From: a virus | IMG/VR virus record: IMGVR_UViG_3300046652_000008 | Span: 1-64,000 of that record | Reading direction: 5' to 3' (one strand) | DNA length: 64,000 bases | Part shown: one piece after another, positions 1 to 64,000 of the stretch | Position numbering within the stretch: the first letter of the stretch is position 1 | Layout: each line of letters begins with the position of its first letter | Notes under the pieces: model-generated | Databases searched by the model: none | Told to the model about the DNA's origin: nothing | Seen by the model: the letters and a program-made list of their open reading frames with translations, nothing else | Made by a program: the position numbers and the translations under genes

Positions 1-160
1 AGCTGGATCTTCGGACGCGCGCGCGTGTCCCGGTTTGCTAGGTCGATCATCATCTGTCCGATGGCTTCCTCCAGCGACGAGGCGGATGTTTCGTAGCTGC
101 GAACTCCATCGAGTTCAATCCATACGGTTACGCCGTCTTCTATTTCGCTGTAGTAGATGG

Positions 161-307
161 TCATGCCGCCTCCGCGCCCCAATTCGTTGGGATGTCGCCC
201 GCCGCGAAGCAATTTGCGTCGATGGTCTCGCCGCTCACGAGTTTGACGGGTCTTGACAGCTCTCCGGCATCCTCTCGGATCTCCGCTCCGCAACGTGGGC
301 AGGTCAC
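161..307 (-). CDS. Small CxxC hypothetical protein
   Basis: GTG start overlapping the upstream stop (GTGA); MTCPRCGAE. Confidence 0.5.
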   Translation of the reverse strand: MTCPRCGAEIREDAGELSRPVKLVSGETIDANCFAAGDIPTNWGAEAA

Positions 308-801
308 GGGTTCATCCCCCCCAACACACCGAAGATGTATTGGTTCCCGCTGTTCTGATTCACGGATGATCGGATGGTACGAACAGTGAGGCCGACCCAC
401 CATTTGCCGCGAACATCGTGCGTTGCCATCCCACCGCCAGACCAGTTCCAGCCGGTGTTGGGACCGCTCCAGGACGGACCAGCCGCCGCCGTACCATAGA
501 GCCTCCAGGAGCCCACGGTGAGGATCTTCTGCCCGACGCCGACACCGAGATTAGACGCTGTGGTGAATGGCTGGTAACTTGTCGGAACCACGTCGAAGAC
601 ACCAAAGGCATACGTGCCCATGGTGTTTTGCTCGCGGGCGTACAGCGCCGTGCCTGCGAATTGCTGAGACATATTGGCTGAGGCGGATTGGTTCCAGGAC
701 ATGCCGACGCCCCAGATGTTGAGCGGGTCCGTCGGGCTGAGTGTTTGCGCAAGGCCCGCGATGGCCGCGAGCAGGAGAAGTGAGAGGAGTTTGAGTTTCA
801 T
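304..801 (-). CDS. Exported beta-strand-rich protein, possible small outer-membrane beta-barrel
   Basis: Signal peptide MKLKLLSLLLLAAIAGLA|Q; amphipathic aromatic/Gly-rich strands. Confidence 0.6.
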   Translation of the reverse strand: MKLKLLSLLLLAAIAGLAQTLSPTDPLNIWGVGMSWNQSASANMSQQFAGTALYAREQNTMGTYAFGVFDVVPTSYQPFTTASNLGVGVGQKILTVGSWRLYGTAAAGPSWSGPNTGWNWSGGGMATHDVRGKWWVGLTVRTIRSSVNQNSGNQYIFGVLGGMNP

Positions 802-809
802 GGGGTCCT

Positions 810-1580
810 TTAGAGAAATCGAGCGCCTATTTTACCAGCCGTCTCCAGCCAAGAACGTACCTTTGCCCAGAGACTTTTGGGCTTAGCGATGTCGCTTGTA
901 ATTGAATGCACGTCCGCCGCGATCCCGTCCGCACTCTGGCCAACCTTCACCGCAGAGTCTGCAAGCTTGGGCGCGGCGTCGCGGACGGTCTTCATCGTCT
1001 GAGCGGCCTCAAGCATCGTAATCCGCGTTTGGGAGATGGTATCCCCTACGCGACGGAGTAGAACCGGGCTCGTCTTATTCACTGCTTCAATGGTTGGTTG
1101 GAAGGCGCGCGGCAGCGCCGCGTAAGCCGCTAGCGTGTCCGTGGCGCTGTCGGTGACCTTGGGAATGGTCTGATCTTTGACCACCACCAGCGCCTCATCC
1201 AGCGTCGTTGCAGCCTTGCCCAATTTCGCAACGGTATCGTTGCTGGATTTCACGAGAGTGATTGATGCGTCGGCCAACGCTTTCATCTTCGGCTCTTGCT
1301 GCTTGGCAATCTTGTTCGCGTCACCAGCCGTCTGTTTGATCTGGTTAGCCGCTCCGTCCGCATTCTTCAAGAATTCCTGAAAGATCCATAGAATTCCATC
1401 GTGATGGTTCGACTTTTTCCCCGCCAGCGCGACGTTGATTTTTTCGCCAGCCGCTTCCACCTGCTGAGCCGCGCGGTCTACGGAGTGGAAAAGCAACGAC
1501 AGAAAAACCAACGCTGGTATCAGCGCCACGCCGCACAAGCATCCGATCAGCCCGAGGGCGTTTTTGATTGCAGGTTTCAT
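810..1580 (-). CDS. Membrane-anchored coiled-coil protein (possible spanin-like or MCE-like helical protein)
   Basis: N-terminal TM segment followed by long Ala/Lys/Thr helical repeats; start overlaps the previous stop. Confidence 0.55.
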   Translation of the reverse strand: MKPAIKNALGLIGCLCGVALIPALVFLSLLFHSVDRAAQQVEAAGEKINVALAGKKSNHHDGILWIFQEFLKNADGAANQIKQTAGDANKIAKQQEPKMKALADASITLVKSSNDTVAKLGKAATTLDEALVVVKDQTIPKVTDSATDTLAAYAALPRAFQPTIEAVNKTSPVLLRRVGDTISQTRITMLEAAQTMKTVRDAAPKLADSAVKVGQSADGIAADVHSITSDIAKPKSLWAKVRSWLETAGKIGARFL

Positions 1581-3094
1581 TGGTACACCACATCGACCCA
1601 GTAGTTGGTCGAGTTCCATGTCGCTGTTGGGAACTTGTTTTTCCCGTAAACATAGACGCCATTACTTCCGTCTTGCCCATTTTTAAGAGCTGTCAGTGGA
1701 GCCGCAGTTACTCCAGATGTTGCAAAGTAGTTCACGCTGTCTGAGTAGTAACTCGCAGAGCTAACCGAGACTACGTAGGTAGTGTTAGCGGCAATGGAGA
1801 TCGGCGTGGCGAATAGCATTTGCTGCCAGCCGGAGGCCGTTTCCTTGGTGAACGTGATGCTTCCAAGCAGCGTGCCTGTGCGAGTCCAGAGATGTCCTAC
1901 GTGAGTTCCCGTGTTCTTTGAGCCCTTGTAGAAGCGCACGCCGGTAATATGTCCGGCCACACTAGAATTGAACTTCACGCCCACTTCGATGGCCGTTCCG
2001 TCTGAATCATTCGTGCTGGTCGGAGTCGCGCTGGATGGCCAGATGGAGCAAGGGCAAGTGGTTGTCGTGGCGGCTGTGAGCGCCAAAGAAGCGGTCGTGG
2101 ATGATCCGTTCAGACTGGCCGTGACGATACCCGTCTGTGTAGTCGCAATCGTTCCGGCTGTGACGATGAATGTGGCGGTTTTACTGCCCACCGCCACAGC
2201 GACTGATGTTGGCGTGGTCAAGAGCGCGGTGTTGTCGGATAACGTGACAGAGAGCCCACCCGTTGGGGCCGCGCTGCTCAATGTGACGGTACAACTGCTA
2301 CTAGCGCCGGAGTTTAAAGATGCCGGAGCACAAACCAATGCGGTCACCTTCACAAGTGGCGCAAGACTCAGGGAAGCTGTTTGAGTGCTGCCATTCAGGG
2401 CGGCTGTGACGACTGCCGTAAGTGGTGTGGCGACAGAGCCAGCCGTGGCCGTGAAGTGGCCTGTAGTCGAGTTGGCCGCGACCGTTGCACTGGCTGGGAC
2501 CGTGAGGCTGACGTTATTGCTCGTCAAACTGACAACGACTCCTCCAGCAGGGGCAGGCCCACTCAATATGACGGTACATGCGCTAGTGCCCGGTCCTGTT
2601 AAAGAAGATGGGGCACACGTAAGAGCGCTCACGGTCACAGTCGCTGGTACGGTCACCGTACCGCCCGACCCTGATGATGTGTTGGGCCATGCGTCAGCCA
2701 TGGCCGCGCTAGTGTTCGAGACTTTGATGGGGCGCGATAGAGCGCCGCCCGTGCTGAGGGTGAGCGCAGCAACTGCGATTGGCCCATCCTGAATAATTGT
2801 AGCGTTCATACCGGACAACAGACACACTAACTGGCCAGGAACCCCATAGCACGACAGTTGTTTTTTAACTGCCACTACCGAGTCGCTAGGAACGACGGAT
2901 ATCTTAGTGAAATCGGAGGGTGAGTATTCGAATGTCCATTGCACCGCAGCGGACCGCATAGCGTCCGATGTAAGGCTAAGCGTGAGATTTGCTGTGCCAC
3001 CAGCAGGTGTGGTAGTAGAGGATAGTGATAGTGTGGCCTGCGCATCGAGAGAAGCAGGCAGAAACAGGACCAGGAGGATGATAAGCGTGCGCAT
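1577..3094 (-). CDS. Secreted protein: cohesin-like domain, two Ig-like repeats, C-terminal DUF4082
   Basis: Signal peptide MRTLIILLVLFLPASLDA|Q; DUF4082 hallmarks IEVGVKF, ITGVRFYK, SGWQ, NYWVDV. Confidence 0.8.
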   Translation of the reverse strand: MRTLIILLVLFLPASLDAQATLSLSSTTTPAGGTANLTLSLTSDAMRSAAVQWTFEYSPSDFTKISVVPSDSVVAVKKQLSCYGVPGQLVCLLSGMNATIIQDGPIAVAALTLSTGGALSRPIKVSNTSAAMADAWPNTSSGSGGTVTVPATVTVSALTCAPSSLTGPGTSACTVILSGPAPAGGVVVSLTSNNVSLTVPASATVAANSTTGHFTATAGSVATPLTAVVTAALNGSTQTASLSLAPLVKVTALVCAPASLNSGASSSCTVTLSSAAPTGGLSVTLSDNTALLTTPTSVAVAVGSKTATFIVTAGTIATTQTGIVTASLNGSSTTASLALTAATTTTCPCSIWPSSATPTSTNDSDGTAIEVGVKFNSSVAGHITGVRFYKGSKNTGTHVGHLWTRTGTLLGSITFTKETASGWQQMLFATPISIAANTTYVVSVSSASYYSDSVNYFATSGVTAAPLTALKNGQDGSNGVYVYGKNKFPTATWNSTNYWVDVVYQ

Positions 3095-3098
3095 GAAT

Positions 3099-5489
3099 TT
3101 ATTTGGCTCCAATGTTAGGCGGGCTAGCAGTCGATACGCCCGCGATGTAGACGCCGGTGGCAATGGCAGGAGAGCTGCCCTGGAGCGTGAAGTCCGCTGT
3201 TGGTGAAGTAAGCAAAGGATCGGTAAACGGGCTTGAGTCCACGTTCGCGGCCCACCAGGAGTAATCCTGTTCCACACCGTTATAATAGAAAGTTCCGGTG
3301 CTAGAGTCGCTTCGGTAATATATGTTGTGGTCTATTGTCATCGCCGCTTGAGAGACGGACCATAAGATGTTCTTCGCGTTCAAAGCATAAAAGATGTTGT
3401 TCTTTATTTCTACCGAAGTTAGGTTGTCAACTAGCTGCATTTCAAGGGGGGCGTTACCTCCGACAGTCAGTGACTGCTGGTAGAACGTATTATTGTAAAT
3501 TTTAAGATCGACAGTTGCCGCTCCTGGGGTATCCTCAGATTCAGCAATTCCGTAATGGTTGCCGTAGATCAAGTTGTGGTGTATTGTAATTGCGATTGGT
3601 CGCGCTAGATTCTGCACCACGCCAATTCCCGCTAGTGTACTTGAATATAGAGTGTTGTTGTAGATAGATCCGCCATTGAAACGAGCAGAAATATCCGATC
3701 CAGCGATGGAACTGTATACAGTATTATCGTGAATCGTGACGTTGCTTGCATCCTGCCCCACGTACATTCCATGGCTGTATGGGTAAACACCATTAGTATC
3801 GTGGACCACGTTTCCGAAGATTGTAGTTCCATCATCGTAAACGCCGGGCCAAGTGACTATGATTCCGCCAGGGTATCCCCCGGAGAGCATCTGCCCTGGA
3901 TATAGGTCAGCCGTATAAGTAAGGGTGTTGTTGGAGACGACATTGCTCCCGCCCGCCAATTGTACTCCACCCGCTTGAGCATGGGAGATAGTGCTGCCGT
4001 TAACAATCGAGAAGCCTCCGGCAACTAAAACTGCAAGACCGTAAGTATATGAGATCGAACACCGTTGCATCGTTAGATGATCGGCGAAGATCATACCGTA
4101 TCCGTTCGACATTCTGAGATCAAGGTCTTGCACGGTTATGTTCGCTATCGACCCGTTTCCAAGCGGCCTTGTTCTCTGAGATGCCTCGATAGTGTGTCCA
4201 GATGGAGCAACATCACCCGCCAGCCGGATGTGTAATCGCGACGTTCCAGAATCATAATAGAAGGCTCCGGCAGGCAACGGAGCGAGACCGCTGGCAGGAG
4301 CAAGAGCCGTTCCGTTATCAACGACAAAGTATGGCTGAACCGCCGCAGTTGCGTAGTAATCCGTAAAGGTTCCGGTCGCCCCGCCCGGATAAGTCAGGCC
4401 GTATTGATAAATCTCCTGAATTTCCTCGTCCGTATACGGAGCCGGAGCAACAAACCACTCATCCCAGTTGGTAGTGGCGATTGATGTCCCATTGAACGTC
4501 AGCGAGTCTGCACTTGTCGTCAGGACAACGCCCCCAGACGTGGATACGTTGGTTTGCTTGACCCCATCAATCCAAAGAGATTTTTCATTGCTTCCGCCTG
4601 CCCCCGCCCGGTTGGTTCCGTTCCACCGAAATGCTATATGGTGCCAGCCCGATGTGGTGTAGGCGGCATTGGCTGAAAGAACCGCAGCGTTGGCGATAAG
4701 GACTTGTATTTGGTTAGCGGTCCCGCCAATTCGGAACCTCCACCCGCGAGTCGTTCCGTCTCCAAAATTGGCAATTGTCTGATAGGCGTTGCTCCCGGCT
4801 ACCAGATAGACCCATCCTCCGACCGTCGCAGCAGTGGTCGCGGCCTTGAATGGAAAGTTTGCTGAAAGCGAAGTGTAGCCCAAAGTTTGTACGTAGCAGC
4901 CAAAGGGAGTGTTGAGCGAGTAAATGCCTGCTGTTCCGAATCCGGCAGGATAACTGCCAGAGCGCGAACAAGATCCGCTGAGCCACGGTATATCGTTGCC
5001 ATTGGTACTTCCGTCAAGCGCTGGGCTGGATGCATCCTGAAACATCCACCACGAAGTTGGCTGGTCTCCGGTAGCGTCAGTTGTAAAGTCATGTCCGAGA
5101 GGATACGTTACGCTCTCCATTGTCCACGAACCGAAGATGTCGGCCCCCGTGATGATCGGCGCGACCCCCGCACCATACGCTCCGTAAGTGACATTTCCAA
5201 CGTTGTGCGTTAGTTGCTCCCGCCACAGCCCACCACGTTTGAAAGCGACGGACTGGCCAGAGGTGAGCGTGGTTCCGTTGACCTTGGCGATGGTCTGCCA
5301 CGGTGCGACGATCGTGCCGGCGTTGGAGTCCGCGCCGCCAGAGGAATCGACATAGTAAGTAAAGACCTGAGCAGATGATACGCCCACCACTGCATTCCCA
5401 GAAATCACAGTATGTCCAGTCGCCACGGTTTGGGCCTGTGCTGTCATTGTGAGACACAGGCAAATGGCAAGAAGAACCGAGAGTCTCAT
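3099..5489 (-). CDS. Secreted LamG/concanavalin-like plus right-handed beta-helix (pectin-lyase-like) protein
   Basis: Signal peptide ...TAQA|Q; YYVDSSGGADSNAGT..PWQTI; LamG motifs WHHIA, LWIDG; parallel beta-helix repeats; DFTLQGSSPAI..G..PNIGA C-terminus. Confidence 0.8.
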   Translation of the reverse strand: MRLSVLLAICLCLTMTAQAQTVATGHTVISGNAVVGVSSAQVFTYYVDSSGGADSNAGTIVAPWQTIAKVNGTTLTSGQSVAFKRGGLWREQLTHNVGNVTYGAYGAGVAPIITGADIFGSWTMESVTYPLGHDFTTDATGDQPTSWWMFQDASSPALDGSTNGNDIPWLSGSCSRSGSYPAGFGTAGIYSLNTPFGCYVQTLGYTSLSANFPFKAATTAATVGGWVYLVAGSNAYQTIANFGDGTTRGWRFRIGGTANQIQVLIANAAVLSANAAYTTSGWHHIAFRWNGTNRAGAGGSNEKSLWIDGVKQTNVSTSGGVVLTTSADSLTFNGTSIATTNWDEWFVAPAPYTDEEIQEIYQYGLTYPGGATGTFTDYYATAAVQPYFVVDNGTALAPASGLAPLPAGAFYYDSGTSRLHIRLAGDVAPSGHTIEASQRTRPLGNGSIANITVQDLDLRMSNGYGMIFADHLTMQRCSISYTYGLAVLVAGGFSIVNGSTISHAQAGGVQLAGGSNVVSNNTLTYTADLYPGQMLSGGYPGGIIVTWPGVYDDGTTIFGNVVHDTNGVYPYSHGMYVGQDASNVTIHDNTVYSSIAGSDISARFNGGSIYNNTLYSSTLAGIGVVQNLARPIAITIHHNLIYGNHYGIAESEDTPGAATVDLKIYNNTFYQQSLTVGGNAPLEMQLVDNLTSVEIKNNIFYALNAKNILWSVSQAAMTIDHNIYYRSDSSTGTFYYNGVEQDYSWWAANVDSSPFTDPLLTSPTADFTLQGSSPAIATGVYIAGVSTASPPNIGAK

Positions 5490-6478
5490 TTGATTATCAC
5501 CCCAGGATGACGTGCGATGGCGGCAGGAGGATGTCCCACGACAGAGACCGTAGTGCCAGACCCACCTCCGTAATTGGCGACGTATACAGAGTTATTGTGT
5601 GCATCGAACGCTGAGCGAGACGGGCCATTAAATCCCGTGATCGTTCCAGTGATGGACGCACCCGAGTCCAGGATCACAAAGGTCGTGGTGGTGCTGTTGT
5701 TTGGGACATAAATGGAATAATTGTTCGAGTCATAAGTCACGTCGATAGGCCCGGAGAACCCGGAGATTGTATCCGTGAGTGTAGTGCCCGAGTCGGCGAT
5801 ACTGTAGACCTTGGAGGCTCCGTTCGCTATGTAGACCTTGTTATTGTTCGAGTCAAACGCGACAAGTGCCGGGCTTATCATCGAGGTCACCGTGCCCGTG
5901 ATGGACGTGCCCGAGTCTAGAACCACCGAAACGGTGGTGCTTGTATTGTTAGCGACATACAGGGAGTTGTTGTGACTGTCAAAGGCAATCCCGTATGGCC
6001 CCGTGAACCCGGTGATTGTGCCGGTAATCGTCGTCCCCGAGTCCGCTACCACAGACACGGTATTTGCCGTGTTATTCGTCACATACAACGAATTATTGTT
6101 CGAGTCGAAGGCGATCCCCTTCGGCTTACTAAACCCTGTGATTGTGGCCGTGACGGTTGTTCCCGAGTCCGGGATCACAGAGACGCTGTTCCCGAATTCG
6201 TTGATCACGTAAACGGTGTTGTTGTGTGGGTCGAATACGCAGCCGAATGGGGAGGTGCCCATCCCTGTGATCGTGGCCGATACCGAGGTGCCCGAGTCGG
6301 GGATCACATAAACGCTGGTCCCTGACAGGCTCGTCACGTAAAGAGAGTTGTTGTGGGAGTCGTAGCAGATGCCATAGGGAGCAGTCAGCCCGGTCACTGT
6401 GCCTGTAATCGCGGTTCCCTGCCCCCAGGCAAAGCCTGCGGTGAGGATTAACCCGGCAAGAGTCGTTGAGAGTTTCAT
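5486..6478 (-). CDS. Secreted YncE/YVTN-type seven-bladed beta-propeller
   Basis: Signal peptide ...AGFAWG|Q; seven ~41-aa repeats P.GIAFDS.NN.LYV.N....VSV..DSG. Confidence 0.85.
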   Translation of the reverse strand: MKLSTTLAGLILTAGFAWGQGTAITGTVTGLTAPYGICYDSHNNSLYVTSLSGTSVYVIPDSGTSVSATITGMGTSPFGCVFDPHNNTVYVINEFGNSVSVIPDSGTTVTATITGFSKPKGIAFDSNNNSLYVTNNTANTVSVVADSGTTITGTITGFTGPYGIAFDSHNNSLYVANNTSTTVSVVLDSGTSITGTVTSMISPALVAFDSNNNKVYIANGASKVYSIADSGTTLTDTISGFSGPIDVTYDSNNYSIYVPNNSTTTTFVILDSGASITGTITGFNGPSRSAFDAHNNSVYVANYGGGSGTTVSVVGHPPAAIARHPGVIIK

Positions 6479-6483
6479 GCTTC

Positions 6484-8022
6484 TCATTGGGTGTTACCAG
6501 AGATTGTGGCTTTGCCAGAAATAACGCGAGTCGAGGTTTGCGCGGCGTTGATTGTAATACTGAATCCGGTTGGTGCTCCTGCTTGCGCGCCGGTCGCGTT
6601 CGTGGCGGTGGCGCTAATGGTTGAGGTGGCCGCCGTGGTTGGCGTGCCGCTGAGAACTCCTCCGCTCGATAGACTAAGCCCTCCAGGAACTCCAGTGGCC
6701 GTCCAGGTGATCGGAGTATCGCCCGTCGCCGCGAACGTGATCGAATAGGCCGAGCCTACCGTGCCTGCCGTGAGCGGTGATGTTGTGGTGATCGTCGGAA
6801 CTGTCCCGCCTGCTGAGATTTCAAAAGCCCCGGCGTCAGGGGCCGAACCTTGCGGCCTGGTTGTTCCGTATATGTCCGTGGCCGGATAGTTAGTTGGGTT
6901 CCCGGCATCCTTGGCGCATGTGTCGGAACTCTGAAGGGATGGGTTGGGCTGCACCCCTCCGACTGCCGGAGGAGAAAGCACCCACGTTGGGGTACAGCGT
7001 TTCGTGCTGGTTCCGCAGGTTGATCCACCCGACGCCGGGAAGATGTTATGATCCGCTGTTCCAGAGCCGCAAGTGCCGATTTCGCTGACAAATACGTTTC
7101 CTCTTACTATATAGGCAGACCCGGTACAGCCCGCGTCATTATTTACTGACGCGAAATCTATGTCGTTATATTGTATGATAACTCCAGAACAATTACCACG
7201 ACCAATCACAAGGTTATTTCCGGCGACGTATGGAGCGCCAAAATAGTTGTTTTGAATGATCCAAGACCCTGATATACCTTCAGTCATTATGTTGCTTGTA
7301 GCATTATTGTAAAAGATATTTCCGTCGATCAGGACATCGCTAGAACCTGGATAGTTCTGGAAGCCGTCCACATGCTGCCCTCCTGGACACGATCCAGAGT
7401 ATATGTCGGTTGTGATCCAGTCATGCACTATGTTGCTTTTGAATATGAGATGTGTTGGCTTAATTGCCAATTCAGGACCCCATCCCCAGAAATCAACAGC
7501 ATCCTCCGAGTTCCCCGCAATGCAGCCGTCTCCATTACCAAACTCGGAGTTTTGGACAGTCACTCCAGAAGAGGCTATCCAGGCACTAATACCATGCCAT
7601 CCATCAACAGATATATCCGTGAACTCAACACCAGTTGAATCCTGGATGTTTAAGGCGTGTCTGGCATTCATCCCACTACCCGCCGATATTATGCCAATCA
7701 CATGCACATGATCTATGTTGATAGTTAAATCGCCTGTCAGCAGGACCGAGCCGTTCGACTCCGCATAGTAACTTATGGCAGACGATTTCTGTGAAGAGGA
7801 AAGGGTCTGCGCCCCATACGTTCCGTTCTTGACGACGACCGTATCCCCAGCACTCGCCGCTGTTTGGGCGGCTTGCATGGAGGTACACGCCTGCGCGTCG
7901 ATGTACGAGCCCGGCGTAGATTGGCGTGTGCATGTACCTCCGTTGGTGTCAACCCACAGGTTTGCCGTGGTTGGCTGAGCCATGGCACAGGCTGCTAACA
8001 GAAATAGAGATATAATCCTCAT
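6484..8022 (-). CDS. Secreted beta-helix protein with choice-of-anchor-Q-like segment and putative Ig domain
   Basis: Signal peptide MRIISLFLLAACAMA|Q; H.DGFQ beta-helix motif; DIYGTTRPQGSAPDAGAFE; He_PIG-like PGGLSLSSGGVLSGTPT. Confidence 0.8.
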   Translation of the reverse strand: MRIISLFLLAACAMAQPTTANLWVDTNGGTCTRQSTPGSYIDAQACTSMQAAQTAASAGDTVVVKNGTYGAQTLSSSQKSSAISYYAESNGSVLLTGDLTINIDHVHVIGIISAGSGMNARHALNIQDSTGVEFTDISVDGWHGISAWIASSGVTVQNSEFGNGDGCIAGNSEDAVDFWGWGPELAIKPTHLIFKSNIVHDWITTDIYSGSCPGGQHVDGFQNYPGSSDVLIDGNIFYNNATSNIMTEGISGSWIIQNNYFGAPYVAGNNLVIGRGNCSGVIIQYNDIDFASVNNDAGCTGSAYIVRGNVFVSEIGTCGSGTADHNIFPASGGSTCGTSTKRCTPTWVLSPPAVGGVQPNPSLQSSDTCAKDAGNPTNYPATDIYGTTRPQGSAPDAGAFEISAGGTVPTITTTSPLTAGTVGSAYSITFAATGDTPITWTATGVPGGLSLSSGGVLSGTPTTAATSTISATATNATGAQAGAPTGFSITINAAQTSTRVISGKATISGNTQ

Positions 8023-8031
8023 GCTTTTCCC

Positions 8032-8769
8032 TTATGGAGCTATTGCTATCAGCGCTGCTTGCCATGGGTGGCTGCCAGAATTATTGTTGGTGATGGCTTT
8101 GTTTCCGGTGGCTCCGGCAGTCGCTAATGGTCCATCGCAGACGAACAATAGCGTAGTGTCGGCCTGATTTGCCCTTGTCGTAAAAGTCGGAGTTGTTCCA
8201 GTCGGCTTAACAAGCTGATTGGAAACGTCTCCCCAGTCTTGGTAGAATGCAACCACATAACTGTTGTTTGCTGCCGTAGTCAATCCCGTGGCGGTTGACG
8301 TTGTTCCCGCTCCGGTAGCTATGGTTGGATTGGGATTGATGGGGGTTGACGCATTGGCTCCTGAATAAGCGCCCATGTAAGCTAAGCTGGAGTTGGTGGC
8401 ATGTGTCACCACATAGCTTCCGGACTCGCTCGATGCCGTCTTCTTCCACGCGTAGCAATTCACGTTAAAACCGCTATCCGTGACGGAAGAGGGGAATCCT
8501 GTTAATGCGGTAAACCCTGTGGGCGGTGTTGCTGTGATTACCGAAGCGGCACCTACGCAAAAATAGATCAGCAGTAAATCACCGTTGGCAATTCCTGCCG
8601 GAGCCGTGATGGTAGTATTCGCGTGGCTCGCATAGTTCACCGTGGACGAACTTCGGTAGGCGACTGTTCCACCGCCACCAGTCGGGGTGAATAATTTTCG
8701 ATGACGCCCAACGATCTGAGCCTGCATTGACAGGCAGACGATCAGCGAGGAGAGGATCAGTCGTCTCAT
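8032..8769 (-). CDS. Secreted beta-sandwich protein, fibre-tip/adhesin-like
   Basis: Signal peptide MRRLILSSLIVCLSMQA|Q; PAGIANGDLLL..., AYSG motifs; start overlaps the upstream stop. Confidence 0.7.
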   Translation of the reverse strand: MRRLILSSLIVCLSMQAQIVGRHRKLFTPTGGGGTVAYRSSSTVNYASHANTTITAPAGIANGDLLLIYFCVGAASVITATPPTGFTALTGFPSSVTDSGFNVNCYAWKKTASSESGSYVVTHATNSSLAYMGAYSGANASTPINPNPTIATGAGTTSTATGLTTAANNSYVVAFYQDWGDVSNQLVKPTGTTPTFTTRANQADTTLLFVCDGPLATAGATGNKAITNNNSGSHPWQAALIAIAP

Positions 8770-10967
8770 CAGTATGTCCCCGTGACCACCCAAGTAGTTT
8801 GTTTGCTGGCTCCATCACTCACGAATGTAAAGTTGATGGCATCTCCGTTAGTAAGGGCCACACTCGCGCTTTGTGTGCCAGCCGCAATGGTGGATGAGCA
8901 GGTAATTGCTCCTGTCAGTAGTGCGCCCAATGTCACGCCAGCGGCATTCATGGTGCTTGACCCGGCGTTATCACTGAAGCACTTCAGCCCAGTCAATGTG
9001 ACGGTAACTCCGGTCGTGTTGTAGCAGAAACGTTGAAGGTAGGTACCGGCTGGCACTGCGTTCAGCCCGTCACCAAGCCCAGTCTCACAAGCCCATGTTT
9101 TGTACTGAGCGGCCATGCGAGCCGCAGCCAGAGTTCCGGTCACATCAGCACCGGAGAGATCCACCGCGCTGCTGGTGACCGTCTGTGTTGAACCTGCGAA
9201 GTGCGCGATGCCCACACCCGGAGAGGATGCTACTGCGCACGTCGCGCACGACACCGCTCCCGTTGTAGCGCTCACTGCAATCGGGCTTGTCCCCGTGGTG
9301 GCAACCGTGCCAGATGTATTCGGCCAGAGGATCGTTGGGGTTCCCGCCGCCGCCTGCGGGTTCACGGTAACCGTACCGCTCGTGTGGCCGGTCATCGTAA
9401 TGCTCGGCTCCGTAGTGCCGTAGTAGGCGAGCGCGATGGATCCAGCCGTCGTCCCACCAACCCCCGTGCTGATGCCGCCCTGCGTCGAGATATTGCCACC
9501 AGAGTCCACAGTGGTTGTTGCCGATGGCGTCTGGAGCGTTGTGGTGCCACCGCCAGTTACGAGCGCAGTGGATGCCAACGCGCCGCTTGAAACCACGGTC
9601 ACCGTGCCAGAACCCCCCGGAGTGGCGCACGTTCCATCCGATTTCAGGTAGCCTGAACAGGTTCCGCCACCGAAGATAGCGATGACATCAGACGCTGCCG
9701 CGTCGGTCAACGCGCCCGTCGTGACCGTATTTTTGACGATACCCGTGCCCAGCGTTGCCCAGTTCTGATTTGAAGATCCGAGCGTGAGCGTGGCTGTATT
9801 TGCAACTCCTGTGCCTCCGCTTCCAGCCACAAGCGTTGTGGATAGACCCGCTGCCGTGCCGCTCGTGCTTTGATTGAGCGTTGGGAAACTGGTCATGTTG
9901 GCTGCGCTCAATGCCGGAGCGTTGCCCAGAGTCGGAGCCTGCCCCGCTGCGCCAGTGCCGTGGCTGATGAGCACTTGATCGGTAGCTGCCGTGTTTGCAG
10001 TAACGAATAGCGTTGTGTCAGCAGCGGACTGATACGGGATCTTTCCAACAGTCCCGCCTACAAGATTCGTTGCCTTCGCAGCAGTTCCGCTGGTGGATTG
10101 ATTGAGCGTTGGGAAGTCGCCAGCAACTGCAATCGACGGAACCCCAGTGGCAATCGTGTTCTTTAAAATGCCTGTGGCCAGCCCAGACAGCAACGTACCG
10201 TTAATACCCACTACGGTGGTCGAGCCACCCGTGGACGTGCTCGTGGCATCGCCCGAGAGCGTCGTGAATGTGCCGCCTGGGGTGGAGCATGTTCCATCGA
10301 ACTTCAGGTAACCCGCGCTGCAAGTTGTCCACAACGCCACAATGTCACCATATGCCCCATTGGTCAGGGCACCTGTTGTGATAGTGTTTTTGACGATACC
10401 CGTGCCCAGCGTTGCCCAGTTCTGGTTTGAAGATCCGAGCGTCAGCGTGGCCGTGTTCGCAACTCCCGTGCCACCACTTCCAGCCACCAAAGTCGATGAC
10501 AGCCCAGCAGCCGTTCCGCTCGTGGATTGGTTCAATGTCGGAAAATCGCCAGCAACCGCAATCGACGGAACCCCAGTGGCAATCGTGTTCTTTAAAATGC
10601 CTGTGGCCAGCCCAGACAGCGATTGCCCATTGATGCGGACAACGCTTGTCGCCCCACCAGAAGAAGTGGAAGTTGCATCCCCACTTAATGCGGTAAACGA
10701 CCCACCACCCGACAAAACCCAGTCGGAGGCCACCGTGCATCCAGCCGCGTTATTGCAAGCATAAATATGACCGGACGTGTCTTGACAATCCTGCATGTAG
10801 ACACTAGTCGTGTTTCCGGGAGTGCCCACACATGCTTTGGTAGCCAATGCCGAAAAGTTGCTATTTATCTTGGTTCTCGCCGTTGGAAAACTCTCATTGT
10901 TGACGGTCTGGACGGATTGTGAAAATCCAGCAAGACAAAAAACCAAAAAACATGATGCTAATTTCAT
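8769..10967 (-). CDS. Fibre-like Gly/Thr/Ser-rich repeat protein with N-terminal signal peptide
   Basis: MKLASCFLVFCLAGFS|Q; ARTKINSNFSAL motif; GGTG and PTLNQSTSGTAA fibre repeats; paired Cys. Confidence 0.75.
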   Translation of the reverse strand: MKLASCFLVFCLAGFSQSVQTVNNESFPTARTKINSNFSALATKACVGTPGNTTSVYMQDCQDTSGHIYACNNAAGCTVASDWVLSGGGSFTALSGDATSTSSGGATSVVRINGQSLSGLATGILKNTIATGVPSIAVAGDFPTLNQSTSGTAAGLSSTLVAGSGGTGVANTATLTLGSSNQNWATLGTGIVKNTITTGALTNGAYGDIVALWTTCSAGYLKFDGTCSTPGGTFTTLSGDATSTSTGGSTTVVGINGTLLSGLATGILKNTIATGVPSIAVAGDFPTLNQSTSGTAAKATNLVGGTVGKIPYQSAADTTLFVTANTAATDQVLISHGTGAAGQAPTLGNAPALSAANMTSFPTLNQSTSGTAAGLSTTLVAGSGGTGVANTATLTLGSSNQNWATLGTGIVKNTVTTGALTDAAASDVIAIFGGGTCSGYLKSDGTCATPGGSGTVTVVSSGALASTALVTGGGTTTLQTPSATTTVDSGGNISTQGGISTGVGGTTAGSIALAYYGTTEPSITMTGHTSGTVTVNPQAAAGTPTILWPNTSGTVATTGTSPIAVSATTGAVSCATCAVASSPGVGIAHFAGSTQTVTSSAVDLSGADVTGTLAAARMAAQYKTWACETGLGDGLNAVPAGTYLQRFCYNTTGVTVTLTGLKCFSDNAGSSTMNAAGVTLGALLTGAITCSSTIAAGTQSASVALTNGDAINFTFVSDGASKQTTWVVTGTY
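9700..10700. repeat. Intragenic direct repeats in the fibre gene
   Basis: Near-identical ~70-bp blocks at ~10122-10191 and ~10552-10620; second repeat pair ~9730-9880 and ~10385-10535 (duplicated LSGLATGILKNTIATGVPSIAVAGDFPTLNQ and GSGGTGVANTATLTLGSSNQNWATLGTGIVKNT). Confidence 0.85.
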
Positions 10968-11393
10968 TTATGGAACCACCGGATTGTCAAATACGCCGCC
11001 AAGATCATCCCAATTGCCAGGAGCGGAATCCCACAAAAGCACCGATGGCGCAATGCTCTGCCCGCCCTGCGTCCACCTAGCCTGGAATACTAGGCCCTCG
11101 GCAGATGCGATAACCGTAAACCCGCCATACATATATATACCAAACTGTGCTACAATATCTACCATGGACGTTGCTAGAACATTTAGACTAACAAGCGTTT
11201 GTGGGGAAGACTGCTGATCTGCCATAGTAAAGGATATCGCCACGTTGGAAGTATTGCAAACAGATAAACACAGTAGGTCAACATCATAGTTTATGATTGC
11301 CGTTGTATCGGTAGGCACAGGTTGCATTGGAAGTTTAACCTGATATGTTAGACTTGGAGCATCGCAGTTCACCGCTGAATAATTGTTTGGCAT
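10968..11393 (-). CDS. Hypothetical beta-rich protein without signal peptide; possible virion adaptor
   Basis: First gene of the fibre operon; Trp/Asp-rich C-terminal tail WDSAPGNWDDLGGVFD. Confidence 0.55.
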   Translation of the reverse strand: MPNNYSAVNCDAPSLTYQVKLPMQPVPTDTTAIINYDVDLLCLSVCNTSNVAISFTMADQQSSPQTLVSLNVLATSMVDIVAQFGIYMYGGFTVIASAEGLVFQARWTQGGQSIAPSVLLWDSAPGNWDDLGGVFDNPVVP

Positions 11394-11421
11394 GGTCCTA
11401 CTATTAGTCTATCAGAAACTA

Positions 11422-11925
11422 TTACATTCCCCTAATCTTAGCTATTTTGCGCTTTATTGCATCACGCTTGAGGGAACTAATCCGGTCTAGAAATAGCTTT
11501 CCGTCCATGTGGTCTATCTCGTGCTGAACTACCCGCGCCAGCAACCCTGTCGCATGAACCACCCTAGCGTTGAAAAACTCGTCTTCGTATACTAGGTCAA
11601 TCTCTTTCGTGCGCTCCACTAACTCATAAAATCCGGGAATGGATAAGCAACCCTCTTTACAGATGAACTTTCCGTGCCCACTCGGGACAGTTGGGTTAAC
11701 AAGCACAAGCCTATCCTTTGGATTTTCTCCGCATGATATGTCAATCGTTGCTATCCTTTTAGGAACGCCTATCTGTATGGCCGAAAGCCCATAGGCCCCA
11801 TATTCGCGCATCGTGGCAAACATCCGCTTAACTAGGTCTGGGATCATGGGCTTGTCTACGTCCAACAATTGGACCGACTCTGATCTCAAAAGTTCATCAC
11901 CATAGATTAAGAGTTTGTCTACCAT
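11422..11925 (-). CDS. def: Peptide deformylase
   Basis: Motifs GLSAIQIG, EGCLS, QHEIDHMDG. Confidence 0.95.
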   Translation of the reverse strand: MVDKLLIYGDELLRSESVQLLDVDKPMIPDLVKRMFATMREYGAYGLSAIQIGVPKRIATIDISCGENPKDRLVLVNPTVPSGHGKFICKEGCLSIPGFYELVERTKEIDLVYEDEFFNARVVHATGLLARVVQHEIDHMDGKLFLDRISSLKRDAIKRKIAKIRGM

Positions 11926-12003
11926 GCTACCAAGCCCCCTATGGTTTCTTCACGTCCATTGTCACCGTAACCGTAATTTTGAGTCCACCATCAATTAATC
12001 CTA

Positions 12004-13068
12004 TCAGATGATAGAACTGCCTGCGTATTGCTTCCACTGCGTTATCCCCTGCTGGTTATACGCCTTCAGCGACTTCATGCCATTACTGGCGGAATTCTTA
12101 TCATTAAGTAACTTAATCCCAACATTTGCTATGCTCCCGGTGTCGTCAAAACTAGCTTTCCAGTTATTCGGAACCCAGTGTATGGCATCGCTCACTACAC
12201 TTGGAACGCCCTCTGCTATCCCATCTGCCGTAACATTACAAAAACTTTCCGTATAGCTAGGAGAAAGCAATAGATGCTGGCTCTTCACATAAGACCTAAA
12301 CTGCGGCCAAGTCATCCATCCAGCCTCTATAAGCTTTACATCTAGGAGCCCGTTTAACAACTCCCGGATTGCTCCAAGCGTGCTCTGCCCGCCCTCAATC
12401 CTGCCGCTATTGATTGATACCTCGCATCGCACGTTCAGGGTCCTAGCTATCTGCAATGCGGCCCACGCAGCCGTAAGCATGTTTTTTTGTGGGCGCATAG
12501 CTCCGAATATGCCAATCTTTAGCGTGTCCCCATGCCTATATATCGACGGAGGTGCCGGAACGCTTTGAATGTAATATAGGTTTGGCAACCATACGGCTGG
12601 CCGATGGAATCCGTTTTTTACCGCGTTAACCAAGCGGGTTGAGTTTGCGGCTAGATGGAAATTGTGGTTAGACATTTCTAGCTCCATTTGCTCCCGCAAT
12701 AGCTGAACGGCGTATCTGTCCGCTTGCAAAAAACCGACATTGCTGTGAAAGGTTATTGCGAATGCGATATGCGGATACTTTCTTACCAAAGCCTGTAAAA
12801 ATGGAGTATCTACCCATGGGGCAAACATAACAACGTGTGTGTATGTTGATCCAGGCAGAACCTTATCCCTCAACTCGTATCCGTCGAATACGCCGACTAC
12901 CCGCACCTTTACCCCGGCGTCCATAAGCACCTTGGCTGAATTCATGGCCGTTACGCCAAGCCCAACATGGCTGCCGGATAGCCTATTTCCAGCCATGTTT
13001 TTGTATACAAATAGAAAACTATACTTGTCTTCTGGCGTTCTCTTGGGGGAACTATATGAGATGTTCAT
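12004..13068 (-). CDS. Glycosyltransferase, GT4 (GT-B) family
   Basis: GIFGAMRPQKN and LLSPSYTESFCNVTADGIAEGVPSVVS; start taken at MNISYS just after the portal stop. Confidence 0.8.
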   Translation of the reverse strand: MNISYSSPKRTPEDKYSFLFVYKNMAGNRLSGSHVGLGVTAMNSAKVLMDAGVKVRVVGVFDGYELRDKVLPGSTYTHVVMFAPWVDTPFLQALVRKYPHIAFAITFHSNVGFLQADRYAVQLLREQMELEMSNHNFHLAANSTRLVNAVKNGFHRPAVWLPNLYYIQSVPAPPSIYRHGDTLKIGIFGAMRPQKNMLTAAWAALQIARTLNVRCEVSINSGRIEGGQSTLGAIRELLNGLLDVKLIEAGWMTWPQFRSYVKSQHLLLSPSYTESFCNVTADGIAEGVPSVVSDAIHWVPNNWKASFDDTGSIANVGIKLLNDKNSASNGMKSLKAYNQQGITQWKQYAGSSII

Positions 13069-13069
13069 C

Positions 13070-14929
13070 CTATCCGTTCTTCTGATCTGCCGTCCGTGGC
13101 CCTCTGCCAGTAGCGCCTTGCCCAATCCCCGCTTGCGACTGAGCCGCCAACTCCTGCATAATCCTGTCAATATCGCCTTGATCCTTACCCATCACCCTTA
13201 GAAGCTCTGGGATGCTGGTAAGCCCCATCTTCGCTAGAGAGCTGGCCTCTATGATCTTGCTTTGTTGAGCATCGCCGCGCAATGAACCAGGGGACACACT
13301 AAATGTATAATTCTTCCAATAGCTATCCTTTTGCTCAGACGCTGGAATTAGATTATCGCCATTGTATTCAAAGTCTTGCATCGTAATTCCATCTTCACCA
13401 AGCATATACATTCTCTGCTTAGTGTTGTAGAATTGGATTACGTTGCTGACGGCCTGAATCCCAGTATCCCTCAAGAACGCTTCAAGGTATCGCTCTTCCA
13501 GTTTGACTGGCATTTGCAGAGAATCGCGCATCTGCTCCAGTGTGTCGCCACCTGGGACTTGATTCTTGCGAGACATTCCGGCCACGTCAACAATCCCGCT
13601 AATGCGATCCATCTGTGGGCTAATATAGTTGGCCAACATTTCATAGACATACGGTTGCAGGGATGGCGTCTGCGCGTATTGAATATCGGTAGCTGGGTTT
13701 CCCATCGGCCCTAGAAGTAACTTCTCTCCAGGCTTGTCTTGCTGGAAGGCTTGCCATGTGGAATTTACAACAGCGCTGGTCTTGCTTATGAGCACGGGAA
13801 ACAGGTTCCTGCTTATCATGTCCATGATGCCAGCCCCAATCTCATTAAGCGCCTGCTGCATCGGCAACAGACTCCGGTAAGAAGACAGCCCATAGAATGA
13901 CCACGGAACTGGATTAAGCCGCAAACATGCGAATGGAAACAGCCCATGCCAATACGGATTAGGGCCATCATACATTATTTGATTATTTGCAAAAACGATC
14001 AGGCGCTTTCTGGGGTATAGCCTCTCCCCAGGCTTAACCTCATACCACCAGTTATGCCGATCCAGTGAAAGATACGGATCTGCCACAATTACAGTTTCTT
14101 TTGAATCGTTAAGCGTAGTATCGTCAACGTAGTATTCTTCTAGCTCAATTCCTCCGAAGTTCCAGCCGTTGACAGAGGGGGCAACCTTCCCGCCAAACAG
14201 CCTTTGTAGGTTAGGGGCAAGGGCGTTCCAAGTATGACCACTCATTTCCTCCGGTTGACTATACTCCGCTGAAGAATCTGATGCTTGAGGAATGTGGTCG
14301 TTGCCAAGGCGAATCTTGTCAGCGCGAAACGGGAATACCTTGCGGAAGTAGTTCAGCGGCTTCCATGTTCGATACAAAACAGCGAAAGAATCCTGGATAT
14401 GGAATCCGGGTTGTATGGGCAATACCTGATCTGGGCCGCAAGGTATCAGTCGCATACTACCCGGAGATGCGGCACCTATCTTCCAGAAAGATGTGCCCCA
14501 AAGCATCCCTATATCCACAGCCGAAACGAGCGATAGGTCCATGTCTTGCCGGGTCCACTCAGCACGGAGAACCTTCCCTATCAGGTCGCCAGACTCCCTC
14601 ATGGCGTCTACGCCAGTCTGCACGTTGATAATGGGTCTGGAGTCGCTTAGCAACGCCAGCTTGTCGCGCCTAGCGGCCTCCATGCGGTTATCCACGAATC
14701 TGCTACGATGCCGCTTGCGGCTGCCACTCCACTGGTTCCCCTCTAGATACGATACATACTTGTTTACGTTAGAGAATTCAGGGCTAGAACGAGCAGTGCG
14801 AAATGCTTCCTCGCGCAGTACGGCCTTGTACTCGCGCATCTTCTCTTCATAGGCCCGCGTTACGGACTCAGACAGGAGTGCTTCTTTATCAAATACGGAG
14901 CGATGTGGAGCGCGGGGAATTTCTTGCAC
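13070..14929 (-). CDS. Portal protein (P22-like family)
   Basis: 619 aa near terL; YLEGNQW, GTSFWKIG, PNPYWHGLFPF, SFYGLS..LLPMQQALN, DRISGI motifs. Confidence 0.85.
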   Translation of the reverse strand: MQEIPRAPHRSVFDKEALLSESVTRAYEEKMREYKAVLREEAFRTARSSPEFSNVNKYVSYLEGNQWSGSRKRHRSRFVDNRMEAARRDKLALLSDSRPIINVQTGVDAMRESGDLIGKVLRAEWTRQDMDLSLVSAVDIGMLWGTSFWKIGAASPGSMRLIPCGPDQVLPIQPGFHIQDSFAVLYRTWKPLNYFRKVFPFRADKIRLGNDHIPQASDSSAEYSQPEEMSGHTWNALAPNLQRLFGGKVAPSVNGWNFGGIELEEYYVDDTTLNDSKETVIVADPYLSLDRHNWWYEVKPGERLYPRKRLIVFANNQIMYDGPNPYWHGLFPFACLRLNPVPWSFYGLSSYRSLLPMQQALNEIGAGIMDMISRNLFPVLISKTSAVVNSTWQAFQQDKPGEKLLLGPMGNPATDIQYAQTPSLQPYVYEMLANYISPQMDRISGIVDVAGMSRKNQVPGGDTLEQMRDSLQMPVKLEERYLEAFLRDTGIQAVSNVIQFYNTKQRMYMLGEDGITMQDFEYNGDNLIPASEQKDSYWKNYTFSVSPGSLRGDAQQSKIIEASSLAKMGLTSIPELLRVMGKDQGDIDRIMQELAAQSQAGIGQGATGRGPRTADQKNG

Positions 14930-14931
14930 GA

Positions 14932-15279
14932 TTAGATCCAGCTTGAACTTTCTGACTTCAACTTACTATTCACGTCTACCTTTAAGTCCGGAGGCAGGTC
15001 CAGGGGATCATTTAAGTGCTGATGATGAATGTACTCTAGCTGTTGTGCGCGGCTGGAGATCAGAAACTTGTCTGATGTTCCGTCGTCATTGCGCCTATAC
15101 TGGTAATGTGGCTCAAAGTTGGTTTCTCCAGCACCAAATATAGAAAGACGAGCAGCCGTAATTAACCGCTCTACTTGCACTTGGCAGTCTGGACATCGGG
15201 GATTCTCACCATCCCACTTTTGTACGAAAAACTCGTACTTTTTCTTACAGGATGGGCATTGACCGTCGTATGTGGGCAC
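14932..15279 (-). CDS. FmdB-family zinc-ribbon protein
   Basis: MPTYDGQCPSC...CPDC...RLIT; usual position between terminase and portal. Confidence 0.8.
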   Translation of the reverse strand: MPTYDGQCPSCKKKYEFFVQKWDGENPRCPDCQVQVERLITAARLSIFGAGETNFEPHYQYRRNDDGTSDKFLISSRAQQLEYIHHQHLNDPLDLPPDLKVDVNSKLKSESSSWI

Positions 15280-15282
15280 TCT

Positions 15283-15810
15283 CTACTTCTCCGCTACTCG
15301 ACCCTTAACCAAGTTCACGAGATCAGTCCCGGTAACACCGCGCTTACCTAGCAACTCCTCCAGGTATTTCTTATCGTTGTCTGAGACAACTAGGGTATAC
15401 TCGGAACGATTCAACCCGTGAACCCATCCGGCACCTAATACCTGCATAACTGTCTCAACTATGAAGTCTTCCGGCTTAGAGCCAAAACAAGCCGCAATAT
15501 CAGCGTAGGAATCGACAATTGCTGGGTCCATTGGGACTTTCAAGACGTTCATCCCGTCTTTGACGCCAGTGGACTCTTCGACCTTCTTCACGATTTCATC
15601 GCTAGATTCGACCGTCTTGCGCAAAACGCGACCGATCCTAGCCACTTCTGAGGGCGAAAGAACAATTCCGCCATTCACGTAGTTAGATACTAGGCTCTCA
15701 ACGGCATCCACTAGCCCGTCGTTCCCAAGCTTAGTCATGGTCTTTTTATAGTCTGATGGCAATAGCTCGAATGTTATCACGACCGACTTCTTATTCTGGT
15801 CAACAGGCAT
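15283..15810 (-). CDS. Hypothetical protein
   Basis: 175-aa ORF with RBS (GAAGG) in the packaging operon. Confidence 0.7.
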   Translation of the reverse strand: MPVDQNKKSVVITFELLPSDYKKTMTKLGNDGLVDAVESLVSNYVNGGIVLSPSEVARIGRVLRKTVESSDEIVKKVEESTGVKDGMNVLKVPMDPAIVDSYADIAACFGSKPEDFIVETVMQVLGAGWVHGLNRSEYTLVVSDNDKKYLEELLGKRGVTGTDLVNLVKGRVAEK

Positions 15811-15870
15811 TATTTTTCCTTCTGTCTACTACTATAATAACATTATTATCAATGCTATGCAATCATGCGA

Positions 15871-18063
15871 TTAGTTGTAATCCCAATCAAATCCCTTGCT
15901 TTCATCGCTGATAAAGTCTTCCGGGTCAGCGTCTTTGTTAAGGATCTTCTCGACGTATTTTTTACTCCCAGGCGGTGGCGGCGCGAAATTCTTCTGGCCG
16001 GATATGCGGATGCTCCCACACTTGGGGCAATTATCCTCGTCGTTTGGTATTTCTGCGCCCCACTTCTCTTGGCACATATCGCAATACATGATCCAAGGAG
16101 ACGACTCTATGGATGATTTTTTGATTGGTATGAACCCTAACGTATCATCCCAGTCAGACTCGTGAGCGCAATATAGGCAGATTAGCCCCGCCATCACCGT
16201 ATCGTCTTTGAACTTCTTGCTAGCCCCAACGTTGTTAAGGTTCTGTACTCGATCATCCTCTCGCCGGAAAGTTCGCATCTCACTAGCGAATTTGGGATCT
16301 CTCACGAACCAGCGTTTTGTCCGTAAAAACCTGATAGCATTGATGATAATCTTGGGCTTATTGACATGATCAGTCTGGAAGCCGCACACGTTCGTTTGCA
16401 TCTTAGATGTATCTATGTTTATCTTACGATATAGATTAGGGTATTGAAGCTGTAGCTTTAGATAATCAGCCGTTGTACGCGGCCCCGTGATCTCGCACGC
16501 TATTTGCGCTTCATTGTACCACGAGGCTATCTTTGCGCCTTGTATTGCCAAATCAACAGCATCAATAGTGCTAGAGCGTAGAGTGCAAATGTGAACATCA
16601 AATCCACCCTTCCGATTCACCCTGTTAACCCAGATTACAGAGTTATCCTGCCCAACCCCGTTAGATGGATCTATTGACACGTAGTACTCGGCGTCGCGTT
16701 TAGGTGGTTCCCAGACCTGTATTATCTTTGTATCGTCTTCGTGCTCCTGCTTACACCCCTCTATGCAGCAATGCCCATCTTTATTGATACCGTGAAAGTT
16801 GTTATCAGCGTCAAAAAAACCAACAATGGGCGCAGGGAAGGACTTAGCGTTTACGAAATCTAGGCACTCGTCTGGGAATACTGATTCCCCCGATATAATG
16901 AATGCTGACTTGGCGGAAACAGCTAGCTCCTGTTCTACCCGCTTCTTGTCTGGAGCATTGTCGTACTCGTTTTCCATGAAGTACATTTGCTCTTTGGTTA
17001 GATGATAAATGTGGAGTACGCCTTTATTACAAACTAGACACTCAAACCCCTCACGGTCAATATGCCCAAAGAATCTATCATGGAACCTCCCGCACAATGG
17101 GTTATCGCACTTCACCCACTCGTTCTCTACGGTATCTTTAATGTCTAATGTTTTAACGCGAGGAATCCAGCCATTAGGTGGCGCAAGTACGCGGGTCTTT
17201 TCAAAGAAGAACGGCAGGAAACGTGGTTGCCATTCTGCACGCTCTGCCATATCCACCATGCGATCCCAGAGGTCATTCCCATACCCGCCAGCGCCCTTAG
17301 CTGTAGACTCTAGGATAGCAATCGTTTCTGGAGAGTTTACGAGAGCGTACTTTAACTCCTCTTCTATCACACGTTTAGGGTCCATGTAGCTATCAAATTC
17401 ACTTAAATGAACGCCATTTAAGCGCATTCCCATGCCAACACCCGTGAGCTTATTGGCCCACTGGACGTTCATAGTGGAATTTATTCCTGGGCGTTTTTTC
17501 GGATCTTCGCCAAATGGCGTATCGAAAATAATGCCTTTCTTGATCTCAAAAGATCGCACATCTGGCTTTAGCCACAACGGTAGTTTTGAGTATATTGAGT
17601 GCATGTACCGAAAAAGGTACGCCGCGTGTTCCTGCTCCCACGACACAACCAATCCAGCACGATTAGGGAAGAATGCCGTCAGCCAAAGCATAATCGCTTC
17701 GATCAAAAGTGAGCAGCCAAGTTGACGGCTTTTGATGATGAGGATCTTTTGCGGCTTGCCCTTGGCTTTCATGTCGGCCATTGCCTCAAGGACTAGCTCT
17801 TGCGACTCCCAGAGGGTAAATAACTTATCCCTGCCGTCCTTGTCAACAATCCAGAAATAGTTCTTAGCTGCGTACCGAAAGTCGCTGCATATCGCGTCTA
17901 ATTCAGCCGTAATGGTGTCTATCTCGTTACGGTTGCATAGTGAGTAGAACTCAAACAGGTCTGTTACGCCTTCAAACTTACCCGTCTCGAAGTATTCTAT
18001 TAAGTCCCTAACTTCTGGATCTTGGCAGTCCCTGTATTCAGGACGATGGATAATGATGGCCAT
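15871..18063 (-). CDS. terL: Terminase large subunit
   Basis: Walker A ILIIKSRQLGCS, Walker B HLSEF, ESTAKG coupling motif, RNase H-like nuclease YYVSIDPSNGVGQDNS ... KDDTVMA. Confidence 0.92.
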   Translation of the reverse strand: MAIIIHRPEYRDCQDPEVRDLIEYFETGKFEGVTDLFEFYSLCNRNEIDTITAELDAICSDFRYAAKNYFWIVDKDGRDKLFTLWESQELVLEAMADMKAKGKPQKILIIKSRQLGCSLLIEAIMLWLTAFFPNRAGLVVSWEQEHAAYLFRYMHSIYSKLPLWLKPDVRSFEIKKGIIFDTPFGEDPKKRPGINSTMNVQWANKLTGVGMGMRLNGVHLSEFDSYMDPKRVIEEELKYALVNSPETIAILESTAKGAGGYGNDLWDRMVDMAERAEWQPRFLPFFFEKTRVLAPPNGWIPRVKTLDIKDTVENEWVKCDNPLCGRFHDRFFGHIDREGFECLVCNKGVLHIYHLTKEQMYFMENEYDNAPDKKRVEQELAVSAKSAFIISGESVFPDECLDFVNAKSFPAPIVGFFDADNNFHGINKDGHCCIEGCKQEHEDDTKIIQVWEPPKRDAEYYVSIDPSNGVGQDNSVIWVNRVNRKGGFDVHICTLRSSTIDAVDLAIQGAKIASWYNEAQIACEITGPRTTADYLKLQLQYPNLYRKINIDTSKMQTNVCGFQTDHVNKPKIIINAIRFLRTKRWFVRDPKFASEMRTFRREDDRVQNLNNVGASKKFKDDTVMAGLICLYCAHESDWDDTLGFIPIKKSSIESSPWIMYCDMCQEKWGAEIPNDEDNCPKCGSIRISGQKNFAPPPPGSKKYVEKILNKDADPEDFISDESKGFDWDYN

Positions 18064-18446
18064 TAACCTACAATTTCCGCGTCTATAATTGAATCATCGT
18101 TTTTCTTGGGCTTGCTGCGCACATTGTCCAGGTTTTTTACAATTGACGCGAAGGTTTCCCCGTTATTCTTACTAGCATTAAGGGTTTGGTTGTACGTGTT
18201 GGTTTGGATAGTTAACCCGCCGCCCGCCTTGATGAAGTTCAGAACCTCCAGCCCCATCTTCAATGCGTTCTTGTCTCCGTTTGAAATTTGTTCCTTCAGC
18301 TTCTTAAATGTGACTTCCATCAAGTCTGGAACCTCTTTAATAAACTGCTGCCGCTGATACGTCTCTAAGTTATCCTCAGTGATGTCAGCGGCTTGTATTT
18401 CCCTGGATTTATTTGTTTTGATTAGTTCTTTGCTCTCTTCGGACAA
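18063..18446 (-). CDS. Possible terminase small subunit
   Basis: Helical 127-aa protein translationally coupled directly upstream of terL; IIDAEIV tail. Confidence 0.45.
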   Translation of the reverse strand: MSEESKELIKTNKSREIQAADITEDNLETYQRQQFIKEVPDLMEVTFKKLKEQISNGDKNALKMGLEVLNFIKAGGGLTIQTNTYNQTLNASKNNGETFASIVKNLDNVRSKPKKNDDSIIDAEIVG

Positions 18447-18448
18447 GG

Positions 18449-18982
18449 CTACTCCTTACCAAACACCGAATCAGCTACGCTTCCGAATACTTCTGGATGC
18501 CAACACTTCGGCTGTTCATGCTGAGCAATCCCAAATTCTAGTGCGTCAATTGCTCGAAACACGCAATCAGCTACTACGATATTCTCCACAAACTTATACT
18601 TCCCAGTGGCTAATGCGGTCTGCATGTCACGAAACCAGCCATCGAATAACAGATCATACGTCTCCATCGTGCGACGTGGTAACGTGAACCCCGGATCAGT
18701 ATCAGAACTCGTGGCAGTGAATCCAGGGAAATACGAATATGCCACAACCCCATCGTCCACAAACAGACGAGCAGACCAGCATATCTCCTGCCCACCCTCT
18801 TGGTAATATCCAGGAACCGTCACATCTAGTCGTACAGGCTTCCCTAGTTGCTTCTCAAATGCTGCTATTCTGGCGTAGGCCCTATTCCACATTAGCCCCC
18901 AGATGCAGAGGTTAAAGAATCGAAGGATATAATAAATGATGAAATCCTCAAAATTGGCGCATAAATTATTCATCTGCCTCAC
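18449..18982 (-). CDS. Hypothetical protein
   Basis: ORF in operon; start uncertain. Confidence 0.6.
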   Translation of the reverse strand: MRQMNNLCANFEDFIIYYILRFFNLCIWGLMWNRAYARIAAFEKQLGKPVRLDVTVPGYYQEGGQEICWSARLFVDDGVVAYSYFPGFTATSSDTDPGFTLPRRTMETYDLLFDGWFRDMQTALATGKYKFVENIVVADCVFRAIDALEFGIAQHEQPKCWHPEVFGSVADSVFGKE

Positions 18983-19103
18983 CTATCCCTATATGCATTA
19001 AAGAACTTGGCATACCTCATGGCTTCCTGCTTCTACGACAGTTGCCCTTGCGTTCTTTCGTTCGCTATAGATTAGCACACTAGTCTAGCCAATACAACCC
19101 TAC

Positions 19104-19784
19104 TTAGACTGCATTCCCGCCACCCCACTGGTCTAGATTGTCTGGCACGCTCTGCGGAGGAGGCAATACCCGTACCGGAATCTCTTTATTGACCCGCTGC
19201 AACTGTTCGCGGATCAGCCGCGTAGACTCTTCTTTAATATCCTTGGCGGATAGATTCTCCTCGCTAAAGATGAATCTGTCCGGGAGTAGAACAACGTCTT
19301 CTCGGCCTGGATATTTCTTGACAATGCGTAGCGTCACCCCAGACTTACCCTTTCCATCCTTATTAAGATAGGTTTGAGAGTCAAGCAGCTTTCCAACGTA
19401 GCAGCAGACTTCGATAGCAGGCTTGGTTGGAAATACCTTTAGCTCCATAACGGTAGGAAACTCTTGCTGGAATTCCTCAAACATCTCATCAATGTCTCGC
19501 GGCTCGTCTAGGAACTGCTTAGGCGCTTCCGGCTCTTGCTTCTTCTTTGTTTTGCGAATCTCCACTACCTTGTCCATCACTGGTTCAATCTCGTCTCGAC
19601 TGATTGCCGCAGTAGGCTCACAAATCGAAATAGGCTCCAGTAGGCTAGGACCAGGGCCAAACAGATCCTCAAACAAGTCCAGGGCTCCGACGATCTTACC
19701 AGCTAGGATATCCATCCTATCTTTTGGCATACCGCCAAACCCGTTCTTGGTTAGAACCTTGATTACGAAAGTTTCTTTAGTCAT
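19104..19784 (-). CDS. Hypothetical protein
   Basis: 226-aa ORF overlapping the upstream stop. Confidence 0.7.
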   Translation of the reverse strand: MTKETFVIKVLTKNGFGGMPKDRMDILAGKIVGALDLFEDLFGPGPSLLEPISICEPTAAISRDEIEPVMDKVVEIRKTKKKQEPEAPKQFLDEPRDIDEMFEEFQQEFPTVMELKVFPTKPAIEVCCYVGKLLDSQTYLNKDGKGKSGVTLRIVKKYPGREDVVLLPDRFIFSEENLSAKDIKEESTRLIREQLQRVNKEIPVRVLPPPQSVPDNLDQWGGGNAV

Positions 19785-20124
19785 GTGATTCTAAAACATT
19801 ATTCGGTTCGTTTGGGTTACGGGGGAGAATAAACTTATCTCCACTCGTGAAAGCTACCGCATTCTCTGTCGGCCTATGTCTATCTAGCTCAGTGTTCCCA
19901 GAATGGACGCCTCTAAGATAGCTGTTGCCATTTGCTCGCGATATTAGCTCTTCCACTGGATTCCCCTGGGGCAGAACTTCAATATCAAACCTAGCATTAC
20001 GTGCATATAGGGCCAGTTGCCGTTCTGCCTCTTTGAGTTGAGCTGTTAGCGCGTTTATTCTGCGAAATACAGACAAGAAAAGCGCCACCAAACAAGCCAG
20101 AAGAACCAATAACGCAATAATCAT
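19777..20124 (-). CDS. Membrane-anchored hypothetical protein
   Basis: N-terminal hydrophobic helix. Confidence 0.65.
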   Translation of the reverse strand: MIIALLVLLACLVALFLSVFRRINALTAQLKEAERQLALYARNARFDIEVLPQGNPVEELISRANGNSYLRGVHSGNTELDRHRPTENAVAFTSGDKFILPRNPNEPNNVLESHD

Positions 20125-20660
20125 TACAGCGCCTCATTTCCAATATCTTCCATCCCAAACCCACTGCCCATGCTGCCGTAAACCATTCCGGCTGCAATCA
20201 CTTCGGCCTCATCAACAGACTTCCCGCCCTCCATAAGCTCTTTCACTATGCGCTTACGGAAGGCGTTAATGTCTTCGTCTAGCGAGGTGTCTGGTTCCTG
20301 CCGCGTCTCGTTCACGGTACGCTTCATAAGATTAACAGCTTCTTTAAGCTGTTCTTTTTTCACCATGCAGCGCTCTACGTTTACCGTAGCCTTGGTTAGT
20401 TCAGCCGTATTGCGCTGTAGGTCTGCCACTACCTCAACCAGTCTCATGGCCGCATCAGCGGTGCGGTTCATGCGAATATCCTTGGCTAAAGCATCTATGG
20501 CGTCAACCATGTCCGTCGCAGATGTACGAATGGTATTAGATGCCTTAGCTGTAGCCCTAGACGACCTAGCTAAAGACGATGCTACTGATCGCATCTGAAA
20601 CAGCACGACAACAACGCAGACAACCAGAAAACATGCAAGCAAGATAAACAATTCAGTCAT
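20124..20660 (-). CDS. Membrane-anchored coiled-coil protein
   Basis: N-terminal TM followed by heptad repeats. Confidence 0.7.
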   Translation of the reverse strand: MTELFILLACFLVVCVVVVLFQMRSVASSLARSSRATAKASNTIRTSATDMVDAIDALAKDIRMNRTADAAMRLVEVVADLQRNTAELTKATVNVERCMVKKEQLKEAVNLMKRTVNETRQEPDTSLDEDINAFRKRIVKELMEGGKSVDEAEVIAAGMVYGSMGSGFGMEDIGNEAL

Positions 20661-20678
20661 AAATTCCTATTCTTCTAA

Positions 20679-20824
20679 TCGGCGGCTCGGCCTAAATGTT
20701 GCCGTCTGGTTTTGCCGATCTCTTATCATCAGCATTCAATCCCAGTTTCGGGGCATAGGATCTTTTACGAACCGCCAAACCCATTGGGGAGTAGAGTCAA
20801 GGAGAAAAAACTCTCTACTCCCCA
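20679..20824 (-). ncRNA. Candidate intergenic structured RNA (long hairpin plus multi-branch junction)
   Basis: Perfect GGGGAGTAGAG/CTCTACTCCCC stem (20786-20823); closing helix UGGCGGUUCG/CGAGCCGCCG enclosing GAUCCU/GGGAUU and GCUGAU/AUCGGC hairpins. Confidence 0.45.
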
Positions 20825-20847
20825 CACTAACCCCGTGGTAAGTACTC

Positions 20848-21240
20848 TTAAAACGGGGCTTCCTCAACATATTCCGTACCAGCCTCAACCACACCTTGCT
20901 CTTGACGGTCTCCGCTATTCTTGAACTTTACGATTGTGATTGTATCCGCCACAACCTTAGTCTTCTCGGCGCTGGAGTCATCGCGCTTCTTATAGCGATC
21001 CGTCTTGAGACGGCCTTCAATAAATACGCAAGCGCCTTTCAGTAAGAATGGGGCCACACCTTCACTTCCCCATCGCTCTACGCTATGGAACTCGGTCTCT
21101 TCTTTCTTCTGCTTATGGGAATCGGTCCACTTGCGCGTAGTAGCAATGCTAAAACGCAGGACCATGTAGTTGCCAACCTGGACTACCTCCGCGTCTCGCG
21201 TTAAATTCCCCATCAAAAGCACCTTGTTAATGTTTGCCAT
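20848..21240 (-). CDS. ssb: Single-stranded DNA-binding protein
   Basis: INKVLLMGNLTRD, FSIAT, ETEFH, VFIEGRLKT; acidic C-terminus ending EEAPF. Confidence 0.95.
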   Translation of the reverse strand: MANINKVLLMGNLTRDAEVVQVGNYMVLRFSIATTRKWTDSHKQKKEETEFHSVERWGSEGVAPFLLKGACVFIEGRLKTDRYKKRDDSSAEKTKVVADTITIVKFKNSGDRQEQGVVEAGTEYVEEAPF

Positions 21241-21303
21241 GTTCGTTTCCTCTTTCGTCTAATTCTCAGTTTCAATCCACGCCCCCCGTTGGGCGACTAA
21301 CGC

Positions 21304-21507
21304 TTATCCCTCAAACTCGCCGAACGGATAACCGATCACACTCTTTAGTCTAGCAAAGTCTTCAGCGGCTATGGTCGCAGTTAGACCGTTTGTGCAAACC
21401 ACGCTAACAAGTTCCTTTTCTGTCTGAGCGCCTATTACCTCGTTAGCGTCAATAGTCACGCAAACCCCCGAAGTAGAATCCTTGCAGTTAAACCATTTCC
21501 GTTCCAT
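21304..21507 (-). CDS. Hypothetical protein
   Basis: ORF with AGGAG RBS. Confidence 0.6.
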   Translation of the reverse strand: MERKWFNCKDSTSGVCVTIDANEVIGAQTEKELVSVVCTNGLTATIAAEDFARLKSVIGYPFGEFEG

Positions 21508-21694
21508 TGTCTCTCCTTAATTCGTTCTTTCCAAACCACACCGGAAACTCAGGACTAGTCAGCAGCACCCCAAAAGATGGGAATGCTGAATCTTTCCTAT
21601 ATTCCATCACTACAACACCAGAACGCCCAGTGAATAACTTCAGCTCATCGTCATGGACGGTAACGAAGTCTCCGACCCTAATGTCTTCCGGCAC
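21488..21694 (-). CDS. KOW/SH3-like small protein
   Basis: IRVGDFVTV...FTGRSGVVV...VWFGKNEL. Confidence 0.55.
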   Translation of the reverse strand: MPEDIRVGDFVTVHDDELKLFTGRSGVVVMEYRKDSAFPSFGVLLTSPEFPVWFGKNELRRDNGTEMV

Positions 21695-21966
21695 TACTCG
21701 CCGTCTACGGGCTTACGCCAGATGTACGTCCAAACTTCAGTGATTCTTACCCCTACCATCATCCCACGTCGCTCTGCCGCTTGCTTGATGATGCCGTGCA
21801 GATTAGACCGCTTAGAGTCAATCGTATCAAAGCGCACCGCTTCATCTTCCGGTAGACCATCCAGGCGAGCAAGCGCATCGTAAACATCGGTTGCCCGATC
21901 AAACGCCCTCTTGCGTCCCGCGTACTGCCCCGGTATCGCCGAAACCTTCACCACTTCAACTGACAT
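21694..21966 (-). CDS. Hypothetical protein
   Basis: ORF with RBS downstream of an extended -10 motif. Confidence 0.65.
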   Translation of the reverse strand: MSVEVVKVSAIPGQYAGRKRAFDRATDVYDALARLDGLPEDEAVRFDTIDSKRSNLHGIIKQAAERRGMMVGVRITEVWTYIWRKPVDGE

Positions 21967-22003
21967 TCATTACCCTCTCACTATCTCATAGTAGCACATA
22001 TTA

Positions 22004-22291
22004 CTACTTTGTGCAAACATGCGGTACTACCATGAACTTGTCAACCAGCGGGCAACCGTTCAGCTTGAATATGCTATCTAGCACCGTGTATCTATCAATC
22101 TTACCCTTCAGGCTCTCAAAAGCCCCGACAGCGGAATACCATATCCTGCGCCCAGGCGTCTCATCCACAATGTAATACAGATCATCTTCGTCTTCTCCAA
22201 CGCCGACCAGACGCCCAAGCCCATGGTCGCATATGATCCCAATGTGGTTATGGAATGGTTCCATTTCTTCAGCCAGTTCGTTTAGTGTCAT
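22004..22291 (-). CDS. Hypothetical protein
   Basis: ORF in operon. Confidence 0.65.
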   Translation of the reverse strand: MTLNELAEEMEPFHNHIGIICDHGLGRLVGVGEDEDDLYYIVDETPGRRIWYSAVGAFESLKGKIDRYTVLDSIFKLNGCPLVDKFMVVPHVCTK

Positions 22292-22477
22292 TTAGTCATC
22301 CACCTTTGCTAACTCGCGGAGCCTGTAAATCTCGCGCAGCAAGTCTTCCATGTAGTTAGTGCATACAATTGATAAGCTATGCTTCTTATTGTAATCACCA
22401 ACTAATTTATCGTTAACCTCGTCTGCTAACGCATCAAAATATTCTTTCTCTATCCTCTTTAGCTTATTTCTTGTCAT
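22292..22477 (-). CDS. Hypothetical protein
   Basis: ORF abutting its neighbour. Confidence 0.55.
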   Translation of the reverse strand: MTRNKLKRIEKEYFDALADEVNDKLVGDYNKKHSLSIVCTNYMEDLLREIYRLRELAKVDD

Positions 22478-22611
22478 GGTTCTAATCCTTCGCCAACATG
22501 ATAAGAATAATAATGCAAAGCAGAAAGATTATCATCGCTTGCCTCCACTAAAAGTCACCAAAGCGGCCAGAAGCAATACCAGCGTGGCAATTCCAATTTC
22601 AATTCCCATAA

Positions 22612-23079
22612 CTACCTACCGGACGAACCAAATCCGCCATCGCCGCGTTCAGTCTTGTCTAACTCTTGGACAACGCTGAACTTAACTGGTGTATACTGTG
22701 AAAATACTAGCTGTGCAACCCTATCGCCAATCTGCACATCATATGGGTTCCGCCCAACGTTCACTAGGATAACTCCGACCTCTCCACGATAGCCAGGATC
22801 AATCGTTCCAGGGCTGTTAGCCACGATGATACCCTTCGTTGCCATACCGCTCCGCGTGCGTATCTGCGCTTCCACTGGAGCACTGAACGACAGCACTAGG
22901 CCCGTCTTGACCACCTGAACCTCTGACGGGTTAATGTGGACGTTCTCCACCGCGTACAGGTCACAACCTGCATCGTCCTCATGCGCGTACATCGGTAGTT
23001 TGGCTAACTTATGCACTAGCTTAACGCCTACCGTCTCGATTAATGCCGTTTCTTCGTTTTTCTTCATTACCATCCCCAT
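22612..23079 (-). CDS. dut: Trimeric dUTPase
   Basis: DAGCDLY, RSG, GTIDPGYRGEV, DRVAQL, RGDGGFGSSG. Confidence 0.97.
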   Translation of the reverse strand: MGMVMKKNEETALIETVGVKLVHKLAKLPMYAHEDDAGCDLYAVENVHINPSEVQVVKTGLVLSFSAPVEAQIRTRSGMATKGIIVANSPGTIDPGYRGEVGVILVNVGRNPYDVQIGDRVAQLVFSQYTPVKFSVVQELDKTERGDGGFGSSGR

Positions 23080-23396
23080 CCTTCTTCAATTACTTGAAGT
23101 TTATCCCATTGCAGTTCGGCCCAATCTTCGTTTAGCTGAGTCTGCCTATCCGTCCACTCCCTGTAGTCTTTCGGTAGCTCTGGTTTCGGCGGAATTATAA
23201 CCCCGTACATCTTGAATATGATCCCGTCTATGTCCAAGCCATCCTTTGCTAGCGTTCCAGCCATCCCGCCACGATCAATGTCCGTATCTTCGTAGGGCGC
23301 TGCTAGCGCATCCAGTAACTCTCGTGTCAACACTCCAGCATCGTAAACCGCAAGTACCGATGCTTCAAAACTACTGAACGCTGCATTGTTTCCCAT
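23067..23396 (-). CDS. Hypothetical protein
   Basis: 109-aa ORF with AAGGAG RBS. Confidence 0.7.
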   Translation of the reverse strand: MGNNAAFSSFEASVLAVYDAGVLTRELLDALAAPYEDTDIDRGGMAGTLAKDGLDIDGIIFKMYGVIIPPKPELPKDYREWTDRQTQLNEDWAELQWDKLQVIEEGWGW

Positions 23397-23409
23397 GGCT
23401 TTATCTCCT

Positions 23410-24010
23410 TACCTCTCTATCCTAGCACGCTCATGCTGGTCCGTGTTGAGTAATAGTTCAACGTGCTGTTACATTCTCCATGTGGCATTCCATTTGCTAT
23501 CCGTGCGTGCTGGAATGGCCGGGAGCAACCTAGCAAGCACTCTGTTAACTGGCTTCTAAGCACTCGGTCCCTCGAATGACATTTATCCATTAGACCCGTC
23601 GAAGCGAGTACAAATACCTCAAGGGTTAGCTTGCGCATAAATCATTATGCGGAGAGGGTTTGCCAATCCAGGTTTGTCTCACAGGCAGCAGACGAGGGTA
23701 TCCCGTCAGTCCTGAGCGATGCCCTGCTTTTATCATGCACAGAGGCAATCAAACAATAGAAGATTCATGCGCGAATCGCACTTTTCGAGTGTAGTTTTTG
23801 TGGCCGCACTCGACCTCGTTCTCTATTGCCCTGTATCCACCGGAGGTTTGGTGCTGCTCCTAGCTTTACCCAAACCACGACTCACCGTTTTGTCCTCAAC
23901 CGCGTGCGGATAAAGGACGTAAGTAGTTCCCTCTGCCCTATCAGGGCTGTCAATGGATACAGACTCTCAATGAATTCGGACATGCATTACCCTTCTCGTC
24001 TCAGCCTAAA
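23410..24010 (-). ncRNA. Candidate large (~600 nt) multi-domain structured ncRNA, family unassigned
   Basis: Gap in otherwise contiguous genes; nested long-range helices 23988-24000/23691-23700 and 23954-23962/23831-23839 plus many hairpins. Confidence 0.7.
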
Positions 24011-24021
24011 ATCGTGTAAGT

Positions 24022-24225
24022 TTAACGCTCTGCTACTTTATATTTCTCGCAATACTTGTCAATAAAAGAATTACGATCTGCTATGTTTTTGTCTACAGTT
24101 TTCTTGAACTGTTTGGACAAACACCTGCCCAACTTGTTTCTAGGATCAATCCCGGTACTTCTTTGCTTGAAGTACACGTCGCCAGTGCTATTCTGTAGGC
24201 CCAACCGTTTGTCTAGGGTGCTCAT
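24022..24225 (-). CDS. Hypothetical basic protein
   Basis: ORF with GGAG RBS. Confidence 0.5.
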   Translation of the reverse strand: MSTLDKRLGLQNSTGDVYFKQRSTGIDPRNKLGRCLSKQFKKTVDKNIADRNSFIDKYCEKYKVAER

Positions 24226-24430
24226 GGGATGCTCCTGCTAAAGTTTTGGGTTTGTTCCACGAGTAGGACTGGCACATAGGACATCGTTTCGGTTCAAGTC
24301 GTATGTCACGTCTAAACCAAGAGTATCCGCAGCGTAAACAAGTCCTAGCAAATAGATCAAATCCCTCTCTATTTTTAGTATCGCACGATGTCACGTCGTA
24401 GTCAATGGGTTTTGAAAGATTATTTTCCAT
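24188..24430 (-). CDS. Small zinc-ribbon protein
   Basis: CLRCGYSW...PKRCPMCQSYSWNKP. Confidence 0.65.
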   Translation of the reverse strand: MENNLSKPIDYDVTSCDTKNREGFDLFARTCLRCGYSWFRRDIRLEPKRCPMCQSYSWNKPKTLAGASHEHPRQTVGPTE

Positions 24431-24638
24431 ATGCCACCATCGTAATGGGAATATCATGCTGTCTTACTGTCGCAAGAAACTTAAAACGCATTTTTTCCAT
24501 CTTGCACGTGTACTCAGCGTTTTCCGGTTTGGCTGGACTCGCCGCTATCGCCTTATGCGGACGCATCTTGATCCTAAATCTTCCCGGAGAGGGATGTTGC
24601 GAACGAGTCATAAATCGTTTGTCTGGCCCGTGTGCCAT
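24420..24638 (-). CDS. Hypothetical protein
   Basis: ORF directly after the upstream stop. Confidence 0.45.
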   Translation of the reverse strand: MAHGPDKRFMTRSQHPSPGRFRIKMRPHKAIAASPAKPENAEYTCKMEKMRFKFLATVRQHDIPITMVAYGK

Positions 24639-24639
24639 G

Positions 24640-24915
24640 TTACCCTTTCAGCATCTCCACTATTTTTGCCTGTAGCGTCTTATCGAGTTGGACAGTACCC
24701 AAGAGGAACAAGAAACACTGTTCTCGCTCCTCTAACGGCAGCAGCTTCGCCGTATTCACTAGGAAATTGATAGACGACGCAAGCTTGCCGCGCATGTCAT
24801 CGCAGATAAGCTCTTGTGCTTTTAGCTCGTATTGATAATGCTTATATCTGTTATAGAAGAATCCGGCAGCCGCGATAGCCGCCCAAACCGCGATTCCTAG
24901 GATTGTTTCTAGCAT
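24640..24915 (-). CDS. Membrane-anchored hypothetical protein
   Basis: N-terminal TM; AAGGA RBS. Confidence 0.65.
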   Translation of the reverse strand: MLETILGIAVWAAIAAAGFFYNRYKHYQYELKAQELICDDMRGKLASSINFLVNTAKLLPLEEREQCFLFLLGTVQLDKTLQAKIVEMLKG

Positions 24916-24927
24916 CTATTCCTTTTA

Positions 24928-24948
24928 TGGCACCAAGGCTCCGATTCG
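24928..24948 (-). pseudogene. 3' fragment (nt 56-76) of the interrupted tRNA-Trp(CCA)
   Basis: CGAAT CGGAG CCTTGGT G CCA pairs with the T-stem CTCCG and acceptor ATCAGGG of the 5' fragment at 25741-25795. Confidence 0.85.
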
Positions 24949-24951
24949 CGC

Positions 24952-25026
24952 TGGCACCGGAGGAGGGAATCGAACCCCCGTTTGAGGTTTTGGAGACCAC
25001 CGTAATGACCACTATACTACTCCGAT
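24952..25026 (-). tRNA. trnW: tRNA-Trp(CCA), intact replacement copy
   Basis: Acceptor ATCGGAG/CTCCGGT, loop CT-CCA-AA, T-arm GGGGG-TTCGATT-CCCTC, G73 and encoded CCA. Confidence 0.92.
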
Positions 25027-25028
25027 GA

Positions 25029-25697
25029 TTATATGATAGCATTTTTCTTCGGCCCCGGTTGCCACCCTCCAAAGAGTCCATCATCATACGCTTTTTTCAC
25101 GTATGCGCTTATAAAATCCCAGGCCATAATTGGCATAGCGCCCCTTATATAATTGCACCTGCGACAGCATGGAACCACGTTGTCAATGGTATGCCCAAGT
25201 GAGTTATCTATTCTATCAAGCCCCATCATCAGGGGAGAGCTATCGCCACAGTACTTGCACCCATTGATTATCATGTCAATAACCGACTGCTCGCTAATAT
25301 GCGGATCGCCAAAACCATGCTTTATGTCCCACGATTTGCAGTTTGTGACTATCCAGTAAGCCCTATGCGCCGGATTGGTCCTAGATATAGAATTTAGCCT
25401 TCTTTTCCTGTCTAGAGCCTCTTCATATATTCCATTTCGCCTGCTCGTCTCTAGGTCTCTAATAGATTCGCATTTCTTGCACATCGAACAGAAGTATTTC
25501 TTACCACACCGAGACCTAGTTTTGTGAAATTGGTCTGCCGTTTTTTCCTCAAAGCAAACAGAGCATTTGCGTATCGCCCTATTTTCCTTGTAATCAACAA
25601 CGGACGATATGCACTTACCTTTGTTTCTGTAGTAGTATTCCCTACGGTATCTTCTGTCGCGGTCTAACTTTGATTCTTTTATCCCTGTATCTTCCAT
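25029..25697 (-). CDS. HNH / His-Me finger homing endonuclease with N-terminal zinc finger
   Basis: CSVC...CSMCKKC; CKYCG...GLDRIDNSLGHTIDNVVPCCRRCN. Confidence 0.88.
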   Translation of the reverse strand: MEDTGIKESKLDRDRRYRREYYYRNKGKCISSVVDYKENRAIRKCSVCFEEKTADQFHKTRSRCGKKYFCSMCKKCESIRDLETSRRNGIYEEALDRKRRLNSISRTNPAHRAYWIVTNCKSWDIKHGFGDPHISEQSVIDMIINGCKYCGDSSPLMMGLDRIDNSLGHTIDNVVPCCRRCNYIRGAMPIMAWDFISAYVKKAYDDGLFGGWQPGPKKNAII

Positions 25698-25705
25698 CTA
25701 CTTTT

Positions 25706-25734
25706 AGTATTTCACATCCAAAGCAGCAAGTCAA
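25706..25734 (-). promoter_or_regulatory. Sigma70-type promoter for the HNH gene (near-leaderless)
   Basis: TTGACT-17 bp-AATACT, 8 nt upstream of the ATG and 6 nt inside the insertion boundary. Confidence 0.55.
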
Positions 25735-25740
25735 TAAGAC

Positions 25741-25795
25741 AACGGAGGTTCGCGGGTTTGGAGTCCGCAGTCCTGAACCACTAGACGACCCTGAT
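25741..25795 (-). pseudogene. 5' fragment (nt 1-55) of the interrupted tRNA-Trp(CCA)
   Basis: ATCAGGG TC GTCT AGTGGTTCA GGAC T GCGGA CTCCAAA CCCGC GAAC CTCCG TT, then breaks off. Confidence 0.85.
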
Positions 25796-25816
25796 AACTT
25801 AATCATAACACGAAAC

Positions 25817-25894
25817 TGGAGGGCATAATTCGGGTCGAACGGATATTGACGGCTCCACAGGCCGCCGCATTTAACCAGTTATGCTATACGCCCT
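25817..25894 (-). tRNA. trnH: tRNA-His(GUG)
   Basis: Acceptor GGGCGTA/TATGCCC, anticodon arm GCGGC-CTGTGGA-GCCGT, TTCGA T-loop, encoded CCA; A(-1):U73. Confidence 0.85.
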
Positions 25895-25899
25895 AAGCA

Positions 25900-25988
25900 T
25901 GGTGCCAGCAGATGGAGTTGAGCCATCGGGGAGGCTTAGCCTCAACGGGTTTACAGCCCGCCCCCGCCCACTACGGGACTATACTGGC
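25900..25988 (-). tRNA. trnY: tRNA-Tyr(GUA), long variable arm
   Basis: Acceptor GCCAGTA/TGCTGGC, arm GCGGG-CTGTAAA-CCCGT, variable stem GAGGC/GCCTC, A73 and CCA; T-loop CTCAACT. Confidence 0.85.
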
Positions 25989-25990
25989 AA

Positions 25991-26150
25991 AAGAGAGGGA
26001 GGCCGCATGAGTCGAACATGCTGTTCCTAGAAAACTGCTCCGGCTGCACATCCCATAAAATCTCGCGCATGGACCTTTTAATACTCGCTGTTCCGTAGAT
26101 GCCTAGCGTCTCTCTACCCTTATTGGCGCGTCTATTCGGGCAAGTCCACT
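25991..26150 (-). ncRNA. Candidate structured RNA ending in a tRNA/tmRNA-like T-arm
   Basis: GCATG-TTCGACT-CATGC-GGCCTCC near the 3' end; helices UGGACUU/AGGUCCA, AGAGAG/CUCUCU, GCAUC/GAUGU. Confidence 0.5.
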
Positions 26151-26158
26151 AACTAAGT

Positions 26159-26605
26159 TTACGCCTTCATGAACGCCTTAATTGCAAAAATAGCATCAAC
26201 AACGTCCTGGGTCAGCGGAACCACCGTATTTGACGGAGTAGATAAAGCGCAGAACGCAGGATTCGTCATGATATCAGTACAAAGCTCTAACCCTGCCGCC
26301 GTAACCTTATCTTTACTGAGGGGAACGGGAGCTGCCGGAATAACCGTCTTTCCAGGTGTTGGCGTTCCGCCTAAAACATTGGCCGTGAGTGCTTCCTGGA
26401 CACTGACAGTGTGGGTACTCCACGCTGGATATCCATCTAACCCACGAACAACGCAGTCATAGGTAAAACTAGGACCAGTGATATCCCCATACCCAATAAC
26501 CCAATTCTTTACGGGCATATCGTAGTTGAATTGTCCTGAAGCCGATACAGTTGGGAACTTATAAAAGTTCGACAACGGAACTGGAGAAATTACGGAATTT
26601 TTCAT
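26159..26605 (-). CDS. Hypothetical protein within the tRNA cluster
   Basis: GAAGGA RBS before MKNSV. Confidence 0.65.
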   Translation of the reverse strand: MKNSVISPVPLSNFYKFPTVSASGQFNYDMPVKNWVIGYGDITGPSFTYDCVVRGLDGYPAWSTHTVSVQEALTANVLGGTPTPGKTVIPAAPVPLSKDKVTAAGLELCTDIMTNPAFCALSTPSNTVVPLTQDVVDAIFAIKAFMKA

Positions 26606-26640
26606 CTTGTTTCCTTCAATCAACCAACATAAATCGTTAT

Positions 26641-26707
26641 TTGGGCGTGTTGAGATCGTCAACGTTTCACGGGTTCACCCGTGCGTCCTTTACTAGACGA
26701 ACGCCCC
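26641..26707 (-). ncRNA. tRNA-like cloverleaf lacking an anticodon loop and CCA (mimic or pseudogene)
   Basis: GGGCGT/ACGCCC acceptor, GTC/GAC D-arm, CACGGG-TGAA-CCCGTG, GTTGA-CGATC-TCAAC. Confidence 0.6.
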
Positions 26708-26785
26708 ATCCAGATGGCGGGATTTGAACCCGCGACCTACTCCCCTATTGGGGAGCTGCTCTACCAGACTGAGCTACGTCCAGAT
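26708..26785 (-). ncRNA. tRNA-like cloverleaf lacking a functional anticodon and CCA (mimic or pseudogene)
   Basis: Canonical TAGCTCAGTCTGGTAGAGC D-arm and GCGGG-TTCAAAT-CCCGC T-arm, but anticodon arm GCTCCCC-AATA-GGGGAGT. Confidence 0.7.
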
Positions 26786-26793
26786 GTTTATCA

Positions 26794-26872
26794 TGGCTCT
26801 CGGCCCAGGATTCGGACCTGGAACCAACACTTTAACAGAGTGCCGCTCTACCTGAATTTGAGCTAGCCGAGA
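26794..26872 (-). tRNA. trnN: tRNA-Asn(GUU)
   Basis: Acceptor TCTCGGC/GCCGAGA, arm GCACT-CTGTTAA-AGTGT, G73 and CCA; T-loop TCCGAAT. Confidence 0.9.
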
Positions 26873-26884
26873 ACAAGCCCCACT

Positions 26885-26977
26885 TCAACTCTTCGGTTTA
26901 TCTTCCTTGTTAACAGGAGGTTTCTCTCCCCATCCTGGCATTGGTTGCCCATCAACAGTTTTATTAACACAAGACAT
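26885..26977 (-). CDS. 30-aa leader ORF ahead of the tRNA cluster
   Basis: AAAGGA RBS; MSCVNKTVDGQPMPGWGEKPPVNKEDKPKS. Confidence 0.4.
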   Translation of the reverse strand: MSCVNKTVDGQPMPGWGEKPPVNKEDKPKS

Positions 26978-26996
26978 ATCGTTGTTTCCTTTATCA

Positions 26997-27006
26997 ATTA
27001 TAGCAC
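26997..27006 (-). promoter_or_regulatory. Extended -10 promoter driving the tRNA cluster
   Basis: GTGC-TATAAT; one of about a dozen intergenic RTGY-TAnnnT motifs. Confidence 0.65.
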
Positions 27007-27018
27007 AGTACCAAGAAA

Positions 27019-27366
27019 CTAGTCTCTATCCGGATGTTCCTTGCGCTCGATCAGCCTGTTTTGGTCGGGCGTGAAGAATCCTAATCCGCCCTGTTTCTTG
27101 TCTGTTCGCACAATCCAGGCCGTCTCTTCCATTTCGCCAAGAGTCGGCATGGCTCGATTCTGATATTGATTGCACTCCGCAACCTCAAACGGAAATACCC
27201 TCATGCCATCCTGCATAATGGAATAATTGCTACACCCACGGATAACTTGATTACCCACGCCGCGAATCTTAACTCCGAACCTACAGGTGCGACAGGGGCT
27301 CTCCCCAGATACGGTTGTGCCATCCTCAACTTTAAGAACTACTCGATTATATGCAAATTCGTCCAT
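27019..27366 (-). CDS. Cys-containing hypothetical protein
   Basis: CRTC...C...C; AGGAG RBS. Confidence 0.65.
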   Translation of the reverse strand: MDEFAYNRVVLKVEDGTTVSGESPCRTCRFGVKIRGVGNQVIRGCSNYSIMQDGMRVFPFEVAECNQYQNRAMPTLGEMEETAWIVRTDKKQGGLGFFTPDQNRLIERKEHPDRD

Positions 27367-27385
27367 GGTAGAACTCCTTAAAGGC

Positions 27386-27739
27386 TTAATCGTAGACTTC
27401 TAGGTACGAAACTGTCTTCCAGATCGTCTTGTCATATGCAACCGGGAATGGATCATACTCCACCCCATTTGAGTATACCATCCAATGGCCCTTTTTTCCG
27501 TTAATTACCTTGGACCTTATGATGCATAGCTTTGGAAACTGCTTATTTTTCCTAACCCTCTCCAACTTACCGCTATTCTTGAAACCACACATATTCAAAG
27601 CTCGGGCCAGCTCATCCACGTTGGTGCAGTGGTTATGTCCAACTATCAGACATGCGGATTCTAGGCTGATATCCAATATCATTGCTAGGCAGGTCTGGCC
27701 GCAGGTATAGGACTCAATTGGTTGGTGCAGTTGCTTCAT
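27386..27739 (-). CDS. Peptidase C39-like (papain-fold) protein
   Basis: Q....TCGQTCLAM, GHWMV, YDP. Confidence 0.75.
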   Translation of the reverse strand: MKQLHQPIESYTCGQTCLAMILDISLESACLIVGHNHCTNVDELARALNMCGFKNSGKLERVRKNKQFPKLCIIRSKVINGKKGHWMVYSNGVEYDPFPVAYDKTIWKTVSYLEVYD

Positions 27740-27804
27740 CGTGCCCAGTATTTCCCTAGAATCTGAGTAAGCTGTTTTACGATTTCTTCGATGGTCATAC
27801 TATT

Positions 27805-28167
27805 TTACTCACCCTTGTCGGAGAATCGGACACCATAATCATTAAAGACTTCGGAAAGTCCACACGTACAGTCGCGCAAGGGCCAGTTGCAGCCTTTTTC
27901 GTGCTGGCCGTACCTTCTAATCATACCGCAAAGACGGTCAAAACGGGCCTTAACGTACAAATTTAGGCCGGGAACGACCTCCGGGGAGTAGTTTGTGCCA
28001 GCGCAGTAGAGCATAACGTCAAATTTCTCGCGTTTGTCGTCGTTTTCTACCTCTTTTAGCCTATTTTTTGCACTTGCAAGTTTCAGATTTAGGTCTTTGT
28101 TGATTTCTTCGTACTTTATAAGCTCCTTGGCTACGTCTTGGCCCTGAATTGTCGTTTGTTTCGCCAC
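27805..28167 (-). CDS. Hypothetical protein
   Basis: GTG start with AGGAG RBS; H..GC......CTCG. Confidence 0.6.
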   Translation of the reverse strand: MAKQTTIQGQDVAKELIKYEEINKDLNLKLASAKNRLKEVENDDKREKFDVMLYCAGTNYSPEVVPGLNLYVKARFDRLCGMIRRYGQHEKGCNWPLRDCTCGLSEVFNDYGVRFSDKGE

Positions 28168-28178
28168 TTCTCACGCTC

Positions 28179-28997
28179 CTAATACGATGTTCCGCGCTCT
28201 CCACGCTTCCAGTATCCCTTATCGTCGTCCCATGAATTATCCATCGTTATGTTGGTTGTTTGCGGTAGGTAAAATTCAGCCATCTTTGCAATTAGCTGTG
28301 CCTTATCATCCCGTAGCCGCTGTTTTTCGGCTTCTATCTTAGCCTTAGCCTTTTCAATTTCTTCCTCCTGGCTTTCCCACGGCAGCCGTGGAGCGTCAAT
28401 CAATAATGGCACCTTCTCTATGAAGTCCAGTCCAGCCTTGTAGTCTAATTTTATCGACTCCGGCTCCTTCTCTTTTCGCTCCGGATAGAATTGAAAACCG
28501 TCTACTCTCAGAAATGTTTCAGGAGGAAACTGTTTAATTTTCCAGAATCCAGTCTTAATATTGCTTGCCTTCATCAGATCGTGCATACAGCCCAAGCAGA
28601 TGCGTATATGTTCCTCCTTGCGTTCCACTATTAAGCAGATATAAACGTAACGGTCATTGGGTACGTGCGTATGCGGCAATGTGAACGCGCCCCAGTAGCA
28701 TTCTTTCCCATCTTGCCCGTAATCGTGGGCCTTCATGCACGATTGGTCACGAGATGTGATTTCAAGCCCACAGTCCAAGAATGGATTATATGCAGCGTAG
28801 TCTTCATAGGTATATCCCCTGTACGTGCCTTTTGGGTCTGGTTCGTTTGGAATGGCCTTTAGATCACACTTTGCGGAGAACATAACTCCGTATGCGCGGC
28901 AACGCTTGCAGGGCCGAAGCCCCTGGATGTTATTCTTCGCCGGGAAATAGCATTCCTTGCAGATCCACATTTTCTTGTTCATCGTCTTTGTCTCCAT
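28179..28997 (-). CDS. Cys-rich hypothetical protein
   Basis: 272 aa with several CxxC pairs. Confidence 0.65.
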   Translation of the reverse strand: METKTMNKKMWICKECYFPAKNNIQGLRPCKRCRAYGVMFSAKCDLKAIPNEPDPKGTYRGYTYEDYAAYNPFLDCGLEITSRDQSCMKAHDYGQDGKECYWGAFTLPHTHVPNDRYVYICLIVERKEEHIRICLGCMHDLMKASNIKTGFWKIKQFPPETFLRVDGFQFYPERKEKEPESIKLDYKAGLDFIEKVPLLIDAPRLPWESQEEEIEKAKAKIEAEKQRLRDDKAQLIAKMAEFYLPQTTNITMDNSWDDDKGYWKRGERGTSY

Positions 28998-29280
28998 ATC
29001 GTTCCTGTACCAGCTTCTTCAGTATACTCCCATGACAAAATTTTGGAGCACAGAAACAACCAAGATCATGGCCGCGAAGTAGCCCCAGGCTTTTCATGAT
29101 TACCGCATTGCCACGCGCGTATGGTTCGTATTTTGCAATCGCCTCTTCTCGCGTTGAGCACTGGAGCTTTGCTTTCGTCTTATCTAATGGAAGGTGGGTA
29201 TATGGATTCCCCCACATTGAGCCGCGCCCTATGTATATGTAACTTCCCGGCTTAGCCTTGCGGACGTTGACTACCCGCAT
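28930..29280 (-). CDS. DUF4326 family protein
   Basis: VVN...YIGRGSMWGNPY...LGCFCAP..CHG. Confidence 0.85.
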   Translation of the reverse strand: MRVVNVRKAKPGSYIYIGRGSMWGNPYTHLPLDKTKAKLQCSTREEAIAKYEPYARGNAVIMKSLGLLRGHDLGCFCAPKFCHGSILKKLVQERYGDKDDEQENVDLQGMLFPGEE

Positions 29281-29507
29281 CTCGTAACGATGCTCATGCT
29301 GCGGCCCTTGACGGCATCTAGTAGGTGATCGTCGCAGCGGGTATACGTAACAGCATCAACATGCTGAAGCCCCAACTCGGTCACGATCCATCGCACTTCC
29401 TTCAGGCAGGGAATGGTCAGTGGCTTGTCGCCATCTCCACGCTCAGAGCATCCGCATTCTGAGCTCTTGGTTACTAGGATTGTAACATAATCACATCTGA
29501 TCTTCAT
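29271..29507 (-). CDS. Hypothetical protein
   Basis: GGAGG RBS. Confidence 0.55.
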   Translation of the reverse strand: MKIRCDYVTILVTKSSECGCSERGDGDKPLTIPCLKEVRWIVTELGLQHVDAVTYTRCDDHLLDAVKGRSMSIVTRCG

Positions 29508-29525
29508 GGAAAACCTCCATAATCA

Positions 29526-29900
29526 TTATTGTATCACGACCCATTCGCCAAGTTCGTTAAGCACTTCTACCTTGATGTCTTCTGGTTTTAGCGATCCATC
29601 AACACGTCGTTTCATATCTTCTATGGATTCCTGCTCTACGTTTCCAAGGCGTCTCGACGTTTCAGCCTTTAGCCAGTGTGCCATCTCGGGTGAATTAGCC
29701 ATGTGCTCAAACGCAGCCTTCTTATTCTGAGATTGCATCCGCTCTTCTCGCCCTTCGCCTACAGCACCAGAGGGACGGTGACGATACCGACAACCAACGC
29801 TTGTGGAATTGAGCCGACCACCGCCACAACCGCCCACACGGAACGTCTCAAATTCAAAATCGCTTTTGGTTAGACTTAGAATTAGTTTCTTTTCGCTCAT
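29526..29900 (-). CDS. Peptide chain release factor (RF-1 domain)-like protein with GGQ replaced by GGG
   Basis: DFEFETFRVGGCGGGRLNSTSVGCRYRHRPSG...REERMQSQNKKAA matches the RF GGQ-domain pattern. Confidence 0.8.
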   Translation of the reverse strand: MSEKKLILSLTKSDFEFETFRVGGCGGGRLNSTSVGCRYRHRPSGAVGEGREERMQSQNKKAAFEHMANSPEMAHWLKAETSRRLGNVEQESIEDMKRRVDGSLKPEDIKVEVLNELGEWVVIQ

Positions 29901-30310
29901 GGAGTAATGATAGCATGTCCGTGAATGCCGAGTAGCTGCATCGCACAAACCGACAGGTGGGACGTAATCTCGGATCGTCGCTCGTCGTTAGCTTTACCCT
30001 TTAGTATAAGTTCTAGATGATGCGTGGCTGCGTGAGAGACCTCATGAATAATATCCTCCGCTAGCGTAGCAGAGTTTGCGCATACAGCTATAGTCTGGAA
30101 ACACTTCCAGCCACCCTCGAAGGTATCCCCCATGGGAAATCGGTAGCACGCAGCAACGGCAAGGCTGGACACATGCCAATCCCCATCTTCCATCGTGTTC
30201 TCCCAGGCGTCCCAATCTGAATGTGTATCAAAGACCAGCAGCTTAACGAAATACTTACTACGCGGAGACATGCGTAGGCGAAACTCACGAACCTTGAACT
30301 TCTTTTTCAC
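29897..30310 (-). CDS. HExxH zinc-metalloprotease-like protein
   Basis: IIHEVSHAA followed by a downstream DE. Confidence 0.55.
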   Translation of the reverse strand: MKKKFKVREFRLRMSPRSKYFVKLLVFDTHSDWDAWENTMEDGDWHVSSLAVAACYRFPMGDTFEGGWKCFQTIAVCANSATLAEDIIHEVSHAATHHLELILKGKANDERRSEITSHLSVCAMQLLGIHGHAIITP

Positions 30311-30593
30311 CCATTTCTCCCTCTAGAATGGCTATTTTTTCGTCTAGATAGAACTTGGCTTTCTTCAAGTCTTGAAGTTCTGTATTTCCAGACTTGAATC
30401 CGCAGCGCCCTACATACTTCATTACATTACCAAGCCAAAAGTCAAGATTCCACGCCTTGATTACGTCTATTGGCTGTGGGGATCTTCGCGTATAGTGTTC
30501 AGGCTGGTAGATGGGGTCGGGCTTTGGCTGTCTTATGACACACCGAGCTAGTTCTTCATCTTGCTCTCTTAGGCTTCCGTCAAAATCTTCCAT
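30285..30593 (-). CDS. DUF3310 family protein
   Basis: PEHY...IDVI...FWLGNVMKY..R...K...DLKKAKFYL. Confidence 0.85.
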   Translation of the reverse strand: MEDFDGSLREQDEELARCVIRQPKPDPIYQPEHYTRRSPQPIDVIKAWNLDFWLGNVMKYVGRCGFKSGNTELQDLKKAKFYLDEKIAILEGEMGEKEVQGS

Positions 30594-30595
30594 AG

Positions 30596-31597
30596 TTATG
30601 CTCCCTCCATGCTTATTAGTTTCTCGGACACAACTACAATCTCGCCACGCTCAACCCCTATAGTAACAGAGGCTTTGGCCTTTTTGTTGAATACTAGGTC
30701 TGCTACTGGGGCCAGTATGTTGGTTTGGATACACCGTTTCAGATCCCTAACTCCGTATTCTTTACTATAGCCGCGTTCCAGGATTAGCTTACGAGCCGCC
30801 TTGGTTAGCGTCATCTTAGGAGACGCAACGCCAAGTCGCTTGTCTAGATGTGTTTGCAACTCCTCAAGCTGCATATCTAGGATTCGTTCAGTGTCTTTGA
30901 GGGATAGCGTCTTATACGTCACTACTCCGTCGATACGGCCCATAAACTCAGGAGAGAACCGCTTGCGAGCAGCGGACATCCCCGCTTTCTCTTTTCTTAT
31001 GGTATGGTCTGCGTCGGTTGGTAATCCAAGATGTCGATTGGTTGCCAGCCTATTCATCTCCGCAGATCCCAGATTAGAAGTCATAAAGATTAAGCTATTC
31101 TCGAAATTAACAACAGTATTATCGCCGAGTTTTAATTGTCCACGGTCTAACAGTCCAAGAAGTATCCTATCGAACGACGGAGCAGCCTTTTCTATCTCAT
31201 CAAACAGGATGATGGATAGTGGGGATGCTTCGGAAGTCACAGAAGTAACTCTAGCCATCGACAGTACCGCGTGGGTTTCCCTGTGGCCCAGGTAACCGGG
31301 TGGCGCTCCAATGAGCTTTGCAACTTCGTGGTCTAGCTGGTATTCTCCGCAATCTATGCGGAGAACGTTCTTATCTGAGCCGTGGACAATTTTAGCTAAG
31401 TTATGTACTGTCTGCGTCTTACCTACACCAGAAGGCCCAAGTAATAGAAAAACGCCAGCGGGACGGCCCTCTGGCGATAAACCGGACATTGATATTTTCA
31501 AGTAAGGAGCTAACTCATCCAGCGCCGCGTCTTGTCCAATAATTAGACTTTTGAGTTCTGCTACTACATCCTTGTTTGCAAGTTCAGTCTGTGGCAA
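30596..31597 (-). CDS. Stand-alone ClpB/ClpC NBD2-type AAA+ ATPase
   Basis: IIGQD, GPSGVGKT, GAPPGYLG pore loop, ILFDEIEKA, MTSNLG, FSPEFMGRID, YGVRDLKR. Confidence 0.9.
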   Translation of the reverse strand: MPQTELANKDVVAELKSLIIGQDAALDELAPYLKISMSGLSPEGRPAGVFLLLGPSGVGKTQTVHNLAKIVHGSDKNVLRIDCGEYQLDHEVAKLIGAPPGYLGHRETHAVLSMARVTSVTSEASPLSIILFDEIEKAAPSFDRILLGLLDRGQLKLGDNTVVNFENSLIFMTSNLGSAEMNRLATNRHLGLPTDADHTIRKEKAGMSAARKRFSPEFMGRIDGVVTYKTLSLKDTERILDMQLEELQTHLDKRLGVASPKMTLTKAARKLILERGYSKEYGVRDLKRCIQTNILAPVADLVFNKKAKASVTIGVERGEIVVVSEKLISMEGA

Positions 31598-31636
31598 TGG
31601 CGTACTCCTAACTTAATGGTAGCACGCCACGCTGAC

Positions 31637-32023
31637 TTAGATGGTTAATTCTCCGGCTGCGCCCCATGGACCTTGATCTTCTACGGGTAGGGGAAAGACA
31701 GACAGTGCTAGCGCCTCTGCCGCCGCTGCGACGACATAAACGTTCCTGTCGTTCAAGACCTTTCCGCTGCTCGCGGCCTGTAGTCCGAGAGACCTTACTA
31801 GATCACTCTGTAGCTCTTGGCGTTCGTAGAGCCATCGGTCTGGATTTACTACCGCCTCATTGGCCAAAAGAGATCCATTCTCTGCCTTCTGATCTTCTAG
31901 GTCCTGTTGCATGGCTTCTACTAGATCAGCCAATTCGTCATTCATTTCTTTTAGTTCTTCTATATGACTCTCCGTTTCTGGATCTAGCTTATCAGCCAAC
32001 CAAATTCTAAATGTGTCAAACAT
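31637..32023 (-). CDS. Coiled-coil hypothetical protein
   Basis: AAGGAG RBS. Confidence 0.65.
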   Translation of the reverse strand: MFDTFRIWLADKLDPETESHIEELKEMNDELADLVEAMQQDLEDQKAENGSLLANEAVVNPDRWLYERQELQSDLVRSLGLQAASSGKVLNDRNVYVVAAAAEALALSVFPLPVEDQGPWGAAGELTI

Positions 32024-32035
32024 GTTATTACTCCT

Positions 32036-32251
32036 TTACTTCTTTACTATCTTGTCTCGCGCTTCCCAGTAGGCGAAGCTTTCTTCTTTGTCGCTTTCTG
32101 ATACTAAGTGCGGCTCAGACGTGTAATGCTCACACCATTCCGAATGCTGTCCGCTTTTGAAAATGCACTTAAAACAGCACTTCTCTGGGCTAGGCTTAAA
32201 CCTTCCAGTCCTAATAGGGTGTGTTGTTTGCTTCGGCTTCTCCACTTGCAA
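32036..32251 (-). CDS. Small Cys/His protein
   Basis: CCFKC...H..WC. Confidence 0.5.
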   Translation of the reverse strand: MQVEKPKQTTHPIRTGRFKPSPEKCCFKCIFKSGQHSEWCEHYTSEPHLVSESDKEESFAYWEARDKIVKK

Positions 32252-32561
32252 CCTCCACCTTCTTTAGCTCTTTTTCTGCAAACCAAATTGGGCCATCAGG
32301 ATAGAACGAGAACTCAACAGCATAGAGTGTTCGCCCTTCTTCGCCAGTGGTTGTCGAAACCACCTTCCCCATCTTACCAGAAAACATCGACCAAGGTGTG
32401 TTTACTTTCGCGTTGTTGCCTACCGTAAACGCATCTTCCCGTGTCACGTCCCACGTCTCGCCAGCAGATGTAACAACTACGAATGAGCTTTCGTCGGATT
32501 GGATGGTAGCGGCAGATGGGTTATTTTTTACGCTTGGCTTTGGGTTTCTCTGCTTTGCCAT
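32211..32561 (-). CDS. KOW/SH3-like protein
   Basis: FTVGNNAKV...FSGKMGKVV...IWFAEKEL. Confidence 0.55.
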   Translation of the reverse strand: MAKQRNPKPSVKNNPSAATIQSDESSFVVVTSAGETWDVTREDAFTVGNNAKVNTPWSMFSGKMGKVVSTTTGEEGRTLYAVEFSFYPDGPIWFAEKELKKVEVASGEAEANNTPY

Positions 32562-32871
32562 CGGCTTTCCTCTTTCCTATGTGTAACTTTCCGGGCGCGT
32601 CTCTAACGATTATTGGATCTTCGGCTAGTGCTAATTCCAGTTGACCGCGCAATAGTTCATTTTCCGCAAGTGCTTCCAGCCTCTGGGCGTCTAGCTTACG
32701 CGCCAGCGCTTCCCACACATCCAGCTTCTGCCAGAAGTCTTTCTGGTTATGGTCGTATGTCTCGCGCCATAGCTGGATTGTGTTCCGAAGGCGTGAGTTT
32801 TCCCGAATGCTTAGGCATAGTGGAACCAGCAGCATCAGTACCATTGCAAGAAACGCAATTATAGTAATCAT
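32521..32871 (-). CDS. Membrane-anchored coiled-coil protein
   Basis: N-terminal TM. Confidence 0.6.
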   Translation of the reverse strand: MITIIAFLAMVLMLLVPLCLSIRENSRLRNTIQLWRETYDHNQKDFWQKLDVWEALARKLDAQRLEALAENELLRGQLELALAEDPIIVRDAPGKLHIGKRKADGKAEKPKAKRKK

Positions 32872-33101
32872 TCGTGATACCCTAAATCCTTTACTTCTTC
32901 CGTAACGTCGTACTCGTCTATGATTCTGAAGACGTTAGCGTTGAATTCGTCAATAGCCAACCCATTATTTAGCTCCGGGTATGTATCTTCAACCGCCTTC
33001 GCGTGCAGAAGCGTATTCATCTTTTCCTGAATATCATGCACGGTATCCAGAATTTCTCGCATGTCTTTGTATTCGTTATAGTTCATTGGTTCACCACCCA
33101 C
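32868..33101 (-). CDS. Hypothetical protein
   Basis: ORF downstream of an extended -10 motif. Confidence 0.55.
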   Translation of the reverse strand: MGGEPMNYNEYKDMREILDTVHDIQEKMNTLLHAKAVEDTYPELNNGLAIDEFNANVFRIIDEYDVTEEVKDLGYHE

Positions 33102-33117
33102 CTTCCATCATAACACG

Positions 33118-33375
33118 TTAGTCCCGCCCGTTGTCTAGTTCCGGTTCTGGGAAGTGATCGTGCACTTGGCATATGCTCATTTGTGGATCATCGTCCGTTT
33201 CGTCTACTGCCCACTTAGCCGGGAACCAAAACTCGCAGAATGGGCACTTAATAATTTGATCTACGATGTCCTCTTCGCACATGCCCTGAATGCAGCATAG
33301 ATCGGAGCCGAAACAGAGCGATTTATCCTTGTTGTCCATACCGAGTGCTCCTAGTATGCTGACGGAACGTACCAC
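33118..33375 (-). CDS. Cys-containing hypothetical protein
   Basis: CPFC, C..H. Confidence 0.5.
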   Translation of the reverse strand: MVRSVSILGALGMDNKDKSLCFGSDLCCIQGMCEEDIVDQIIKCPFCEFWFPAKWAVDETDDDPQMSICQVHDHFPEPELDNGRD

Positions 33376-33596
33376 TTAAACCACTTGCAGTGGTTGTCTG
33401 CGTTTATTGCCGAAGGATTTTCCCTCACGTTAGTCTGCACCTTCGTTTCTGGATGAATTGGAGAGGCTGGAATTATCGTATAGATAATATTATCCGGGTA
33501 ATTGCAACGATACTCGCGCTTCCCATTCAGCAGCAAAGTACTTTCACAATAATCACAGTTTATGCAATAGACCTTTTTAGGCTTAAACCACTTCAT
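33351..33596 (-). CDS. Cys-containing hypothetical protein
   Basis: VYCINCDYC...C...NADNHCKWF; GGAG RBS. Confidence 0.6.
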   Translation of the reverse strand: MKWFKPKKVYCINCDYCESTLLLNGKREYRCNYPDNIIYTIIPASPIHPETKVQTNVRENPSAINADNHCKWFKWYVPSAY

Positions 33597-33598
33597 AG

Positions 33599-33901
33599 TT
33601 AGTCTCCCGCGTCCAGCGTACCGCATTTCTCCGAATATCTAAGGTATTTCTCTATCTTCTCGCGCTTTCCCTTAAAGGATAAGGGCCGAATACCGTACAG
33701 CCCAGTCAGAGAACCCTCTTCAATGAGCATCTGGGTGACGGTCAATAGGTCTTCCATCTCCTGGATGATGCGTTGAGCATTGGTGCTTTTGTGCAGTGGC
33801 TGCGTTTCGTCTAGCCCAAAGCGTAAAGCCTTGCTTGCCCGGTGGGCTACCTCGGCGCATTCTTCGGCCATAATTGTAAAAAGGTGCTCTGTCCTATTCA
33901 T
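33599..33901 (-). CDS. MazG-like nucleotide pyrophosphohydrolase
   Basis: AEECAEV...SKALRFG...QEMEDL (ExxE...ExxD). Confidence 0.75.
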   Translation of the reverse strand: MNRTEHLFTIMAEECAEVAHRASKALRFGLDETQPLHKSTNAQRIIQEMEDLLTVTQMLIEEGSLTGLYGIRPLSFKGKREKIEKYLRYSEKCGTLDAGD

Positions 33902-34218
33902 ACTGGTTTCTCCTTTTGCTGTATCGTGAACTTTAAGGTAGATAGATCGTATCCGCGTAACTCAAGCTCTCGTAAATATCCAGAAAAGTGAGACTCGTGG
34001 ACGTGGCCGTAGATCATCTCGGACAGCTTGGGGGGATCGTCTTTAACCACGTGGCCGTATCCAGAGAACATCATATTTAGGAGTGAACCATCGCACTTGC
34101 TGGCCCCACCACCACCCCAGTTATAACAAATATCTGGGCTATCGCCATCAACGCGGCCCCAGTAAACTATCAACTGTCCAGGTTTTACTTTCGGCTTACG
34201 GAAACGCTTTGTTTTCAT
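33898..34218 (-). CDS. Hypothetical phage protein
   Basis: ELELRGYDLSTLKFTI; near-leaderless start after an extended -10. Confidence 0.65.
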   Translation of the reverse strand: MKTKRFRKPKVKPGQLIVYWGRVDGDSPDICYNWGGGGASKCDGSLLNMMFSGYGHVVKDDPPKLSEMIYGHVHESHFSGYLRELELRGYDLSTLKFTIQQKEKPV

Positions 34219-34235
34219 AAGCCTATAGTAGCACG

Positions 34236-34520
34236 TTACGCGAGTTTGTATAGTTCGATTTGGCGAGTCATTGCGTGCCATGCTGAAGCGGGTTGAGGAT
34301 CAGGCCCAGGCCATGCATTAGTCGTTCGGCAGTGATAGGTCTTCAACTCTTCTTCACTTGGGTTGTTGCACAGGTCGGGATCTTCCGCCTTCTCGATGCC
34401 ATAGGGCCAGCAGGAGGAATGATAATATTTAATTACGTGCTTGCGGCGTAGTAGATTACGTCGTAAGCCATGATTGACGGCTTCGCGGTCCAGCCATCGC
34501 TTCATGCCATCGGAAATCAT
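34236..34520 (-). CDS. Hypothetical protein
   Basis: ATGA overlap. Confidence 0.5.
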   Translation of the reverse strand: MISDGMKRWLDREAVNHGLRRNLLRRKHVIKYYHSSCWPYGIEKAEDPDLCNNPSEEELKTYHCRTTNAWPGPDPQPASAWHAMTRQIELYKLA

Positions 34521-34879
34521 TGTGGTCCCTTGTGCCGCGCTGCCATTGCAGCAGCCGCCTCGTCTCCGTTTATCGTGTCAAACGTCAGGGGCATGGTAGT
34601 AGTAGTTAGCACAGGCCAATTGCCTCTTTTATAGTTCACCGCATGCCCACGACTGCATCGCATAGCGGCGCTACAGGTATTGCAATCTGGAACATACACG
34701 TATTTTCCGGTTGTATCATAGTAGCTTGGCGAACAGGCCATGAGCGTACAGGTTACAGTCATGTTAACGGTAACCGTAGACGTTACGCCGAAACGATGAC
34801 ATACGGAGCATTTACCGTTTTCTAGGTAGGCTGGTTGTGACCACAACAAGGAGAGTACTAATATAAAAATGCTATTCAT
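34517..34879 (-). CDS. Small exported Cys-rich protein
   Basis: MNSIFILVLSLLWS|Q; CSVC, CTLMAC, CNTC, CSRGH. Confidence 0.55.
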   Translation of the reverse strand: MNSIFILVLSLLWSQPAYLENGKCSVCHRFGVTSTVTVNMTVTCTLMACSPSYYDTTGKYVYVPDCNTCSAAMRCSRGHAVNYKRGNWPVLTTTTMPLTFDTINGDEAAAAMAARHKGPQ

Positions 34880-35088
34880 TGCTTTCTCGCTTTCTTGTAT
34901 ACCAACATTCGCAATACATCCTCTAGCAGCTTGACGCAATACCCAGTCGTCGGTTTTCCTGAGGTATTGTAAATCTCCACTTCGTTCTTATAGTATGCCA
35001 CGGCCACATTGATATCGTGGACGTTTGCGCCTGTTGTAATTCGCCGCGCATCAGCAAGGAGTTGTGCGTCAATGGGAAATCTATGCAT
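34876..35088 (-). CDS. Hypothetical protein
   Basis: ORF in operon. Confidence 0.5.
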   Translation of the reverse strand: MHRFPIDAQLLADARRITTGANVHDINVAVAYYKNEVEIYNTSGKPTTGYCVKLLEDVLRMLVYKKARKQ

Positions 35089-35179
35089 GAAAGTGTATTA
35101 CGGTTGTAAGGATGGCGATTTGGAACATGATTAGAATAAGCATTGCGGTTAACGCGTTAAATTGTTTATCGGTCATAGC

Positions 35180-35353
35180 TTAGCTCCTTCCACCGATCAA
35201 CCAACTGGCCAGCGTGATCCAAGAATAAAGCACGAACGATGCGCCGAGGCCAGCAAGCATACACCCCCAACCGAGCGCCTCCGCAACCGCGACGAGTGCG
35301 GGTAATATCAGGACTGCGAACATAGACCACCCGCAGATTTTACGTATCGTCAT
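35180..35353 (-). CDS. Two-TM small membrane protein
   Basis: Two hydrophobic helices; ATGA overlap. Confidence 0.55.
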   Translation of the reverse strand: MTIRKICGWSMFAVLILPALVAVAEALGWGCMLAGLGASFVLYSWITLASWLIGGRS

Positions 35354-35712
35354 GGCTTGGCTCCCACGGCAGCTAAAAGGGCCTCGCAGCGTTGCGTGGG
35401 CGTGAGGCGGATGCACCACAGCGCGAATTCCATCCATCCATACTCGTCGCGGATTTCCGGCGTGCCTGTTTTTGCTTCAAAGCCAGCTTCGACGTGGTGC
35501 ATATATTCACCGCGCAGCCCCCGCCGGTCAATCTCTTCCTCCGCGACGGTACAAGCGTCGAGGGATCGCGCGAAGTCGGGAATCTCGTCTCGATGCTTTG
35601 TGACGTCGTTTGTGCAGAAGCAGCGTCGTATTGGGCTACCCCAGCACCGCGGGCAGAGTCTCCACCCCATCACATCGACCGCGATTCTCGCGTTCGTGTC
35701 AGTCGGCGGCAT
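35350..35712 (-). CDS. Phage ABA-sandwich-like hypothetical protein
   Basis: NARIAVDVMGW...PDFARSLDA...TPTQRCEALL. Confidence 0.55.
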   Translation of the reverse strand: MPPTDTNARIAVDVMGWRLCPRCWGSPIRRCFCTNDVTKHRDEIPDFARSLDACTVAEEEIDRRGLRGEYMHHVEAGFEAKTGTPEIRDEYGWMEFALWCIRLTPTQRCEALLAAVGAKP

Positions 35713-36001
35713 TCTCGGCCTCCTTGATGCTGCGTTTCAGCCTGCGAATGGCCGCGCGGATGGCCGACTGATGCCGGTCATGGCCCCAGTCAATAGCCTT
35801 TGAGGAGTTAGAATACGAGGGCACGTCTCTAACCATGTCTTTGATTTCAGCCGCCGCCCGCATCCCGGCGATGAAACCCTCTTCTGCCGCCCTGTTTAGT
35901 AAAGACAACGTTCTATCTTCTGCCGCAAAGTACGCTACTCTGTAAGGCTTCGCGATCTTGTCTGCGATGTTTCGCACTTTTTTTAGCGTCAGGTCAGACA
36001 T
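35699..36001 (-). CDS. Hypothetical protein
   Basis: ORF in GC-rich block. Confidence 0.55.
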   Translation of the reverse strand: MSDLTLKKVRNIADKIAKPYRVAYFAAEDRTLSLLNRAAEEGFIAGMRAAAEIKDMVRDVPSYSNSSKAIDWGHDRHQSAIRAAIRRLKRSIKEAENAAD

Positions 36002-36746
36002 TCTCGCCCCCTTGCGCTGCCATGCGGTCGAGTTCGTCGGCGCAGTCGCGATATATTTCCCTGTCGGGGTCACCGACCATCAGCGCTGTAAGCCGGAACT
36101 TCGTCGCCGCTTTCGCCAGCCCCTCGGCCTTCGCGCGGGCTTTGAGGGCGGCCAGGATGGTCTTTGCATCTCCGCGATGATCCGAAGTCAGCCAACATCC
36201 GAGGGCATCTTGCGGACGCTGGCCCATCATTAAGGCACTGGCTACTCGGCGTGCGAACTCAACTGATTCGTCCAGCGCCGCCGCCAGCCCCTCGGCCTTC
36301 GTGCGCCAGGAGTCGCGCTCCTCGGCCAGCCACGTGCAGAGATCCGCATGATCGGGCCAAACCAATTCATTGCCCGGATGCGCTGCCTGCCATGTCTTGA
36401 TTGCCCGCATGTCCGCTTTCCAGCGAAGATCGAACGTGGCTTGTAGTTCGTCGCGATCCTCACCGCATGCAATCAGCGCCTTCTGCGCCTCCACTGGCCA
36501 GCCTGTGTGCATGGCGACGTTGCCCGCCGCGAAACTGAGGGCTTGGCGCTCACGGAGCAACCCGTCGCGCTCGGTCGTCCGCGCCGCCAATTCGGCGATG
36601 GCGGCATCCCTCGCTCCGGTCAGGACGTAGATTTCTTTCCGTTGATTGTGGACGCGCATCACGGAAGACGCGAGTTCGGCGGTCAGTCGGGCGACTTCGG
36701 CCTTGAGGTTATCTCGGCCAGTAAGATAATCGCCTAGTTCGTTCAT
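35994..36746 (-). CDS. Coiled-coil hypothetical protein
   Basis: 250 aa; LQATFDLRWKADMRAIK.WQAAHPG..WPDHADL. Confidence 0.65.
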   Translation of the reverse strand: MNELGDYLTGRDNLKAEVARLTAELASSVMRVHNQRKEIYVLTGARDAAIAELAARTTERDGLLRERQALSFAAGNVAMHTGWPVEAQKALIACGEDRDELQATFDLRWKADMRAIKTWQAAHPGNELVWPDHADLCTWLAEERDSWRTKAEGLAAALDESVEFARRVASALMMGQRPQDALGCWLTSDHRGDAKTILAALKARAKAEGLAKAATKFRLTALMVGDPDREIYRDCADELDRMAAQGGENV

Positions 36747-36910
36747 TCCCCGCCACCTGCTACCGCTGTTTTCTGGTCGTTATCCCGCTCTGTACTATCC
36801 AGCATGGATGCCCTAACCCGTTCTTTCCAGAGGGCCTCCGCTTCCGGTGTGCCCAGACTCTTGCGCAATCCTTCAACTATCTCGCGTAGATCGTACTCGG
36901 CTTCGCTCAT
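36743..36910 (-). CDS. Hypothetical protein
   Basis: ATGA overlaps on both sides. Confidence 0.5.
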   Translation of the reverse strand: MSEAEYDLREIVEGLRKSLGTPEAEALWKERVRASMLDSTERDNDQKTAVAGGGE

Positions 36911-37350
36911 TCGTTGCCGCCTTTCGCCGCTTTGGCTGGCCTCATGCAATCAATAGCCTCCCGTAATGTGCGCTGCCCTTGGAGCAGCCCGAGACCTCGC
37001 AGGTGCTGTGAGAAGTGCTCGCCGCCAGCCAGATTGTGCAGCAGCAGCGGCTCACTCCTCATCTCCGCTTCAAGTAGGTCGATTCGTGCAGAGTCGGCAG
37101 CGTGCGGGCAGGCTTGCGAGGCGGAGAGAGCGTCGCCCGCCGCATGGAAGGCATCATAGAATCGGTTCAGAAGATCGGGTTTTGCGGCTTGCATATCTGC
37201 GGGCATAACCGCTCGCAAGACATGAGCAACGCTGCGCATTTCGGTCAAAAGTTCCCGCATCCGGCACTCCCGCGACTGGGAGGCCGCGAGTTCGGTACGT
37301 TGCGCGTCTAGCTTGGTTTCGTACTCATCTATTTCTTTTTGGCTTATCAT
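36907..37350 (-). CDS. Hypothetical protein
   Basis: AAGGAG RBS after an extended -10. Confidence 0.65.
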   Translation of the reverse strand: MISQKEIDEYETKLDAQRTELAASQSRECRMRELLTEMRSVAHVLRAVMPADMQAAKPDLLNRFYDAFHAAGDALSASQACPHAADSARIDLLEAEMRSEPLLLHNLAGGEHFSQHLRGLGLLQGQRTLREAIDCMRPAKAAKGGNE

Positions 37351-37426
37351 GTTTTCTCCTTAACCCATAATAGCATGGATGATCAATTATTTGGCGATTC
37401 TTCCCACTCTCCACCCATTGACTCAA

Positions 37427-38098
37427 TCACACCTTTTGCTTCCCTGTCTGCCACAAACCAATCGTGCCCACCCTCCCAATCTCAGCCAGCGAACAGGCAT
37501 TCCCATTAAACATGGACTCCCGCTGGTCGTCTCTCGTGCTGTTAATGCTTATCTGTAATCCAGCCTCTCCATGGTATAGCCTGTTCTTCATTCGCATCCA
37601 TGTATGCACAAACGTCTTTAACCACTCATTTCTCTTCGGCATCATCGTAGATACCACCGGATGTACGTTATATGTATCGTTCATGTGCGTGTGCAGCCAC
37701 TTTCCTAAATCCAGCACAACCGGATTCCATGTCGGCTCCCCCATTCTAGCCACATGCACGTTTAGCCGCCTTGTCTCTGTCACTTCTGGGTGCAGTCCCA
37801 CAGCCGCCAATACCTGTCCGGTCAAATCATAGAACGTTGCATTCTTCCCAGGCCCTACCCTCGGCACATCGCAGAACCCGCACCCCATCGAACATCCATA
37901 CTGGCTGCTAATTGTTACCACCCACTTCTCGCTCAGCGGCATACACGCCTGATGCCTTACCGCTCTATGCTGGTTCAGGTTAATGCCCTTGCCATAGTCT
38001 CCCAGAGACAAGAACTCCAGCGAGCCCTTCTCGCCTTTTCCTATACAGATGTCTCCAGTAGGTACACTCAACCTGCGCGTTATCTCCATATGCGCCAT
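37427..38098 (-). pseudogene. RlmN/Cfr-like radical SAM protein, apparently C-terminally truncated
   Basis: ISSQYGCSMGCGFC, RMGEP, VST, LQISINS; ends at 223 aa, before the usual C-terminal part of the barrel. Confidence 0.65.
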
Positions 38099-38149
38099 CT
38101 CCTTAATGCTTATCGTACCATAGTTGCGCTCTCATCTTGCTGGCTCATC

Positions 38150-38368
38150 TTACCCGAAAGCTCCAATGCTTTTTAAAATCTCACTCGCGCATAGTCTGTA
38201 CTCCATAGCTAAACCAGCGTACACCAGTGCCTTCGTCACATCATCATGTAGCCCAAGTTCATCGTTGATCCTAGCTCGGATGTCCATCTTGTCTGCAATC
38301 TCTAGATATAACGCAGCATTAGCCACAGAGCGAGTTCTAAGCATTGCGTCAAATTCTTGCCTTGTCAT
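38150..38368 (-). CDS. Hypothetical protein, first gene of the minus arm
   Basis: AAGGGG RBS; extended -10 motif upstream. Confidence 0.55.
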   Translation of the reverse strand: MTRQEFDAMLRTRSVANAALYLEIADKMDIRARINDELGLHDDVTKALVYAGLAMEYRLCASEILKSIGAFG

Positions 38369-38399
38369 TGCTTACCCCTTAATCGTTATAACACGGATT

Positions 38400-39290
38400 C
38401 GTTTTTTATTTTTTATCAAAACCAGTGGAGGGGGTAGCCCCAATTTAAGCCTCCGCAATCATGCCACCACCCCTTTCGCCTTCCTTTCGCCGTTCGCCTT
38501 TCCTTCACACCCATCATAAGATAGGACAGATATCTATGTAATGCGTTCGTATGGGGAACAAACGGCAAAGACGAAGAAAAAGCGATATCGCCTTCCCTTC
38601 TCCCTATGCTTCCCACCCTCCCGCTTTCGCCTGTGCTTCGCACTCACTAGTGCATTCATAGTAGTACTCTTGGGGGGCGAACAAAAGGCGAAGCGACAGT
38701 ACGAGTACTATGTTTTACATACTAATACGTTTCAGTATTTCACTTATGCTTGATTCTGTACGGTGAGCATACCTGCCTATGTGTATGATTCGACTATGGT
38801 TTCATTATTTTCCGCTTCTTTCGGTATGCAAACAGAACGCGATGAGGGCAGCCCATTCCAGGTATTAGGGTACAATAGGGTTGAATTCGAGTGTCAGCCT
38901 GGGGTATTAGCGTACAATAGAGAGAGAAGCAATAGTATGGCCTAAGGCTATTGGTATGAGTGACATGCGAAGCATAGCAGCTCGAAGTGAGTGCATGAGA
39001 ACAAAGGGCGAAGGTCACAGGCTAGCATAAAGGTATTAGCATGGGGGTACTGCGAAGAGACGGAGAACACGAACAGACGACGAAACGAGCATAAGCTTGT
39101 GCACCTATATAAGTAGATACAAGTGATGCAGCAGAGTGAGAGCGGGATTGACTCCAGACGCCTCGGTCTAATAGTTAGACAAGAGATAGGCACCCAGGCG
39201 TAATATACTTGGACAGGCACGGCATGAGAAACTTGGAGCACCACGAACAAAAAGCGAACAGGGAAGATAGCCGAACAGATGGCGAAAACC
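38400..39290. other. Non-coding divergence region; candidate genome terminus / packaging or origin region
   Basis: No credible ORF; TTCGCC hexamers on the left and GGCGAA on the right; IHF-like sites; 18-bp direct repeat. Confidence 0.5.
38861..38920 (+). repeat. 18-bp direct repeat GGTATTAG(G/C)GTACAATAG x2
   Basis: Copies at 38861-38878 and 38903-38920; partial third GGTATTAGC at ~39032. Confidence 0.8.
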
Positions 39291-39291
39291 C

Positions 39292-39350
39292 GGTAACGCT
39301 TACCGCATGGTAAATCTTACCCGGTAAGTATTCCCGAAGATAGTTATCTT
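39292..39350. promoter_or_regulatory. Tandem palindromic operator / enhancer sites
   Basis: GGTAA-N3-TTACC at 39292-39304 and 39309-39321, variant at 39323-39335; AAGATA-GT-TATCTT at 39337-39350. Confidence 0.7.
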
Positions 39351-39371
39351 GAAGGCATAGCGTATCAATAG

Positions 39372-39384
39372 AATCAACAGCTTA
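39372..39384 (+). promoter_or_regulatory. IHF binding site
   Basis: AATCAACAGCTTA matches WATCAANNNNTTR exactly. Confidence 0.7.
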
Positions 39385-39389
39385 GGGAG

Positions 39390-39405
39390 TGGCAACAGCA
39401 TTGCT
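39390..39405 (+). promoter_or_regulatory. Sigma54 (RpoN) -24/-12 promoter
   Basis: TGGCAACAGCATTGCT versus consensus TGGCAC-N5-TTGCW; correct GG-N10-GC spacing. Confidence 0.7.
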
Positions 39406-39415
39406 CTTATCATAC

Positions 39416-40120
39416 CGTCCGACGAACTCACACGGACCCGCGAAACGACTGGACAGCCAGAAAAGCCAAGCGCGGATTGACAAAAGAATCAGACCGGACC
39501 CCAAACGCGATAGCAGGATCTAGATTGGGTTTCATGGGAAGCCGAGAGAATCACCCGCAGACATCCCCGCCGTCAGCCACTCCGCAAAGAGACCAGCAAT
39601 GGTTCAGGCAATAGGCATAGTGGATCAACAAGCCGAGTGAAGATCAGAGCCAGCCCACACCGCACGAGTAGGAACGAAATCCCCCGAGCGGCAATGAAAT
39701 GACAGGGTTAAACGCAGGATACCCTAGTGGTACAGTAAGCCGATACCCGAGATGCCAGCACGATGCAATAACAGCATCGAAACATCGCACGCCAGCAGCA
39801 CAGGACTAAGCCCCTGCTAGCGTCCTACCAAGAGGATACATGGATACCACCGGAACGCATGGAAACGCGGAGAAACGATCCTAGACTCAGCACGACCCCA
39901 CACAGGAGACGAGCAGATTCTAACCGAGACACAAACCGATCGAACAAACGAAAACGACTTGACGAGCCAACACGTTAACCATTAAAGAGCGGACAACGGC
40001 ATACGGGTAAACTCCGAATTGCACGCGCCTATCAATAATGCTAAATCGCAACGCGCCCAACGTGTTAGCCCGTCCAGTCTATTAGCTGCATTCAAACCGA
40101 GTACAGCTTATAGGCTGATA
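39416..40120 (+). ncRNA. Long structured 5' leader / ncRNA of the early operon
   Basis: No ORF of 60 aa or more in any frame between 39251 and 40133; A-rich, U-poor; multiple helices. Confidence 0.5.
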
Positions 40121-40133
40121 AGGACAGCCCACC

Positions 40134-40415
40134 GTGAAGAACAAGAAACGTAACGCAACGCTTCAGGCCGTAGTAGATAAGGCCAACGAATTCATGAACG
40201 AATCCCCCGATAGCGACAGGCCAGCACGCAAGATGCTAGCTGTATTCGTTGACTCCCTGTTATTCGAGGCCCGATGCTACAACGGATATAATTATCTGTA
40301 TTGGCTTGAGACGGGCTATGATCAATGGGTTAAAGATGGAAGACCAGACTTCCTTGAGAAAGACCCGTATATCTACGGACCCACGGGAGACGATTCACGC
40401 GTTAGATTCTACTAG
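40134..40415 (+). CDS. Early hypothetical protein
   Basis: GTG start, AAGGA RBS; LFEARCYNGYNYL. Confidence 0.7.
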   Translation: MKNKKRNATLQAVVDKANEFMNESPDSDRPARKMLAVFVDSLLFEARCYNGYNYLYWLETGYDQWVKDGRPDFLEKDPYIYGPTGDDSRVRFY

Positions 40416-40523
40416 ACACCATAGACGCCTAATGATTAAACCCGTTAGGCGTCCAGTCTATAGATAGCCTAGTATTAACGTATTAGACTATGCATAGGCT
40501 ACAACGTCCAATAGGGAGAAAGT

Positions 40524-40754
40524 ATGTTTATCCGAATCAGTAAGAGAACCGCACGGAAGATGTTCACCGAAGGCAAGTCCTTCTATATCATCGCTCACAA
40601 GATGCGCCCCGGTTATCCTTTCAGTATGGGAATGACCGTCTATCCCACGGAATACACCGAAGGCCAGTCATTCGATTACATGCTGAACAATTGGAACTTC
40701 TACAATTCCAGTTGGGAGACGGGATACTACCCCGCGTTCTATCTGGAACGGTGA
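40524..40754 (+). CDS. Early hypothetical protein
   Basis: GGGAG RBS; RISKRTARK...FYNSSWETGYYPAFY. Confidence 0.7.
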   Translation: MFIRISKRTARKMFTEGKSFYIIAHKMRPGYPFSMGMTVYPTEYTEGQSFDYMLNNWNFYNSSWETGYYPAFYLER

Positions 40755-40758
40755 CGCC

Positions 40759-40941
40759 ATGCAACCAGCACGATACAGACTCACCCAAGCATACGGAAAA
40801 CACGTTACACTCATAGGTGTATACGCCCACTTCAAAGACGCACAGCGCGCAAAAGAGCAGCACTGCTCCGAATTCACAAACCAGGGATATGGACTCTACA
40901 CCATAACCGAGACGACTACGCCCGAACCACAGGAGAGATGA
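40759..40941 (+). CDS. Early hypothetical protein
   Basis: Fills the gap in the operon. Confidence 0.5.
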   Translation: MQPARYRLTQAYGKHVTLIGVYAHFKDAQRAKEQHCSEFTNQGYGLYTITETTTPEPQER

Positions 40942-40944
40942 GAA

Positions 40945-41832
40945 ATGGACTTCAGCAGCTTGTTCAAAAAAGGGATAACCTTGATATCTGTCAAGACATC
41001 TCAAGTAATGGGAACCAGTAAAAAACTTTCAGACGCGGGCAAAACAGCCATTGCCGAGCGTAATGACATGGCCCCCGAACGCTTGAACGCCACGAAGGTT
41101 ATCGCTAAGAGTGAGAATCTGAAGAAGCTAACCTCTGAGAAAACCGCATTCATGGCATGGATCACAGAACATTGTGTCCCGGCCACGGAATTCTTGCGGA
41201 GTGGCTGCTACTTTATTGATCGTAGCCTACTCGAAGACTTAGAAAACCAGCACGCCCAAACACTTCAAAATTGCGACTCGCTGTTAGTCGCACTCAAAGA
41301 AGAATGGTCCAGTATCCGTGAAGCTTCGCGCCGTGAATTAGGTCATGAATGGTCTGAAGACCTGCTACCCGAGACGCCGGACGCCTTGATCGCTCAATTC
41401 GGCATCACCTATCAGGCTTTCGAGCTTAGCATTCCAGATGGCATGGACCCTGCAACCCACCAGCGAGAACTTGACAAGGCCAACGGAGCATTGAAAAGCG
41501 CCTACCGCGAAGTAGAGTTAACCTTGCGCGATGAGATGATCAGCGCAGGCAACCCCAACGGGTTACTGGTAGCGCTAAAGAAGCGCCTTGATTCATTCGG
41601 GCAGACCAAAGGAGACCGTTTCCGCGAAGCACTGCTAACCAACGTGCTTGACTGGTGCGCCCGAGTACCACAGCGCAACATCTCAGAGAATCCGCAAATT
41701 GCACAGCTTGCAGACCTAGTGTATGCCAGTGTGTCAAGCTGGAACGTTGACCGCTTCAGAGACGACGCGAAAGAACGCGAGCAAGCGAGTGAGAAGATAG
41801 CGGAATTTATCCGCGAATTCGACAGGGTGTAG
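40945..41832 (+). CDS. DUF3150-like protein
   Basis: LISVKTS..GTSKKL, HCVP.....GCYFI, helical C-half; usual neighbour of AAA+/vWA pairs. Confidence 0.55.
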   Translation: MDFSSLFKKGITLISVKTSQVMGTSKKLSDAGKTAIAERNDMAPERLNATKVIAKSENLKKLTSEKTAFMAWITEHCVPATEFLRSGCYFIDRSLLEDLENQHAQTLQNCDSLLVALKEEWSSIREASRRELGHEWSEDLLPETPDALIAQFGITYQAFELSIPDGMDPATHQRELDKANGALKSAYREVELTLRDEMISAGNPNGLLVALKKRLDSFGQTKGDRFREALLTNVLDWCARVPQRNISENPQIAQLADLVYASVSSWNVDRFRDDAKEREQASEKIAEFIREFDRV

Positions 41833-41912
41833 TACTGTGAAGACAGGGCGATATCTAACCGGGTATTGACCCTGTATTGACCGCACTAGACCACATCCAA
41901 CAATTGGACATT

Positions 41913-42113
41913 ATGACCACACTATCAGACATTCACGAACCCGCAGCCGTAAGGATGCGACACCCACAACGCGAGAACTCCAGAGCACGCCACGAGCGCA
42001 ACGCTAGGACAGACAAGACCGAGCGCACCTGTAAGACCTGTAACGCGACCATAGATCAGACGGACGCGCCATTTGTGCGCATGTATTGCGACACTTGCAA
42101 CGCTGGACAATAG
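41913..42113 (+). CDS. Small zinc-finger protein
   Basis: CKTC...YCDTC. Confidence 0.55.
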   Translation: MTTLSDIHEPAAVRMRHPQRENSRARHERNARTDKTERTCKTCNATIDQTDAPFVRMYCDTCNAGQ

Positions 42114-42123
42114 GAGACATGAA

Positions 42124-43347
42124 ATGTATCGGCCCTGTACTTCGAGATTCAAAGGGACCACTTGCAACCGATGCGGTAAGGTTATCGGACTTGGCACTAC
42201 GATATACGTGGATTCTAACGAAGCCGTAAACAAGAAAGCCCGTTGCTATAGCTGCTACGAACAGACCAAAGACGGACAGAACAAAGACGGACAGAACCCG
42301 CAACCGCCAGATGCCCCTATGCCAAAAGACATAGCCGATGCAATCACGGCACCTCAACCCGTTGACGAGTCACGCATTCGAGATATCGCCAAAACCGAAT
42401 CCCTCAAGACGATCAAATCATGGGGAGACGAGAAGTGTACGGAGATCAAAGACCACGTTTTGACCCGCACCGAGGATATCATTCGGAAGACAGCCGAAAA
42501 GGTATTCAGGGACGAAGCGAGTAGGACCGTTATACTCCAGACCTCAGACCGGAAGATAAAAATCAATGGCGCACACTGCCAAACCGCCGACCTTGCACAG
42601 CTAATAGCAGCACGACGCCACACCTACATATACGGTCCACGCGGAACGGGAAAGACCCACGTAGTGCTACAACTATGCGCGGCCCTTAACCTCCGAGTCT
42701 ATATGGAATCTGGTAACCCATTCTTTACTCCCCACGACTATAAAGGTTATATGAATGCAATGGGAAGCTACACAGCTACTGCCCTGTATCGTTTCCTCAC
42801 TTGCGCCGAGCCTTGCGCCCTGTTTATTGACGAATTCGATAGACAGCGAGTAGATGCGCCCAGCGTACTCAATAGCCTATTGGCCCAAGGTCATATAACA
42901 TTTCCCAATGGGGAAACCCATCACCTCCGCACCGATGGAACACAGGTTATCATCGCGTCAGGCAACACCGCCATGAGAGGTGGTTCTACCGCCTACGCCG
43001 CAGCCAGCAAACAAGAACTATCCACGATTGACCGCTTTTTCTATCTCTACTGGCAGATAGACGAGAACTTAGAATCTAATATCGCTCAGGGTATCAGCCC
43101 GAAACACAGCGCGACTTGGGTATCGTGGATTAGAGCGATACGCGCATGGTACAGCAAGCCCGAGAATCGCAACATGGAAGAAGATGCACCCAGCCCCCGC
43201 GCGACATTTGACGGGCTAACCGCACTCGAAACTACCACGCTACCCGTAACCTTGATAGCAGATGGCGCAGTGTTTAAGGGAATAGCCCAAGAGGTTAAAG
43301 CTAAGGTCCTGGCAGCCTGCCCACTACCCCGCTTGATTGGACGCTAG
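42124..43347 (+). CDS. MoxR/CbbQ/CobS-type AAA+ ATPase with N-terminal zinc finger
   Basis: YGPRGTGKT, LFIDEFDR, ASGNT, STIDRF, SPRA; N-terminal CNRC...CYSC. Confidence 0.85.
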   Translation: MYRPCTSRFKGTTCNRCGKVIGLGTTIYVDSNEAVNKKARCYSCYEQTKDGQNKDGQNPQPPDAPMPKDIADAITAPQPVDESRIRDIAKTESLKTIKSWGDEKCTEIKDHVLTRTEDIIRKTAEKVFRDEASRTVILQTSDRKIKINGAHCQTADLAQLIAARRHTYIYGPRGTGKTHVVLQLCAALNLRVYMESGNPFFTPHDYKGYMNAMGSYTATALYRFLTCAEPCALFIDEFDRQRVDAPSVLNSLLAQGHITFPNGETHHLRTDGTQVIIASGNTAMRGGSTAYAAASKQELSTIDRFFYLYWQIDENLESNIAQGISPKHSATWVSWIRAIRAWYSKPENRNMEEDAPSPRATFDGLTALETTTLPVTLIADGAVFKGIAQEVKAKVLAACPLPRLIGR

Positions 43348-43434
43348 CAGCAATACGACGAGCTTAGAGCATAGCTGCACACCGCCGTTATGCTCTTTGC
43401 TGATCGGATTAAGGATACAATAAATGGAGAGGAT

Positions 43435-44316
43435 ATGAGACCCACCGAGCACACCGCCGAACAGATAAGATACTGGCGTAGCTTCCACGAACTCTTAGGC
43501 TTTGTAAGAGACGCTAGACCACCAGCAGACGCCACCTGTAGCCACGACCCGGAATTTAATAGCTGGGGAGAAGGCAACTGGTACAATACTAAGGACTTTA
43601 GCGAAGCAGTTAACCTTGCTACGAACGGTTGGGGCGACGGAGCTAAGCGCAGTATGCCCATGGTCAATGCCATCACTGCCAGCGTAGCAGCAAGAGTGGT
43701 AAGAGAAACTGTTATCACACAAGACTATCCAAGCTCACTTGGCTTTAGCGTTCCCGCTCTTTTGTCTGGTACGCCTGATTATTGGTATGCTTTCAATCAG
43801 ATAGCATCAGACAATCGCCAAAGCCCACAGGTTAAACTAAGCATTTCATTATGCCAGTCATGCGGAGTACCCGCTAAAGTGATGGAACTCAAGGGTGCAG
43901 CACTCGCGGCCATCGCTAACGCCCTAGAATTGAGCGGCAAGAGCGTGCAGATTCAAGCGGACTATACCACGACGGGATATGGTGGTGGATACATGAGCGA
44001 TGTATTCATTGTTAAGGAGTACGGCCAGCCCTTAGACTTAACCGCTATCATCTTTGCAATAGGCCACGCCAGCAGCCTAAGACGTATCGGTTTTGCAGCT
44101 TGGGAACAATCCCCGGTTGAGATCAGACATAAAACCGGAGTAGGTAACGGTGCATATGGAAGCCCGACCGACTGTAAAGAGACTGAACGCGGAAGCATTC
44201 ACATCCCGTCCTCATACCTGTATGATGGAGAGGCAGATTGGAACAATCGCGGCAGTGTCGAGAAATGGATAGCCGCCAAGCTGGAATCATGCGGAGTGAT
44301 TCTAGCCCACGAATAA
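43435..44316 (+). CDS. vWA-like partner of the AAA+ ATPase (degenerate MIDAS)
   Basis: Directly downstream of the AAA+ gene; ISLCQSCGV, GAALAA..ALE..G, VKEYGQPLD, HASSLRR. Confidence 0.65.
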   Translation: MRPTEHTAEQIRYWRSFHELLGFVRDARPPADATCSHDPEFNSWGEGNWYNTKDFSEAVNLATNGWGDGAKRSMPMVNAITASVAARVVRETVITQDYPSSLGFSVPALLSGTPDYWYAFNQIASDNRQSPQVKLSISLCQSCGVPAKVMELKGAALAAIANALELSGKSVQIQADYTTTGYGGGYMSDVFIVKEYGQPLDLTAIIFAIGHASSLRRIGFAAWEQSPVEIRHKTGVGNGAYGSPTDCKETERGSIHIPSSYLYDGEADWNNRGSVEKWIAAKLESCGVILAHE

Positions 44317-44386
44317 CAACGAACTCGGAGCGGGATAAGAACCGCTCAACCCAATAACGATTAGAGACACTCAGGAGAGCAAAGCT

Positions 44387-45199
44387 ATGTATAACGCATA
44401 CGTCCAACCCCGGACACCAGAAGAAGAAGCAGCCGCCCAAGCCGCATATAATGCACGCTACGCCGAAGAGCGCAGGGTACTAGCCGCTAAGATCCAGGCC
44501 ACTACCCAGCTTATCGCGGACATTGGAGAAGCCTTGACCGCAGATCCAGACTCCAATGTACCAGTAGTCTATCTTAAAATCCGCGAAGGCAACGAACACG
44601 GGAATAATCTCCCGACGCTGGAAACCCAAGGAGACACCTATGGTCTACACTTCAGCTATGCCCGAACCAAGCCGGAAAAGCTTCACATATCTGGTACTTC
44701 ATGGCCGACCTATACCAACCGACACGGCAACGTCGAAATCATGTTCCCCTATCAGGCAGGAGCCGAATCCCCGACTATCACCGTAACCGAGAGCAGGGGA
44801 GCCGCCAAGATCGCCCAGGAGATCAAACGCCGACTCTTACCAGACCTTATGAAAGCATGGGAGACCTGCAAAGATAAGGTCGACTCGACAAACGCAACCA
44901 ACAGCCAGATGTATGCAACAGCCGCAAGCGTCGCCCAGATTCTAGGCGAGAAGCCGCCATCACGATCTAATAACGGTTATGAAGATGGGGTTATGGTGTA
45001 CGGCAACGCCGCAACTGTTAACGTATGCGGCCAGTACTCCACGTTCACCATCCGAACCACGGACCCCGACCACGCCGCCATTGTGGCACGCCACGCAGCC
45101 GCAGCCCATGCGGAGTATATTGCATTTATGAAAGAGCGCAAAGCCCAGACCGAACTACACAAGGAGACCACACTATGCATAGTGCCGCACGCCTTTTGA
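44387..45199 (+). CDS. Hypothetical protein
   Basis: 270 aa, AGGAG RBS. Confidence 0.75.
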   Translation: MYNAYVQPRTPEEEAAAQAAYNARYAEERRVLAAKIQATTQLIADIGEALTADPDSNVPVVYLKIREGNEHGNNLPTLETQGDTYGLHFSYARTKPEKLHISGTSWPTYTNRHGNVEIMFPYQAGAESPTITVTESRGAAKIAQEIKRRLLPDLMKAWETCKDKVDSTNATNSQMYATAASVAQILGEKPPSRSNNGYEDGVMVYGNAATVNVCGQYSTFTIRTTDPDHAAIVARHAAAAHAEYIAFMKERKAQTELHKETTLCIVPHAF

Positions 45200-45484
45200 T
45201 CCTTTTGACGTCAGCCCTGTTGTCATGGGCTTTCATCTACTTTTGCGTAGGCTTCGGCCTATGCTTCGCGGGAATCTTTATCCCAGGCTTTAACCATTAA
45301 GGAGCACAGTATGCCAATTTTCGCGCCAGCCCTTTTGTATATTTGGACCGCATGGTACTACTACCACGCGCCCCGCGTATGGCCCACCACGCCCCCACCA
45401 CGCCATCACCATGCTATGACGGCAGGAGAGCGCTAGCCCAATCAACAACGACGAGCCGGGAGACCACCGAAGGAGTAAACGATT

Positions 45485-46231
45485 ATGGCATATACAAAAT
45501 TCACGAGCATTGCCCATTCCGTAAAGTTTGGGTACGCATACGACACGGGCTATCACAACCAATCCCCAATCAATGATCATTTTCGCATGTTCGAGACGTA
45601 TGGAGATGGACTCTGCCAGCATTCCGGCGATTGGGGAGTTGACCATGAGTTTCTTGCAGACTACCTGCTATCACTCGCCCAGGCCATGCTTGCGGACCCC
45701 GAGCTTTTGGAGACTGTCCGGTATCAATTCGACAGACCCGAGCGCAGCAAGATTGAATTCGCGGCCAGCATCATATTCAAAGCCGATCCAGACTATAGCT
45801 GGAGAGAGAAGAAGACCCGCTATTTCTCCATGCAAGAGCGGAAGATTAGCACAGCCCCCGGCAAGGAATACGATAAACGCTATGAGAAGGTAACAGACAT
45901 CCACACCGGCAAGCCACTTGCGATCTATAATCTGGTATTGAGTGGCTACTCAAACGGACTCGAAAAGCTACAAGCCGCCATCGCAATATATGATTGGGTC
46001 TGTGAGGATGGATCGCATGGATGGATGGAACGCCCTGCCCAGTTTTGCGGATTCACCAAGAGCACCGCCGACGCTTGCGCTATCGAGAACGCATACGAGA
46101 CTTGCGAATGGATCTTGAAGGCCGCATTCTTGAATGACCGCGCCAATTCAACCATTAAACGAGCCGTAGAAAACGCCAAGCCGCCATGCTGTGAGATCAT
46201 CCCCGACGACACCCAGGAGGCTACCGCATGA
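45485..46231 (+). CDS. Hypothetical protein
   Basis: 248 aa, AAGGAG RBS. Confidence 0.75.
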   Translation: MAYTKFTSIAHSVKFGYAYDTGYHNQSPINDHFRMFETYGDGLCQHSGDWGVDHEFLADYLLSLAQAMLADPELLETVRYQFDRPERSKIEFAASIIFKADPDYSWREKKTRYFSMQERKISTAPGKEYDKRYEKVTDIHTGKPLAIYNLVLSGYSNGLEKLQAAIAIYDWVCEDGSHGWMERPAQFCGFTKSTADACAIENAYETCEWILKAAFLNDRANSTIKRAVENAKPPCCEIIPDDTQEATA

Positions 46232-46440
46232 GCGGGAAGCAACCCACCACGACGATACCGACAGAACTCCTTATGGCGCTTGTCAAATTGTTAGACATCG
46301 CCCCACCTATCCTGCTAGACTGGATTCAGACCACGGGATACGGCGAGATCCACGATAGGGACTTGTCGGCCCTATTCGACTTTCAACGCGCCATAGACTT
46401 ACACCATGAGTTTATGAAAGAGAACGGAGTACAGGCATGA
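46228..46440 (+). CDS. Hypothetical protein
   Basis: ATGA overlap, GGAGG RBS. Confidence 0.65.
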   Translation: MSGKQPTTTIPTELLMALVKLLDIAPPILLDWIQTTGYGEIHDRDLSALFDFQRAIDLHHEFMKENGVQA

Positions 46441-46865
46441 AGCGCACCATGTTCGATAACCTTTTGGAACTCGCAGTGGAATGCCGAAAGATCGCGGCCC
46501 TATGGGTCCGTTACTCTCGCTACGCTACAGATACGGGAGTAATCGCAGACATCCAGAACGCACTACGCCAAGGCGCTTTTGTGACCCTGCGCCAGTCTAT
46601 CGACGGCAGCATGAACCAAGAAAAGCTATGTAACGCTGGAAGTGGGCATAGACATTGGCGCAATAGGCCCGTGTTAGCAGCAAGGACAAAGAAGGGACGA
46701 GCCCAGGTTAGGATAAACCTTAGCGATGGTATGCCAGCCCCCTCATGGGTTCACGTATATGACCGAGACGTTATAACCATTAGCGAGAAGCCGCTAACCA
46801 CGCCAGCGGACTACACGCCAGCAGAGCAGACCGCAGCCATGAACCGCGTTAAGGTAGTACTATAA
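46437..46865 (+). CDS. Hypothetical protein
   Basis: ATGA overlap. Confidence 0.65.
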   Translation: MKRTMFDNLLELAVECRKIAALWVRYSRYATDTGVIADIQNALRQGAFVTLRQSIDGSMNQEKLCNAGSGHRHWRNRPVLAARTKKGRAQVRINLSDGMPAPSWVHVYDRDVITISEKPLTTPADYTPAEQTAAMNRVKVVL

Positions 46866-46884
46866 GGAAAAGGAGCAATCAACC

Positions 46885-47163
46885 ATGATGACACGAAAAG
46901 GACCGCAATACACACCCGAACGGGACGCAGCTACCGAAGCCGCAACTATCACATATGCTGAAAAACACGCCACGGCAACGGCGGAATACATTAAGGCATG
47001 TGCAGCCGTTTACCCCGAAGACGCTAAAGGAGATGTCCTGCCACCAGGAGAAGTTATTTGGCGAGGTTGGGCATTCTCTGGATTCGTTAAGACTGAATTC
47101 GATAGCGCCAGTTACGAGAAGATCAAAGCCGCCTTCGTAGCAGCCTACGATGCCGCTATATGA
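46885..47163 (+). CDS. Hypothetical protein
   Basis: AAGGAG RBS. Confidence 0.65.
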   Translation: MMTRKGPQYTPERDAATEAATITYAEKHATATAEYIKACAAVYPEDAKGDVLPPGEVIWRGWAFSGFVKTEFDSASYEKIKAAFVAAYDAAI

Positions 47164-47284
47164 TTAAGGCGATTCTGCATCTCGCTTTGATCCTATGTGC
47201 CTTTTTGTGCGCCATCCCATTCATTATCATCGGCGCTATTGCATGTGCCGTACTACCAGCACCGCAAGATATAGGAGACTAACA

Positions 47285-47566
47285 ATGCAAGACGACTTCG
47301 CTAAGATGGCAGGGTCTACGTTCAAGCTGGCGATTTTGGGAGTTGTGGCCGACGTTGTACTGGGCAGCCTTGCGCTCTGGTATACGCTCGCCCATGTGCT
47401 CACGCCCTATCTGAGCCAACAGGGAACCAGCTTCACCGCGCCGTACCTGCTTTGCCTTTCGGCCTACACGTCAATCCGTATTAGCTTGCGTATTCCCATC
47501 TTCGCAGTATGTACGCTTGCCGCCACTATCACTTTTCTCTTGACTCACGTAGTCAATGGGTTATAA
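47285..47566 (+). CDS. Membrane protein
   Basis: AGGAG RBS; two to three hydrophobic helices. Confidence 0.6.
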   Translation: MQDDFAKMAGSTFKLAILGVVADVVLGSLALWYTLAHVLTPYLSQQGTSFTAPYLLCLSAYTSIRISLRIPIFAVCTLAATITFLLTHVVNGL

Positions 47567-47583
47567 TCATTAACAGATACGAG

Positions 47584-48156
47584 ATGCCGAGCGAAGCACG
47601 GCAGAGGAGCGAGGCGACTATGGCGAATAAAGGATTGATGCCCGGATTGAAGATGACACTGAACGAACTGGAAAAGCACCCCATCTCCCCAGACCAGCAT
47701 GATTATTACAATTACGCAGTAGCGAAAACACACGTGATTCTGGATGCCGCAGGGGTAAACGACACGGATCTTCCGGCAGGAATCCCCCTAGAGGCCCAGG
47801 TCTTATTTGCCGGGTTTATGTCTGGTTTGACGTTCGCAACGCAGATGTTCAAGACGCCAGAGCTTGCTTCTGCAACTGCTGAGTCATTCCAAACAAACCC
47901 GATGATTTTTGTTTCCAACATGGCCGACGTTTTGGCAAAGGCCATTCAACAGAGATACAACGGAGAGCGTCAGCCGCAACTTGTTGTGCTGCCTAAGGAT
48001 CTTTTTGACACAATGCAAGCCCTAGGGTTCAGCCCGGCAGACTTTGGATGTGAGTCGGAGCCGAAAGGGAAGGCCCAAGCCGCACCGCAAAAAACCCCCA
48101 CGCTTGACGACTTGGAAAAGCTTTTCAGCCTGAAAGATGACAGACCCAAGAACTAA
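47584..48156 (+). CDS. Hypothetical protein
   Basis: Long ORF; start uncertain. Confidence 0.65.
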   Translation: MPSEARQRSEATMANKGLMPGLKMTLNELEKHPISPDQHDYYNYAVAKTHVILDAAGVNDTDLPAGIPLEAQVLFAGFMSGLTFATQMFKTPELASATAESFQTNPMIFVSNMADVLAKAIQQRYNGERQPQLVVLPKDLFDTMQALGFSPADFGCESEPKGKAQAAPQKTPTLDDLEKLFSLKDDRPKN

Positions 48157-48170
48157 GGAGATGCCCAACC

Positions 48171-48542
48171 ATGAAAAATGATAAATTACCGATGCCCATC
48201 ATGTTCCAAGAGCTTTTAGATAAAACCCCGCAGACCATTTACGCTGAAGGCGCAGAGGAGGACCTGAAGGTGTTTAACGCTGGAGTGGCGACCTACGGCG
48301 AGGCTCTAGCTTGTATCGAGCAGGGATACGCGCATGGCCCGCTCTCGGATCGCGATAGGGAACTTGTGGCGGCTGGAGCAGTTGCCGCGATTGGGGCCTT
48401 GGTCACCATCTTGTCAATTGATCTGGCTACTCTTTTGGTGGTCACCACTGACCCCGGCTTAGTTCTCGCTGCCCATGCTACGATGGTCGCGCACGCCATC
48501 AACGAGTACGGCCAGCCGAAGTCTAACGGCACAGTTAACTAG
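48171..48542 (+). CDS. Hypothetical protein
   Basis: AAGGAG RBS. Confidence 0.65.
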   Translation: MKNDKLPMPIMFQELLDKTPQTIYAEGAEEDLKVFNAGVATYGEALACIEQGYAHGPLSDRDRELVAAGAVAAIGALVTILSIDLATLLVVTTDPGLVLAAHATMVAHAINEYGQPKSNGTVN

Positions 48543-48581
48543 ACAGTCGAGGGAGGCGAGATGGGCAACGCCTCTCACCGT

Positions 48582-48729
48582 AAATGTATTTTCTTGAGCC
48601 GATTTGTATGTTGCCGATCCGACAGCAGGGTATAAGTCCGAGCGCAGCCCCGGTACGGCAAAGTAGCTTCTAAACTACGGAGATAGACGTATCTCCTGCG
48701 TATAAAGTCGGCTCACGAAAATACATTTT
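48582..48729 (+). ncRNA. Candidate structured RNA closed by a ~24-bp stem
   Basis: AAATGTATTTTC-T-TGAGCCGATTT pairs with AAAGTCGGCTCA-C-GAAAATACATTT; inner helices TGCCG/CGGCA, GTAG/CTAC, GGAGATA/TATCTCC. Confidence 0.6.
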
Positions 48730-48742
48730 AGGAGGATGCGAA

Positions 48743-48988
48743 ATGAACGCTTTTGAGAGATTCGCGGCGTTTTGCGAGACGCGCAGCGCGGATTGCCCAC
48801 CGACCCTAACTATATTCCCGAAGTACCATAGCGATGGACAGTTTACGGTAGTGATTAACGCTGATAACCAGCCAGGAGTAGCAGGAACCTTTCCCGATAC
48901 GGCAGGATTTGACGCGAAGGTAAAACAGATTTGCGATAGGTTAGACGCAGACAAAGCATGGCGAGGAGGCGTTAAGCCGGAAGTTTAG
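48743..48988 (+). CDS. Hypothetical protein
   Basis: AGGAGG RBS. Confidence 0.65.
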   Translation: MNAFERFAAFCETRSADCPPTLTIFPKYHSDGQFTVVINADNQPGVAGTFPDTAGFDAKVKQICDRLDADKAWRGGVKPEV

Positions 48989-49154
48989 CTTGTCTAACTT
49001 CTAGACGCATGGCCCGGTCTATTTGTTTGACAACCGATTCTAACACGGTGATTCTTGCCTCTGCTTTCGATAGCCTAGTACGAACGTCAACTACTTGTCT
49101 TTTCTTTACTTTGTCTTGCGTGTCTGTATTCATGTCTAACACTTTGATGTCCAT
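48972..49154 (-). CDS. Small coiled-coil protein, lone counter-oriented gene
   Basis: Own extended -10 (CGTGCTAATAT, 49161-49171) and GGAG before the ATG. Confidence 0.55.
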   Translation of the reverse strand: MDIKVLDMNTDTQDKVKKRQVVDVRTRLSKAEARITVLESVVKQIDRAMRLEVRQAKLPA

Positions 49155-49348
49155 AACTCCATATTAGCACGAAAACACTAGCCGCGCAAGATACGAAACA
49201 AAGGAGAATATATGCAACACTATTGCGCTTTAATGAAGCTCACAATTGAAGCCCTTTTCCTCACCGCAATTGGCGTCTTTTTGGTTGGCGCGATATGTGG
49301 TATGATCTACGCCATCCACCGGATGATTGTCAATGGGGAATGGGCGCG

Positions 49349-49912
49349 ATGACACAGACTCCCGACACTATCCGCGTGCTGGTAGACTGGAAGTGTAACT
49401 TGAAGTGTAGCTACTGCTGCAACGAGCAAGACCGATTCCGCTCCCAGTTTACCCACATCCAGCTATCCGCCATTGACTTTTCCAGGTACGAGACGACATG
49501 CATATCTGGAGGAGAGCCGCTAATGTTCATGAATCGTGTGGTTGCTGTATCAGAACGCGCTAGGCTAGCCAAGTCTTTCGTCGTCCTGTACACTAATGGG
49601 ATTCTGCTAACTCCAGCCATCGCAGACATGCTGATGATGTGCGGCATCCAGGCTGTAAACGTAGGGTTGCATTACGCCGCTATGTTCCCCGTCCTGATAC
49701 CGAGGATCACCGAGGCGCTAGTCGATACGGGCATCAGCCTAAGATTCCACGCAAACGAGGAGTACTCAGCCATCCAGCAAGCCCACCCCGATAACGCATT
49801 TAGACTCTGGAAAATGGATGATTGCGACCGGGAGAACGAAGAACGGGTTATACTGGACTGGAAGGAAAACCAGCAACAGTCGAGCAAGAGCCGATGGAAA
49901 TCAGACATATAG
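49349..49912 (+). CDS. Radical SAM protein
   Basis: CNLKCSYC, ISGGEP, LYTNG. Confidence 0.85.
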   Translation: MTQTPDTIRVLVDWKCNLKCSYCCNEQDRFRSQFTHIQLSAIDFSRYETTCISGGEPLMFMNRVVAVSERARLAKSFVVLYTNGILLTPAIADMLMMCGIQAVNVGLHYAAMFPVLIPRITEALVDTGISLRFHANEEYSAIQQAHPDNAFRLWKMDDCDRENEERVILDWKENQQQSSKSRWKSDI

Positions 49913-49920
49913 GGGGCTTT

Positions 49921-50352
49921 ATGAATCTTAAACAAGTGAAAGGTCTGATGCAACTGGAGATTGAAAACTCTAGGAAGATGCAGTACGGGTTTGACGATAG
50001 AAGCGCAGGATATGCCGATGGGCTTGAGGCGACACTTGAGCACGTATTGGAGTTGCTCAATACCATTGACGAATGCGTTATCATCACCAAGAAGGAAGCC
50101 AAGCTCATTGCCGCTCTGCTGGAAATGGCTCACGACCAATTTGCGAACCACGGTTGCAACGACACGCCCCAAGAGGTTTTGGATGCTCCAGGTTTTACCG
50201 ACGAAGAGAAGTGTACCTTCCACAACGAGTACGAGATATACAACTCAGGCGACTCCGAGGAGATACCGCACACCGTAGAAGAATATAACCGCTTGCCGGA
50301 TTACGCCCTCATGGGATATTTCGCAGCCAAACTGGAGGGAGAGAGCCGATGA
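49921..50352 (+). CDS. Hypothetical protein
   Basis: LLEMAHDQFANHGCND motif; GGGGG RBS. Confidence 0.65.
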   Translation: MNLKQVKGLMQLEIENSRKMQYGFDDRSAGYADGLEATLEHVLELLNTIDECVIITKKEAKLIAALLEMAHDQFANHGCNDTPQEVLDAPGFTDEEKCTFHNEYEIYNSGDSEEIPHTVEEYNRLPDYALMGYFAAKLEGESR

Positions 50353-50804
50353 GAACTTTAATCATTATGAGAGGCATCCCCGGAAGCGGAAAGACCACCC
50401 ACGCGCGCAGTCTGCAAAAATGGCAGTGGAGCGAGGGGAAGAGTTGCACCCTTTCTAGCGCAGATTTCTTTTTTGAAGCTTACGGCGATCACGTCTACAG
50501 ATTTGACGCTTCGAAGCTGAAGTATGCCCATGCGGAGTGCATTAACGACTTCGCCGGGCTCGTGCTTGACCCAAGCGTAGATACAATTATCGTGGACAAT
50601 ACGAATACCCAGCTCTGGGAGTTTGTCAAATACTTGGACTACGCCCATAAGCATGGCAAGTTTCACGTTGACGTGTTTCGCATGGAGGCTCCACTTGACG
50701 TATGCCAGAAGCGATGTGTCCACGGAGTACCGCCCGACAAGATTCAGCAGATGCGGGACCGCTTTGAAGACTTTCCCGGAGAAGAAATAATAAATAATAT
50801 GTGA
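50349..50804 (+). CDS. AAA_33 / polynucleotide-kinase-like P-loop protein
   Basis: LIIMRGIPGSGKTT, SADFFF, IIVDNTN, R..HGVP....QMRDRFE. Confidence 0.85.
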   Translation: MRTLIIMRGIPGSGKTTHARSLQKWQWSEGKSCTLSSADFFFEAYGDHVYRFDASKLKYAHAECINDFAGLVLDPSVDTIIVDNTNTQLWEFVKYLDYAHKHGKFHVDVFRMEAPLDVCQKRCVHGVPPDKIQQMRDRFEDFPGEEIINNM

Positions 50805-51064
50805 AGGAGAAAAACATGGTGACTTTCAGCGTTACGGTAAGAGATCCAAATTCGTGGAACGCCCGAACCGGGATTCACGAGGAACGTAACAGTTGTGGGC
50901 ATAGGCACAAAACCAGCGAAGCTGCCAATAAGTGCTGTGCCAAGCTAACCGAGTGGCGTTGCCTTTGCGGTCGCACGGCCAAGGGCTATTGTGGAAGCTG
51001 CCACACGCCCAACAACAGCACTAGCGCGGCATGGTGGGGCGCGGAAGTTGAAGAGAATATTTAA
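50801..51064 (+). CDS. Cys/His-rich hypothetical protein
   Basis: CGHRHKT..AA..C; CLCG, CGSC. Confidence 0.6.
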   Translation: MKEKNMVTFSVTVRDPNSWNARTGIHEERNSCGHRHKTSEAANKCCAKLTEWRCLCGRTAKGYCGSCHTPNNSTSAAWWGAEVEENI

Positions 51065-51075
51065 TCATTATTCTC

Positions 51076-51104
51076 TTGCTTTCGTGAGAGAATGCGAGTA
51101 ACCT
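51076..51104 (+). promoter_or_regulatory. Sigma70-type promoter upstream of the parB-like gene
   Basis: TTGCTT-17 bp-TAACCT. Confidence 0.45.
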
Positions 51105-51153
51105 ATTAACAGATCGAGACGAGAAGAACGAACGCAACGAAGGAGTGTGAGAA

Positions 51154-52218
51154 ATGGCATCAACATTCGATATGGAAACGAAGCCCGTTAAGCGAGACCT
51201 TTGGCTCTTTGACGTTAACGAAAACGATGTGATCGTGGATCACTCATTTAACGGACGTTTTCAACAGCGCGACGTGACCGCCCTTGTGGATTCGATTCGC
51301 ACAGAAGGCCAGAAGGTTCCCGGCTTAGTGCGCCGCGCCCCAGGGGGCAAGGTGTTTTTGGTGGCTGGTTTTGGACGGTGGGACGCGATCAAGAAGCTGA
51401 ACGCAGAGAACCCCAAGAACCCCATCAAGTTCAAGGCCACCATTGTCGAAGGCAACGACACGGACGCATTTCTCTCAAACGTCACAGAAAACTTCGTGCG
51501 GGATAACCCGACCTACATGGACAAGGCTTTTGTGGTATCTCGCCTGACGGACCAATACGGAAAGGGCGATGCCGAGATTGCCAAGATCCTTAACTTCAAG
51601 TCGGTGTCTAGCGTCAGCCAATATCGCGCCCTGATGCGCCTGTCGGATGAGAACCGCCTAAAGCTCCACAGCGGAGAACTCCAGCTTTCCAATGCGCTTT
51701 TGCTGGTCGGGCAGACCGAAGAGGAGCAGAAGGAAGCCGTACAAGCCGCCACAACACCAGAAGGTAAGGTCGATTCTGCCAAAGTGCGCGAGAAGGTGCG
51801 GGAAATCCGAGAGCGCAAGGCCACGCCCAAGGTGGAAGCGCCCAAGACCGACGATGAGCGAGTTGACGAAGCTATTGCCAAGGGAGAAGTACCGCCCAAG
51901 GGCACAGGCCAGAGTGAGCCGAGCTATCGCCGGGAAGTCCTCAACATGCTCAACGACGGGGAAGAAGAGGCCGCTATTGCCAAAGCAATCAAGGCCGAGC
52001 CGACCAAGAAGACTAAGGGAGAGAAGGCGCTTGAGCGGACGATGCGCGACGTGAAGCGCTTCCATGAGAATCTGTCAAATACTAACCGTGGTGTATTTTT
52101 GTTCGCCTCCGCGCTTACTCGCTACATTTCAGGCGAGTTGTCGGACGAACAGTATTACTCGGCGCTGGAGTTGGCCGCGAACGCGAATGCAACCAAGGCG
52201 AAGAAGGTTGGCGTATAA
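51154..52218 (+). CDS. ParB/Srx-domain protein with HTH
   Basis: LVDSIRTEGQKVP, LVAGFGR, ENFVR, EIAKIL..SVSSVSQY. Confidence 0.8.
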   Translation: MASTFDMETKPVKRDLWLFDVNENDVIVDHSFNGRFQQRDVTALVDSIRTEGQKVPGLVRRAPGGKVFLVAGFGRWDAIKKLNAENPKNPIKFKATIVEGNDTDAFLSNVTENFVRDNPTYMDKAFVVSRLTDQYGKGDAEIAKILNFKSVSSVSQYRALMRLSDENRLKLHSGELQLSNALLLVGQTEEEQKEAVQAATTPEGKVDSAKVREKVREIRERKATPKVEAPKTDDERVDEAIAKGEVPPKGTGQSEPSYRREVLNMLNDGEEEAAIAKAIKAEPTKKTKGEKALERTMRDVKRFHENLSNTNRGVFLFASALTRYISGELSDEQYYSALELAANANATKAKKVGV

Positions 52219-52320
52219 TCATTCATGAGCTTTCGTAGAGGAGAAGCCCCAATACGCGTATCAATTTTGGGGATATCTGACTACGGCGGCACCGCTACTG
52301 ACTGACGGCGCTACTGGCAA

Positions 52321-52557
52321 GTGAGCGAGATCGCCTGCCTTCATCTCCAAGGAGGCCCCGTGCGAGACAGGAAGAAATTCTACATTTACAAGTCCTACCT
52401 GGGCCAATGGTACGGTGGATGGTGTGTCATACTCCCCGATTCCCTTTGGGGGGAAATCGGGAATACCCATTGGTGCGCCACTTGGCGCGAGGCTATCCGG
52501 TTTGTAGATGACCTCATTAGGAGACGAAAGAACCAGCTTAGGGGAGAAACAATATGA
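52321..52557 (+). CDS. Hypothetical protein
   Basis: ORF; true start probably the internal GTG after AGGAGG. Confidence 0.5.
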   Translation: MSEIACLHLQGGPVRDRKKFYIYKSYLGQWYGGWCVILPDSLWGEIGNTHWCATWREAIRFVDDLIRRRKNQLRGETI

Positions 52558-52726
52558 TTATTTTTCAATGGTATTTTTTGGTTACGGAACTGATTACGAT
52601 ATTGATTTACGTAGCCAACCTATTAACCGCTGAGAAGCCCAGCGATGTTGGGAGTAACCTTGTTTACCTGCTGTTAGCTGGCGCGCAACTTGGATTTTTC
52701 TGTTATCTTTACTGGAGGTAGACCGC

Positions 52727-53056
52727 ATGAAACATCGCGTAATATACACATTTACGGTAGTAGGTGGAGATCCTAGAAAAGATCGGATGCGCTCTCGCGT
52801 ATGGGGCTACACGTTCGATAGGGGCCAAGCCGAGCACATCATCGAGACAAATAGTACAGACCTAGCCGAAAATGGGTATTACGGCTATGCTGTTCTTGGT
52901 GAAGTTGGAGAAGGACCGGGTGCAATCCCAACCGAACTACAATGGTATAGGATGAGCTTTTGGGAGAGAACGAGCGGGACATTCCGCACTTTCCTTGGCG
53001 CTGAAAAAATCAGCAAGCCAGACATTTACAAAAAAGTCTTTTTTGGAGGTATCTAG
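52727..53056 (+). CDS. Hypothetical protein
   Basis: GGAGG RBS; RVWGY, DLAENGYYGYAV. Confidence 0.65.
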   Translation: MKHRVIYTFTVVGGDPRKDRMRSRVWGYTFDRGQAEHIIETNSTDLAENGYYGYAVLGEVGEGPGAIPTELQWYRMSFWERTSGTFRTFLGAEKISKPDIYKKVFFGGI

Positions 53057-53057
53057 T

Positions 53058-53276
53058 ATGGCATGTAAGATTCACGGTTGCAGCGAGACGAACATGAGGC
53101 GGCGCGAAGTGGTGTGTTTTAAGCACTGGGCCAAACTGCCCAAGGAGCTTAGGTCTATCATCCGCGAAGGCGCAGGGCATGACCAGACGCTCCGCGCCAA
53201 GCCTAGCGATGAATGGCTTCGCAAGGCCAATGAAGCGGTAAGGCCGAGAACGCAGGTTCAGGTTAATCCCGAGTAG
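53058..53276 (+). CDS. Small zinc-binding protein
   Basis: CKIHGC...CFKHWAKLP. Confidence 0.65.
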   Translation: MACKIHGCSETNMRRREVVCFKHWAKLPKELRSIIREGAGHDQTLRAKPSDEWLRKANEAVRPRTQVQVNPE

Positions 53277-53312
53277 GAGAGCGTTGCCGAGAAACATAGG
53301 ACGTGGTGATAT

Positions 53313-53765
53313 ATGACGCATGAAGAAGTTGTAAGACTAGCAGCACAGGCACGAGAGTTATCCCAGAACATCCAGGCGGTAGCCGACTCGCACGCTATTG
53401 AACTCAAGAAGGCGCAAGCCGCCCACAAGAAGATCACAGCAGAGATCACAGAAGAAACGGCTTTTGACGCAGCCGAACTAACGATGGCAAAGGCAGAGAT
53501 CCTCAGCTATCACTTATCAGTTAGCGGAGCACATGAGCCAATCCCATACGTCTCTTTTCGAGGGGCCGGGAAGCTGGCTTGTATTGGTGTAGACATGGAC
53601 GCACTACTGGAAGACTGTCGTAAAAATCCAGAACTCACACGATTCATAACGCTTGACGAGACCATAGTTAACTCTAGACTGGAATCAATGGGGATGGCTC
53701 ATGGCCTACCTGAATCTATAATCATCGACAAAGCGCCCGAGACGGTAGTTATAGCCAAGAAATGA
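53313..53765 (+). CDS. Hypothetical protein, weakly Mu Gam-like architecture
   Basis: N-terminal coiled coil then VSFR beta region. Confidence 0.5.
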   Translation: MTHEEVVRLAAQARELSQNIQAVADSHAIELKKAQAAHKKITAEITEETAFDAAELTMAKAEILSYHLSVSGAHEPIPYVSFRGAGKLACIGVDMDALLEDCRKNPELTRFITLDETIVNSRLESMGMAHGLPESIIIDKAPETVVIAKK

Positions 53766-53771
53766 GATATT

Positions 53772-53966
53772 ATGGACAACGAGAAAACACCCGTATGTTG
53801 GCCAACCGACAGATGTGAGGAGTGGGGGCCGGATTGGACGTGCTGGAATTGCAAGACCGTCAATTACGGAATCCGCGAGAAGTGTAGATCATGTGGGTAC
53901 GATTCCAATACCGGAGAGTTCCCTTGGTATAACCCGCTGCCGCCATATGAAGGGCTAGGGGAATGA
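53772..53966 (+). CDS. RanBP2-like zinc-finger protein
   Basis: DWTCWNCKTVN....EKCRSCG. Confidence 0.65.
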   Translation: MDNEKTPVCWPTDRCEEWGPDWTCWNCKTVNYGIREKCRSCGYDSNTGEFPWYNPLPPYEGLGE

Positions 53967-54256
53967 CGCAAGATGAGTGTGATTCCATTAACGCTTTCCA
54001 GAATTGCGGAGTAGTCCACCCGTTAACCTGCGTAACCCACTCGCAGCTAGAGCCGCTGGAGGCCCGTCAAGACGGGTTTCTGCATTGCCTGCATTGTGAT
54101 TATCGTCAATTCACGCCGGGAGGATATTTAGCTGACTGGCATTGGAAGAAGGTCTTTGGGGCAGGGACGATGGCGAAGATAATGGAGCATAACCTTAACG
54201 ATTATCACGAACGAACAGGAAGGCCGATAGGCCCAAAGGAGAACGAGCATGTTTAG
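53963..54256 (+). CDS. Hypothetical zinc-binding protein
   Basis: FQ..G.VHPLTC...CLHCDYRQ. Confidence 0.65.
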   Translation: MTQDECDSINAFQNCGVVHPLTCVTHSQLEPLEARQDGFLHCLHCDYRQFTPGGYLADWHWKKVFGAGTMAKIMEHNLNDYHERTGRPIGPKENEHV

Positions 54257-54464
54257 TTGCCAACAGAAACGAGACATTGCAGACGCAGTGCAGAAGGTGT
54301 TACGCGCAACGAACCATCCAGAACTGCCAGAAACGGAAATCCAATTCACGCTTTGCGTAGATGGTGCAGCGCCTTGGAGCTACGCCAGAATCCTTAACAA
54401 TGGCGCGGCACAAACCCCAGGAATCAATCCGTGGAACGAACGACAGGACAACCATGAAACTTGA
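54249..54464 (+). CDS. Hypothetical phage protein
   Basis: MFS..QKR.IA.AVQ..LR.T.HPELP; AAGGAG RBS. Confidence 0.65.
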   Translation: MFSCQQKRDIADAVQKVLRATNHPELPETEIQFTLCVDGAAPWSYARILNNGAAQTPGINPWNERQDNHET

Positions 54465-54630
54465 ATTTGTGCGAAAATACCCAGGGTTCAAGCTAGCCCT
54501 ATGGTTTGGGAAATACTATCGCCATTGCGCTGGCTTCGATGGGTACCTATATCGCGGAGAATGGTGCGTTTACGCTGGGACCCACTCTCATCCTTGGCAT
54601 AGGCCAAAGTTCTATTTTTTCTTGAACTAA
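54454..54630 (+). CDS. Hypothetical protein
   Basis: AGGA RBS. Confidence 0.5.
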   Translation: MKLEFVRKYPGFKLALWFGKYYRHCAGFDGYLYRGEWCVYAGTHSHPWHRPKFYFFLN

Positions 54631-54634
54631 CCCA

Positions 54635-55036
54635 ATGCGGCCTATAGACAAACTCTTGAAGTCTGCTGGCGACATCGTTCTGTCATCTCCGCAGATGCGC
54701 TATAACCACATAGCTTGGATTATGCGCAAAGATCGAGTTGTATCTATCGGCGTTAATAGTTATCGAACGCATCCGATAGCGAAACGGCTCAAGATCAAAA
54801 AGCTAGCCGAGGGCCAGTGTGCCGAGCTAAACGCATGTCTAAAAGTTGGACTATCGCATCGTGATGGGCTACCTGACTTCTCCCGGCTGGATATGCTTGT
54901 AGTCAAGATTAACAAGGATGGATCTTTTGGGAACTCGCTGCCTTGCGCTGGGTGCAGAGAGCTAATAAGGCAGTGCGGCTTCCGCAAGGTGTGGTACTCT
55001 AGCTCAGAAGGGGAAATTACGCAGTATGAAATTTAA
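54635..55036 (+). CDS. Cytidine/deoxycytidylate deaminase-fold protein
   Basis: VSIGVN, CAE (in place of HAE), SLPCAGC, VWYS. Confidence 0.8.
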   Translation: MRPIDKLLKSAGDIVLSSPQMRYNHIAWIMRKDRVVSIGVNSYRTHPIAKRLKIKKLAEGQCAELNACLKVGLSHRDGLPDFSRLDMLVVKINKDGSFGNSLPCAGCRELIRQCGFRKVWYSSSEGEITQYEI

Positions 55037-55343
55037 TATCGGCGGACGCGTTTACACCGTGAAGTTCGTCCACTCCACCTACGCTCCGAAAGTAGGAGAA
55101 GATCGGAAAGAAATCACCACTTGCCAACTAAGGGAATACCGATATGGCGAATCACAGCCGCCAGACTTTGTGGATAACTTCGGCGCTGTTGGCCGTTTTT
55201 GGCTGGACATGCCCAGTGAAGTCACGGCGCACAAGAAATCCCTAGCGCGAGCCATGAAGAACGCCGGATACGGAAAAGAACTACGCGAAAAGCTGTGGAC
55301 TGCGTATTTCAGTCGGCGCAAGCACAACAGCAGATACGAGTAG
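55026..55343 (+). CDS. Hypothetical protein
   Basis: KKSLARAM...R..LWTAYF. Confidence 0.65.
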   Translation: MKFNIGGRVYTVKFVHSTYAPKVGEDRKEITTCQLREYRYGESQPPDFVDNFGAVGRFWLDMPSEVTAHKKSLARAMKNAGYGKELREKLWTAYFSRRKHNSRYE

Positions 55344-55358
55344 AGGAGCGAGACAACT

Positions 55359-55733
55359 ATGATACGGAAAACAATGTGGATGGAAAATACTGGTTCATGG
55401 CTCTGGGAGGTTCCTTGTACCTATACCAAAATGCGCCAGAATTACCCAGGAATCTGTAAGGCCAAGACAACTCGGCTCTTCGCCGTTCCATATAGCGCAA
55501 GTAGGGTCCGGCTCTTTGCTAGCGATGTGGCGGTAAGAGGGGCACTCCCCGTATGGCTTGATGCTGATGCCAGATTGATTAACAATACATGCGGCGTGTA
55601 TCTTGGCAGGAAGGATGGTAAGCTCAAGGGGCACATTGAGATCCTGTATAGGCTTTGGGTGACTATTTTCAACAAGTTCGAGCTCCCCGGCAAGCATACA
55701 AAAGTCTGGGTTTGGCTGGAGTATTACGACTAG
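55359..55733 (+). CDS. Hypothetical protein
   Basis: GAGGAG RBS. Confidence 0.6.
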   Translation: MIRKTMWMENTGSWLWEVPCTYTKMRQNYPGICKAKTTRLFAVPYSASRVRLFASDVAVRGALPVWLDADARLINNTCGVYLGRKDGKLKGHIEILYRLWVTIFNKFELPGKHTKVWVWLEYYD

Positions 55734-55782
55734 ACGGCCAAAAACGCTTGACTACCGTGTAAAATAACTAGAGAGGATCAAT

Positions 55783-56571
55783 ATGGACGACCAAACAGCA
55801 CAAGATTACGGAATTCCGACCGTCTCGGACTTTGAGACAAGCCCACAACTGAACGAGCTTTTCGCGGCACTTGCCAAGGCTCAAGGCGAGATGGACTCAG
55901 CCAAGAAGTCGAGCGATAACCCATTTTTCAAAAGCAAGTACGCTGACCTAGCGGAGGTCTGGGAAGCTATTCGAGGGCCACTCTCCAAGAACGGGCTATG
56001 CCTTACGCAGTACCCGCTAGGGCCAGAAGGCGTAATTAGCATCTTGGGCCATTCATCGGGCCAATTCATCCGCAGCGTCATTCACTTGCCAGCCGACAAG
56101 AAAGGCCAGATGGACGCCCAAACTATCGGGTCTATGATTACCTATGCGCGCAGGTATAGTGCATCGGCCATCGCTGGAATCGCGCAGGACGACGACGATG
56201 GGAATGCTGCCAGCGGGAAGCCATCACCAGCCCGTCAGCTACCAGCGCCGCGAGTAGCTAACCCCGCCCCTGTGGCCGCAGTAGAGACCCCAGAGCCGCC
56301 AGAAGCGCCAGACACGCCAGATCAGGCGGAACGTAAGAGACTTCGCGCTATTGTAGTTAAGACCATCGGAAATACGAATCTGATGAAGTTCTGGCTTGGG
56401 TATTTCGGAAAGAACCAACAATCAGAACTGCCAACAGACGTGGCCGTGTATCTTCCGGGGTATCGTTACCTAGTCGAACAGGCCGACCACGTTAAGAAGG
56501 AATTAGCTGAGAAGGTTCCGGCAGACAAACTAGGGGCCGAAGTCGCCAAGCTGCAAGAGGATTTGAAGTAA
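55783..56571 (+). CDS. erf: ERF-family ssDNA-annealing recombinase
   Basis: ALAKAQ, NPFFKSKYADL, HSSGQFI, QTIGSMITYARRY, QDDDDGN. Confidence 0.92.
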   Translation: MDDQTAQDYGIPTVSDFETSPQLNELFAALAKAQGEMDSAKKSSDNPFFKSKYADLAEVWEAIRGPLSKNGLCLTQYPLGPEGVISILGHSSGQFIRSVIHLPADKKGQMDAQTIGSMITYARRYSASAIAGIAQDDDDGNAASGKPSPARQLPAPRVANPAPVAAVETPEPPEAPDTPDQAERKRLRAIVVKTIGNTNLMKFWLGYFGKNQQSELPTDVAVYLPGYRYLVEQADHVKKELAEKVPADKLGAEVAKLQEDLK

Positions 56572-56599
56572 GCGCACGAGCCTTTCGAGTAACGGCGCT

Positions 56600-56632
56600 T
56601 AGGGGATAGCAACGGCTGTCCCCTATTTTTTT
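56600..56632 (+). terminator. Intrinsic terminator
   Basis: TAGGGGATAGC-AACG-GCTGTCCCCTA followed by T7. Confidence 0.85.
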
Positions 56633-56776
56633 GATGCTATAATGAATCACAAGGAGAAACAATATGACGATACATCTAGGGCTTCAAGATTTGGTTGTAT
56701 TTTTGGTTGGTGGGCTCTTCGGCAGAATTGCTTCCGCCATGCTAGTGTACGGATGGGAATCATGGAAGTATGGCAA

Positions 56777-57082
56777 ATGACACGCGAAGATAAACTACTT
56801 GTCCACTTGGAATTGGTTATTTTTAGAGACCTGCCGGAAGGTACGTCCGTAACTGGTAAAGACATGGAATACCGGATAGAGAAAGCCACCCAGTTGCAAA
56901 AGATCAGGGCATATTATAGGTCAAGATATGCTATCCCGCTATTACTGCCAGATGAGCGGGAGCCCATACCTTCTACCACTGGCTTAGATATGAACAACGC
57001 AAATGTGTTCATATTGTCAGATAAGGTGGCGTGGCTTGAGCATAAGCTACGATTACTGGGAGATCGGGTAGAATCTTTATGA
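56777..57082 (+). CDS. Hypothetical protein
   Basis: ATGA overlaps. Confidence 0.6.
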   Translation: MTREDKLLVHLELVIFRDLPEGTSVTGKDMEYRIEKATQLQKIRAYYRSRYAIPLLLPDEREPIPSTTGLDMNNANVFILSDKVAWLEHKLRLLGDRVESL

Positions 57083-57672
57083 TACACTTTGACGAAGACA
57101 CGCACACATACACCAACGACGATGGAGAAGTTATCTCATCAGTCACTCAGATTCTCCGTACTATGGGCTTTGGTGGATTCTACAAAGACACGGGAGCCAA
57201 AGAGCGCGGAACCGAGATCCACAACGCCATTGAGTTAGAGCTAAAAACCCCAGGTGGATATGAAGGCGACAACAAGTACATCCAATCCTGCATTAATCGG
57301 CTGATTGAGTTTCGGCTTGCTGGAAACCTCAAGGTCATTAAGTCAGAGGATCTGGTATACTCTGTTAGTTTTAGATATGCAGGGAGATATGACGTTCTAT
57401 TTGAAGACAGAAATGAAGACCGTTTCCTGTGCGACTTTAAGACAGGGACGAGCGTAGCGTCAGAGACTAAACTACAGCTTGCCGCCTACGACATAGCTTC
57501 TGGTGCTACTATATACCGTAAGCCCTATAAGCGCATGGCGCTCCACCTAACCGACAAGAGATGTAAGCCCGTAAACTATGACGTTATGGGTGACTACGAT
57601 GTTTGGAAATCGCTTGTGAAGAAGTATCATGAGAATGTAAGTCAATATAGTTCCAGTTTGGAAAGGAATTGA
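57079..57672 (+). CDS. PD-(D/E)XK exonuclease (recombination partner of ERF)
   Basis: FDEDTHTY, SVTQIL, RGTEIH, YAGRYD, DFKTG, QLAAY. Confidence 0.88.
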   Translation: MIHFDEDTHTYTNDDGEVISSVTQILRTMGFGGFYKDTGAKERGTEIHNAIELELKTPGGYEGDNKYIQSCINRLIEFRLAGNLKVIKSEDLVYSVSFRYAGRYDVLFEDRNEDRFLCDFKTGTSVASETKLQLAAYDIASGATIYRKPYKRMALHLTDKRCKPVNYDVMGDYDVWKSLVKKYHENVSQYSSSLERN

Positions 57673-57676
57673 CATC

Positions 57677-57973
57677 ATGAAATGCCCCAAATGCAAAGAA
57701 TGCGATGTTTGCGTAGAGTTGGAATTGACTGGCGGCTGTAGCGGGCATGATAATGACGAGTACTGCTACTGTGATGCGCAAGAGGCTGCCCTGGTCTTAC
57801 GATGCGCTGGCAGACAATTGCGTAAAGGCCAAAAGCCATGTGGGTGGAAGCATCGTCCATACGATTTACAGGACTCTGGCTCTATCGAGCGGTTTATTTG
57901 TAGTATACTAAAGCCAGAAGACTGCGAGGTTATACTTAATATGAATCACAAAAAAGAGAGGTGGGAACGATGA
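57677..57973 (+). CDS. Cys-rich hypothetical protein
   Basis: CPKC, CSGH...CYC. Confidence 0.55.
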   Translation: MKCPKCKECDVCVELELTGGCSGHDNDEYCYCDAQEAALVLRCAGRQLRKGQKPCGWKHRPYDLQDSGSIERFICSILKPEDCEVILNMNHKKERWER

Positions 57974-58422
57974 CAGACAAAGAAGAAATCCTGCTCCGCG
58001 CAGAGCTAGCCGCAGCCATCAAAGAACGAGACAAGGCCATCTCCAGCCGAAAAAGCACATGGACCTGGATTGAGAGCAAGTATGGCAAGGCTCACGATTG
58101 GGCGCGAAAGACACTTCCCGAGCCGTGGCGCACTCAATACTTTGGCTGTATAGCCAATGGCCTAGCGACATGGGATGACCACGGCGAAGCCTATATGTGC
58201 AAGGCTGGTTTCATGGTCACTCCCGGCAATTACTTCAGCATGGGAGCACAAGAACAATTACTGTTTGACCTATGCGAACGAGCGGAGGATGCAGAGGTAG
58301 CATTGGCTGAGGCCAGAGAGCTATGCGGCGAGGCTTACTATCATATAAGCGAAGAAAAGTACCCGGATCTATCTATTCAGCTTCGAGCACAGGGGGCAAA
58401 GAGAGATCGCAATAATGAGTAA
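57970..58422 (+). CDS. Hypothetical protein
   Basis: ATGA overlap. Confidence 0.65.
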   Translation: MTDKEEILLRAELAAAIKERDKAISSRKSTWTWIESKYGKAHDWARKTLPEPWRTQYFGCIANGLATWDDHGEAYMCKAGFMVTPGNYFSMGAQEQLLFDLCERAEDAEVALAEARELCGEAYYHISEEKYPDLSIQLRAQGAKRDRNNE

Positions 58423-60193
58423 TCGCCCATACCAAGACGAATGCCTGGATACAATCAAGTCTAAGATTGGGCTATCTATCAATCGCCAGCTAATCGTTAT
58501 GGCGACAGGCAGCGGTAAGGGTTCTATCCTTGCGTGGCTCCCGGAAAAGCTAGGAATGGTTCGTGGCGTCGAGCAGATGCTTGTTCTTGTCCATCGCAAC
58601 GACTTAGTAGACCAACTAGCCAAACGTATCCGACGCTACAACCCGAAGCTCATGGTATCTGTCGAGCAGGGGATCAACAAGGCCAATAAGTTCTCTGATG
58701 TTGTGGTGGCGTCCATCCAGTCTATCTCTAGCGGAACACGCCTAGATAGATTTGACCCATACGACTACAAATACATCGTTATAGATGAAGCTCATATTGC
58801 CCCAGGCTCCCGCGCTTATGATAAGGTTCTTTCCTATTTCGGCGTAGTTAAAGATTCCCCTACCTTTGATCCAACCAAGATCAGTATTGGTTTTACGGCC
58901 ACCCCAGACCGACCAGACGGCAAGGGCTTAGACTACCTATACGATGAAATTTCTTTCACGCGAGATGCCGTTGACTTGATGCGCGACGGGATTTGGCATA
59001 ACGGGAAGTTCCTTAACTACCTGCTAGAGCCGAAATGCTACCGCATTAAAACTACGGTAGACTTGGACAAGTTAAAGAAAGAGGGCGGCGACTTTAATAT
59101 CACCGAGCTTGAAAAGACTATCAATAATCCGTATCGTAATGATATTATCGTAGAAAATTACAAGCTGTACGGTGAGGGGCTTCCCGCTATCTGCTTTACG
59201 TGCGACATCCAGCACGCTAAAGACGTAGTATCGGCCTTTGAAAAGGGCGGCTTGGTTGCCAGCATCGTTACAGGAGACACCCCCCACGAAGAACGTCAGC
59301 GGCTCTACGCAGCCCTGGCTGCCAAGGAGATTAACTGCCTGTGCTCTGCTGGCGTCCTGAACGTCGGCTTAGACATCCCAGAGGCTACAGTAGCCCTTAT
59401 GGCACGTCCCATGCTCTCCCCACTCATGTATCGCCAGTCGGTTGGCCGCGTGTTCCGGCCATTCCCATCCCCCGAGGAAATCATGGGCGGATTCGTCCCA
59501 TCTTGGTTCAAGCAATACTCTATAGTTTTAGACTTTGTAGATGTTACCAGCAAGCATAGGCTTGTGACTACGTCTACCCTATATGGACTACGGGCAGACT
59601 TCGACATGAAAGGCAAGCGGCTTGTCCAAGAATTAGACAAGATAGAGGCAATCAAAACCAAGCACTCCTTTGAAGATATGGGAGAGTTTAAGGATCTTGA
59701 CGCTATCCAGTCTTTTGCCCAAAAGGTAGACTTACTTCAAGCGCCGAGAATCCCGGCAGAGATCCAAAAGCTAACTAATATCGTCTGGCACAAAGAGGGA
59801 CAAGGCTATGCAGTTAATACGAAATGCGGAAAGCATATAGAGATTAAGAAGAATCAGCTAGGACAGTGGGATGTCTATACTTCAGAGCGCGGCGTCCGTA
59901 AGTTTGCCGGATCGGCCAAGGAGCTAGGAGAAGGCGTCAAGCTAGGCGAAGCCCAAATACCAATAGAGTCTAAGCCGTTACTGGACGGGCAATCGGGCTG
60001 GAGAAACAACCCGCCGACCCCAAAACAAATAGCAACCGTCAAGAGATTCTTGCCTTCTGCCGTGAAAAATGCGTATAATGAGAAAGAGTTGGAAGACTTT
60101 ATACTTACTAAATTCCCGACCTCTGGAGATGCGAGCAATTTCATCGCTAAGAAGTTTGATAGGTTTACGGGAAAGAAGGAATGGAAGCGATGA
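58415..60193 (+). CDS. Superfamily 2 helicase (ResIII/Irc3-like)
   Basis: RPYQ, MATGSGK, IDEAH, FTATPDR, GLDIP, QSVGRVFR. Confidence 0.92.
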   Translation: MSNRPYQDECLDTIKSKIGLSINRQLIVMATGSGKGSILAWLPEKLGMVRGVEQMLVLVHRNDLVDQLAKRIRRYNPKLMVSVEQGINKANKFSDVVVASIQSISSGTRLDRFDPYDYKYIVIDEAHIAPGSRAYDKVLSYFGVVKDSPTFDPTKISIGFTATPDRPDGKGLDYLYDEISFTRDAVDLMRDGIWHNGKFLNYLLEPKCYRIKTTVDLDKLKKEGGDFNITELEKTINNPYRNDIIVENYKLYGEGLPAICFTCDIQHAKDVVSAFEKGGLVASIVTGDTPHEERQRLYAALAAKEINCLCSAGVLNVGLDIPEATVALMARPMLSPLMYRQSVGRVFRPFPSPEEIMGGFVPSWFKQYSIVLDFVDVTSKHRLVTTSTLYGLRADFDMKGKRLVQELDKIEAIKTKHSFEDMGEFKDLDAIQSFAQKVDLLQAPRIPAEIQKLTNIVWHKEGQGYAVNTKCGKHIEIKKNQLGQWDVYTSERGVRKFAGSAKELGEGVKLGEAQIPIESKPLLDGQSGWRNNPPTPKQIATVKRFLPSAVKNAYNEKELEDFILTKFPTSGDASNFIAKKFDRFTGKKEWKR

Positions 60194-60474
60194 AGAAAGT
60201 TTGTGCGGTGTGCGACTTGGAGTTTGAGGCGTATCTAGGGAAGCCGGGTCTAGCTACGCAGTGTCGCTGGTGTGGGGAAGACCACGAACGAGACACCGGA
60301 GTAATTGTTTATAGGGCCGAGCAGTCGGAGGATGAAAGCGGATCTGATTTTTCTATCACAAACTCTCCTGCAACCCTGTCATACTTAAACGGGACGCCGA
60401 GAAGCCGAGGATTAGAACGAGAGATATTAGCCGAGGCCAAGCGAGAAGATACATACGGGAAATTGCCGATCTAA
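60190..60474 (+). CDS. Small zinc-finger protein
   Basis: CAVC...CRWC. Confidence 0.6.
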   Translation: MKKVCAVCDLEFEAYLGKPGLATQCRWCGEDHERDTGVIVYRAEQSEDESGSDFSITNSPATLSYLNGTPRSRGLEREILAEAKREDTYGKLPI

Positions 60475-60485
60475 GGAGAATAACC

Positions 60486-60776
60486 ATGACCTGGGAACAG
60501 AAACTTGAAGCAATTGAGGCGCTATGTGGCATAACCACCGTTAATCTACAGATGAGAAAGCCGGGGGATTGGTACGTTAGCGCCGGGATGAGCATATCCA
60601 AAGACGGAATATCCACTAGTTCTTATGGTAATGGGAAAACTCCAGAAGAGGCGGTGAACGACCATTGGAATATCTATGCCGTTAATCTTCCGCCAGAGCT
60701 TAGCATAATCCTGGGATATACAGCAGATAAGAAATACCGCTGGAATGGATTTATGTGGCGCGAGGTACAAATATGA
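60486..60776 (+). CDS. Hypothetical protein
   Basis: AAGGAG RBS; YGNGKTPEEAV, RWNGFMW. Confidence 0.65.
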   Translation: MTWEQKLEAIEALCGITTVNLQMRKPGDWYVSAGMSISKDGISTSSYGNGKTPEEAVNDHWNIYAVNLPPELSIILGYTADKKYRWNGFMWREVQI

Positions 60777-61288
60777 AACGATACAAGCAACAGTCATTTA
60801 TGGCAGACGACGGGACTCCACTAGATGCCAAGACGGAAGACCAGGAATTCTGCACTGCCTTAATGCTCATTTACCGGAGCGCTAACATTCCGCGCAGGGC
60901 GCATCCCCAGTCGGTTAGTCGCCTGTCCCGTGATTGGGCAGACAAGGTAAAGAATGCACTACGATCATCTGAACCGGATGAGTTGCTAGCGCAGATGGAG
61001 AACTTTACCAAAGACCCCTATTGGACGGAACGCGGTTGCCCTCTAAATGCTTTCTTTGCCAAGAAGCCCAAGGAAGAACCCGAGCCGGAACCAGAGCCCA
61101 AGCGCGAAGTGATAGCTGCTAGCGACTTCCAGAAACGCAAGGCCGCTCTAGTTGAAAGGATCATTAAGGCGTCCAACGGCAGGAACGTCGAGAAACTCGA
61201 AAGAGAAGTATACGCGCAACTATTGAAGGACATCAACTCGAAAGAGTGTACCCTGAAGACTATAGAGGTTGCGGAGGCGGCGTTCTGA
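60773..61288 (+). CDS. Hypothetical protein, possibly replication-initiator related
   Basis: Upstream of the primase zinc-finger gene and dnaB; DPYW motif, EPEP linker. Confidence 0.55.
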   Translation: MKRYKQQSFMADDGTPLDAKTEDQEFCTALMLIYRSANIPRRAHPQSVSRLSRDWADKVKNALRSSEPDELLAQMENFTKDPYWTERGCPLNAFFAKKPKEEPEPEPEPKREVIAASDFQKRKAALVERIIKASNGRNVEKLEREVYAQLLKDINSKECTLKTIEVAEAAF

Positions 61289-62097
61289 AGATCACGCTCA
61301 AGGAACTACGCGCCCTTGCAAAAACGAACCTAGTCGTCTCTAATTACTTATCGCCGGTCAGTAGAATAGGCGACAAGATAGTCTATTATCATTGCCCCGT
61401 TCATGACGACAAGAAGGCAAGTTTGCGCGTAAACCTGAAGGATAACCTCTGGTCCTGCTATCCGTGTGGCAAGTGGGGAGACGCGGTAGAATTCGTTAGA
61501 CACGTAGAGAACGTAAATCACTCGGAAGCTGTCAAGATTGTGGTGGACATCTGTGGACTGGACGGCATAGAAGAAGACAAGAGCCGGGCTAGAGCCATAA
61601 TCTCGGAGAGGGAGAACGCGGACAGGATGCTTGGTGATATACGTTATCGCCTATTTAACATAGAATCAGCAATCGAGAAGAAGCTGGAGCGCCTGTACTC
61701 TATGGCAACTGATAGATACGAAGACATACTTAAAGGAGAGCGGATCTTGTTTGATACAAAGTCATTGCTAGATAAATCATCCCATCTCTCAATAGATTCC
61801 ATCATTACGCTTTACAACAGTGGGACAGACAATGAATACTATAGATTTCTGATACCGAACTACAGCCTAGAGCAAAAATGCGAAGAGTATAGGCGCGTCG
61901 ATGATGTGAACCGAGCCGTTGCGTTCCTTTCAAAGCGTGAAGACTGCTACGACGTGATTGCGGCGTATATCGGCGGGACTCCCAGCATTAAGAAATGCGC
62001 AGAACTTCTAGTGAATTCTCCCGTAGACGCTGATAAGATAATTAACGGACTTCTGGACATCATAAAGGTTAAGGCGGCGGCAAGTGGAAAAGACTAG
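61285..62097 (+). CDS. DnaG-type CHC2 zinc-finger protein lacking a TOPRIM domain
   Basis: CPVHDDKKASL....W.CYPCG..GDAVEFV...E.....EAV; probable CTG start after GGAGG. Confidence 0.75.
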   Translation: MKITLKELRALAKTNLVVSNYLSPVSRIGDKIVYYHCPVHDDKKASLRVNLKDNLWSCYPCGKWGDAVEFVRHVENVNHSEAVKIVVDICGLDGIEEDKSRARAIISERENADRMLGDIRYRLFNIESAIEKKLERLYSMATDRYEDILKGERILFDTKSLLDKSSHLSIDSIITLYNSGTDNEYYRFLIPNYSLEQKCEEYRRVDDVNRAVAFLSKREDCYDVIAAYIGGTPSIKKCAELLVNSPVDADKIINGLLDIIKVKAAASGKD

Positions 62098-63547
62098 CCA
62101 AGAGAAGCTGGAACTAGAAATAGTTGCCTACTGTTTCACCCACCATTCCTCAGTGGGAACGGTATCCCGCATTATTGGGACACGACACTTTACAAATAAG
62201 TGCTATAAATATATCTTTGACTGTACGGTGGATTCCTATAACCTGGAAGATAAGGCCAGCCGAGCAACTATAGTTCAGCGAGCCGTCAAGCGTAGTAAGT
62301 TAAATTGGGACGCTACCCCGATACTGAATGAGATTGCAGCCGTAGATACACGAGACTACGATGTTGACTCAGCACTCAAGACAATGAACGATTCGTTTCT
62401 CTCTAGGCAGCTTGTAAAGCTAGCTGAAGATATCAGCAGCCAAGTGAGTGGTGGCGACTCGTCCATCTCGGTGATAGATAGTGCGCGGCATGGCCTAGAT
62501 AATATAGCCGATGGTATAGTAACGGACGATTGCTACCATACGCTTGGGGATATCATCGAAGGCTCAGAGCAGAAACACGCAAACATCTATGATGGAACCC
62601 ATGGCACTTCCGGCATACCGTCTCCTATCGCAGCTATTGACCTAATCACTGGAAAGTTCCGCAAGGGCAGATTCTATGTAATTGCGGCCAGACCATCCAC
62701 CGGGAAGTCTGCGCTAGTTACACAGATTGCATATAAAGCCGCAAGTCTCGGTTTCAAGGTGCTGATGTTCAGCTTTGAGATGGACTCCGACTCCATATGG
62801 CGCAGGATTCTTTCCGCCGAGACGGGAATCATGGCTTGGGATATGGAAACCGGATTCCTATCAGAAGAAGAAAAAGCACAAGCAACCGAATGGCTGGATA
62901 CGCACAGAGATATACCACTGTATATCGTCCCGCGTAAAACCGGGAAGACCATGGCATCTATGAATGCCGTGATTCGCGGATTTACGACTAAATATGGAGC
63001 GCCTGATCTTGTGATTGTGGACTATATCCAGCTAGTTAAGGCGGGAGTTAGAACCACCGGAAGATACGAAGAGATGACCTATGTCTCTAATGCTTTAATG
63101 GATATTCCCTATGAGCATTCCACTGCGCTAATAGCTTTAAGCCAGATGAGCCGAGCGATGGAGAAACGCGACTATTCCAGGCCGCAACTTTCTGATTTGC
63201 GCGAAACCGGGGCGATTGAGCAGGATTCTGACTGCGTTAGCTTTCTATGGCGTCCAGACATGCACCAGAACAGCAAGGATGGAGGAGGAGGCCGGAAGGA
63301 CCAGGAGGATTATCCACCAGGGTATACCGAGTTGATCTTCGAGAAAAACCGCCAAGGACGAACTGGATGTGTTAAACTAAAGTTCGATGGGGCGCATACG
63401 AAGTTTACCGAGCTACCAGAAGGAGAATACGATGGCACTTCCGAGAGATCAACGACTAACGCCGCTCCGAGAGACCCTTCAGGAACTAATCGGGCAAAAA
63501 CTGGTAAAGGCAAACAGACATCCCAGACTTCCTTTAACCCTGTATAA
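62084..63547 (+). CDS. dnaB: Replicative DNA helicase
   Basis: IAARPSTGKS, FSFEM, IVDYIQL, LSQMSR, PQLSDLRETGAIEQDSD, KNRQG. Confidence 0.95.
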   Translation: MEKTSQEKLELEIVAYCFTHHSSVGTVSRIIGTRHFTNKCYKYIFDCTVDSYNLEDKASRATIVQRAVKRSKLNWDATPILNEIAAVDTRDYDVDSALKTMNDSFLSRQLVKLAEDISSQVSGGDSSISVIDSARHGLDNIADGIVTDDCYHTLGDIIEGSEQKHANIYDGTHGTSGIPSPIAAIDLITGKFRKGRFYVIAARPSTGKSALVTQIAYKAASLGFKVLMFSFEMDSDSIWRRILSAETGIMAWDMETGFLSEEEKAQATEWLDTHRDIPLYIVPRKTGKTMASMNAVIRGFTTKYGAPDLVIVDYIQLVKAGVRTTGRYEEMTYVSNALMDIPYEHSTALIALSQMSRAMEKRDYSRPQLSDLRETGAIEQDSDCVSFLWRPDMHQNSKDGGGGRKDQEDYPPGYTELIFEKNRQGRTGCVKLKFDGAHTKFTELPEGEYDGTSERSTTNAAPRDPSGTNRAKTGKGKQTSQTSFNPV

Positions 63548-64000
63548 TTACACAAATGCCGCGTATGGTATAAATCCAGCCGATTGGCCGCTTGAACTTT
63601 CGCAGGCGCGTGGCCTTGTCTTAGACGACAATGGAAAAGTTATTTCTCGCGGATTTGGCAAGTTCTGGGAGCTAACCCCATCTACTGTCCAGAAGATAGA
63701 AGAAAACAAAGAGAAGGCGTATACCATCAGCGAAAAAATGGATGGAGTGCTCATCTGCGTATTCGGTTATCGCGGAGAGATTATCGTCCATACTCGCGGA
63801 TCTTGGGGTAACGAGTTTATTGACGAGGCCATAACCCTCTTTGAAGACAAGTACCCGGAGTATTGGCATAATCTATTAGACGACCCCCATGAGTATAATG
63901 AAGATGGACATGGATATGGTATAGACTATGGACGCACCGACTGCTTTGAGCTAATCTCGCCAGTCAGCCGGATTGTCGTAGACTACATAGGGAGGCGTGG
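63432..64000 (+). CDS. T4 Rnl1-type RNA ligase (partial, runs off the window; absent from the ORF track)
   Basis: AGGAG RBS; LYNYT, ARGLVLD, SRGFGKFW, EKMDG, TRGSW, FELISP..RIVVDY. Confidence 0.88.
   Translation, partial: MALPRDQRLTPLRETLQELIGQKLVKANRHPRLPLTLYNYTNAAYGINPADWPLELSQARGLVLDDNGKVISRGFGKFWELTPSTVQKIEENKEKAYTISEKMDGVLICVFGYRGEIIVHTRGSWGNEFIDEAITLFEDKYPEYWHNLLDDPHEYNEDGHGYGIDYGRTDCFELISPVSRIVVDYIGRR

Follow-up and report, generated by a model that had tools for sequence, protein, structure and literature searches.

A block of nine tightly packed late genes in a peat-soil phage, on the minus strand at 304-11393 of the window (the whole 64,000-nucleotide stretch analysed) in a 94.9-kb contig, encodes seven proteins with Sec signal peptides, including a fiber-type protein, several proteins with domains of cellular surface proteins and a predicted outer-membrane barrel; the closest relative keeps this layout but fills it with other signal-bearing proteins. 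Because the signals on the seven are those of ordinary bacterial secretion, these products very probably fold outside the cytoplasm, the compartment in which tailed-phage particles are built and, it is thought, completed. We tentatively favor a reading of the block as a swappable late cassette of Sec-exported proteins of mixed content that would fold after reaching the periplasm and work outside the cytoplasm, with the fiber docking on particles after lysis.

Organization of the block

Junctions between successive genes run from -4 to +9 nt (0, -1, +9, -4, -4, +4, -4 and +8 nt), which leaves the genes tightly packed or overlapping (Table 1); ORF coordinates and spacing thus agree with an earlier, sequence-only reading of nine consecutive, tightly coupled late genes on the minus strand. 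Promoter-like and terminator-like sites are no commoner than in shuffled sequence, and the genes are probably co-transcribed with the head genes. They occupy a slot with the portal gene on one side and the scaffold/capsid genes on the other, beside the peptide deformylase gene (pdf) and a GT-like gene, and not in the tail module. The host is probably a member of the Acidobacteriota; the terminase of Tunturi_1 (PP887698.1), a cultured Acidobacteria podovirus, is among the best cultured-phage matches to that of the peat phage, at only 24% identity.

Table 1. Genes of the block and the adjoining pdf gene
Product	Position	Strand	Features
141-aa protein	10968..11393	-	No signal peptide; jelly-roll core and Trp/Asp tail
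732-aa fiber-like protein	8769..10967	-	16-aa signal peptide, S|Q; 14 mature Cys
245-aa exported protein (predicted)	8032..8769	-	Signal peptide, A|Q
512-aa exported protein (predicted)	6484..8022	-	A|Q; choice-of-anchor Q and He_PIG Ig-like domains; 10 mature Cys
333/330-aa exported YVTN/NHL beta-propeller (predicted)	5486..6487	-	G|Q; GC3 0.68
796-aa exported right-handed beta-helix (predicted)	3099..5489	-	AQA|Q
505-aa exported protein (predicted)	1577..3094	-	A|Q; Ig-like repeats and C-terminal DUF4082; 8 Cys
256-aa protein	810..1580	-	N-terminal TM anchor; helical Ala/Lys/Asp-rich body; GC3 0.66
165-aa exported 8-stranded outer-membrane-type barrel (predicted)	304..801	-	Signal peptide; GC3 0.73
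Peptide deformylase (pdf)	11422..11925	-	Upstream of the 141-aa gene; neighborhood kept in closest relative

The block is genuine phage DNA, and it is scarcely credible that it comes from the host, from the flank of a prophage or from a chimeric assembly. It does lie at the contig end, its GC content is 54-57% against about 48% elsewhere, and Logan contigs break at 9738-10591; but most of that excess falls at codon position 2 and stems from proteins rich in Gly, Ala, Thr and Ser, while the break falls in an internal repeat of the 732-aa gene, and a 30.6-kb contig connects the 5' end of that gene with the 141-aa gene and on to pdf and portal. Misassembly, which the sequence-only reading had named as what could undo it, is ruled against by read depth, which in three peat metagenomes is equal on both sides, over the block as over the portal region. 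The order portal, pdf, 141-aa gene, leader-bearing protein, scaffold, capsid is also repeated in an independent relative.

Relatives show that the contents of the slot change. The closest (portal 89% identical) retains the layout with different signal-bearing proteins, and directly upstream of its exported cassette is a counterpart 48% identical to the 141-aa protein. A more distant relative has small genes only between portal and scaffold, and a relative whose portal is 45% identical encodes no exported proteins of this kind in 86 kb.

Signal peptides and export

Signal peptides were called with a rule-based heuristic script, not a trained predictor. All seven leaders anticipated from the sequence pass its rules, with a K/R n-region, a hydrophobic core of 10-15 residues and a small residue at -1; an eighth product, the 256-aa protein, has the expected N-terminal TM anchor. 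None of the seven has a lipobox Cys at +1. Instead, Gln occupies +1 in 7/7, as it does in 10/10 clear signal peptides genome-wide and in 16/23 signal peptides of an Acidobacteriaceae MAG. By the same heuristic, clear signal peptides outside the block number 3 among about 110 ORFs of the 94.9-kb contig (654, 152 and 120 aa), and the enrichment within it is marked (Fisher test, p = 7e-8).

Cysteine content bears on where the proteins fold. The mature forms of the seven contain, in gene order, 14, 3, 10, 2, 3, 8 and 0 Cys, so that the "paired cysteines" of the sequence-only reading hold for the even counts in four of six Cys-containing exported proteins and fail for the odd counts in the others. 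An odd Cys count in three mature proteins counts against a cassette with a docking fiber. Among homologues of the 732-aa protein the even-Cys pattern is striking: 59 carry signal peptides, and of the 53 among these that have Cys, 52 have an even number, versus 28 even and 11 odd for leaderless homologues; Cys density is 1.56 per 100 aa with a leader and 0.66 without (p = 1e-7).

It might be argued that the leaders do not export the functional pool, serving as a temporary membrane tether or being cut by another protease while their assembly on particles goes on in the cytoplasm. Cytoplasmic assembly is textbook for tailed phages, and a gp9/gp10-type baseplate domain follows a leader in the tail module of a prophage. 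We consider this improbable, however, since all the leaders show a complete n-h-c arrangement, a small residue at -1 and Gln at +1, as in secreted proteins of the host; Q19 is invariant across the family of the 165-aa protein, whose modeled fold would require an outer membrane; and the even Cys of leader-bearing fiber homologues argues for oxidative folding. Export of the seven proteins, as originally proposed, is thus well supported by canonical leaders, universal +1 Gln and this even-Cys signature.

The 732-aa fiber-type protein

The 732-aa protein consists, in order, of its leader, a FPTARTKINSNFSAL motif, a 4-Cys knot, two fiber repeats, each roughly 140 aa long and of PTLNQSTSGTA type, and a C-terminal domain that contains Cys. 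The repeats have 783 homologues, some of which bear Collar or S74 domains or ordinary fiber N-termini, and one, in a phage collection, is annotated "tail fiber protein"; since these repeats are common to proteins of tail-fiber architecture, the protein is most likely a phage-type fiber.

As the sequence-only reading had it, the FPTARTKINSNFSAL motif directly follows the cleavage site. Its proposed kinship with the N-terminal domain of T4 gp9/gp10 (PF07880) has a weak profile alignment in its favor, in which the GDxLR...KINxNFxxL core of gp9-type N-termini aligns by hhalign at E 2e-4 (probability 45%) over 27 columns, and lacks a Pfam family match: residues 1-90 match nothing in Pfam or PHROG at E < 0.1, and BLASTP gave no alignment with a gp9-like prophage N-terminus. 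A KINxNF-type motif opens the mature chain, as in the T4-type proteins, which differ in beginning with the domain and having no leader. Weak as it is, the motif favors a place for the protein in the virion. The order of leader and domain is seen in a Chryseolinea prophage fiber, where position 1 of Pfam T4_gp9_10_N falls at residue 24, behind a signal peptide. The pairing of signal peptide and KINxNF, suggested earlier as something to seek in related phages, does recur in a 456-aa protein of the closest relative; this module is conserved in two proteins that are otherwise unrelated.

Other proteins of the block

The 141-aa protein, which has neither signal peptide nor TM anchor, forms a jelly-roll core over residues 18-109, followed by a disordered tail rich in Trp and Asp, and its fold matches small phage-family proteins, two of which are named virion proteins. 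The modeled jelly-roll is a possible dock for the fiber.

Four to five of the block proteins have domains characteristic of the surface proteins of cells. The domain content proposed from sequence holds for Beta_helix (796 aa), YVTN/NHL (330 aa), He_PIG with choice-of-anchor Q (512 aa) and DUF4082 (505 aa, E 7e-50) but not for LamG, which Pfam finds in no block protein at E <= 0.01. The best homologues of the 330-aa propeller are cellular, at <=44% identity, and the 796-aa beta-helix has a single weak match among 50,697 phage records. The 245-aa protein has no Pfam match; toward the C-terminus it shows a weak resemblance to the last part of PHROG 6813, whose function is unknown. This is the sole significant PHROG match of the block, and none of the block proteins matches a family to which PHROG assigns a virion role. 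The 256-aa protein has a weak DUF948 match.

The last gene of the block specifies what is, on its structural model (AF2, pLDDT 79), an outer-membrane beta-barrel, which could not be a fiber. The model is an 8-stranded antiparallel barrel with long strands, for which the best VIA-align rows are OmpW, OprF, OmpA, NspA and PagL at Z 12.3-13.6, with soluble barrels lower. Across 22 homologues neither the signal peptide nor Q19 varies, and the family is found in unrelated viral contigs in varied, moron-like contexts. Lambda Lom and similar phage-borne outer-membrane proteins are also 8-stranded, and the 165-aa product resembles them as a leader-bearing barrel ending a fiber-type gene block; it differs in having no match to Ail_Lom or OMP_b-brl in Pfam, nor any other match in Pfam, NCBIfam or PHROG. 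The chain ends ...GGMNP, without an aromatic beta-signal.

The sequence-only reading had joined the seven exported proteins in one branched, disulfide-bonded receptor-binding complex, which would attach to particles at lysis by way of the 141-aa dock. In its favor, the block is tightly coupled behind a conserved phage-type jelly-roll gene, and branched multi-spike complexes exist in other podoviruses (CBA120, G7C). The barrel and the anchored 256-aa protein are, by prediction, envelope proteins, the domain families are of cell type, the slot is not that of a tail module, and no docking module was found to be common to the other block proteins or to the cassette of the relative; together these speak against a single complex, to which we give very little credence.

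A quite plausible alternative is that no product joins the particle, and that the block is accessory cargo, exported enzymes and binders freed at lysis or set in the envelope, where, by stripping, masking or binding surface polysaccharide and receptors, they would ease escape of progeny through the matrix of the host and limit superinfection or loss on debris. It fits because the block lies between portal and scaffold/capsid beside pdf and the GT-like gene, in a slot that holds small genes in the distant relative. Also in its favor are the surface families (YVTN, choice-of-anchor Q, DUF4082, He_PIG), the lack of PHROG virion matches, the moron-like barrel family, the raised GC3 of three genes (330, 256 and 165 aa), and the presence elsewhere in the genome of a leaderless virion protein with homology to Tunturi gp31 and a 2034-aa protein of a relative. 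Late expression coupled to head genes, however, is ill timed for exclusion; a signal peptide by itself leads to the periplasm and not to the cell surface; and the fiber has a conserved N-terminal module and repeats common to true tail fibers.

In the cassette with a docking fiber, which we prefer, the products would traverse the inner membrane unfolded, the leader of 15-22 aa would be cut before Gln, which probably turns to pyroglutamate, disulfides would form, and the products would meet finished particles only at cell lysis. The conserved N-terminal module of the fiber would then probably dock on the particle, possibly via the 141-aa jelly-roll. The beta-helix, propeller, Ig-like and DUF4082 proteins may bind or cut surface glycans, either fiber-borne or released free, and the 256-aa helical protein and the 165-aa barrel would be proteins of the infected-cell envelope, not virion parts. 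Counting against this reading, besides the odd Cys numbers, are the portal-to-scaffold position, the cell-type families in five of eight proteins, the relative that has none of these proteins in 86 kb, and the want of Pfam, PHROG or BLASTP matches for the 732-aa N-terminus.

Comparison with other leader-bearing proteins

No paper was found in the literature on phage late blocks of signal-bearing fiber-type proteins, but two cultured podoviruses are similar in architecture. In Cellulophaga phage phi18:3 (NC_021794), gp085, gp086 and gp087 are three consecutive large late proteins beside lysis and packaging genes, with signal peptides and +1 Gln. Their virion, structural or tail annotation comes from virion MS/MS, which sets a precedent for their joining the virion and argues against a purely accessory role for such proteins; the host of phi18:3 is of the Bacteroidota, and Cys are few (0, 1 and 3). 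MS/MS of purified particles can detect co-purifying proteins. Tunturi_1, from the same likely host phylum as the peat phage, has five leader-bearing late proteins (gp12, gp13, gp14, gp16 and gp17, with 20, 10, 21, 2 and 32 Cys), one of them a "tail spike"; they differ in lying between a tail protein and the lysis cassette rather than between portal and scaffold, and have no BLASTP similarity to the block. The Tunturi_1 paper mentions neither signal peptides nor proteomics.

The MAT fibers of Bdellovibrio are trimeric and phage-tail-fiber-like, with a signal peptide, a conserved N-terminal domain and variable tips, but are cellular and displayed by the predator, and many have an S74 chaperone-protease that was not found in the block (PMC10769870). 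In temperate phages of P. gingivalis, five scattered "Q-rule" genes of unknown function, in which predicted cleavage likewise exposes Gln, have been read as outer-membrane modifiers, the same reading as accessory cargo, in a paper that does not mention fibers or tail parts (PMC10367356).

Implications

A broader proposal, speculative and on balance unlikely, is that the peat phage lineage, Tunturi_1 and phi18:3 build two-compartment appendages, with heads and tails made in the cytoplasm and Sec-exported fibers or spikes, bearing pyroglutamate and disulfides, that snap on at lysis via an N-terminal module and a dock of the 141-aa jelly-roll type. If fibers or spikes do mature in the periplasm, particle assembly would gain an extra post-lysis step, parts used in harsh soils would have disulfides and a blocked N-terminus, and the prediction, expression and engineering of receptor-binding proteins would change for soil and Bacteroidota phages. 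On a more modest reading, more than one tenth of the genome is devoted to predicted exported, glycan-acting proteins that are swapped as cassettes, which points to an under-described layer of phage-host conflict at the surface of peat Acidobacteriota.

Genomic setting of the cassette

The contig of which the window forms the first 64 kb is linear, 94,919 bp long and without terminal repeats. Its long minus-strand late operon carries the large terminase, the portal, a glycosyltransferase (GT)-like ORF, peptide deformylase (pdf) and then the nine genes of the block at 304-11393, whose starts and stops abut or overlap (junctions of 0, -1, +9, -4, -4, +4, -4 and +8 nt); scans for promoters and terminators gave signal at background. 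Host DNA or misassembly as the origin of the block was rejected on the codon-position distribution of G+C, on read depth, and on the gene order of G002, the closest relative, which was assembled independently and has a portal 89% identical. The block has 54-57% G+C vs ~48% elsewhere, and the excess lies mostly at codon position 2, from proteins rich in Gly, Ala, Thr and Ser; for GC3, a clear rise is confined to the 333-, 256- and 165-aa genes. Nearly the whole block has the depth of the portal region in three peat metagenome runs, and part of it is present in a fourth. A 30.6-kb contig carries the 141-aa gene, pdf and portal joined to the opening 377 nt of the 732-aa gene; 16000 bases of it were covered, and linkage to the terminase therefore comes from the assembled contig. 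The sole assembly break (9738-10591) is an internal repeat of the 732-aa gene. The block DNA belongs to the phage, and a misassembled block, a poorly supported alternative that the sequence-only reading had raised against itself, is hardly credible given the equal depth, the joining contig and the same layout in G002.

The internal repeat consists of two nearly identical ~140-aa units that interrupt short-read unitigs in three runs, and its copy number could differ among strains. The 388-aa GT-like ORF would overlap the portal gene end by ~100 nt if TTG is its start; three different genes, one lysozyme-like, take its place in G002.

The contig is incomplete, with ORFs truncated at either end (1-293 of the window, minus strand, and 94033-94917 of the full contig), and one contig of a single sequencing run (X2) reaches 1029 nt past position 1. 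The N-terminus of the small ORF at the start may resemble HicB-type antitoxins. Scaffold and capsid genes are absent, and the far end has a truncated 294-aa ORF and a 607-aa ORF that match gp31 of the Acidobacteria podophage Tunturi_1 and the C-terminal part of the 2034-aa protein of a relative; a stretch is thus missing between the two ends. No function could be assigned through PHROG or Pfam to the structural genes of the far end, nor to the giant proteins of the relatives.

Features of the late operon and leader-bearing ORFs outside the block (coordinates in the window or in the full contig)
Feature	Coordinates	Strand	Remarks
Small ORF running off contig start	window 3-293	minus	N-terminus MTIYYSEIEDG...EEAI
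pdf	window 11422-11925	minus	late operon; adjoins 141-aa gene
GT-like ORF, 388 aa	window 12004-13170	minus	late operon; weak glycosyltransferase-1 match
Portal, P22/SU10-type	window 13070-14929	minus	late operon
Large terminase	window 15871-18063	minus	late operon
Leader-bearing, 120 aa	window 34517-34879	minus	Gln at +1; 7 Cys
Leader-bearing, 654 aa	contig 77271-79235	plus	Gln at +1; pectate-lyase-like tailspike homologue
Leader-bearing, 152 aa	contig 90246-90704	minus	Gln at +1; Cys-containing; far-end structural operon

Signal peptides and export

Seven of the nine genes had been said to encode Sec signal peptides (leaders), and all seven products (732, 245, 512, 333, 796, 505 and 165 aa) pass a rule-based script, which is not a trained predictor: each has a K/R n-region, a hydrophobic core, a small residue at -1 and Gln at +1, the first residue after cleavage. 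The N-terminal membrane anchor proposed for an eighth protein is seen in the 256-aa product, and the 141-aa product has neither anchor nor leader. The rest of the contig, ~110 ORFs, has only three further clear leaders (Fisher p = 7e-8). The +1 Gln of the 165-aa protein (Q19) is invariant in 22 homologues. For the 732-aa protein, 59 of 120 listed homologues bear leaders, called with a script that favoured Gln at +1, so that their +1 Gln figure is not independent. These leader-bearing homologues have 1.56 Cys per 100 mature residues vs 0.66 in leaderless ones (p = 1e-7), and 52 of the 53 that contain Cys have an even count (leaderless: 28 even, 11 odd), as expected of fully disulfide-bonded extracytoplasmic proteins. 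The paired cysteines claimed for the block hold for the leader-bearing 732-aa homologues and less cleanly for the block itself, where mature counts are 14, 3, 10, 2, 3, 8 and 0.

The +1 Gln habit was published as a rule of Bacteroidota in a 2018 paper (PMC5837995) that makes no mention of the phylum of the Acidobacteriaceae. In an Acidobacteriaceae metagenome-assembled genome (MAG) an unbiased script found Gln at +1 in 16 of 23 predicted leaders, and the "Bacteroidetes Q-rule" seems also to hold in this family. Because of this, and because Shine-Dalgarno motifs are enriched in the phage (29% vs 1%), a Bacteroidota host, which the rule would suggest, was rejected as the sole option. An Acidobacteriota host fits the MAG leaders, the Shine-Dalgarno enrichment and the similarity of the terminase to those of Tunturiibacter phages.

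The complete leader layout with invariant +1 Gln, the same habit in the Acidobacteriaceae MAG and the Cys parity of the homologues together argue strongly for export of the block proteins, which likely fold in the periplasm. The alternative that the leaders serve some cytoplasmic use is poorly supported and improbable.

The 732-aa fibre

The 732-aa protein is a predicted fibre. Other proteins share its repeats: some begin with an ordinary phage fibre N-terminus or carry tail-collar or S74 domains, one is annotated as a phage tail fibre, and others are giant surface proteins of cells from many phyla. Directly after its leader stands FPTARTKINSNFSAL, which had been likened to the KINxNF motif of T4 gp9/gp10-type proteins. 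The same leader-plus-motif module begins a 456-aa protein of G002 that is unrelated in the remainder of its sequence (35% identity over ~60 residues of the module), and the pair aligned with gp9-type N-termini in hhalign (E 2e-4, probability 45%). The motif after the cleavage site stands; since Pfam, PHROG and BLASTP gave no match of this N-terminus to the gp9/gp10 type, the link to T4 may be kept as a motif-level lead only. Sequence searches of the PDB returned nothing useful for the 732-, 796- and 512-aa proteins, and the homologues of the 732-aa protein aligned too loosely for patterns to be scanned.

A candidate precedent for a gp9/10-type fibre that bears a leader is found on a Chryseolinea chromosome, where the gene after a prophage tail module (tape measure, baseplate hubs) encodes a protein of 1123 aa. 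Its leader has 23 residues (AFAQ|QQ or AFA|QQQ), and residue 24 of the protein, exactly at the cleavage site, aligns with the first position of Pfam T4_gp9_10_N (E 4e-4; PHROG 677, 3e-8). Two proteins occupy the fibre position there (6453-12566 of locus L019), of 1123 and 913 aa, each with a leader.

The partner proteins

The domains ascribed to the block were largely recovered, LamG excepted: a YVTN propeller in the 333-aa protein (best matches cellular, at most 44%), choice-of-anchor Q and the Ig-like He_PIG in the 512-aa protein, a right-handed beta-helix in the 796-aa protein (one phage match, weak) and DUF4082 in the 505-aa protein. By their matches these four look cellular rather than viral.

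The 165-aa model (pLDDT 79) has a leader helix and eight long strands, and its best structural matches are the membrane barrels OmpW, OprF, OmpA, NspA and PagL (Z 12.3-13.6), with soluble barrels ranking below; the family occurs on seven unrelated viral contigs in varied contexts. The genes at 304-1580, 8 nt apart and both with raised GC3, encode a helical protein anchored in the inner membrane (256 aa) and a barrel of the outer membrane (165 aa). By analogy, the arrangement is reminiscent of a spanin-like pair, two parts that together span the envelope, in which a barrel would replace the lipoprotein. A paralogous relationship of the 256-aa protein to the other DUF948-like gene was rejected.

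The 141-aa protein belongs to a family of ~72 small proteins without PHROG match, and a single-protein scan of viral contigs gave no matches. Its model (pLDDT 82) is a jelly-roll with a disordered tail; many small phage proteins match this fold, two of them under virion-protein names. The family showed no relationship to the small genes that follow the capsid gene in relatives.

A single branched receptor-binding complex built from all these products, as originally proposed, is decidedly unlikely, because two members are envelope proteins and a common docking module was sought and none found.

The slot in related phages

The exported block sits between portal and scaffold. The order in G002 is portal, lysis-like genes, pdf, a 149-aa gene whose product is homologous to the 141-aa protein (48% identity), genes for 710-, 456- and 908-aa leader-bearing proteins, and, directly after these, scaffold and major capsid. 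Relatives at 45% portal identity have only small genes in the portal-scaffold interval; one of them, G001 (86 kb), has no large leader-bearing protein at all. Another of them, G003, encodes leader proteins of 1181 and 238 aa after its neck genes, and the N-terminus of the former resembles the N-terminal 120 aa of our phage's 654-aa leader protein.

That no product docks, and that the cassette is exported accessory cargo, is a real possibility and the main rival to virion docking: the slot is of an accessory kind, the domain families are cellular, and one relative lacks such genes.

In both phages pdf adjoins the small gene and the exported cassette (14111-14614 at the G002 locus, L003), and one may speculate that deformylation is tied to mass synthesis of leader-bearing proteins.

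Leader-bearing proteins of other phages and the destination of the cassette

Our literature search found no paper on leader-bearing fibres or spikes of tailed phages. Q-rule genes of Porphyromonas phages have been interpreted as outer-membrane modifiers (PMC10367356), and a cellular parallel is offered by the MAT fibres of Bdellovibrio, with signal peptide, conserved N-domain and variable tips. In the cultured phage Tunturi_1, leaders are found on gp12, gp13, gp14 ("tail spike"), gp16 and gp17 ("virion structural protein"), with 20, 10, 21, 2 and 32 Cys, respectively, and 0-7 Cys in leaderless structural proteins; the Tunturi paper is silent on signal peptides and on proteomics. The cultured Cellulophaga phage phi18:3 encodes three proteins (gp085, gp086 and gp087; 547, 785 and 559 aa), all with a classical leader and Gln at +1, which RefSeq names as virion, structural and tail proteins "based on experimental MS/MS proteomics analysis". 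The fibres of Cellulophaga phage phi38:1 lack leaders, and the trait is therefore not universal in Q-rule hosts.

Docking of leader-bearing proteins onto virions is unproven; the phi18:3 MS/MS annotation, verified in the RefSeq record, would by analogy count in its favour. We tentatively favour a mixed destination, in which the fibre, perhaps with some partners, would dock onto particles after lysis, the glycan-type proteins would act attached or free, and the last two genes (256 and 165 aa) may serve the envelope of the infected cell.

Follow-up and report, generated by a model that had tools for sequence, protein, structure and literature searches.

A candidate structured non-coding RNA gene of about 400 nt in a narrow lineage of peat and soil phages

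We think it fairly likely that positions 23575-23995 (minus strand) of an uncultured phage genome encode a non-coding RNA, structured and about 400 nt long, that acts in trans in a narrow lineage of peat and soil phages. This core would probably be a new and very rare class of phage non-coding RNA, known from two sequences and matching no catalogued family. The window in which it lies, a stretch of 64,000 nt, corresponds to the initial 64 kb of a linear IMG/VR phage record of 94.9 kb, which is about 76% complete. A first-pass annotation of the window had proposed a large structured non-coding RNA of about 600 nt on the minus strand at 23410-24010. Sequence conservation, the lack of codon periodicity and the statistics of folding and covariation support a large structured RNA on that strand, but with a core of about 400 nt and not with the size of 600 nt.

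Results

Genomic context

The IMG/VR contig belongs to a phage, as shown by the presence of terminase and portal genes, and no cultured phage has a terminase more than 24% identical to its own. Among the sequencing runs carrying window sequence, near-identical DNA is found in peat and soil metagenomes, and no RNA run is listed. All genes around the candidate RNA lie on the minus strand. Rfam and ARAGORN place a tRNA island at 24952-26872 (minus strand), which contains tRNA-Asn, an odd tRNA-like gene, tRNA-His and tRNA-Trp, together with an HNH endonuclease gene. ARAGORN reports the odd gene (26708-26784) as a tRNA but assigns it no anticodon (a 2-base 'at' loop); with the Rfam tRNA model it reaches 47.9 bits. 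The position "downstream of the tRNA cluster" given in the first-pass annotation holds loosely, but tRNA-Trp lies about 930 nt upstream of the gap that contains the RNA and four small ORFs stand between them.

Closer to the candidate there is a Zn-ribbon ORF (CxxC...CPxC; 24188-24457, minus strand), and then a 67-aa ORF of uncertain status (24022-24225, minus strand), which is preceded by an AGGAG Shine-Dalgarno sequence. According to the list of open reading frames, 23397-24021 (minus strand) is free of ORFs. On the downstream side this gap is followed by a 109-aa ORF with a strong Shine-Dalgarno sequence (23067-23396, minus strand) and by a dUTPase gene (22612-23079, minus strand; PF00692, 3e-29; phrog_135).

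We found one syntenic relative of the phage, reached through its terminase (85% identity). This contig, IMGVR_UViG_3300044470_000018 (hereafter L010), is syntenic with the window over at least 7 kb and stops short of any tRNA region. Downstream of its Zn-ribbon gene (243-437) come an ORF-free gap of 827 nt (438-1264) and, directly after the gap, the dUTPase gene (aligned with that of the window at 1300-1731). An ORF-free gap is thus present at the equivalent syntenic place in both phages, from the Zn-ribbon gene upstream (52% amino-acid identity) to the dUTPase gene, the downstream anchor (71%). The 67-aa ORF has no counterpart in L010, and the 109-aa ORF is absent from this place. Proteins 58-67% identical to the latter are encoded in phage and metagenome contigs with unrelated flanking genes (L002, L003, L005-L007). 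The eight loci reached through the 109-aa ORF have neither synteny nor a gap; because that gene is all they have in common, we consider it a mobile cassette.

The L010 protein is the sole homologue of the Zn-ribbon protein among the matches listed in a search of 5.8 billion proteins. JGI labels this small protein 'Zn-ribbon and HTH transcriptional regulator', and its gene is directly upstream of the RNA in both phages.

Extent of the conserved core

The conserved structured core of about 420 nt (23575-23995, minus strand) aligns with L010 572-1030. Its conservation is a mosaic, in which stretches of 22 and 14 identical nt alternate with indel-rich divergent segments, one of them containing a 39-nt insertion in L010. 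The invariant blocks are GUAAUGCA.GUCC, UCCA.UGAC, CGCACGCG, UUGGGUAA.GC.AGG, the 22-nt UGCAUGAUAAAAGCAGGGCAUC, GAUACCCU and GAGACAAACCUGGA. Outside the core, identity with L010 falls to 36-45% and the sequences are not alignable.

On the 3' side, a spacer (23397-23574, minus strand) ends in AAGGAG, the Shine-Dalgarno sequence of the 109-aa ORF. It is 36-41% identical to L010, its alifold z ranges from -0.25 to +0.98 and its single-sequence z is +0.5. This spacer makes up most of what the first-pass annotation had read as the second of two RNA domains (about 23410-23575). The two-domain architecture fails, because that second domain is unconserved spacer, without conservation or structure; three other helices that had been assigned to it fall in the same unalignable sequence.

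Core substitutions are distributed by codon phase as 46, 57 and 62, with no 3-nt periodicity (p = 0.33), whereas the five flanking coding alignments between window and L010 used as controls all give p < 1e-9. This bears on the possibility that the region is protein coding, as one or more small or decayed genes in a 73-aa frame, a 33-aa frame (MSEF...) or a 40-aa frame containing LCMIKAGH, which we regard as very unlikely. Frames of 33-73 aa are indeed present, GAAGGG stands 7 nt before the ATG of the 33-aa frame and the LCMIKAGH frame runs without a stop in both phages; however, amino-acid identity is confined to blocks that are identical in nucleotides, with no synonymous changes, and no Pfam or PHROG match was obtained. 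A search of 5.8 billion proteins gave no homologue of the LCMIKAGH frame, and the only database matches of the 73-aa frame are summed weak ones (30% identity) to a tandem-repeat protein. The latter frame, singled out beforehand as the place where conserved coding would speak against an RNA, lies in unalignable sequence, is absent from L010 and is not conserved as coding sequence. Recoding of TGA or TAG opened nothing convincing, and alternative genetic codes were discarded for the same reason.

Folding and covariation

Thermodynamics alone is insufficient for the RNA case, because the whole 601 nt proposed at first are no more stable than dinucleotide shuffles (z = -0.94) and their 5' 310 nt rank 30th among 1222 genome windows of the same size after composition correction (top 2.5%). 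Divided by part, the single-sequence z is -3.4 for these 5' 310 nt and -0.7 for the 3' 281 nt.

The consensus fold of window and L010 gave a stronger signal. RNAalifold assigns the core -71.2 kcal/mol, against -35.3 ± 4.9 in 100 column shuffles that preserved the gap and conservation patterns. The corresponding z is -7.4 for the sense and -4.6 for the antisense strand; 15 coding control alignments of similar length, treated by the identical procedure, range from +1.4 to -2.7, and the spacers on both sides of the core are at about 0. Sliding windows locate the signal at 23973-23574. In the 478-column alignment, 26 of the 85 consensus pairs are doubly compensated, compared with 13.9 ± 3.2 in shuffles (none of 200 reaches 26) and 4-11 in the coding controls, a count to be read knowing that RNAalifold over-fits and over-counts covariation on two sequences, so that shuffles already yield 14 'compensated' pairs. 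By the general test for a structured non-coding RNA, then, the two sequences present a deep consensus fold, an excess of compensated pairs and no coding signal. Covariation of R-scape grade is out of reach, since there are two sequences in all.

Taken singly, the two cores also exceed their dinucleotide shuffles in stability (z = -2.9 in the window and -3.6 in L010), while the flanking spacers do not. The L010 antisense strand is more stable than the sense strand (z = -5.5 versus -3.6); it is the consensus fold and the orientation of the genes, therefore, that decide the strand call.

An alternative view of the same data is that there is no functional RNA here, the region being a fast-evolving spacer in which the conserved islands are DNA-level signals (promoters, operators, or recombination or cassette-insertion joints) and the fold is over-fitted on the only two sequences. 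We hold this to be improbable. The single-sequence structures do transfer poorly from one phage to the other, as changed pairs are kept in 32/74 cases (31 expected) and 35/74 cases (28 expected), and the 39 conserved stems of at least 5 bp are not above the 26 ± 8 of shuffles. The mosaic neighbourhood, with the 109-aa cassette and HNH genes, would suit such a spacer, as would a 10-nt direct repeat that brackets the whole gap of L010. Nevertheless, a consensus fold so far outside the 15 coding controls and the spacers, a number of doubly compensated pairs above that of 200/200 shuffles, the strand asymmetry of the alifold signal and the stability of both individual cores, in contrast to their flanks, are not what a spacer would be expected to give. 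Besides, invariant blocks of 22, 14 and 8 nt spread across 400 nt without repeats are rare for DNA-binding sites. No iterons were found, which makes a replication origin unlikely.

The repeat of L010, AACGATGGCA, is exact and lies at 436-445 and 1261-1270, where the Zn-ribbon gene stops and the dUTPase gene starts. Chance alone would give about 0.3 repeats of this kind, and this one could mark a cassette joint.

Consensus secondary structure

In the proposed fold, a short covarying helix, P1 (GAGAG/CUCUC, 23964-23968/23652-23656, minus strand), would close a junction of three domains, P2, P3 and P4, and two hairpins, P5 and P6, would follow it. Four of the five P1 pairs are doubly compensated, because L010 has AGGGU/ACCCU in anchored, gap-free columns.

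The P2 domain (23833-23960, minus strand) contains a 10-bp stem, GUAUCCAUUG/CGGUGGAUAC (23960-23951/23842-23833), closing a multi-way junction. This stem had been detected in the first-pass annotation as CUGUAUCCA/UGGAUACAG, and it is compensated in L010 as UUCUCCACUG/UGGUGGGGGG. Hairpin 1 of P2 (23894-23915, minus strand) carries the invariant CGCACGCG. Hairpin 2 (GGUUUGG/CCAAACC, 23845-23876, minus strand; GACUUGG/CCAAGUU in L010) carries the invariant UUGGGUAA.

P3 (23753-23829, minus strand) is the variable region and holds the 39-nt insertion of L010. Its 7-bp stem, GCAAUAG/CUAUUGU (23829-23823/23759-23753), encloses two small hairpins and becomes GUAUUAG/CUAAUAU in L010, with two double changes. 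P4 (23661-23747, minus strand) is the most conserved domain (82% identity by blastn) and includes the invariant UGCAUGAUAAAAGCAGGGCAUC, GAUACCCU and GAGACAAACCUGGA. In its hairpin ACGGG/CUCGU (GCAAG/CUUGU in L010), GAUACCCU forms the loop, with an invariant AUACC. The P5 hairpin, GCAUAA/UUAUGC (23635-23650, minus strand), is GUAUAA(G)/(C)UUAUAC in L010, a C-G to U-A change. The P6 hairpin, UUGUACUC/GGGUCUAA (23590-23613, minus strand), marks the 3' limit of conservation and is weakly supported, by one-sided changes only.

All the complementary segments listed in the first-pass annotation do occur on the minus strand where it had placed them, and the minimum free energy fold of the single 601-nt sequence forms most of its helices, including the closure GACGAG..GGGUA/UACCCUCGUC. 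The comparison with L010 sorts them. CUGUAUCCA/UGGAUACAG, GGUUUGG/CCAAACC and (C)GCAUAA/UUAUGC(G) are retained through compensatory changes, and GUCCU/AGGAC is retained too, but in a shifted register. GCCCU/AGGGC and UCGAGUG/CACUCGA are specific to the window; L010 has the 39-nt insertion and a different local hairpin there. The GACGAG..GGGUA/UACCCUCGUC helix, which was thought to close the molecule over 300 nt, is not conserved, the 5' GGGUA being absent from L010.

The invariant UACCC is more plausibly a hairpin loop, which could contact the P2-domain GGGUA, also invariant. The number of pseudoknot or kissing candidates, namely GGGUA/UACCC, GAGGG/CCCUC and AUCCA/UGGAU, is not above that of shuffles. 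Two palindromes, AUGCAU and CGCG, can be seen by eye in the invariant blocks.

In the sequencing runs a single variant is listed, at 23991: C>A, or G>U for the RNA. The site lies slightly upstream of the conserved core and within the 5' GGGUA of the first-pass closing helix. The variant comes from one low-depth 175-nt contig in each of two soil/other metagenome runs (X5 and X6) and, as too little for covariation, was excluded from the evidence.

Searches for homologues

Beyond the L010 contig, no further homologue was found in IMG/VR, JGI metagenomes, GTDB genomes or INPHARED. In the INPHARED phages, blastn at distant settings gave no match with either the window region or the L010 region. Exact and gapped motif scans of IMG/VR led to 36 other loci, all unrelated, and the only nhmmer match (L015) is the L010 contig itself. 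Covariance model R1, taken as evidence for the P4 domain, scores 120-123 bits with window and L010 only. A single covariance-model match elsewhere (L023) was discarded, as it lies inside a 331-aa ORF. The motif scan of the GTDB genomes returned two matches, neither of which matches R1.

Searches with the anchor proteins led to no locus through the 67-aa ORF and to the L010 contig only through the dUTPase. BLAST and covariance-model searches of whole records revealed no homologue in the terminase relatives of 42% identity (G005 and G006), nor in G001-G003, G007 and G008. The contigs of two intermediate terminase relatives, P0004 (50% identical) and P0005 (47%), were left out of the homologue search.

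Among more distant terminase relatives (P0052, P0066, P0077 and P0087), several proteins are 1000-1250 aa long and contain the intein/homing-endonuclease domains PF14528 and PF14890. The terminase of this phage group is therefore a recurrent intein target. The copy in the window is 730 aa long and intein-free.

Comparison with known RNA classes

We compared the region with the 4227 families of Rfam 15 by cmscan (E <= 10), using as inputs 23000-24500 and, with lax filters, 23560-24040 (481 nt) and L010 430-1270 (841 nt). No family, including ROOL, GOLLD, RNase P and introns, matched the RNA strand of window or L010, in agreement with the first-pass annotation, which could recognize no RNase P, tmRNA, group I or group II signature. 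A Pistol ribozyme match on the plus strand (23594-23657) was rejected: it scores 18.9 bits against a gathering threshold of 34.5 (E = 0.4-1.3), lies on the strand opposite to the RNA, has no equivalent in L010 and is probably due to chance.

It is nonetheless conceivable that the core represents one of the known classes (RNase P RNA, group I or II introns, tmRNA, ROOL or GOLLD) in a highly diverged form, given its place near a tRNA island, although we find this most improbable when the whole of Rfam 15 yields nothing at such a lax threshold. RNase P RNA deserves a closer comparison. The bacterial RNA is likewise associated with tRNA genes, measures 350-400 nt and has a multi-domain fold closed by long-range helices, and (A/U)GUCC and GACAAACCUGGA are faintly similar, by eye, to what we take to be the CR-I/CR-V elements of E. 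coli M1 RNA. However, there is no covariance-model match and, on inspection, the CR-I/CR-V P4 helix cannot form: the P4-like helix GUCC(R)/UGGA reaches 4-5 bp at most. The consensus fold pairs CCUG with the invariant CAGG rather than in such a helix, and the RNase P assignment was rejected. As for tmRNA, ARAGORN finds tRNAs only and there is no Rfam tmRNA match. Group I and II introns were also rejected, with no Rfam match and with flanking ORFs that are separate, complete genes; no host gene is interrupted, and relatives of the 109-aa ORF match it in full from residue 1.

Stable RNAs are known from phage tRNA regions. The species 1 and 2 RNAs of phage T4 are stable non-tRNA RNAs of unknown function, co-located and co-oriented with the phage tRNA genes; RNAs of this kind are about 100-140 nt long and are processed from a tRNA precursor. 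Our candidate, in contrast, is much longer and is separated from the nearest tRNA by four small ORFs.

ROOL and GOLLD are the nearest analogues in setting and general kind, while the candidate falls outside both families by their membership test. ROOL (Rumen-Originating, Ornate, Large; about 580 nt) is a large multi-junction phage RNA with no known protein partner or function. Similarly, the candidate belongs to a phage, has a tRNA island about 0.9 kb away (tRNA-Trp, His and Asn at 24952-26872, same strand) and shows several multi-way junctions and invariant loops. Unlike ROOL, it has no Rfam match, is shorter (about 400 nt), shows another helix layout and is represented by two sequences only. 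GOLLD is a phage and prophage RNA near or containing tRNAs, in which a conserved part stands beside a poorly conserved one. The candidate also consists of a conserved core followed by a variable extension, but it lacks a Rfam match and an embedded tRNA, is half the size, and its variable part shows no structure signal. Both ROOL and GOLLD are phage-encoded, often near tRNA islands, and of unknown function, and they self-assemble into RNA-only cages (bioRxiv 10.1101/2024.12.08.627333).

Discussion

According to the consensus fold and its setting, the RNA gene would stand between the Zn-ribbon gene and the dUTPase module, co-oriented with its neighbours, with the tRNA island about 0.9 kb upstream. 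A sigma70-like promoter candidate, TTGACA-16-TAAAGT, matches the consensus at 24035-24062 (minus strand), about 40 nt upstream of the core, and L010 has another, TTGCTA-17-TATACT (517-545), about 28 nt upstream of its own core; the two sequences differ, and about 1-2 such matches per region are expected by chance. The RNA would probably be made from its own sigma70-type promoter or be cut from an operon transcript.

The position of the core could also suggest a cis-acting leader, either a long structured 5' UTR or a processing or stability element of the mRNA that runs into the 109-aa ORF and the dUTPase gene. The core is co-oriented with these genes, dUTPase is the downstream anchor in both phages and no intrinsic terminator was found between core and downstream genes in window or L010. 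Still, we consider a leader unlikely. An unconserved and unstructured spacer of 180-235 nt separates the core from the next start codon, the window has the whole 109-aa gene (absent in L010) between core and dUTPase, and L010 has a second promoter-like site between them (1113-1140). These spacers, the inserted gene and the internal promoter candidate disfavour a tight coupling to the dUTPase operon. Moreover, a bacterial leader of 400 nt would be very long.

We favour a trans-acting RNA. By analogy with ROOL and GOLLD, for which such a mode of action has been proposed, it would probably serve as a compact scaffold or as a decoy, binding either itself or a macromolecule of host or phage. The invariant unpaired blocks UUGGGUAA, GAUACCCU, UGCAUGAUAAAAGCAGGGCAUC and GAGACAAACCUGGA, together with the 5' GUAAUGCA, are likely surfaces for tertiary contacts or binding. 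The Zn-ribbon protein may be a partner of the RNA.

It is tempting to go further and propose that the core founds a new class of large phage RNAs with an activity of its own, either as a self-assembling particle or as a ribozyme or decoy acting on tRNA or the translation machinery, but we rate this as a quite doubtful extension. In a particle, the GGGUA/UACCC loops and the palindromic AUGCAU and CGCG could make intra- or intermolecular kissing contacts. A ribozyme or decoy would possibly work with the orphan Zn-ribbon protein encoded upstream.

Few large folded RNAs without known function have been described in bacteria and phages (OLE, GOLLD, ROOL, HEARO and raiA), and each of them is structurally unusual. 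If the trans-acting RNA proposed here is real, it would add a further class, unrelated in sequence and again located beside a phage tRNA island, and would favour the view that phages routinely carry large functional RNAs. At 400 nt, it would also offer a compact object for structural work. Its weakness is its rarity, with two metagenomic sequences from an uncultured lineage whose nearest cultured terminase is about 24% identical.

A further feature of this part of the genome is its composition. Plus-strand GC skew, which is -0.2 to -0.3 at the minus-strand genes here, collapses to about 0 to -0.14 within 23450-25100, an interval that covers the RNA and also the small ORFs at 24022-24915.

Follow-up and report, generated by a model that had tools for sequence, protein, structure and literature searches.

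A PacI-like HNH nuclease gene and a divergent tRNA-Trp nested within the T-loop of a broken phage tRNA-Trp gene

The closest known system to the cassette described here is SegB of phages T4 and T6. The T4 enzyme, a GIY-YIG nuclease, has a 27-bp site containing GGTTCRANTCC, which is T-loop DNA; cleavage falls inside tRNA genes, and the enzyme favours the inheritance of T4's tRNA region (PMC2330249). A 2026 study mapped SegB cuts within tRNA genes and found segB to be widely associated with tRNAs (PMC13096335). For phage T5, the citing text places the genes of the HNH endonucleases F-TflI/II/IV among those for tRNAs (Akulenko et al. 2004, cited in PMC2330249). The prevailing view is that a selfish nuclease gene can occupy an essential gene only if it is taken out of the product by an intron or intein. 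At the locus presented here a conserved RNA gene is occupied without splicing, as would be feasible because the element carries a substitute. Our full-text literature search, with many subscription journals outside its coverage, returned no description of a tRNA gene split by a nuclease gene carrying a spare tRNA.

The window, meaning the whole 64-kb stretch of DNA that was analysed, is the first part of a 94.9-kb IMG/VR virus contig (CheckV completeness 76%; GC 49.9%). Its terminase, portal and replication genes resemble those of known phages only distantly, and the stretch is present in peat metagenome runs. The locus lies in a cluster carried entirely on the minus strand, which reads in order tRNA-Asn, a tRNA-like gene, a 167-aa ORF, tRNA-Tyr(GUA), tRNA-His, the broken tRNA-Trp with its insert, and a 91-aa ORF. 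The features on which the argument turns are these:

26872-26794, minus strand: tRNA-Asn, first in the cluster order
25817..25893, minus strand: tRNA-His(GTG) of the resident tRNA cluster, 21 nt upstream of the broken gene
25741..25795, minus strand: 5' piece of the resident tRNA-Trp(CCA), positions 1-55, 55 nt (ARAGORN on the join)
24949..25740, minus strand: the insert, or cassette, 792 bp, GC 44.3% vs 49.9% for the genome
25706..25734, minus strand: at the insert's 5' end, a sigma-70-like sequence (TTGACT-17-AATACT with TG) that is a consensus match only
25029..25697, minus strand: ORF of 222 aa, PacI-like HNH, with an N-terminal CxxC...CxxC region and a beta-beta-alpha-metal motif
24952..25026, minus strand: cargo tRNA-Trp(CCA), intact, 75 nt (ARAGORN; Rfam tRNA 57.7 bits)
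24949..24951, minus strand: GCG, the trinucleotide that closes the insert and separates the cargo CCA from the resident C56
24928..24948, minus strand: 3' piece of the resident tRNA-Trp, positions 56-76, 21 nt (ARAGORN on the join)
24640..24915, minus strand: ORF of 91 aa starting 12 nt past the 3' piece, in keeping with tight native packing of the resident gene

Two other members of the cluster have features of their own. The tRNA-Tyr(GUA) at 25904-25988 (minus strand) has the long variable arm of bacterial-type tRNA-Tyr and an encoded CCA; it is missed by ARAGORN and surfaces only as a 34-bit Rfam tRNA-Sec match. The tRNA-like gene at 26708-26784 (minus strand, also given as 26784-26708) scores 47.9 bits with the Rfam tRNA model. 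Its acceptor stem has one mismatch and two G-U pairs, and its anticodon arm is zipped into a hairpin of 6-7 bp with a 4-nt loop (AATA), leaving no readable anticodon; it may be a mimic or decoy rather than a decoder.

Joining the two resident pieces (55 + 21 nt) gives, by ARAGORN, a 76-nt tRNA-Trp(CCA) with no base lost or gained. The 5' piece comprises the acceptor 5' strand, D arm, anticodon arm, T stem 5' strand and T54-T55, its 3' end being CTCCG-TT, and the 3' piece reads CGAAT-CGGAG-CCTTGGT-G-CCA, that is, CGAAT followed by the T stem 3' strand, the acceptor 3' strand, G73 and CCA. The joined molecule has a 7-bp acceptor stem (two G-U pairs), a 5-bp T stem and the T-loop TTCGAAT, and the break falls in that loop between positions 55 and 56. 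The first-pass annotation had placed the split exactly at U55/C56 and counted 76 nt when rejoined; this was confirmed both by ARAGORN and by virtual excision, in which all positions up to 200 nt upstream of the ORF were joined to all positions up to 300 nt downstream and each of the 60,000 joins was submitted to ARAGORN, with calls that reused intact tRNAs masked or discarded. A single split tRNA emerged with the intact tRNAs masked, and it is the resident tRNA-Trp. With the ARAGORN threshold raised to 110%, the exact join 25741|24948 alone survives, and shifting the join by one base puts G56 in place of C56. By a rough estimate, the chance of 12 cross-piece pairs together with C56-R57-A58 and CCA is ~4e-9 per given position. 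There is no second copy of either piece in the 94.9-kb contig, no microhomology or duplication at the two junctions, and no terminal inverted or direct repeat at the insert ends.

A layout of this kind might be produced by an assembly chimera, in which reads of two phage variants are joined at conserved tRNA sequence, and tRNA T-arms do draw short cross-matches from other organisms (loose ends at 24961-25002). However, in run X1, which like X2 may be one of the contig's own source samples, one 30.6-kb contig spans 24400-26400 with no differences, and in run X2 the right junction lies in one contig and the left in another, each crossing by >350 nt. The junctions also fall outside the sequence common to the two tRNA genes, and a chimera is thus hardly credible. 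A contig skipping the insert was not found in four runs, of which X4 and X5 contain low-depth flank pieces only, a result that does not bear on the existence of empty alleles. Exact-pattern scans of IMG/VR gave no hit for the 5' piece, the rejoined T-arm or a shortened T-arm, and megablast and blastn of 24500-26300 against GenBank phages returned only short tRNA matches. Relatives of the window phage were sought through TerL, the Lon-like protease and the 167-aa cluster ORF, and no empty allele was found among them: the nearest, L002, whose TerL is 85% identical, stops around window 24600, a little before the site is reached, and the other relatives found are without tRNA-Trp. Scanning metagenomes with a dUTPase alignment, whose patterns were too generic, gave one unrelated locus (L012). 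The dUTPase of the window (22612-23079, minus strand) is 69% identical to that of L002, and the two contigs are collinear in gene order from 18 to 24.5 kb at 38-88% protein identity.

Within the insert the order is the ORF, 2 nt, the intact tRNA-Trp(CCA) and GCG. The cargo tRNA, which starts 2 nt past the HNH stop codon, has an A1-U72 pair, G73 and an encoded CCA, and is identical to the broken gene at 53/76 positions. Its T-loop is TTCGATT and the conserved core is the same as in the resident, so any resistance to cutting would have to come from the stems. The content proposed at first, an HNH gene and an intact, divergent tRNA-Trp 3 nt from the right junction, stands, whereas the promoter credited to the insert is not above chance, since TTGACT-17-AATACT matches are no more frequent than in shuffled sequence. 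Likewise the cargo is a divergent tRNA-Trp as claimed but was wrongly termed an isoacceptor; having the same anticodon, it is an isodecoder.

Another reading is that an ancestral tandem pair had the HNH gene between its members and that deletions left complementary pieces by chance. Upstream of the cargo and the broken gene, 15 nt are weakly alike (9/15; 25008-25041 vs 25777-25810), forming part of a repeat, D1, with 71% identity over 34 nt including the gene starts. This likeness may reflect a common locus of origin for the two Trp genes, in different phages, or simply chance between AT-rich leaders. Against a tandem origin, the deletions would need end points falling precisely at 55 and 56 without the loss of a base, the genes at 53/76 identity are not recent duplicates, and the same exactness would need to recur in the two further nested cases set out below (L033 and phage phiKZ). 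We regard this origin as very improbable.

Using cmscan with Rfam over 23000-29000, no intron or ribozyme family was found at E <= 1; the only matches were to the tRNA clan, together with a weak Y-RNA-like overlap with the upstream tRNAs (26755-26828). No integrase was found, the HNH gene being the only ORF with a family match, and there is no att duplication: neither tRNA piece is repeated, and the element DNA does not complete the 5' piece. The absence of target duplication, integrase and intron core reported by the first-pass annotation was thus upheld by cmscan, by the ORF family searches and by the repeat search. These data support a DNA insertion that is neither an intron nor an integrase element.

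Could the pieces still be in use? They might be united by removal of an unknown intron at the RNA level, or persist as two RNAs that pair along the acceptor and T stems to form a tRNA-Trp that works despite a nick. Neither piece is damaged and their fit is perfect, and endonuclease-split protein genes offer a precedent in Aeh1 nrdA, which is reportedly a gene in pieces, split by a mobE insertion. Archaeal-type machinery for joining split tRNAs is not known in bacteria. The break in the T-loop is not at a known intron site, and a complete spare tRNA makes such a rescue unnecessary. The minimum-energy fold of the 868-nt RNA leaves the pieces unpaired, and forcing them to pair costs 10.5 kcal/mol, although long-range folding predictions are weak evidence. 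In L033 the T-loop is partly lost, and in phiKZ the relic has drifted. Because no ribozyme family was found, the pieces are unpaired in the predicted fold and the relics of both other cases are damaged, rejoining at the RNA level, or any other use of the pieces, seems extremely doubtful.

The 222-aa ORF has its own start and stop and stands alone, outside any detected intron. It is present in a single copy and is the lowest-GC 670-bp stretch of the contig (43.6%); an identical HNH occurs in two other contigs. The protein matches phrog_1035 ('endonuclease VII') at E 8e-21 and five PHROG families named HNH endonuclease. Pfam gave nothing above cut-off, since HNH_5 reached only 10.8 bits and HNH 7.8 bits, scores far below the thresholds; the Pfam HNH models do not accommodate so divergent a family, and membership therefore rests on profile and fold results. 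In an alignment with nine database relatives the motif C.YCG...LDRIDN..GH..NV.PCC.RCN..R is invariant, and all invariant residues are present in the ORF. The family profile matches the HNH of PDB 4h9d at E 1.4e-4 and also PacI, including its N-terminal CxxC region. The best Foldseek match of an AlphaFold model (pLDDT 80) is PacI (E 5.8e-4, prob 1.0), followed by Gme HNH and Cas9 HNH domains, and model strands 158-162 and 174-178 and helix 179-185 match PacI and Gme HNH. The PHROG hits, the 4h9d and PacI profile matches and the predicted fold all agree with the original call of an HNH endonuclease. PacI (PDB 3ldy), an HNH restriction endonuclease, is the best match by both structure and profile and has in common with the window protein the N-terminal CxxC...CxxC region and a DR.D..G(H/Y)..N..C..CN core. 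It differs in being only 16% identical and in its role, which is restriction at an 8-bp site and not that of a mobile-element nuclease.

Scanning IMG/VR with the HNH family alignment gave 80 loci, of which those up to L072 were scanned for tRNAs. The closer homologues (E <= 1e-15; L014-L040) lie nearly all inside phage tRNA arrays and share the strand of the tRNAs, one of which usually follows 20-150 nt downstream. Among the weaker hits, L041-L070 and L072 have no tRNA nearby, L071 has a single tRNA plus an opposite-strand tmRNA, and distant family members in cultured phages are ordinary free-standing genes between unrelated genes. The distribution is patchy, the homologues occupying tRNA arrays of many unrelated IMG/VR phages. 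As most family members sit between intact tRNA genes and not within one, nesting is exceptional, and it may be a repair accident rather than a designed strategy.

Virtual excision was repeated on the homologue loci with mismatched-locus controls, which yielded 3 seven-pair clusters in 18 trials. At L033, which is identical to L035, an HNH gene and an intact but divergent tRNA-Gly(GCC) interrupt the T-loop of another tRNA-Gly(GCC), arranged as follows:

2815-2869: 5' piece of the tRNA-Gly(GCC), from virtual excision
2875-2946: intact divergent tRNA-Gly(GCC)
2989-3510: HNH gene
directly at the HNH stop codon and ending at 3527: 3' piece, with T-stem strand, acceptor strand and ACCA

All cross-piece stem pairs (12/12) are Watson-Crick, and the gene ends in ACCA; the break lies between positions 54 and 58, with part of the T-loop lost. 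Cargo of the same anticodon and the T-loop site are common to L033 and the window. The two events are independent, being in different phages, in different tRNAs and with opposite gene order.

Immediately after the tRNA-Gly 3' relic of L033, positions 3528-3590 resemble a tRNA-Ile(GAT) without a proper 5' acceptor strand, which ARAGORN calls only when 10-15 arbitrary nt are added. Split-tRNA candidates at L014, L025 and L037 were rejected: they are tRNAs that are truncated at the 5' end or were missed, many short partners complete them, and they were not above the mismatched-locus controls. At L038, joining 2647-2703 to 3631-3657 gives a selenocysteine-tRNA-like shape with anticodon GCA and CCA, having an 8-bp acceptor, a 6-bp anticodon stem, a long variable arm and a 4-bp T stem. 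Its 0.9-kb insert holds two tRNA-Leu and an HNH gene of the window family, without a spare GCA tRNA, and it is possibly a third nested case with a different break point. Orphan pieces of 25-35 nt, running from the T arm to the acceptor 3' end, lie near HNH genes at L013, L016, L018, L020, L037 and others, for example at L020 2960-2989 (5 nt upstream of the HNH) and L018 3597-3628. These were found with an nhmmer tRNA profile so insensitive that it missed even the window 5' piece. Such pieces might be left over from earlier breaks or might serve as processing signals. In Raoultella phage Ro1 (L116; MG250486, 139.2-140.3 kb) a distant HNH homologue lies directly beside a DNA primase/helicase annotated as two CDS, which may be another gene split by the same nuclease family.

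A parallel with an empty form was found in phage phiKZ (NC_004629, about 268.8-269.7 kb), where a tRNA-Asn(GTT) is split in the anticodon loop by an intact tRNA-Asn(GTT) and the HNH gene PHIKZ296. The record annotates 'tRNA-Asn' and 'HNH endonuclease' only, leaving the split unannotated. Many phiKZ relatives with >99% identity are without about 0.77 kb at the PHIKZ296 site, and phiLC, whose flanks are 99.4% identical to phiKZ, has one whole tRNA-Asn there. That gene agrees with the phiKZ join at 72/76 positions vs only 56 with the phiKZ cargo tRNA, and the relic has drifted from the whole gene. The locus resembles that of the window in nesting an intact tRNA and an HNH gene in a broken tRNA of the same anticodon, with the whole gene kept by close relatives. 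It differs in the anticodon-loop break, in the order tRNA then HNH, and in an HNH that BLASTP finds unrelated to that of the window. Because phiLC and other relatives keep the whole gene, at least one cultured lineage shows the layout to be a true insertion, and it has arisen with different nuclease families. All 3 nested cases checked, window Trp, L033 Gly(GCC) and phiKZ Asn(GTT), carry cargo of the same anticodon as the gene they break.

These comparisons bear on whether the window locus is a one-off repair accident, in which an intergenic HNH cut the gene and donor DNA with a neighbouring tRNA-Trp was captured illegitimately, leaving a dead scar and no moving unit. Such an account would fit the intergenic position of most family members in their arrays, the lack of homology or repeats at either junction and the tRNA debris common in these arrays. 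Random capture, however, would be unlikely to bring the matching anticodon in 3/3 cases, occupied and empty forms coexist among phiKZ relatives at >99% flank identity, and the cassette borders are tight, with a 43-nt leader at one end and 3 nt past the CCA at the other. An isolated accident is accordingly unlikely, though we give it some weight.

The cassette locus is a real insertion scar of a nuclease-plus-tRNA segment and probably a form of intronless homing. In our view the window probably records a DNA insertion of a PacI-like HNH gene and its adjoining tRNA-Trp into the resident tRNA-Trp at 55|56, with the cargo supplying the function. We envisage that enzymes of this family find their target in tRNA genes and cut it in or close to the conserved T-loop DNA, as SegB, an unrelated GIY-YIG nuclease, does, and that the tRNA beside the nuclease gene would be a cut-resistant version of the target. 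A genome with a sensitive tRNA-Trp would have been cut, and the segment of nuclease and tRNA joined into the break, because the donor and resident genes (about 70% identity) were too different for clean gene conversion. The resident tRNA-Trp would now be a two-piece relic, with the cargo tRNA-Trp presumably processed from the tRNA-cluster transcript. Since the cassette lies inside its own disrupted target, flanked by tRNA halves that would act as homology arms, ordinary homing could carry it further, and it may be mobile still. Free-standing homing endonucleases cut the allele of the conserved gene they adjoin, which would explain why cargo and target share an anticodon in all three nested cases checked. 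The first-pass annotation had gone further, to a selfish element that destroys its target yet stays neutral through a cleavage-resistant tRNA, an alternative to splicing; the anatomy and its recurrence in L033 and phiKZ favour this proposal in part, with cleavage of the rejoined allele, resistance of the cargo and neutrality of the insertion as its putative elements.

It is a more tentative idea, held with rather less than even confidence, that breaking and replacing is a regular homing strategy, in which members of the HNH family would recognise T-loop DNA, insert into tRNA genes and supply each with a cut-resistant version of the tRNA it encodes. Were this so, cassettes would carry tRNA genes from phage to unrelated phage, steadily altering the tRNA sets of phages, and the many intergenic HNH-tRNA pairs in arrays would be old events with decayed relics. 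If general, the process would explain the clustering of homing nucleases with tRNA genes in phages, tRNA gene hopping between unrelated phages and the tRNA fragments littering phage tRNA arrays. There is a consequence for annotation too, as tRNA finders see the cargo gene only and miss the broken resident gene. The recurrence of the T-loop position, twice in one HNH family, provides a concrete and testable target site for an uncharacterised nuclease family.

Set beside known systems, what is particular to the window case is the T-loop site together with a PacI-like HNH family living in tRNA arrays. Like T4/T6 SegB, the window HNH is a free-standing nuclease gene in a phage tRNA cluster, and T-loop DNA lies in the SegB recognition site (PMC2330249; PMC13096335) as it does at the insertion point here, from which alone our cut site is deduced. 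SegB drags neighbouring tRNA genes along by co-conversion; unlike the window enzyme it is GIY-YIG and not HNH, segB sits between genes and splits no tRNA gene, and no nested spare tRNA is described. T5 F-TflI/II/IV are, like the window enzyme, of HNH type and encoded among phage tRNA genes, and the text that cites them (PMC2330249) reports no split-and-replace layout. The tRNA genes of bacteria and phages can also contain group I introns that encode homing endonucleases, likewise mobile nuclease inserts that leave the host a working tRNA (PMC3984707). They interrupt the anticodon loop and carry a ribozyme, whereas the window cassette has no ribozyme and occupies the T-loop, and it is a second gene, not splicing, that keeps the function.
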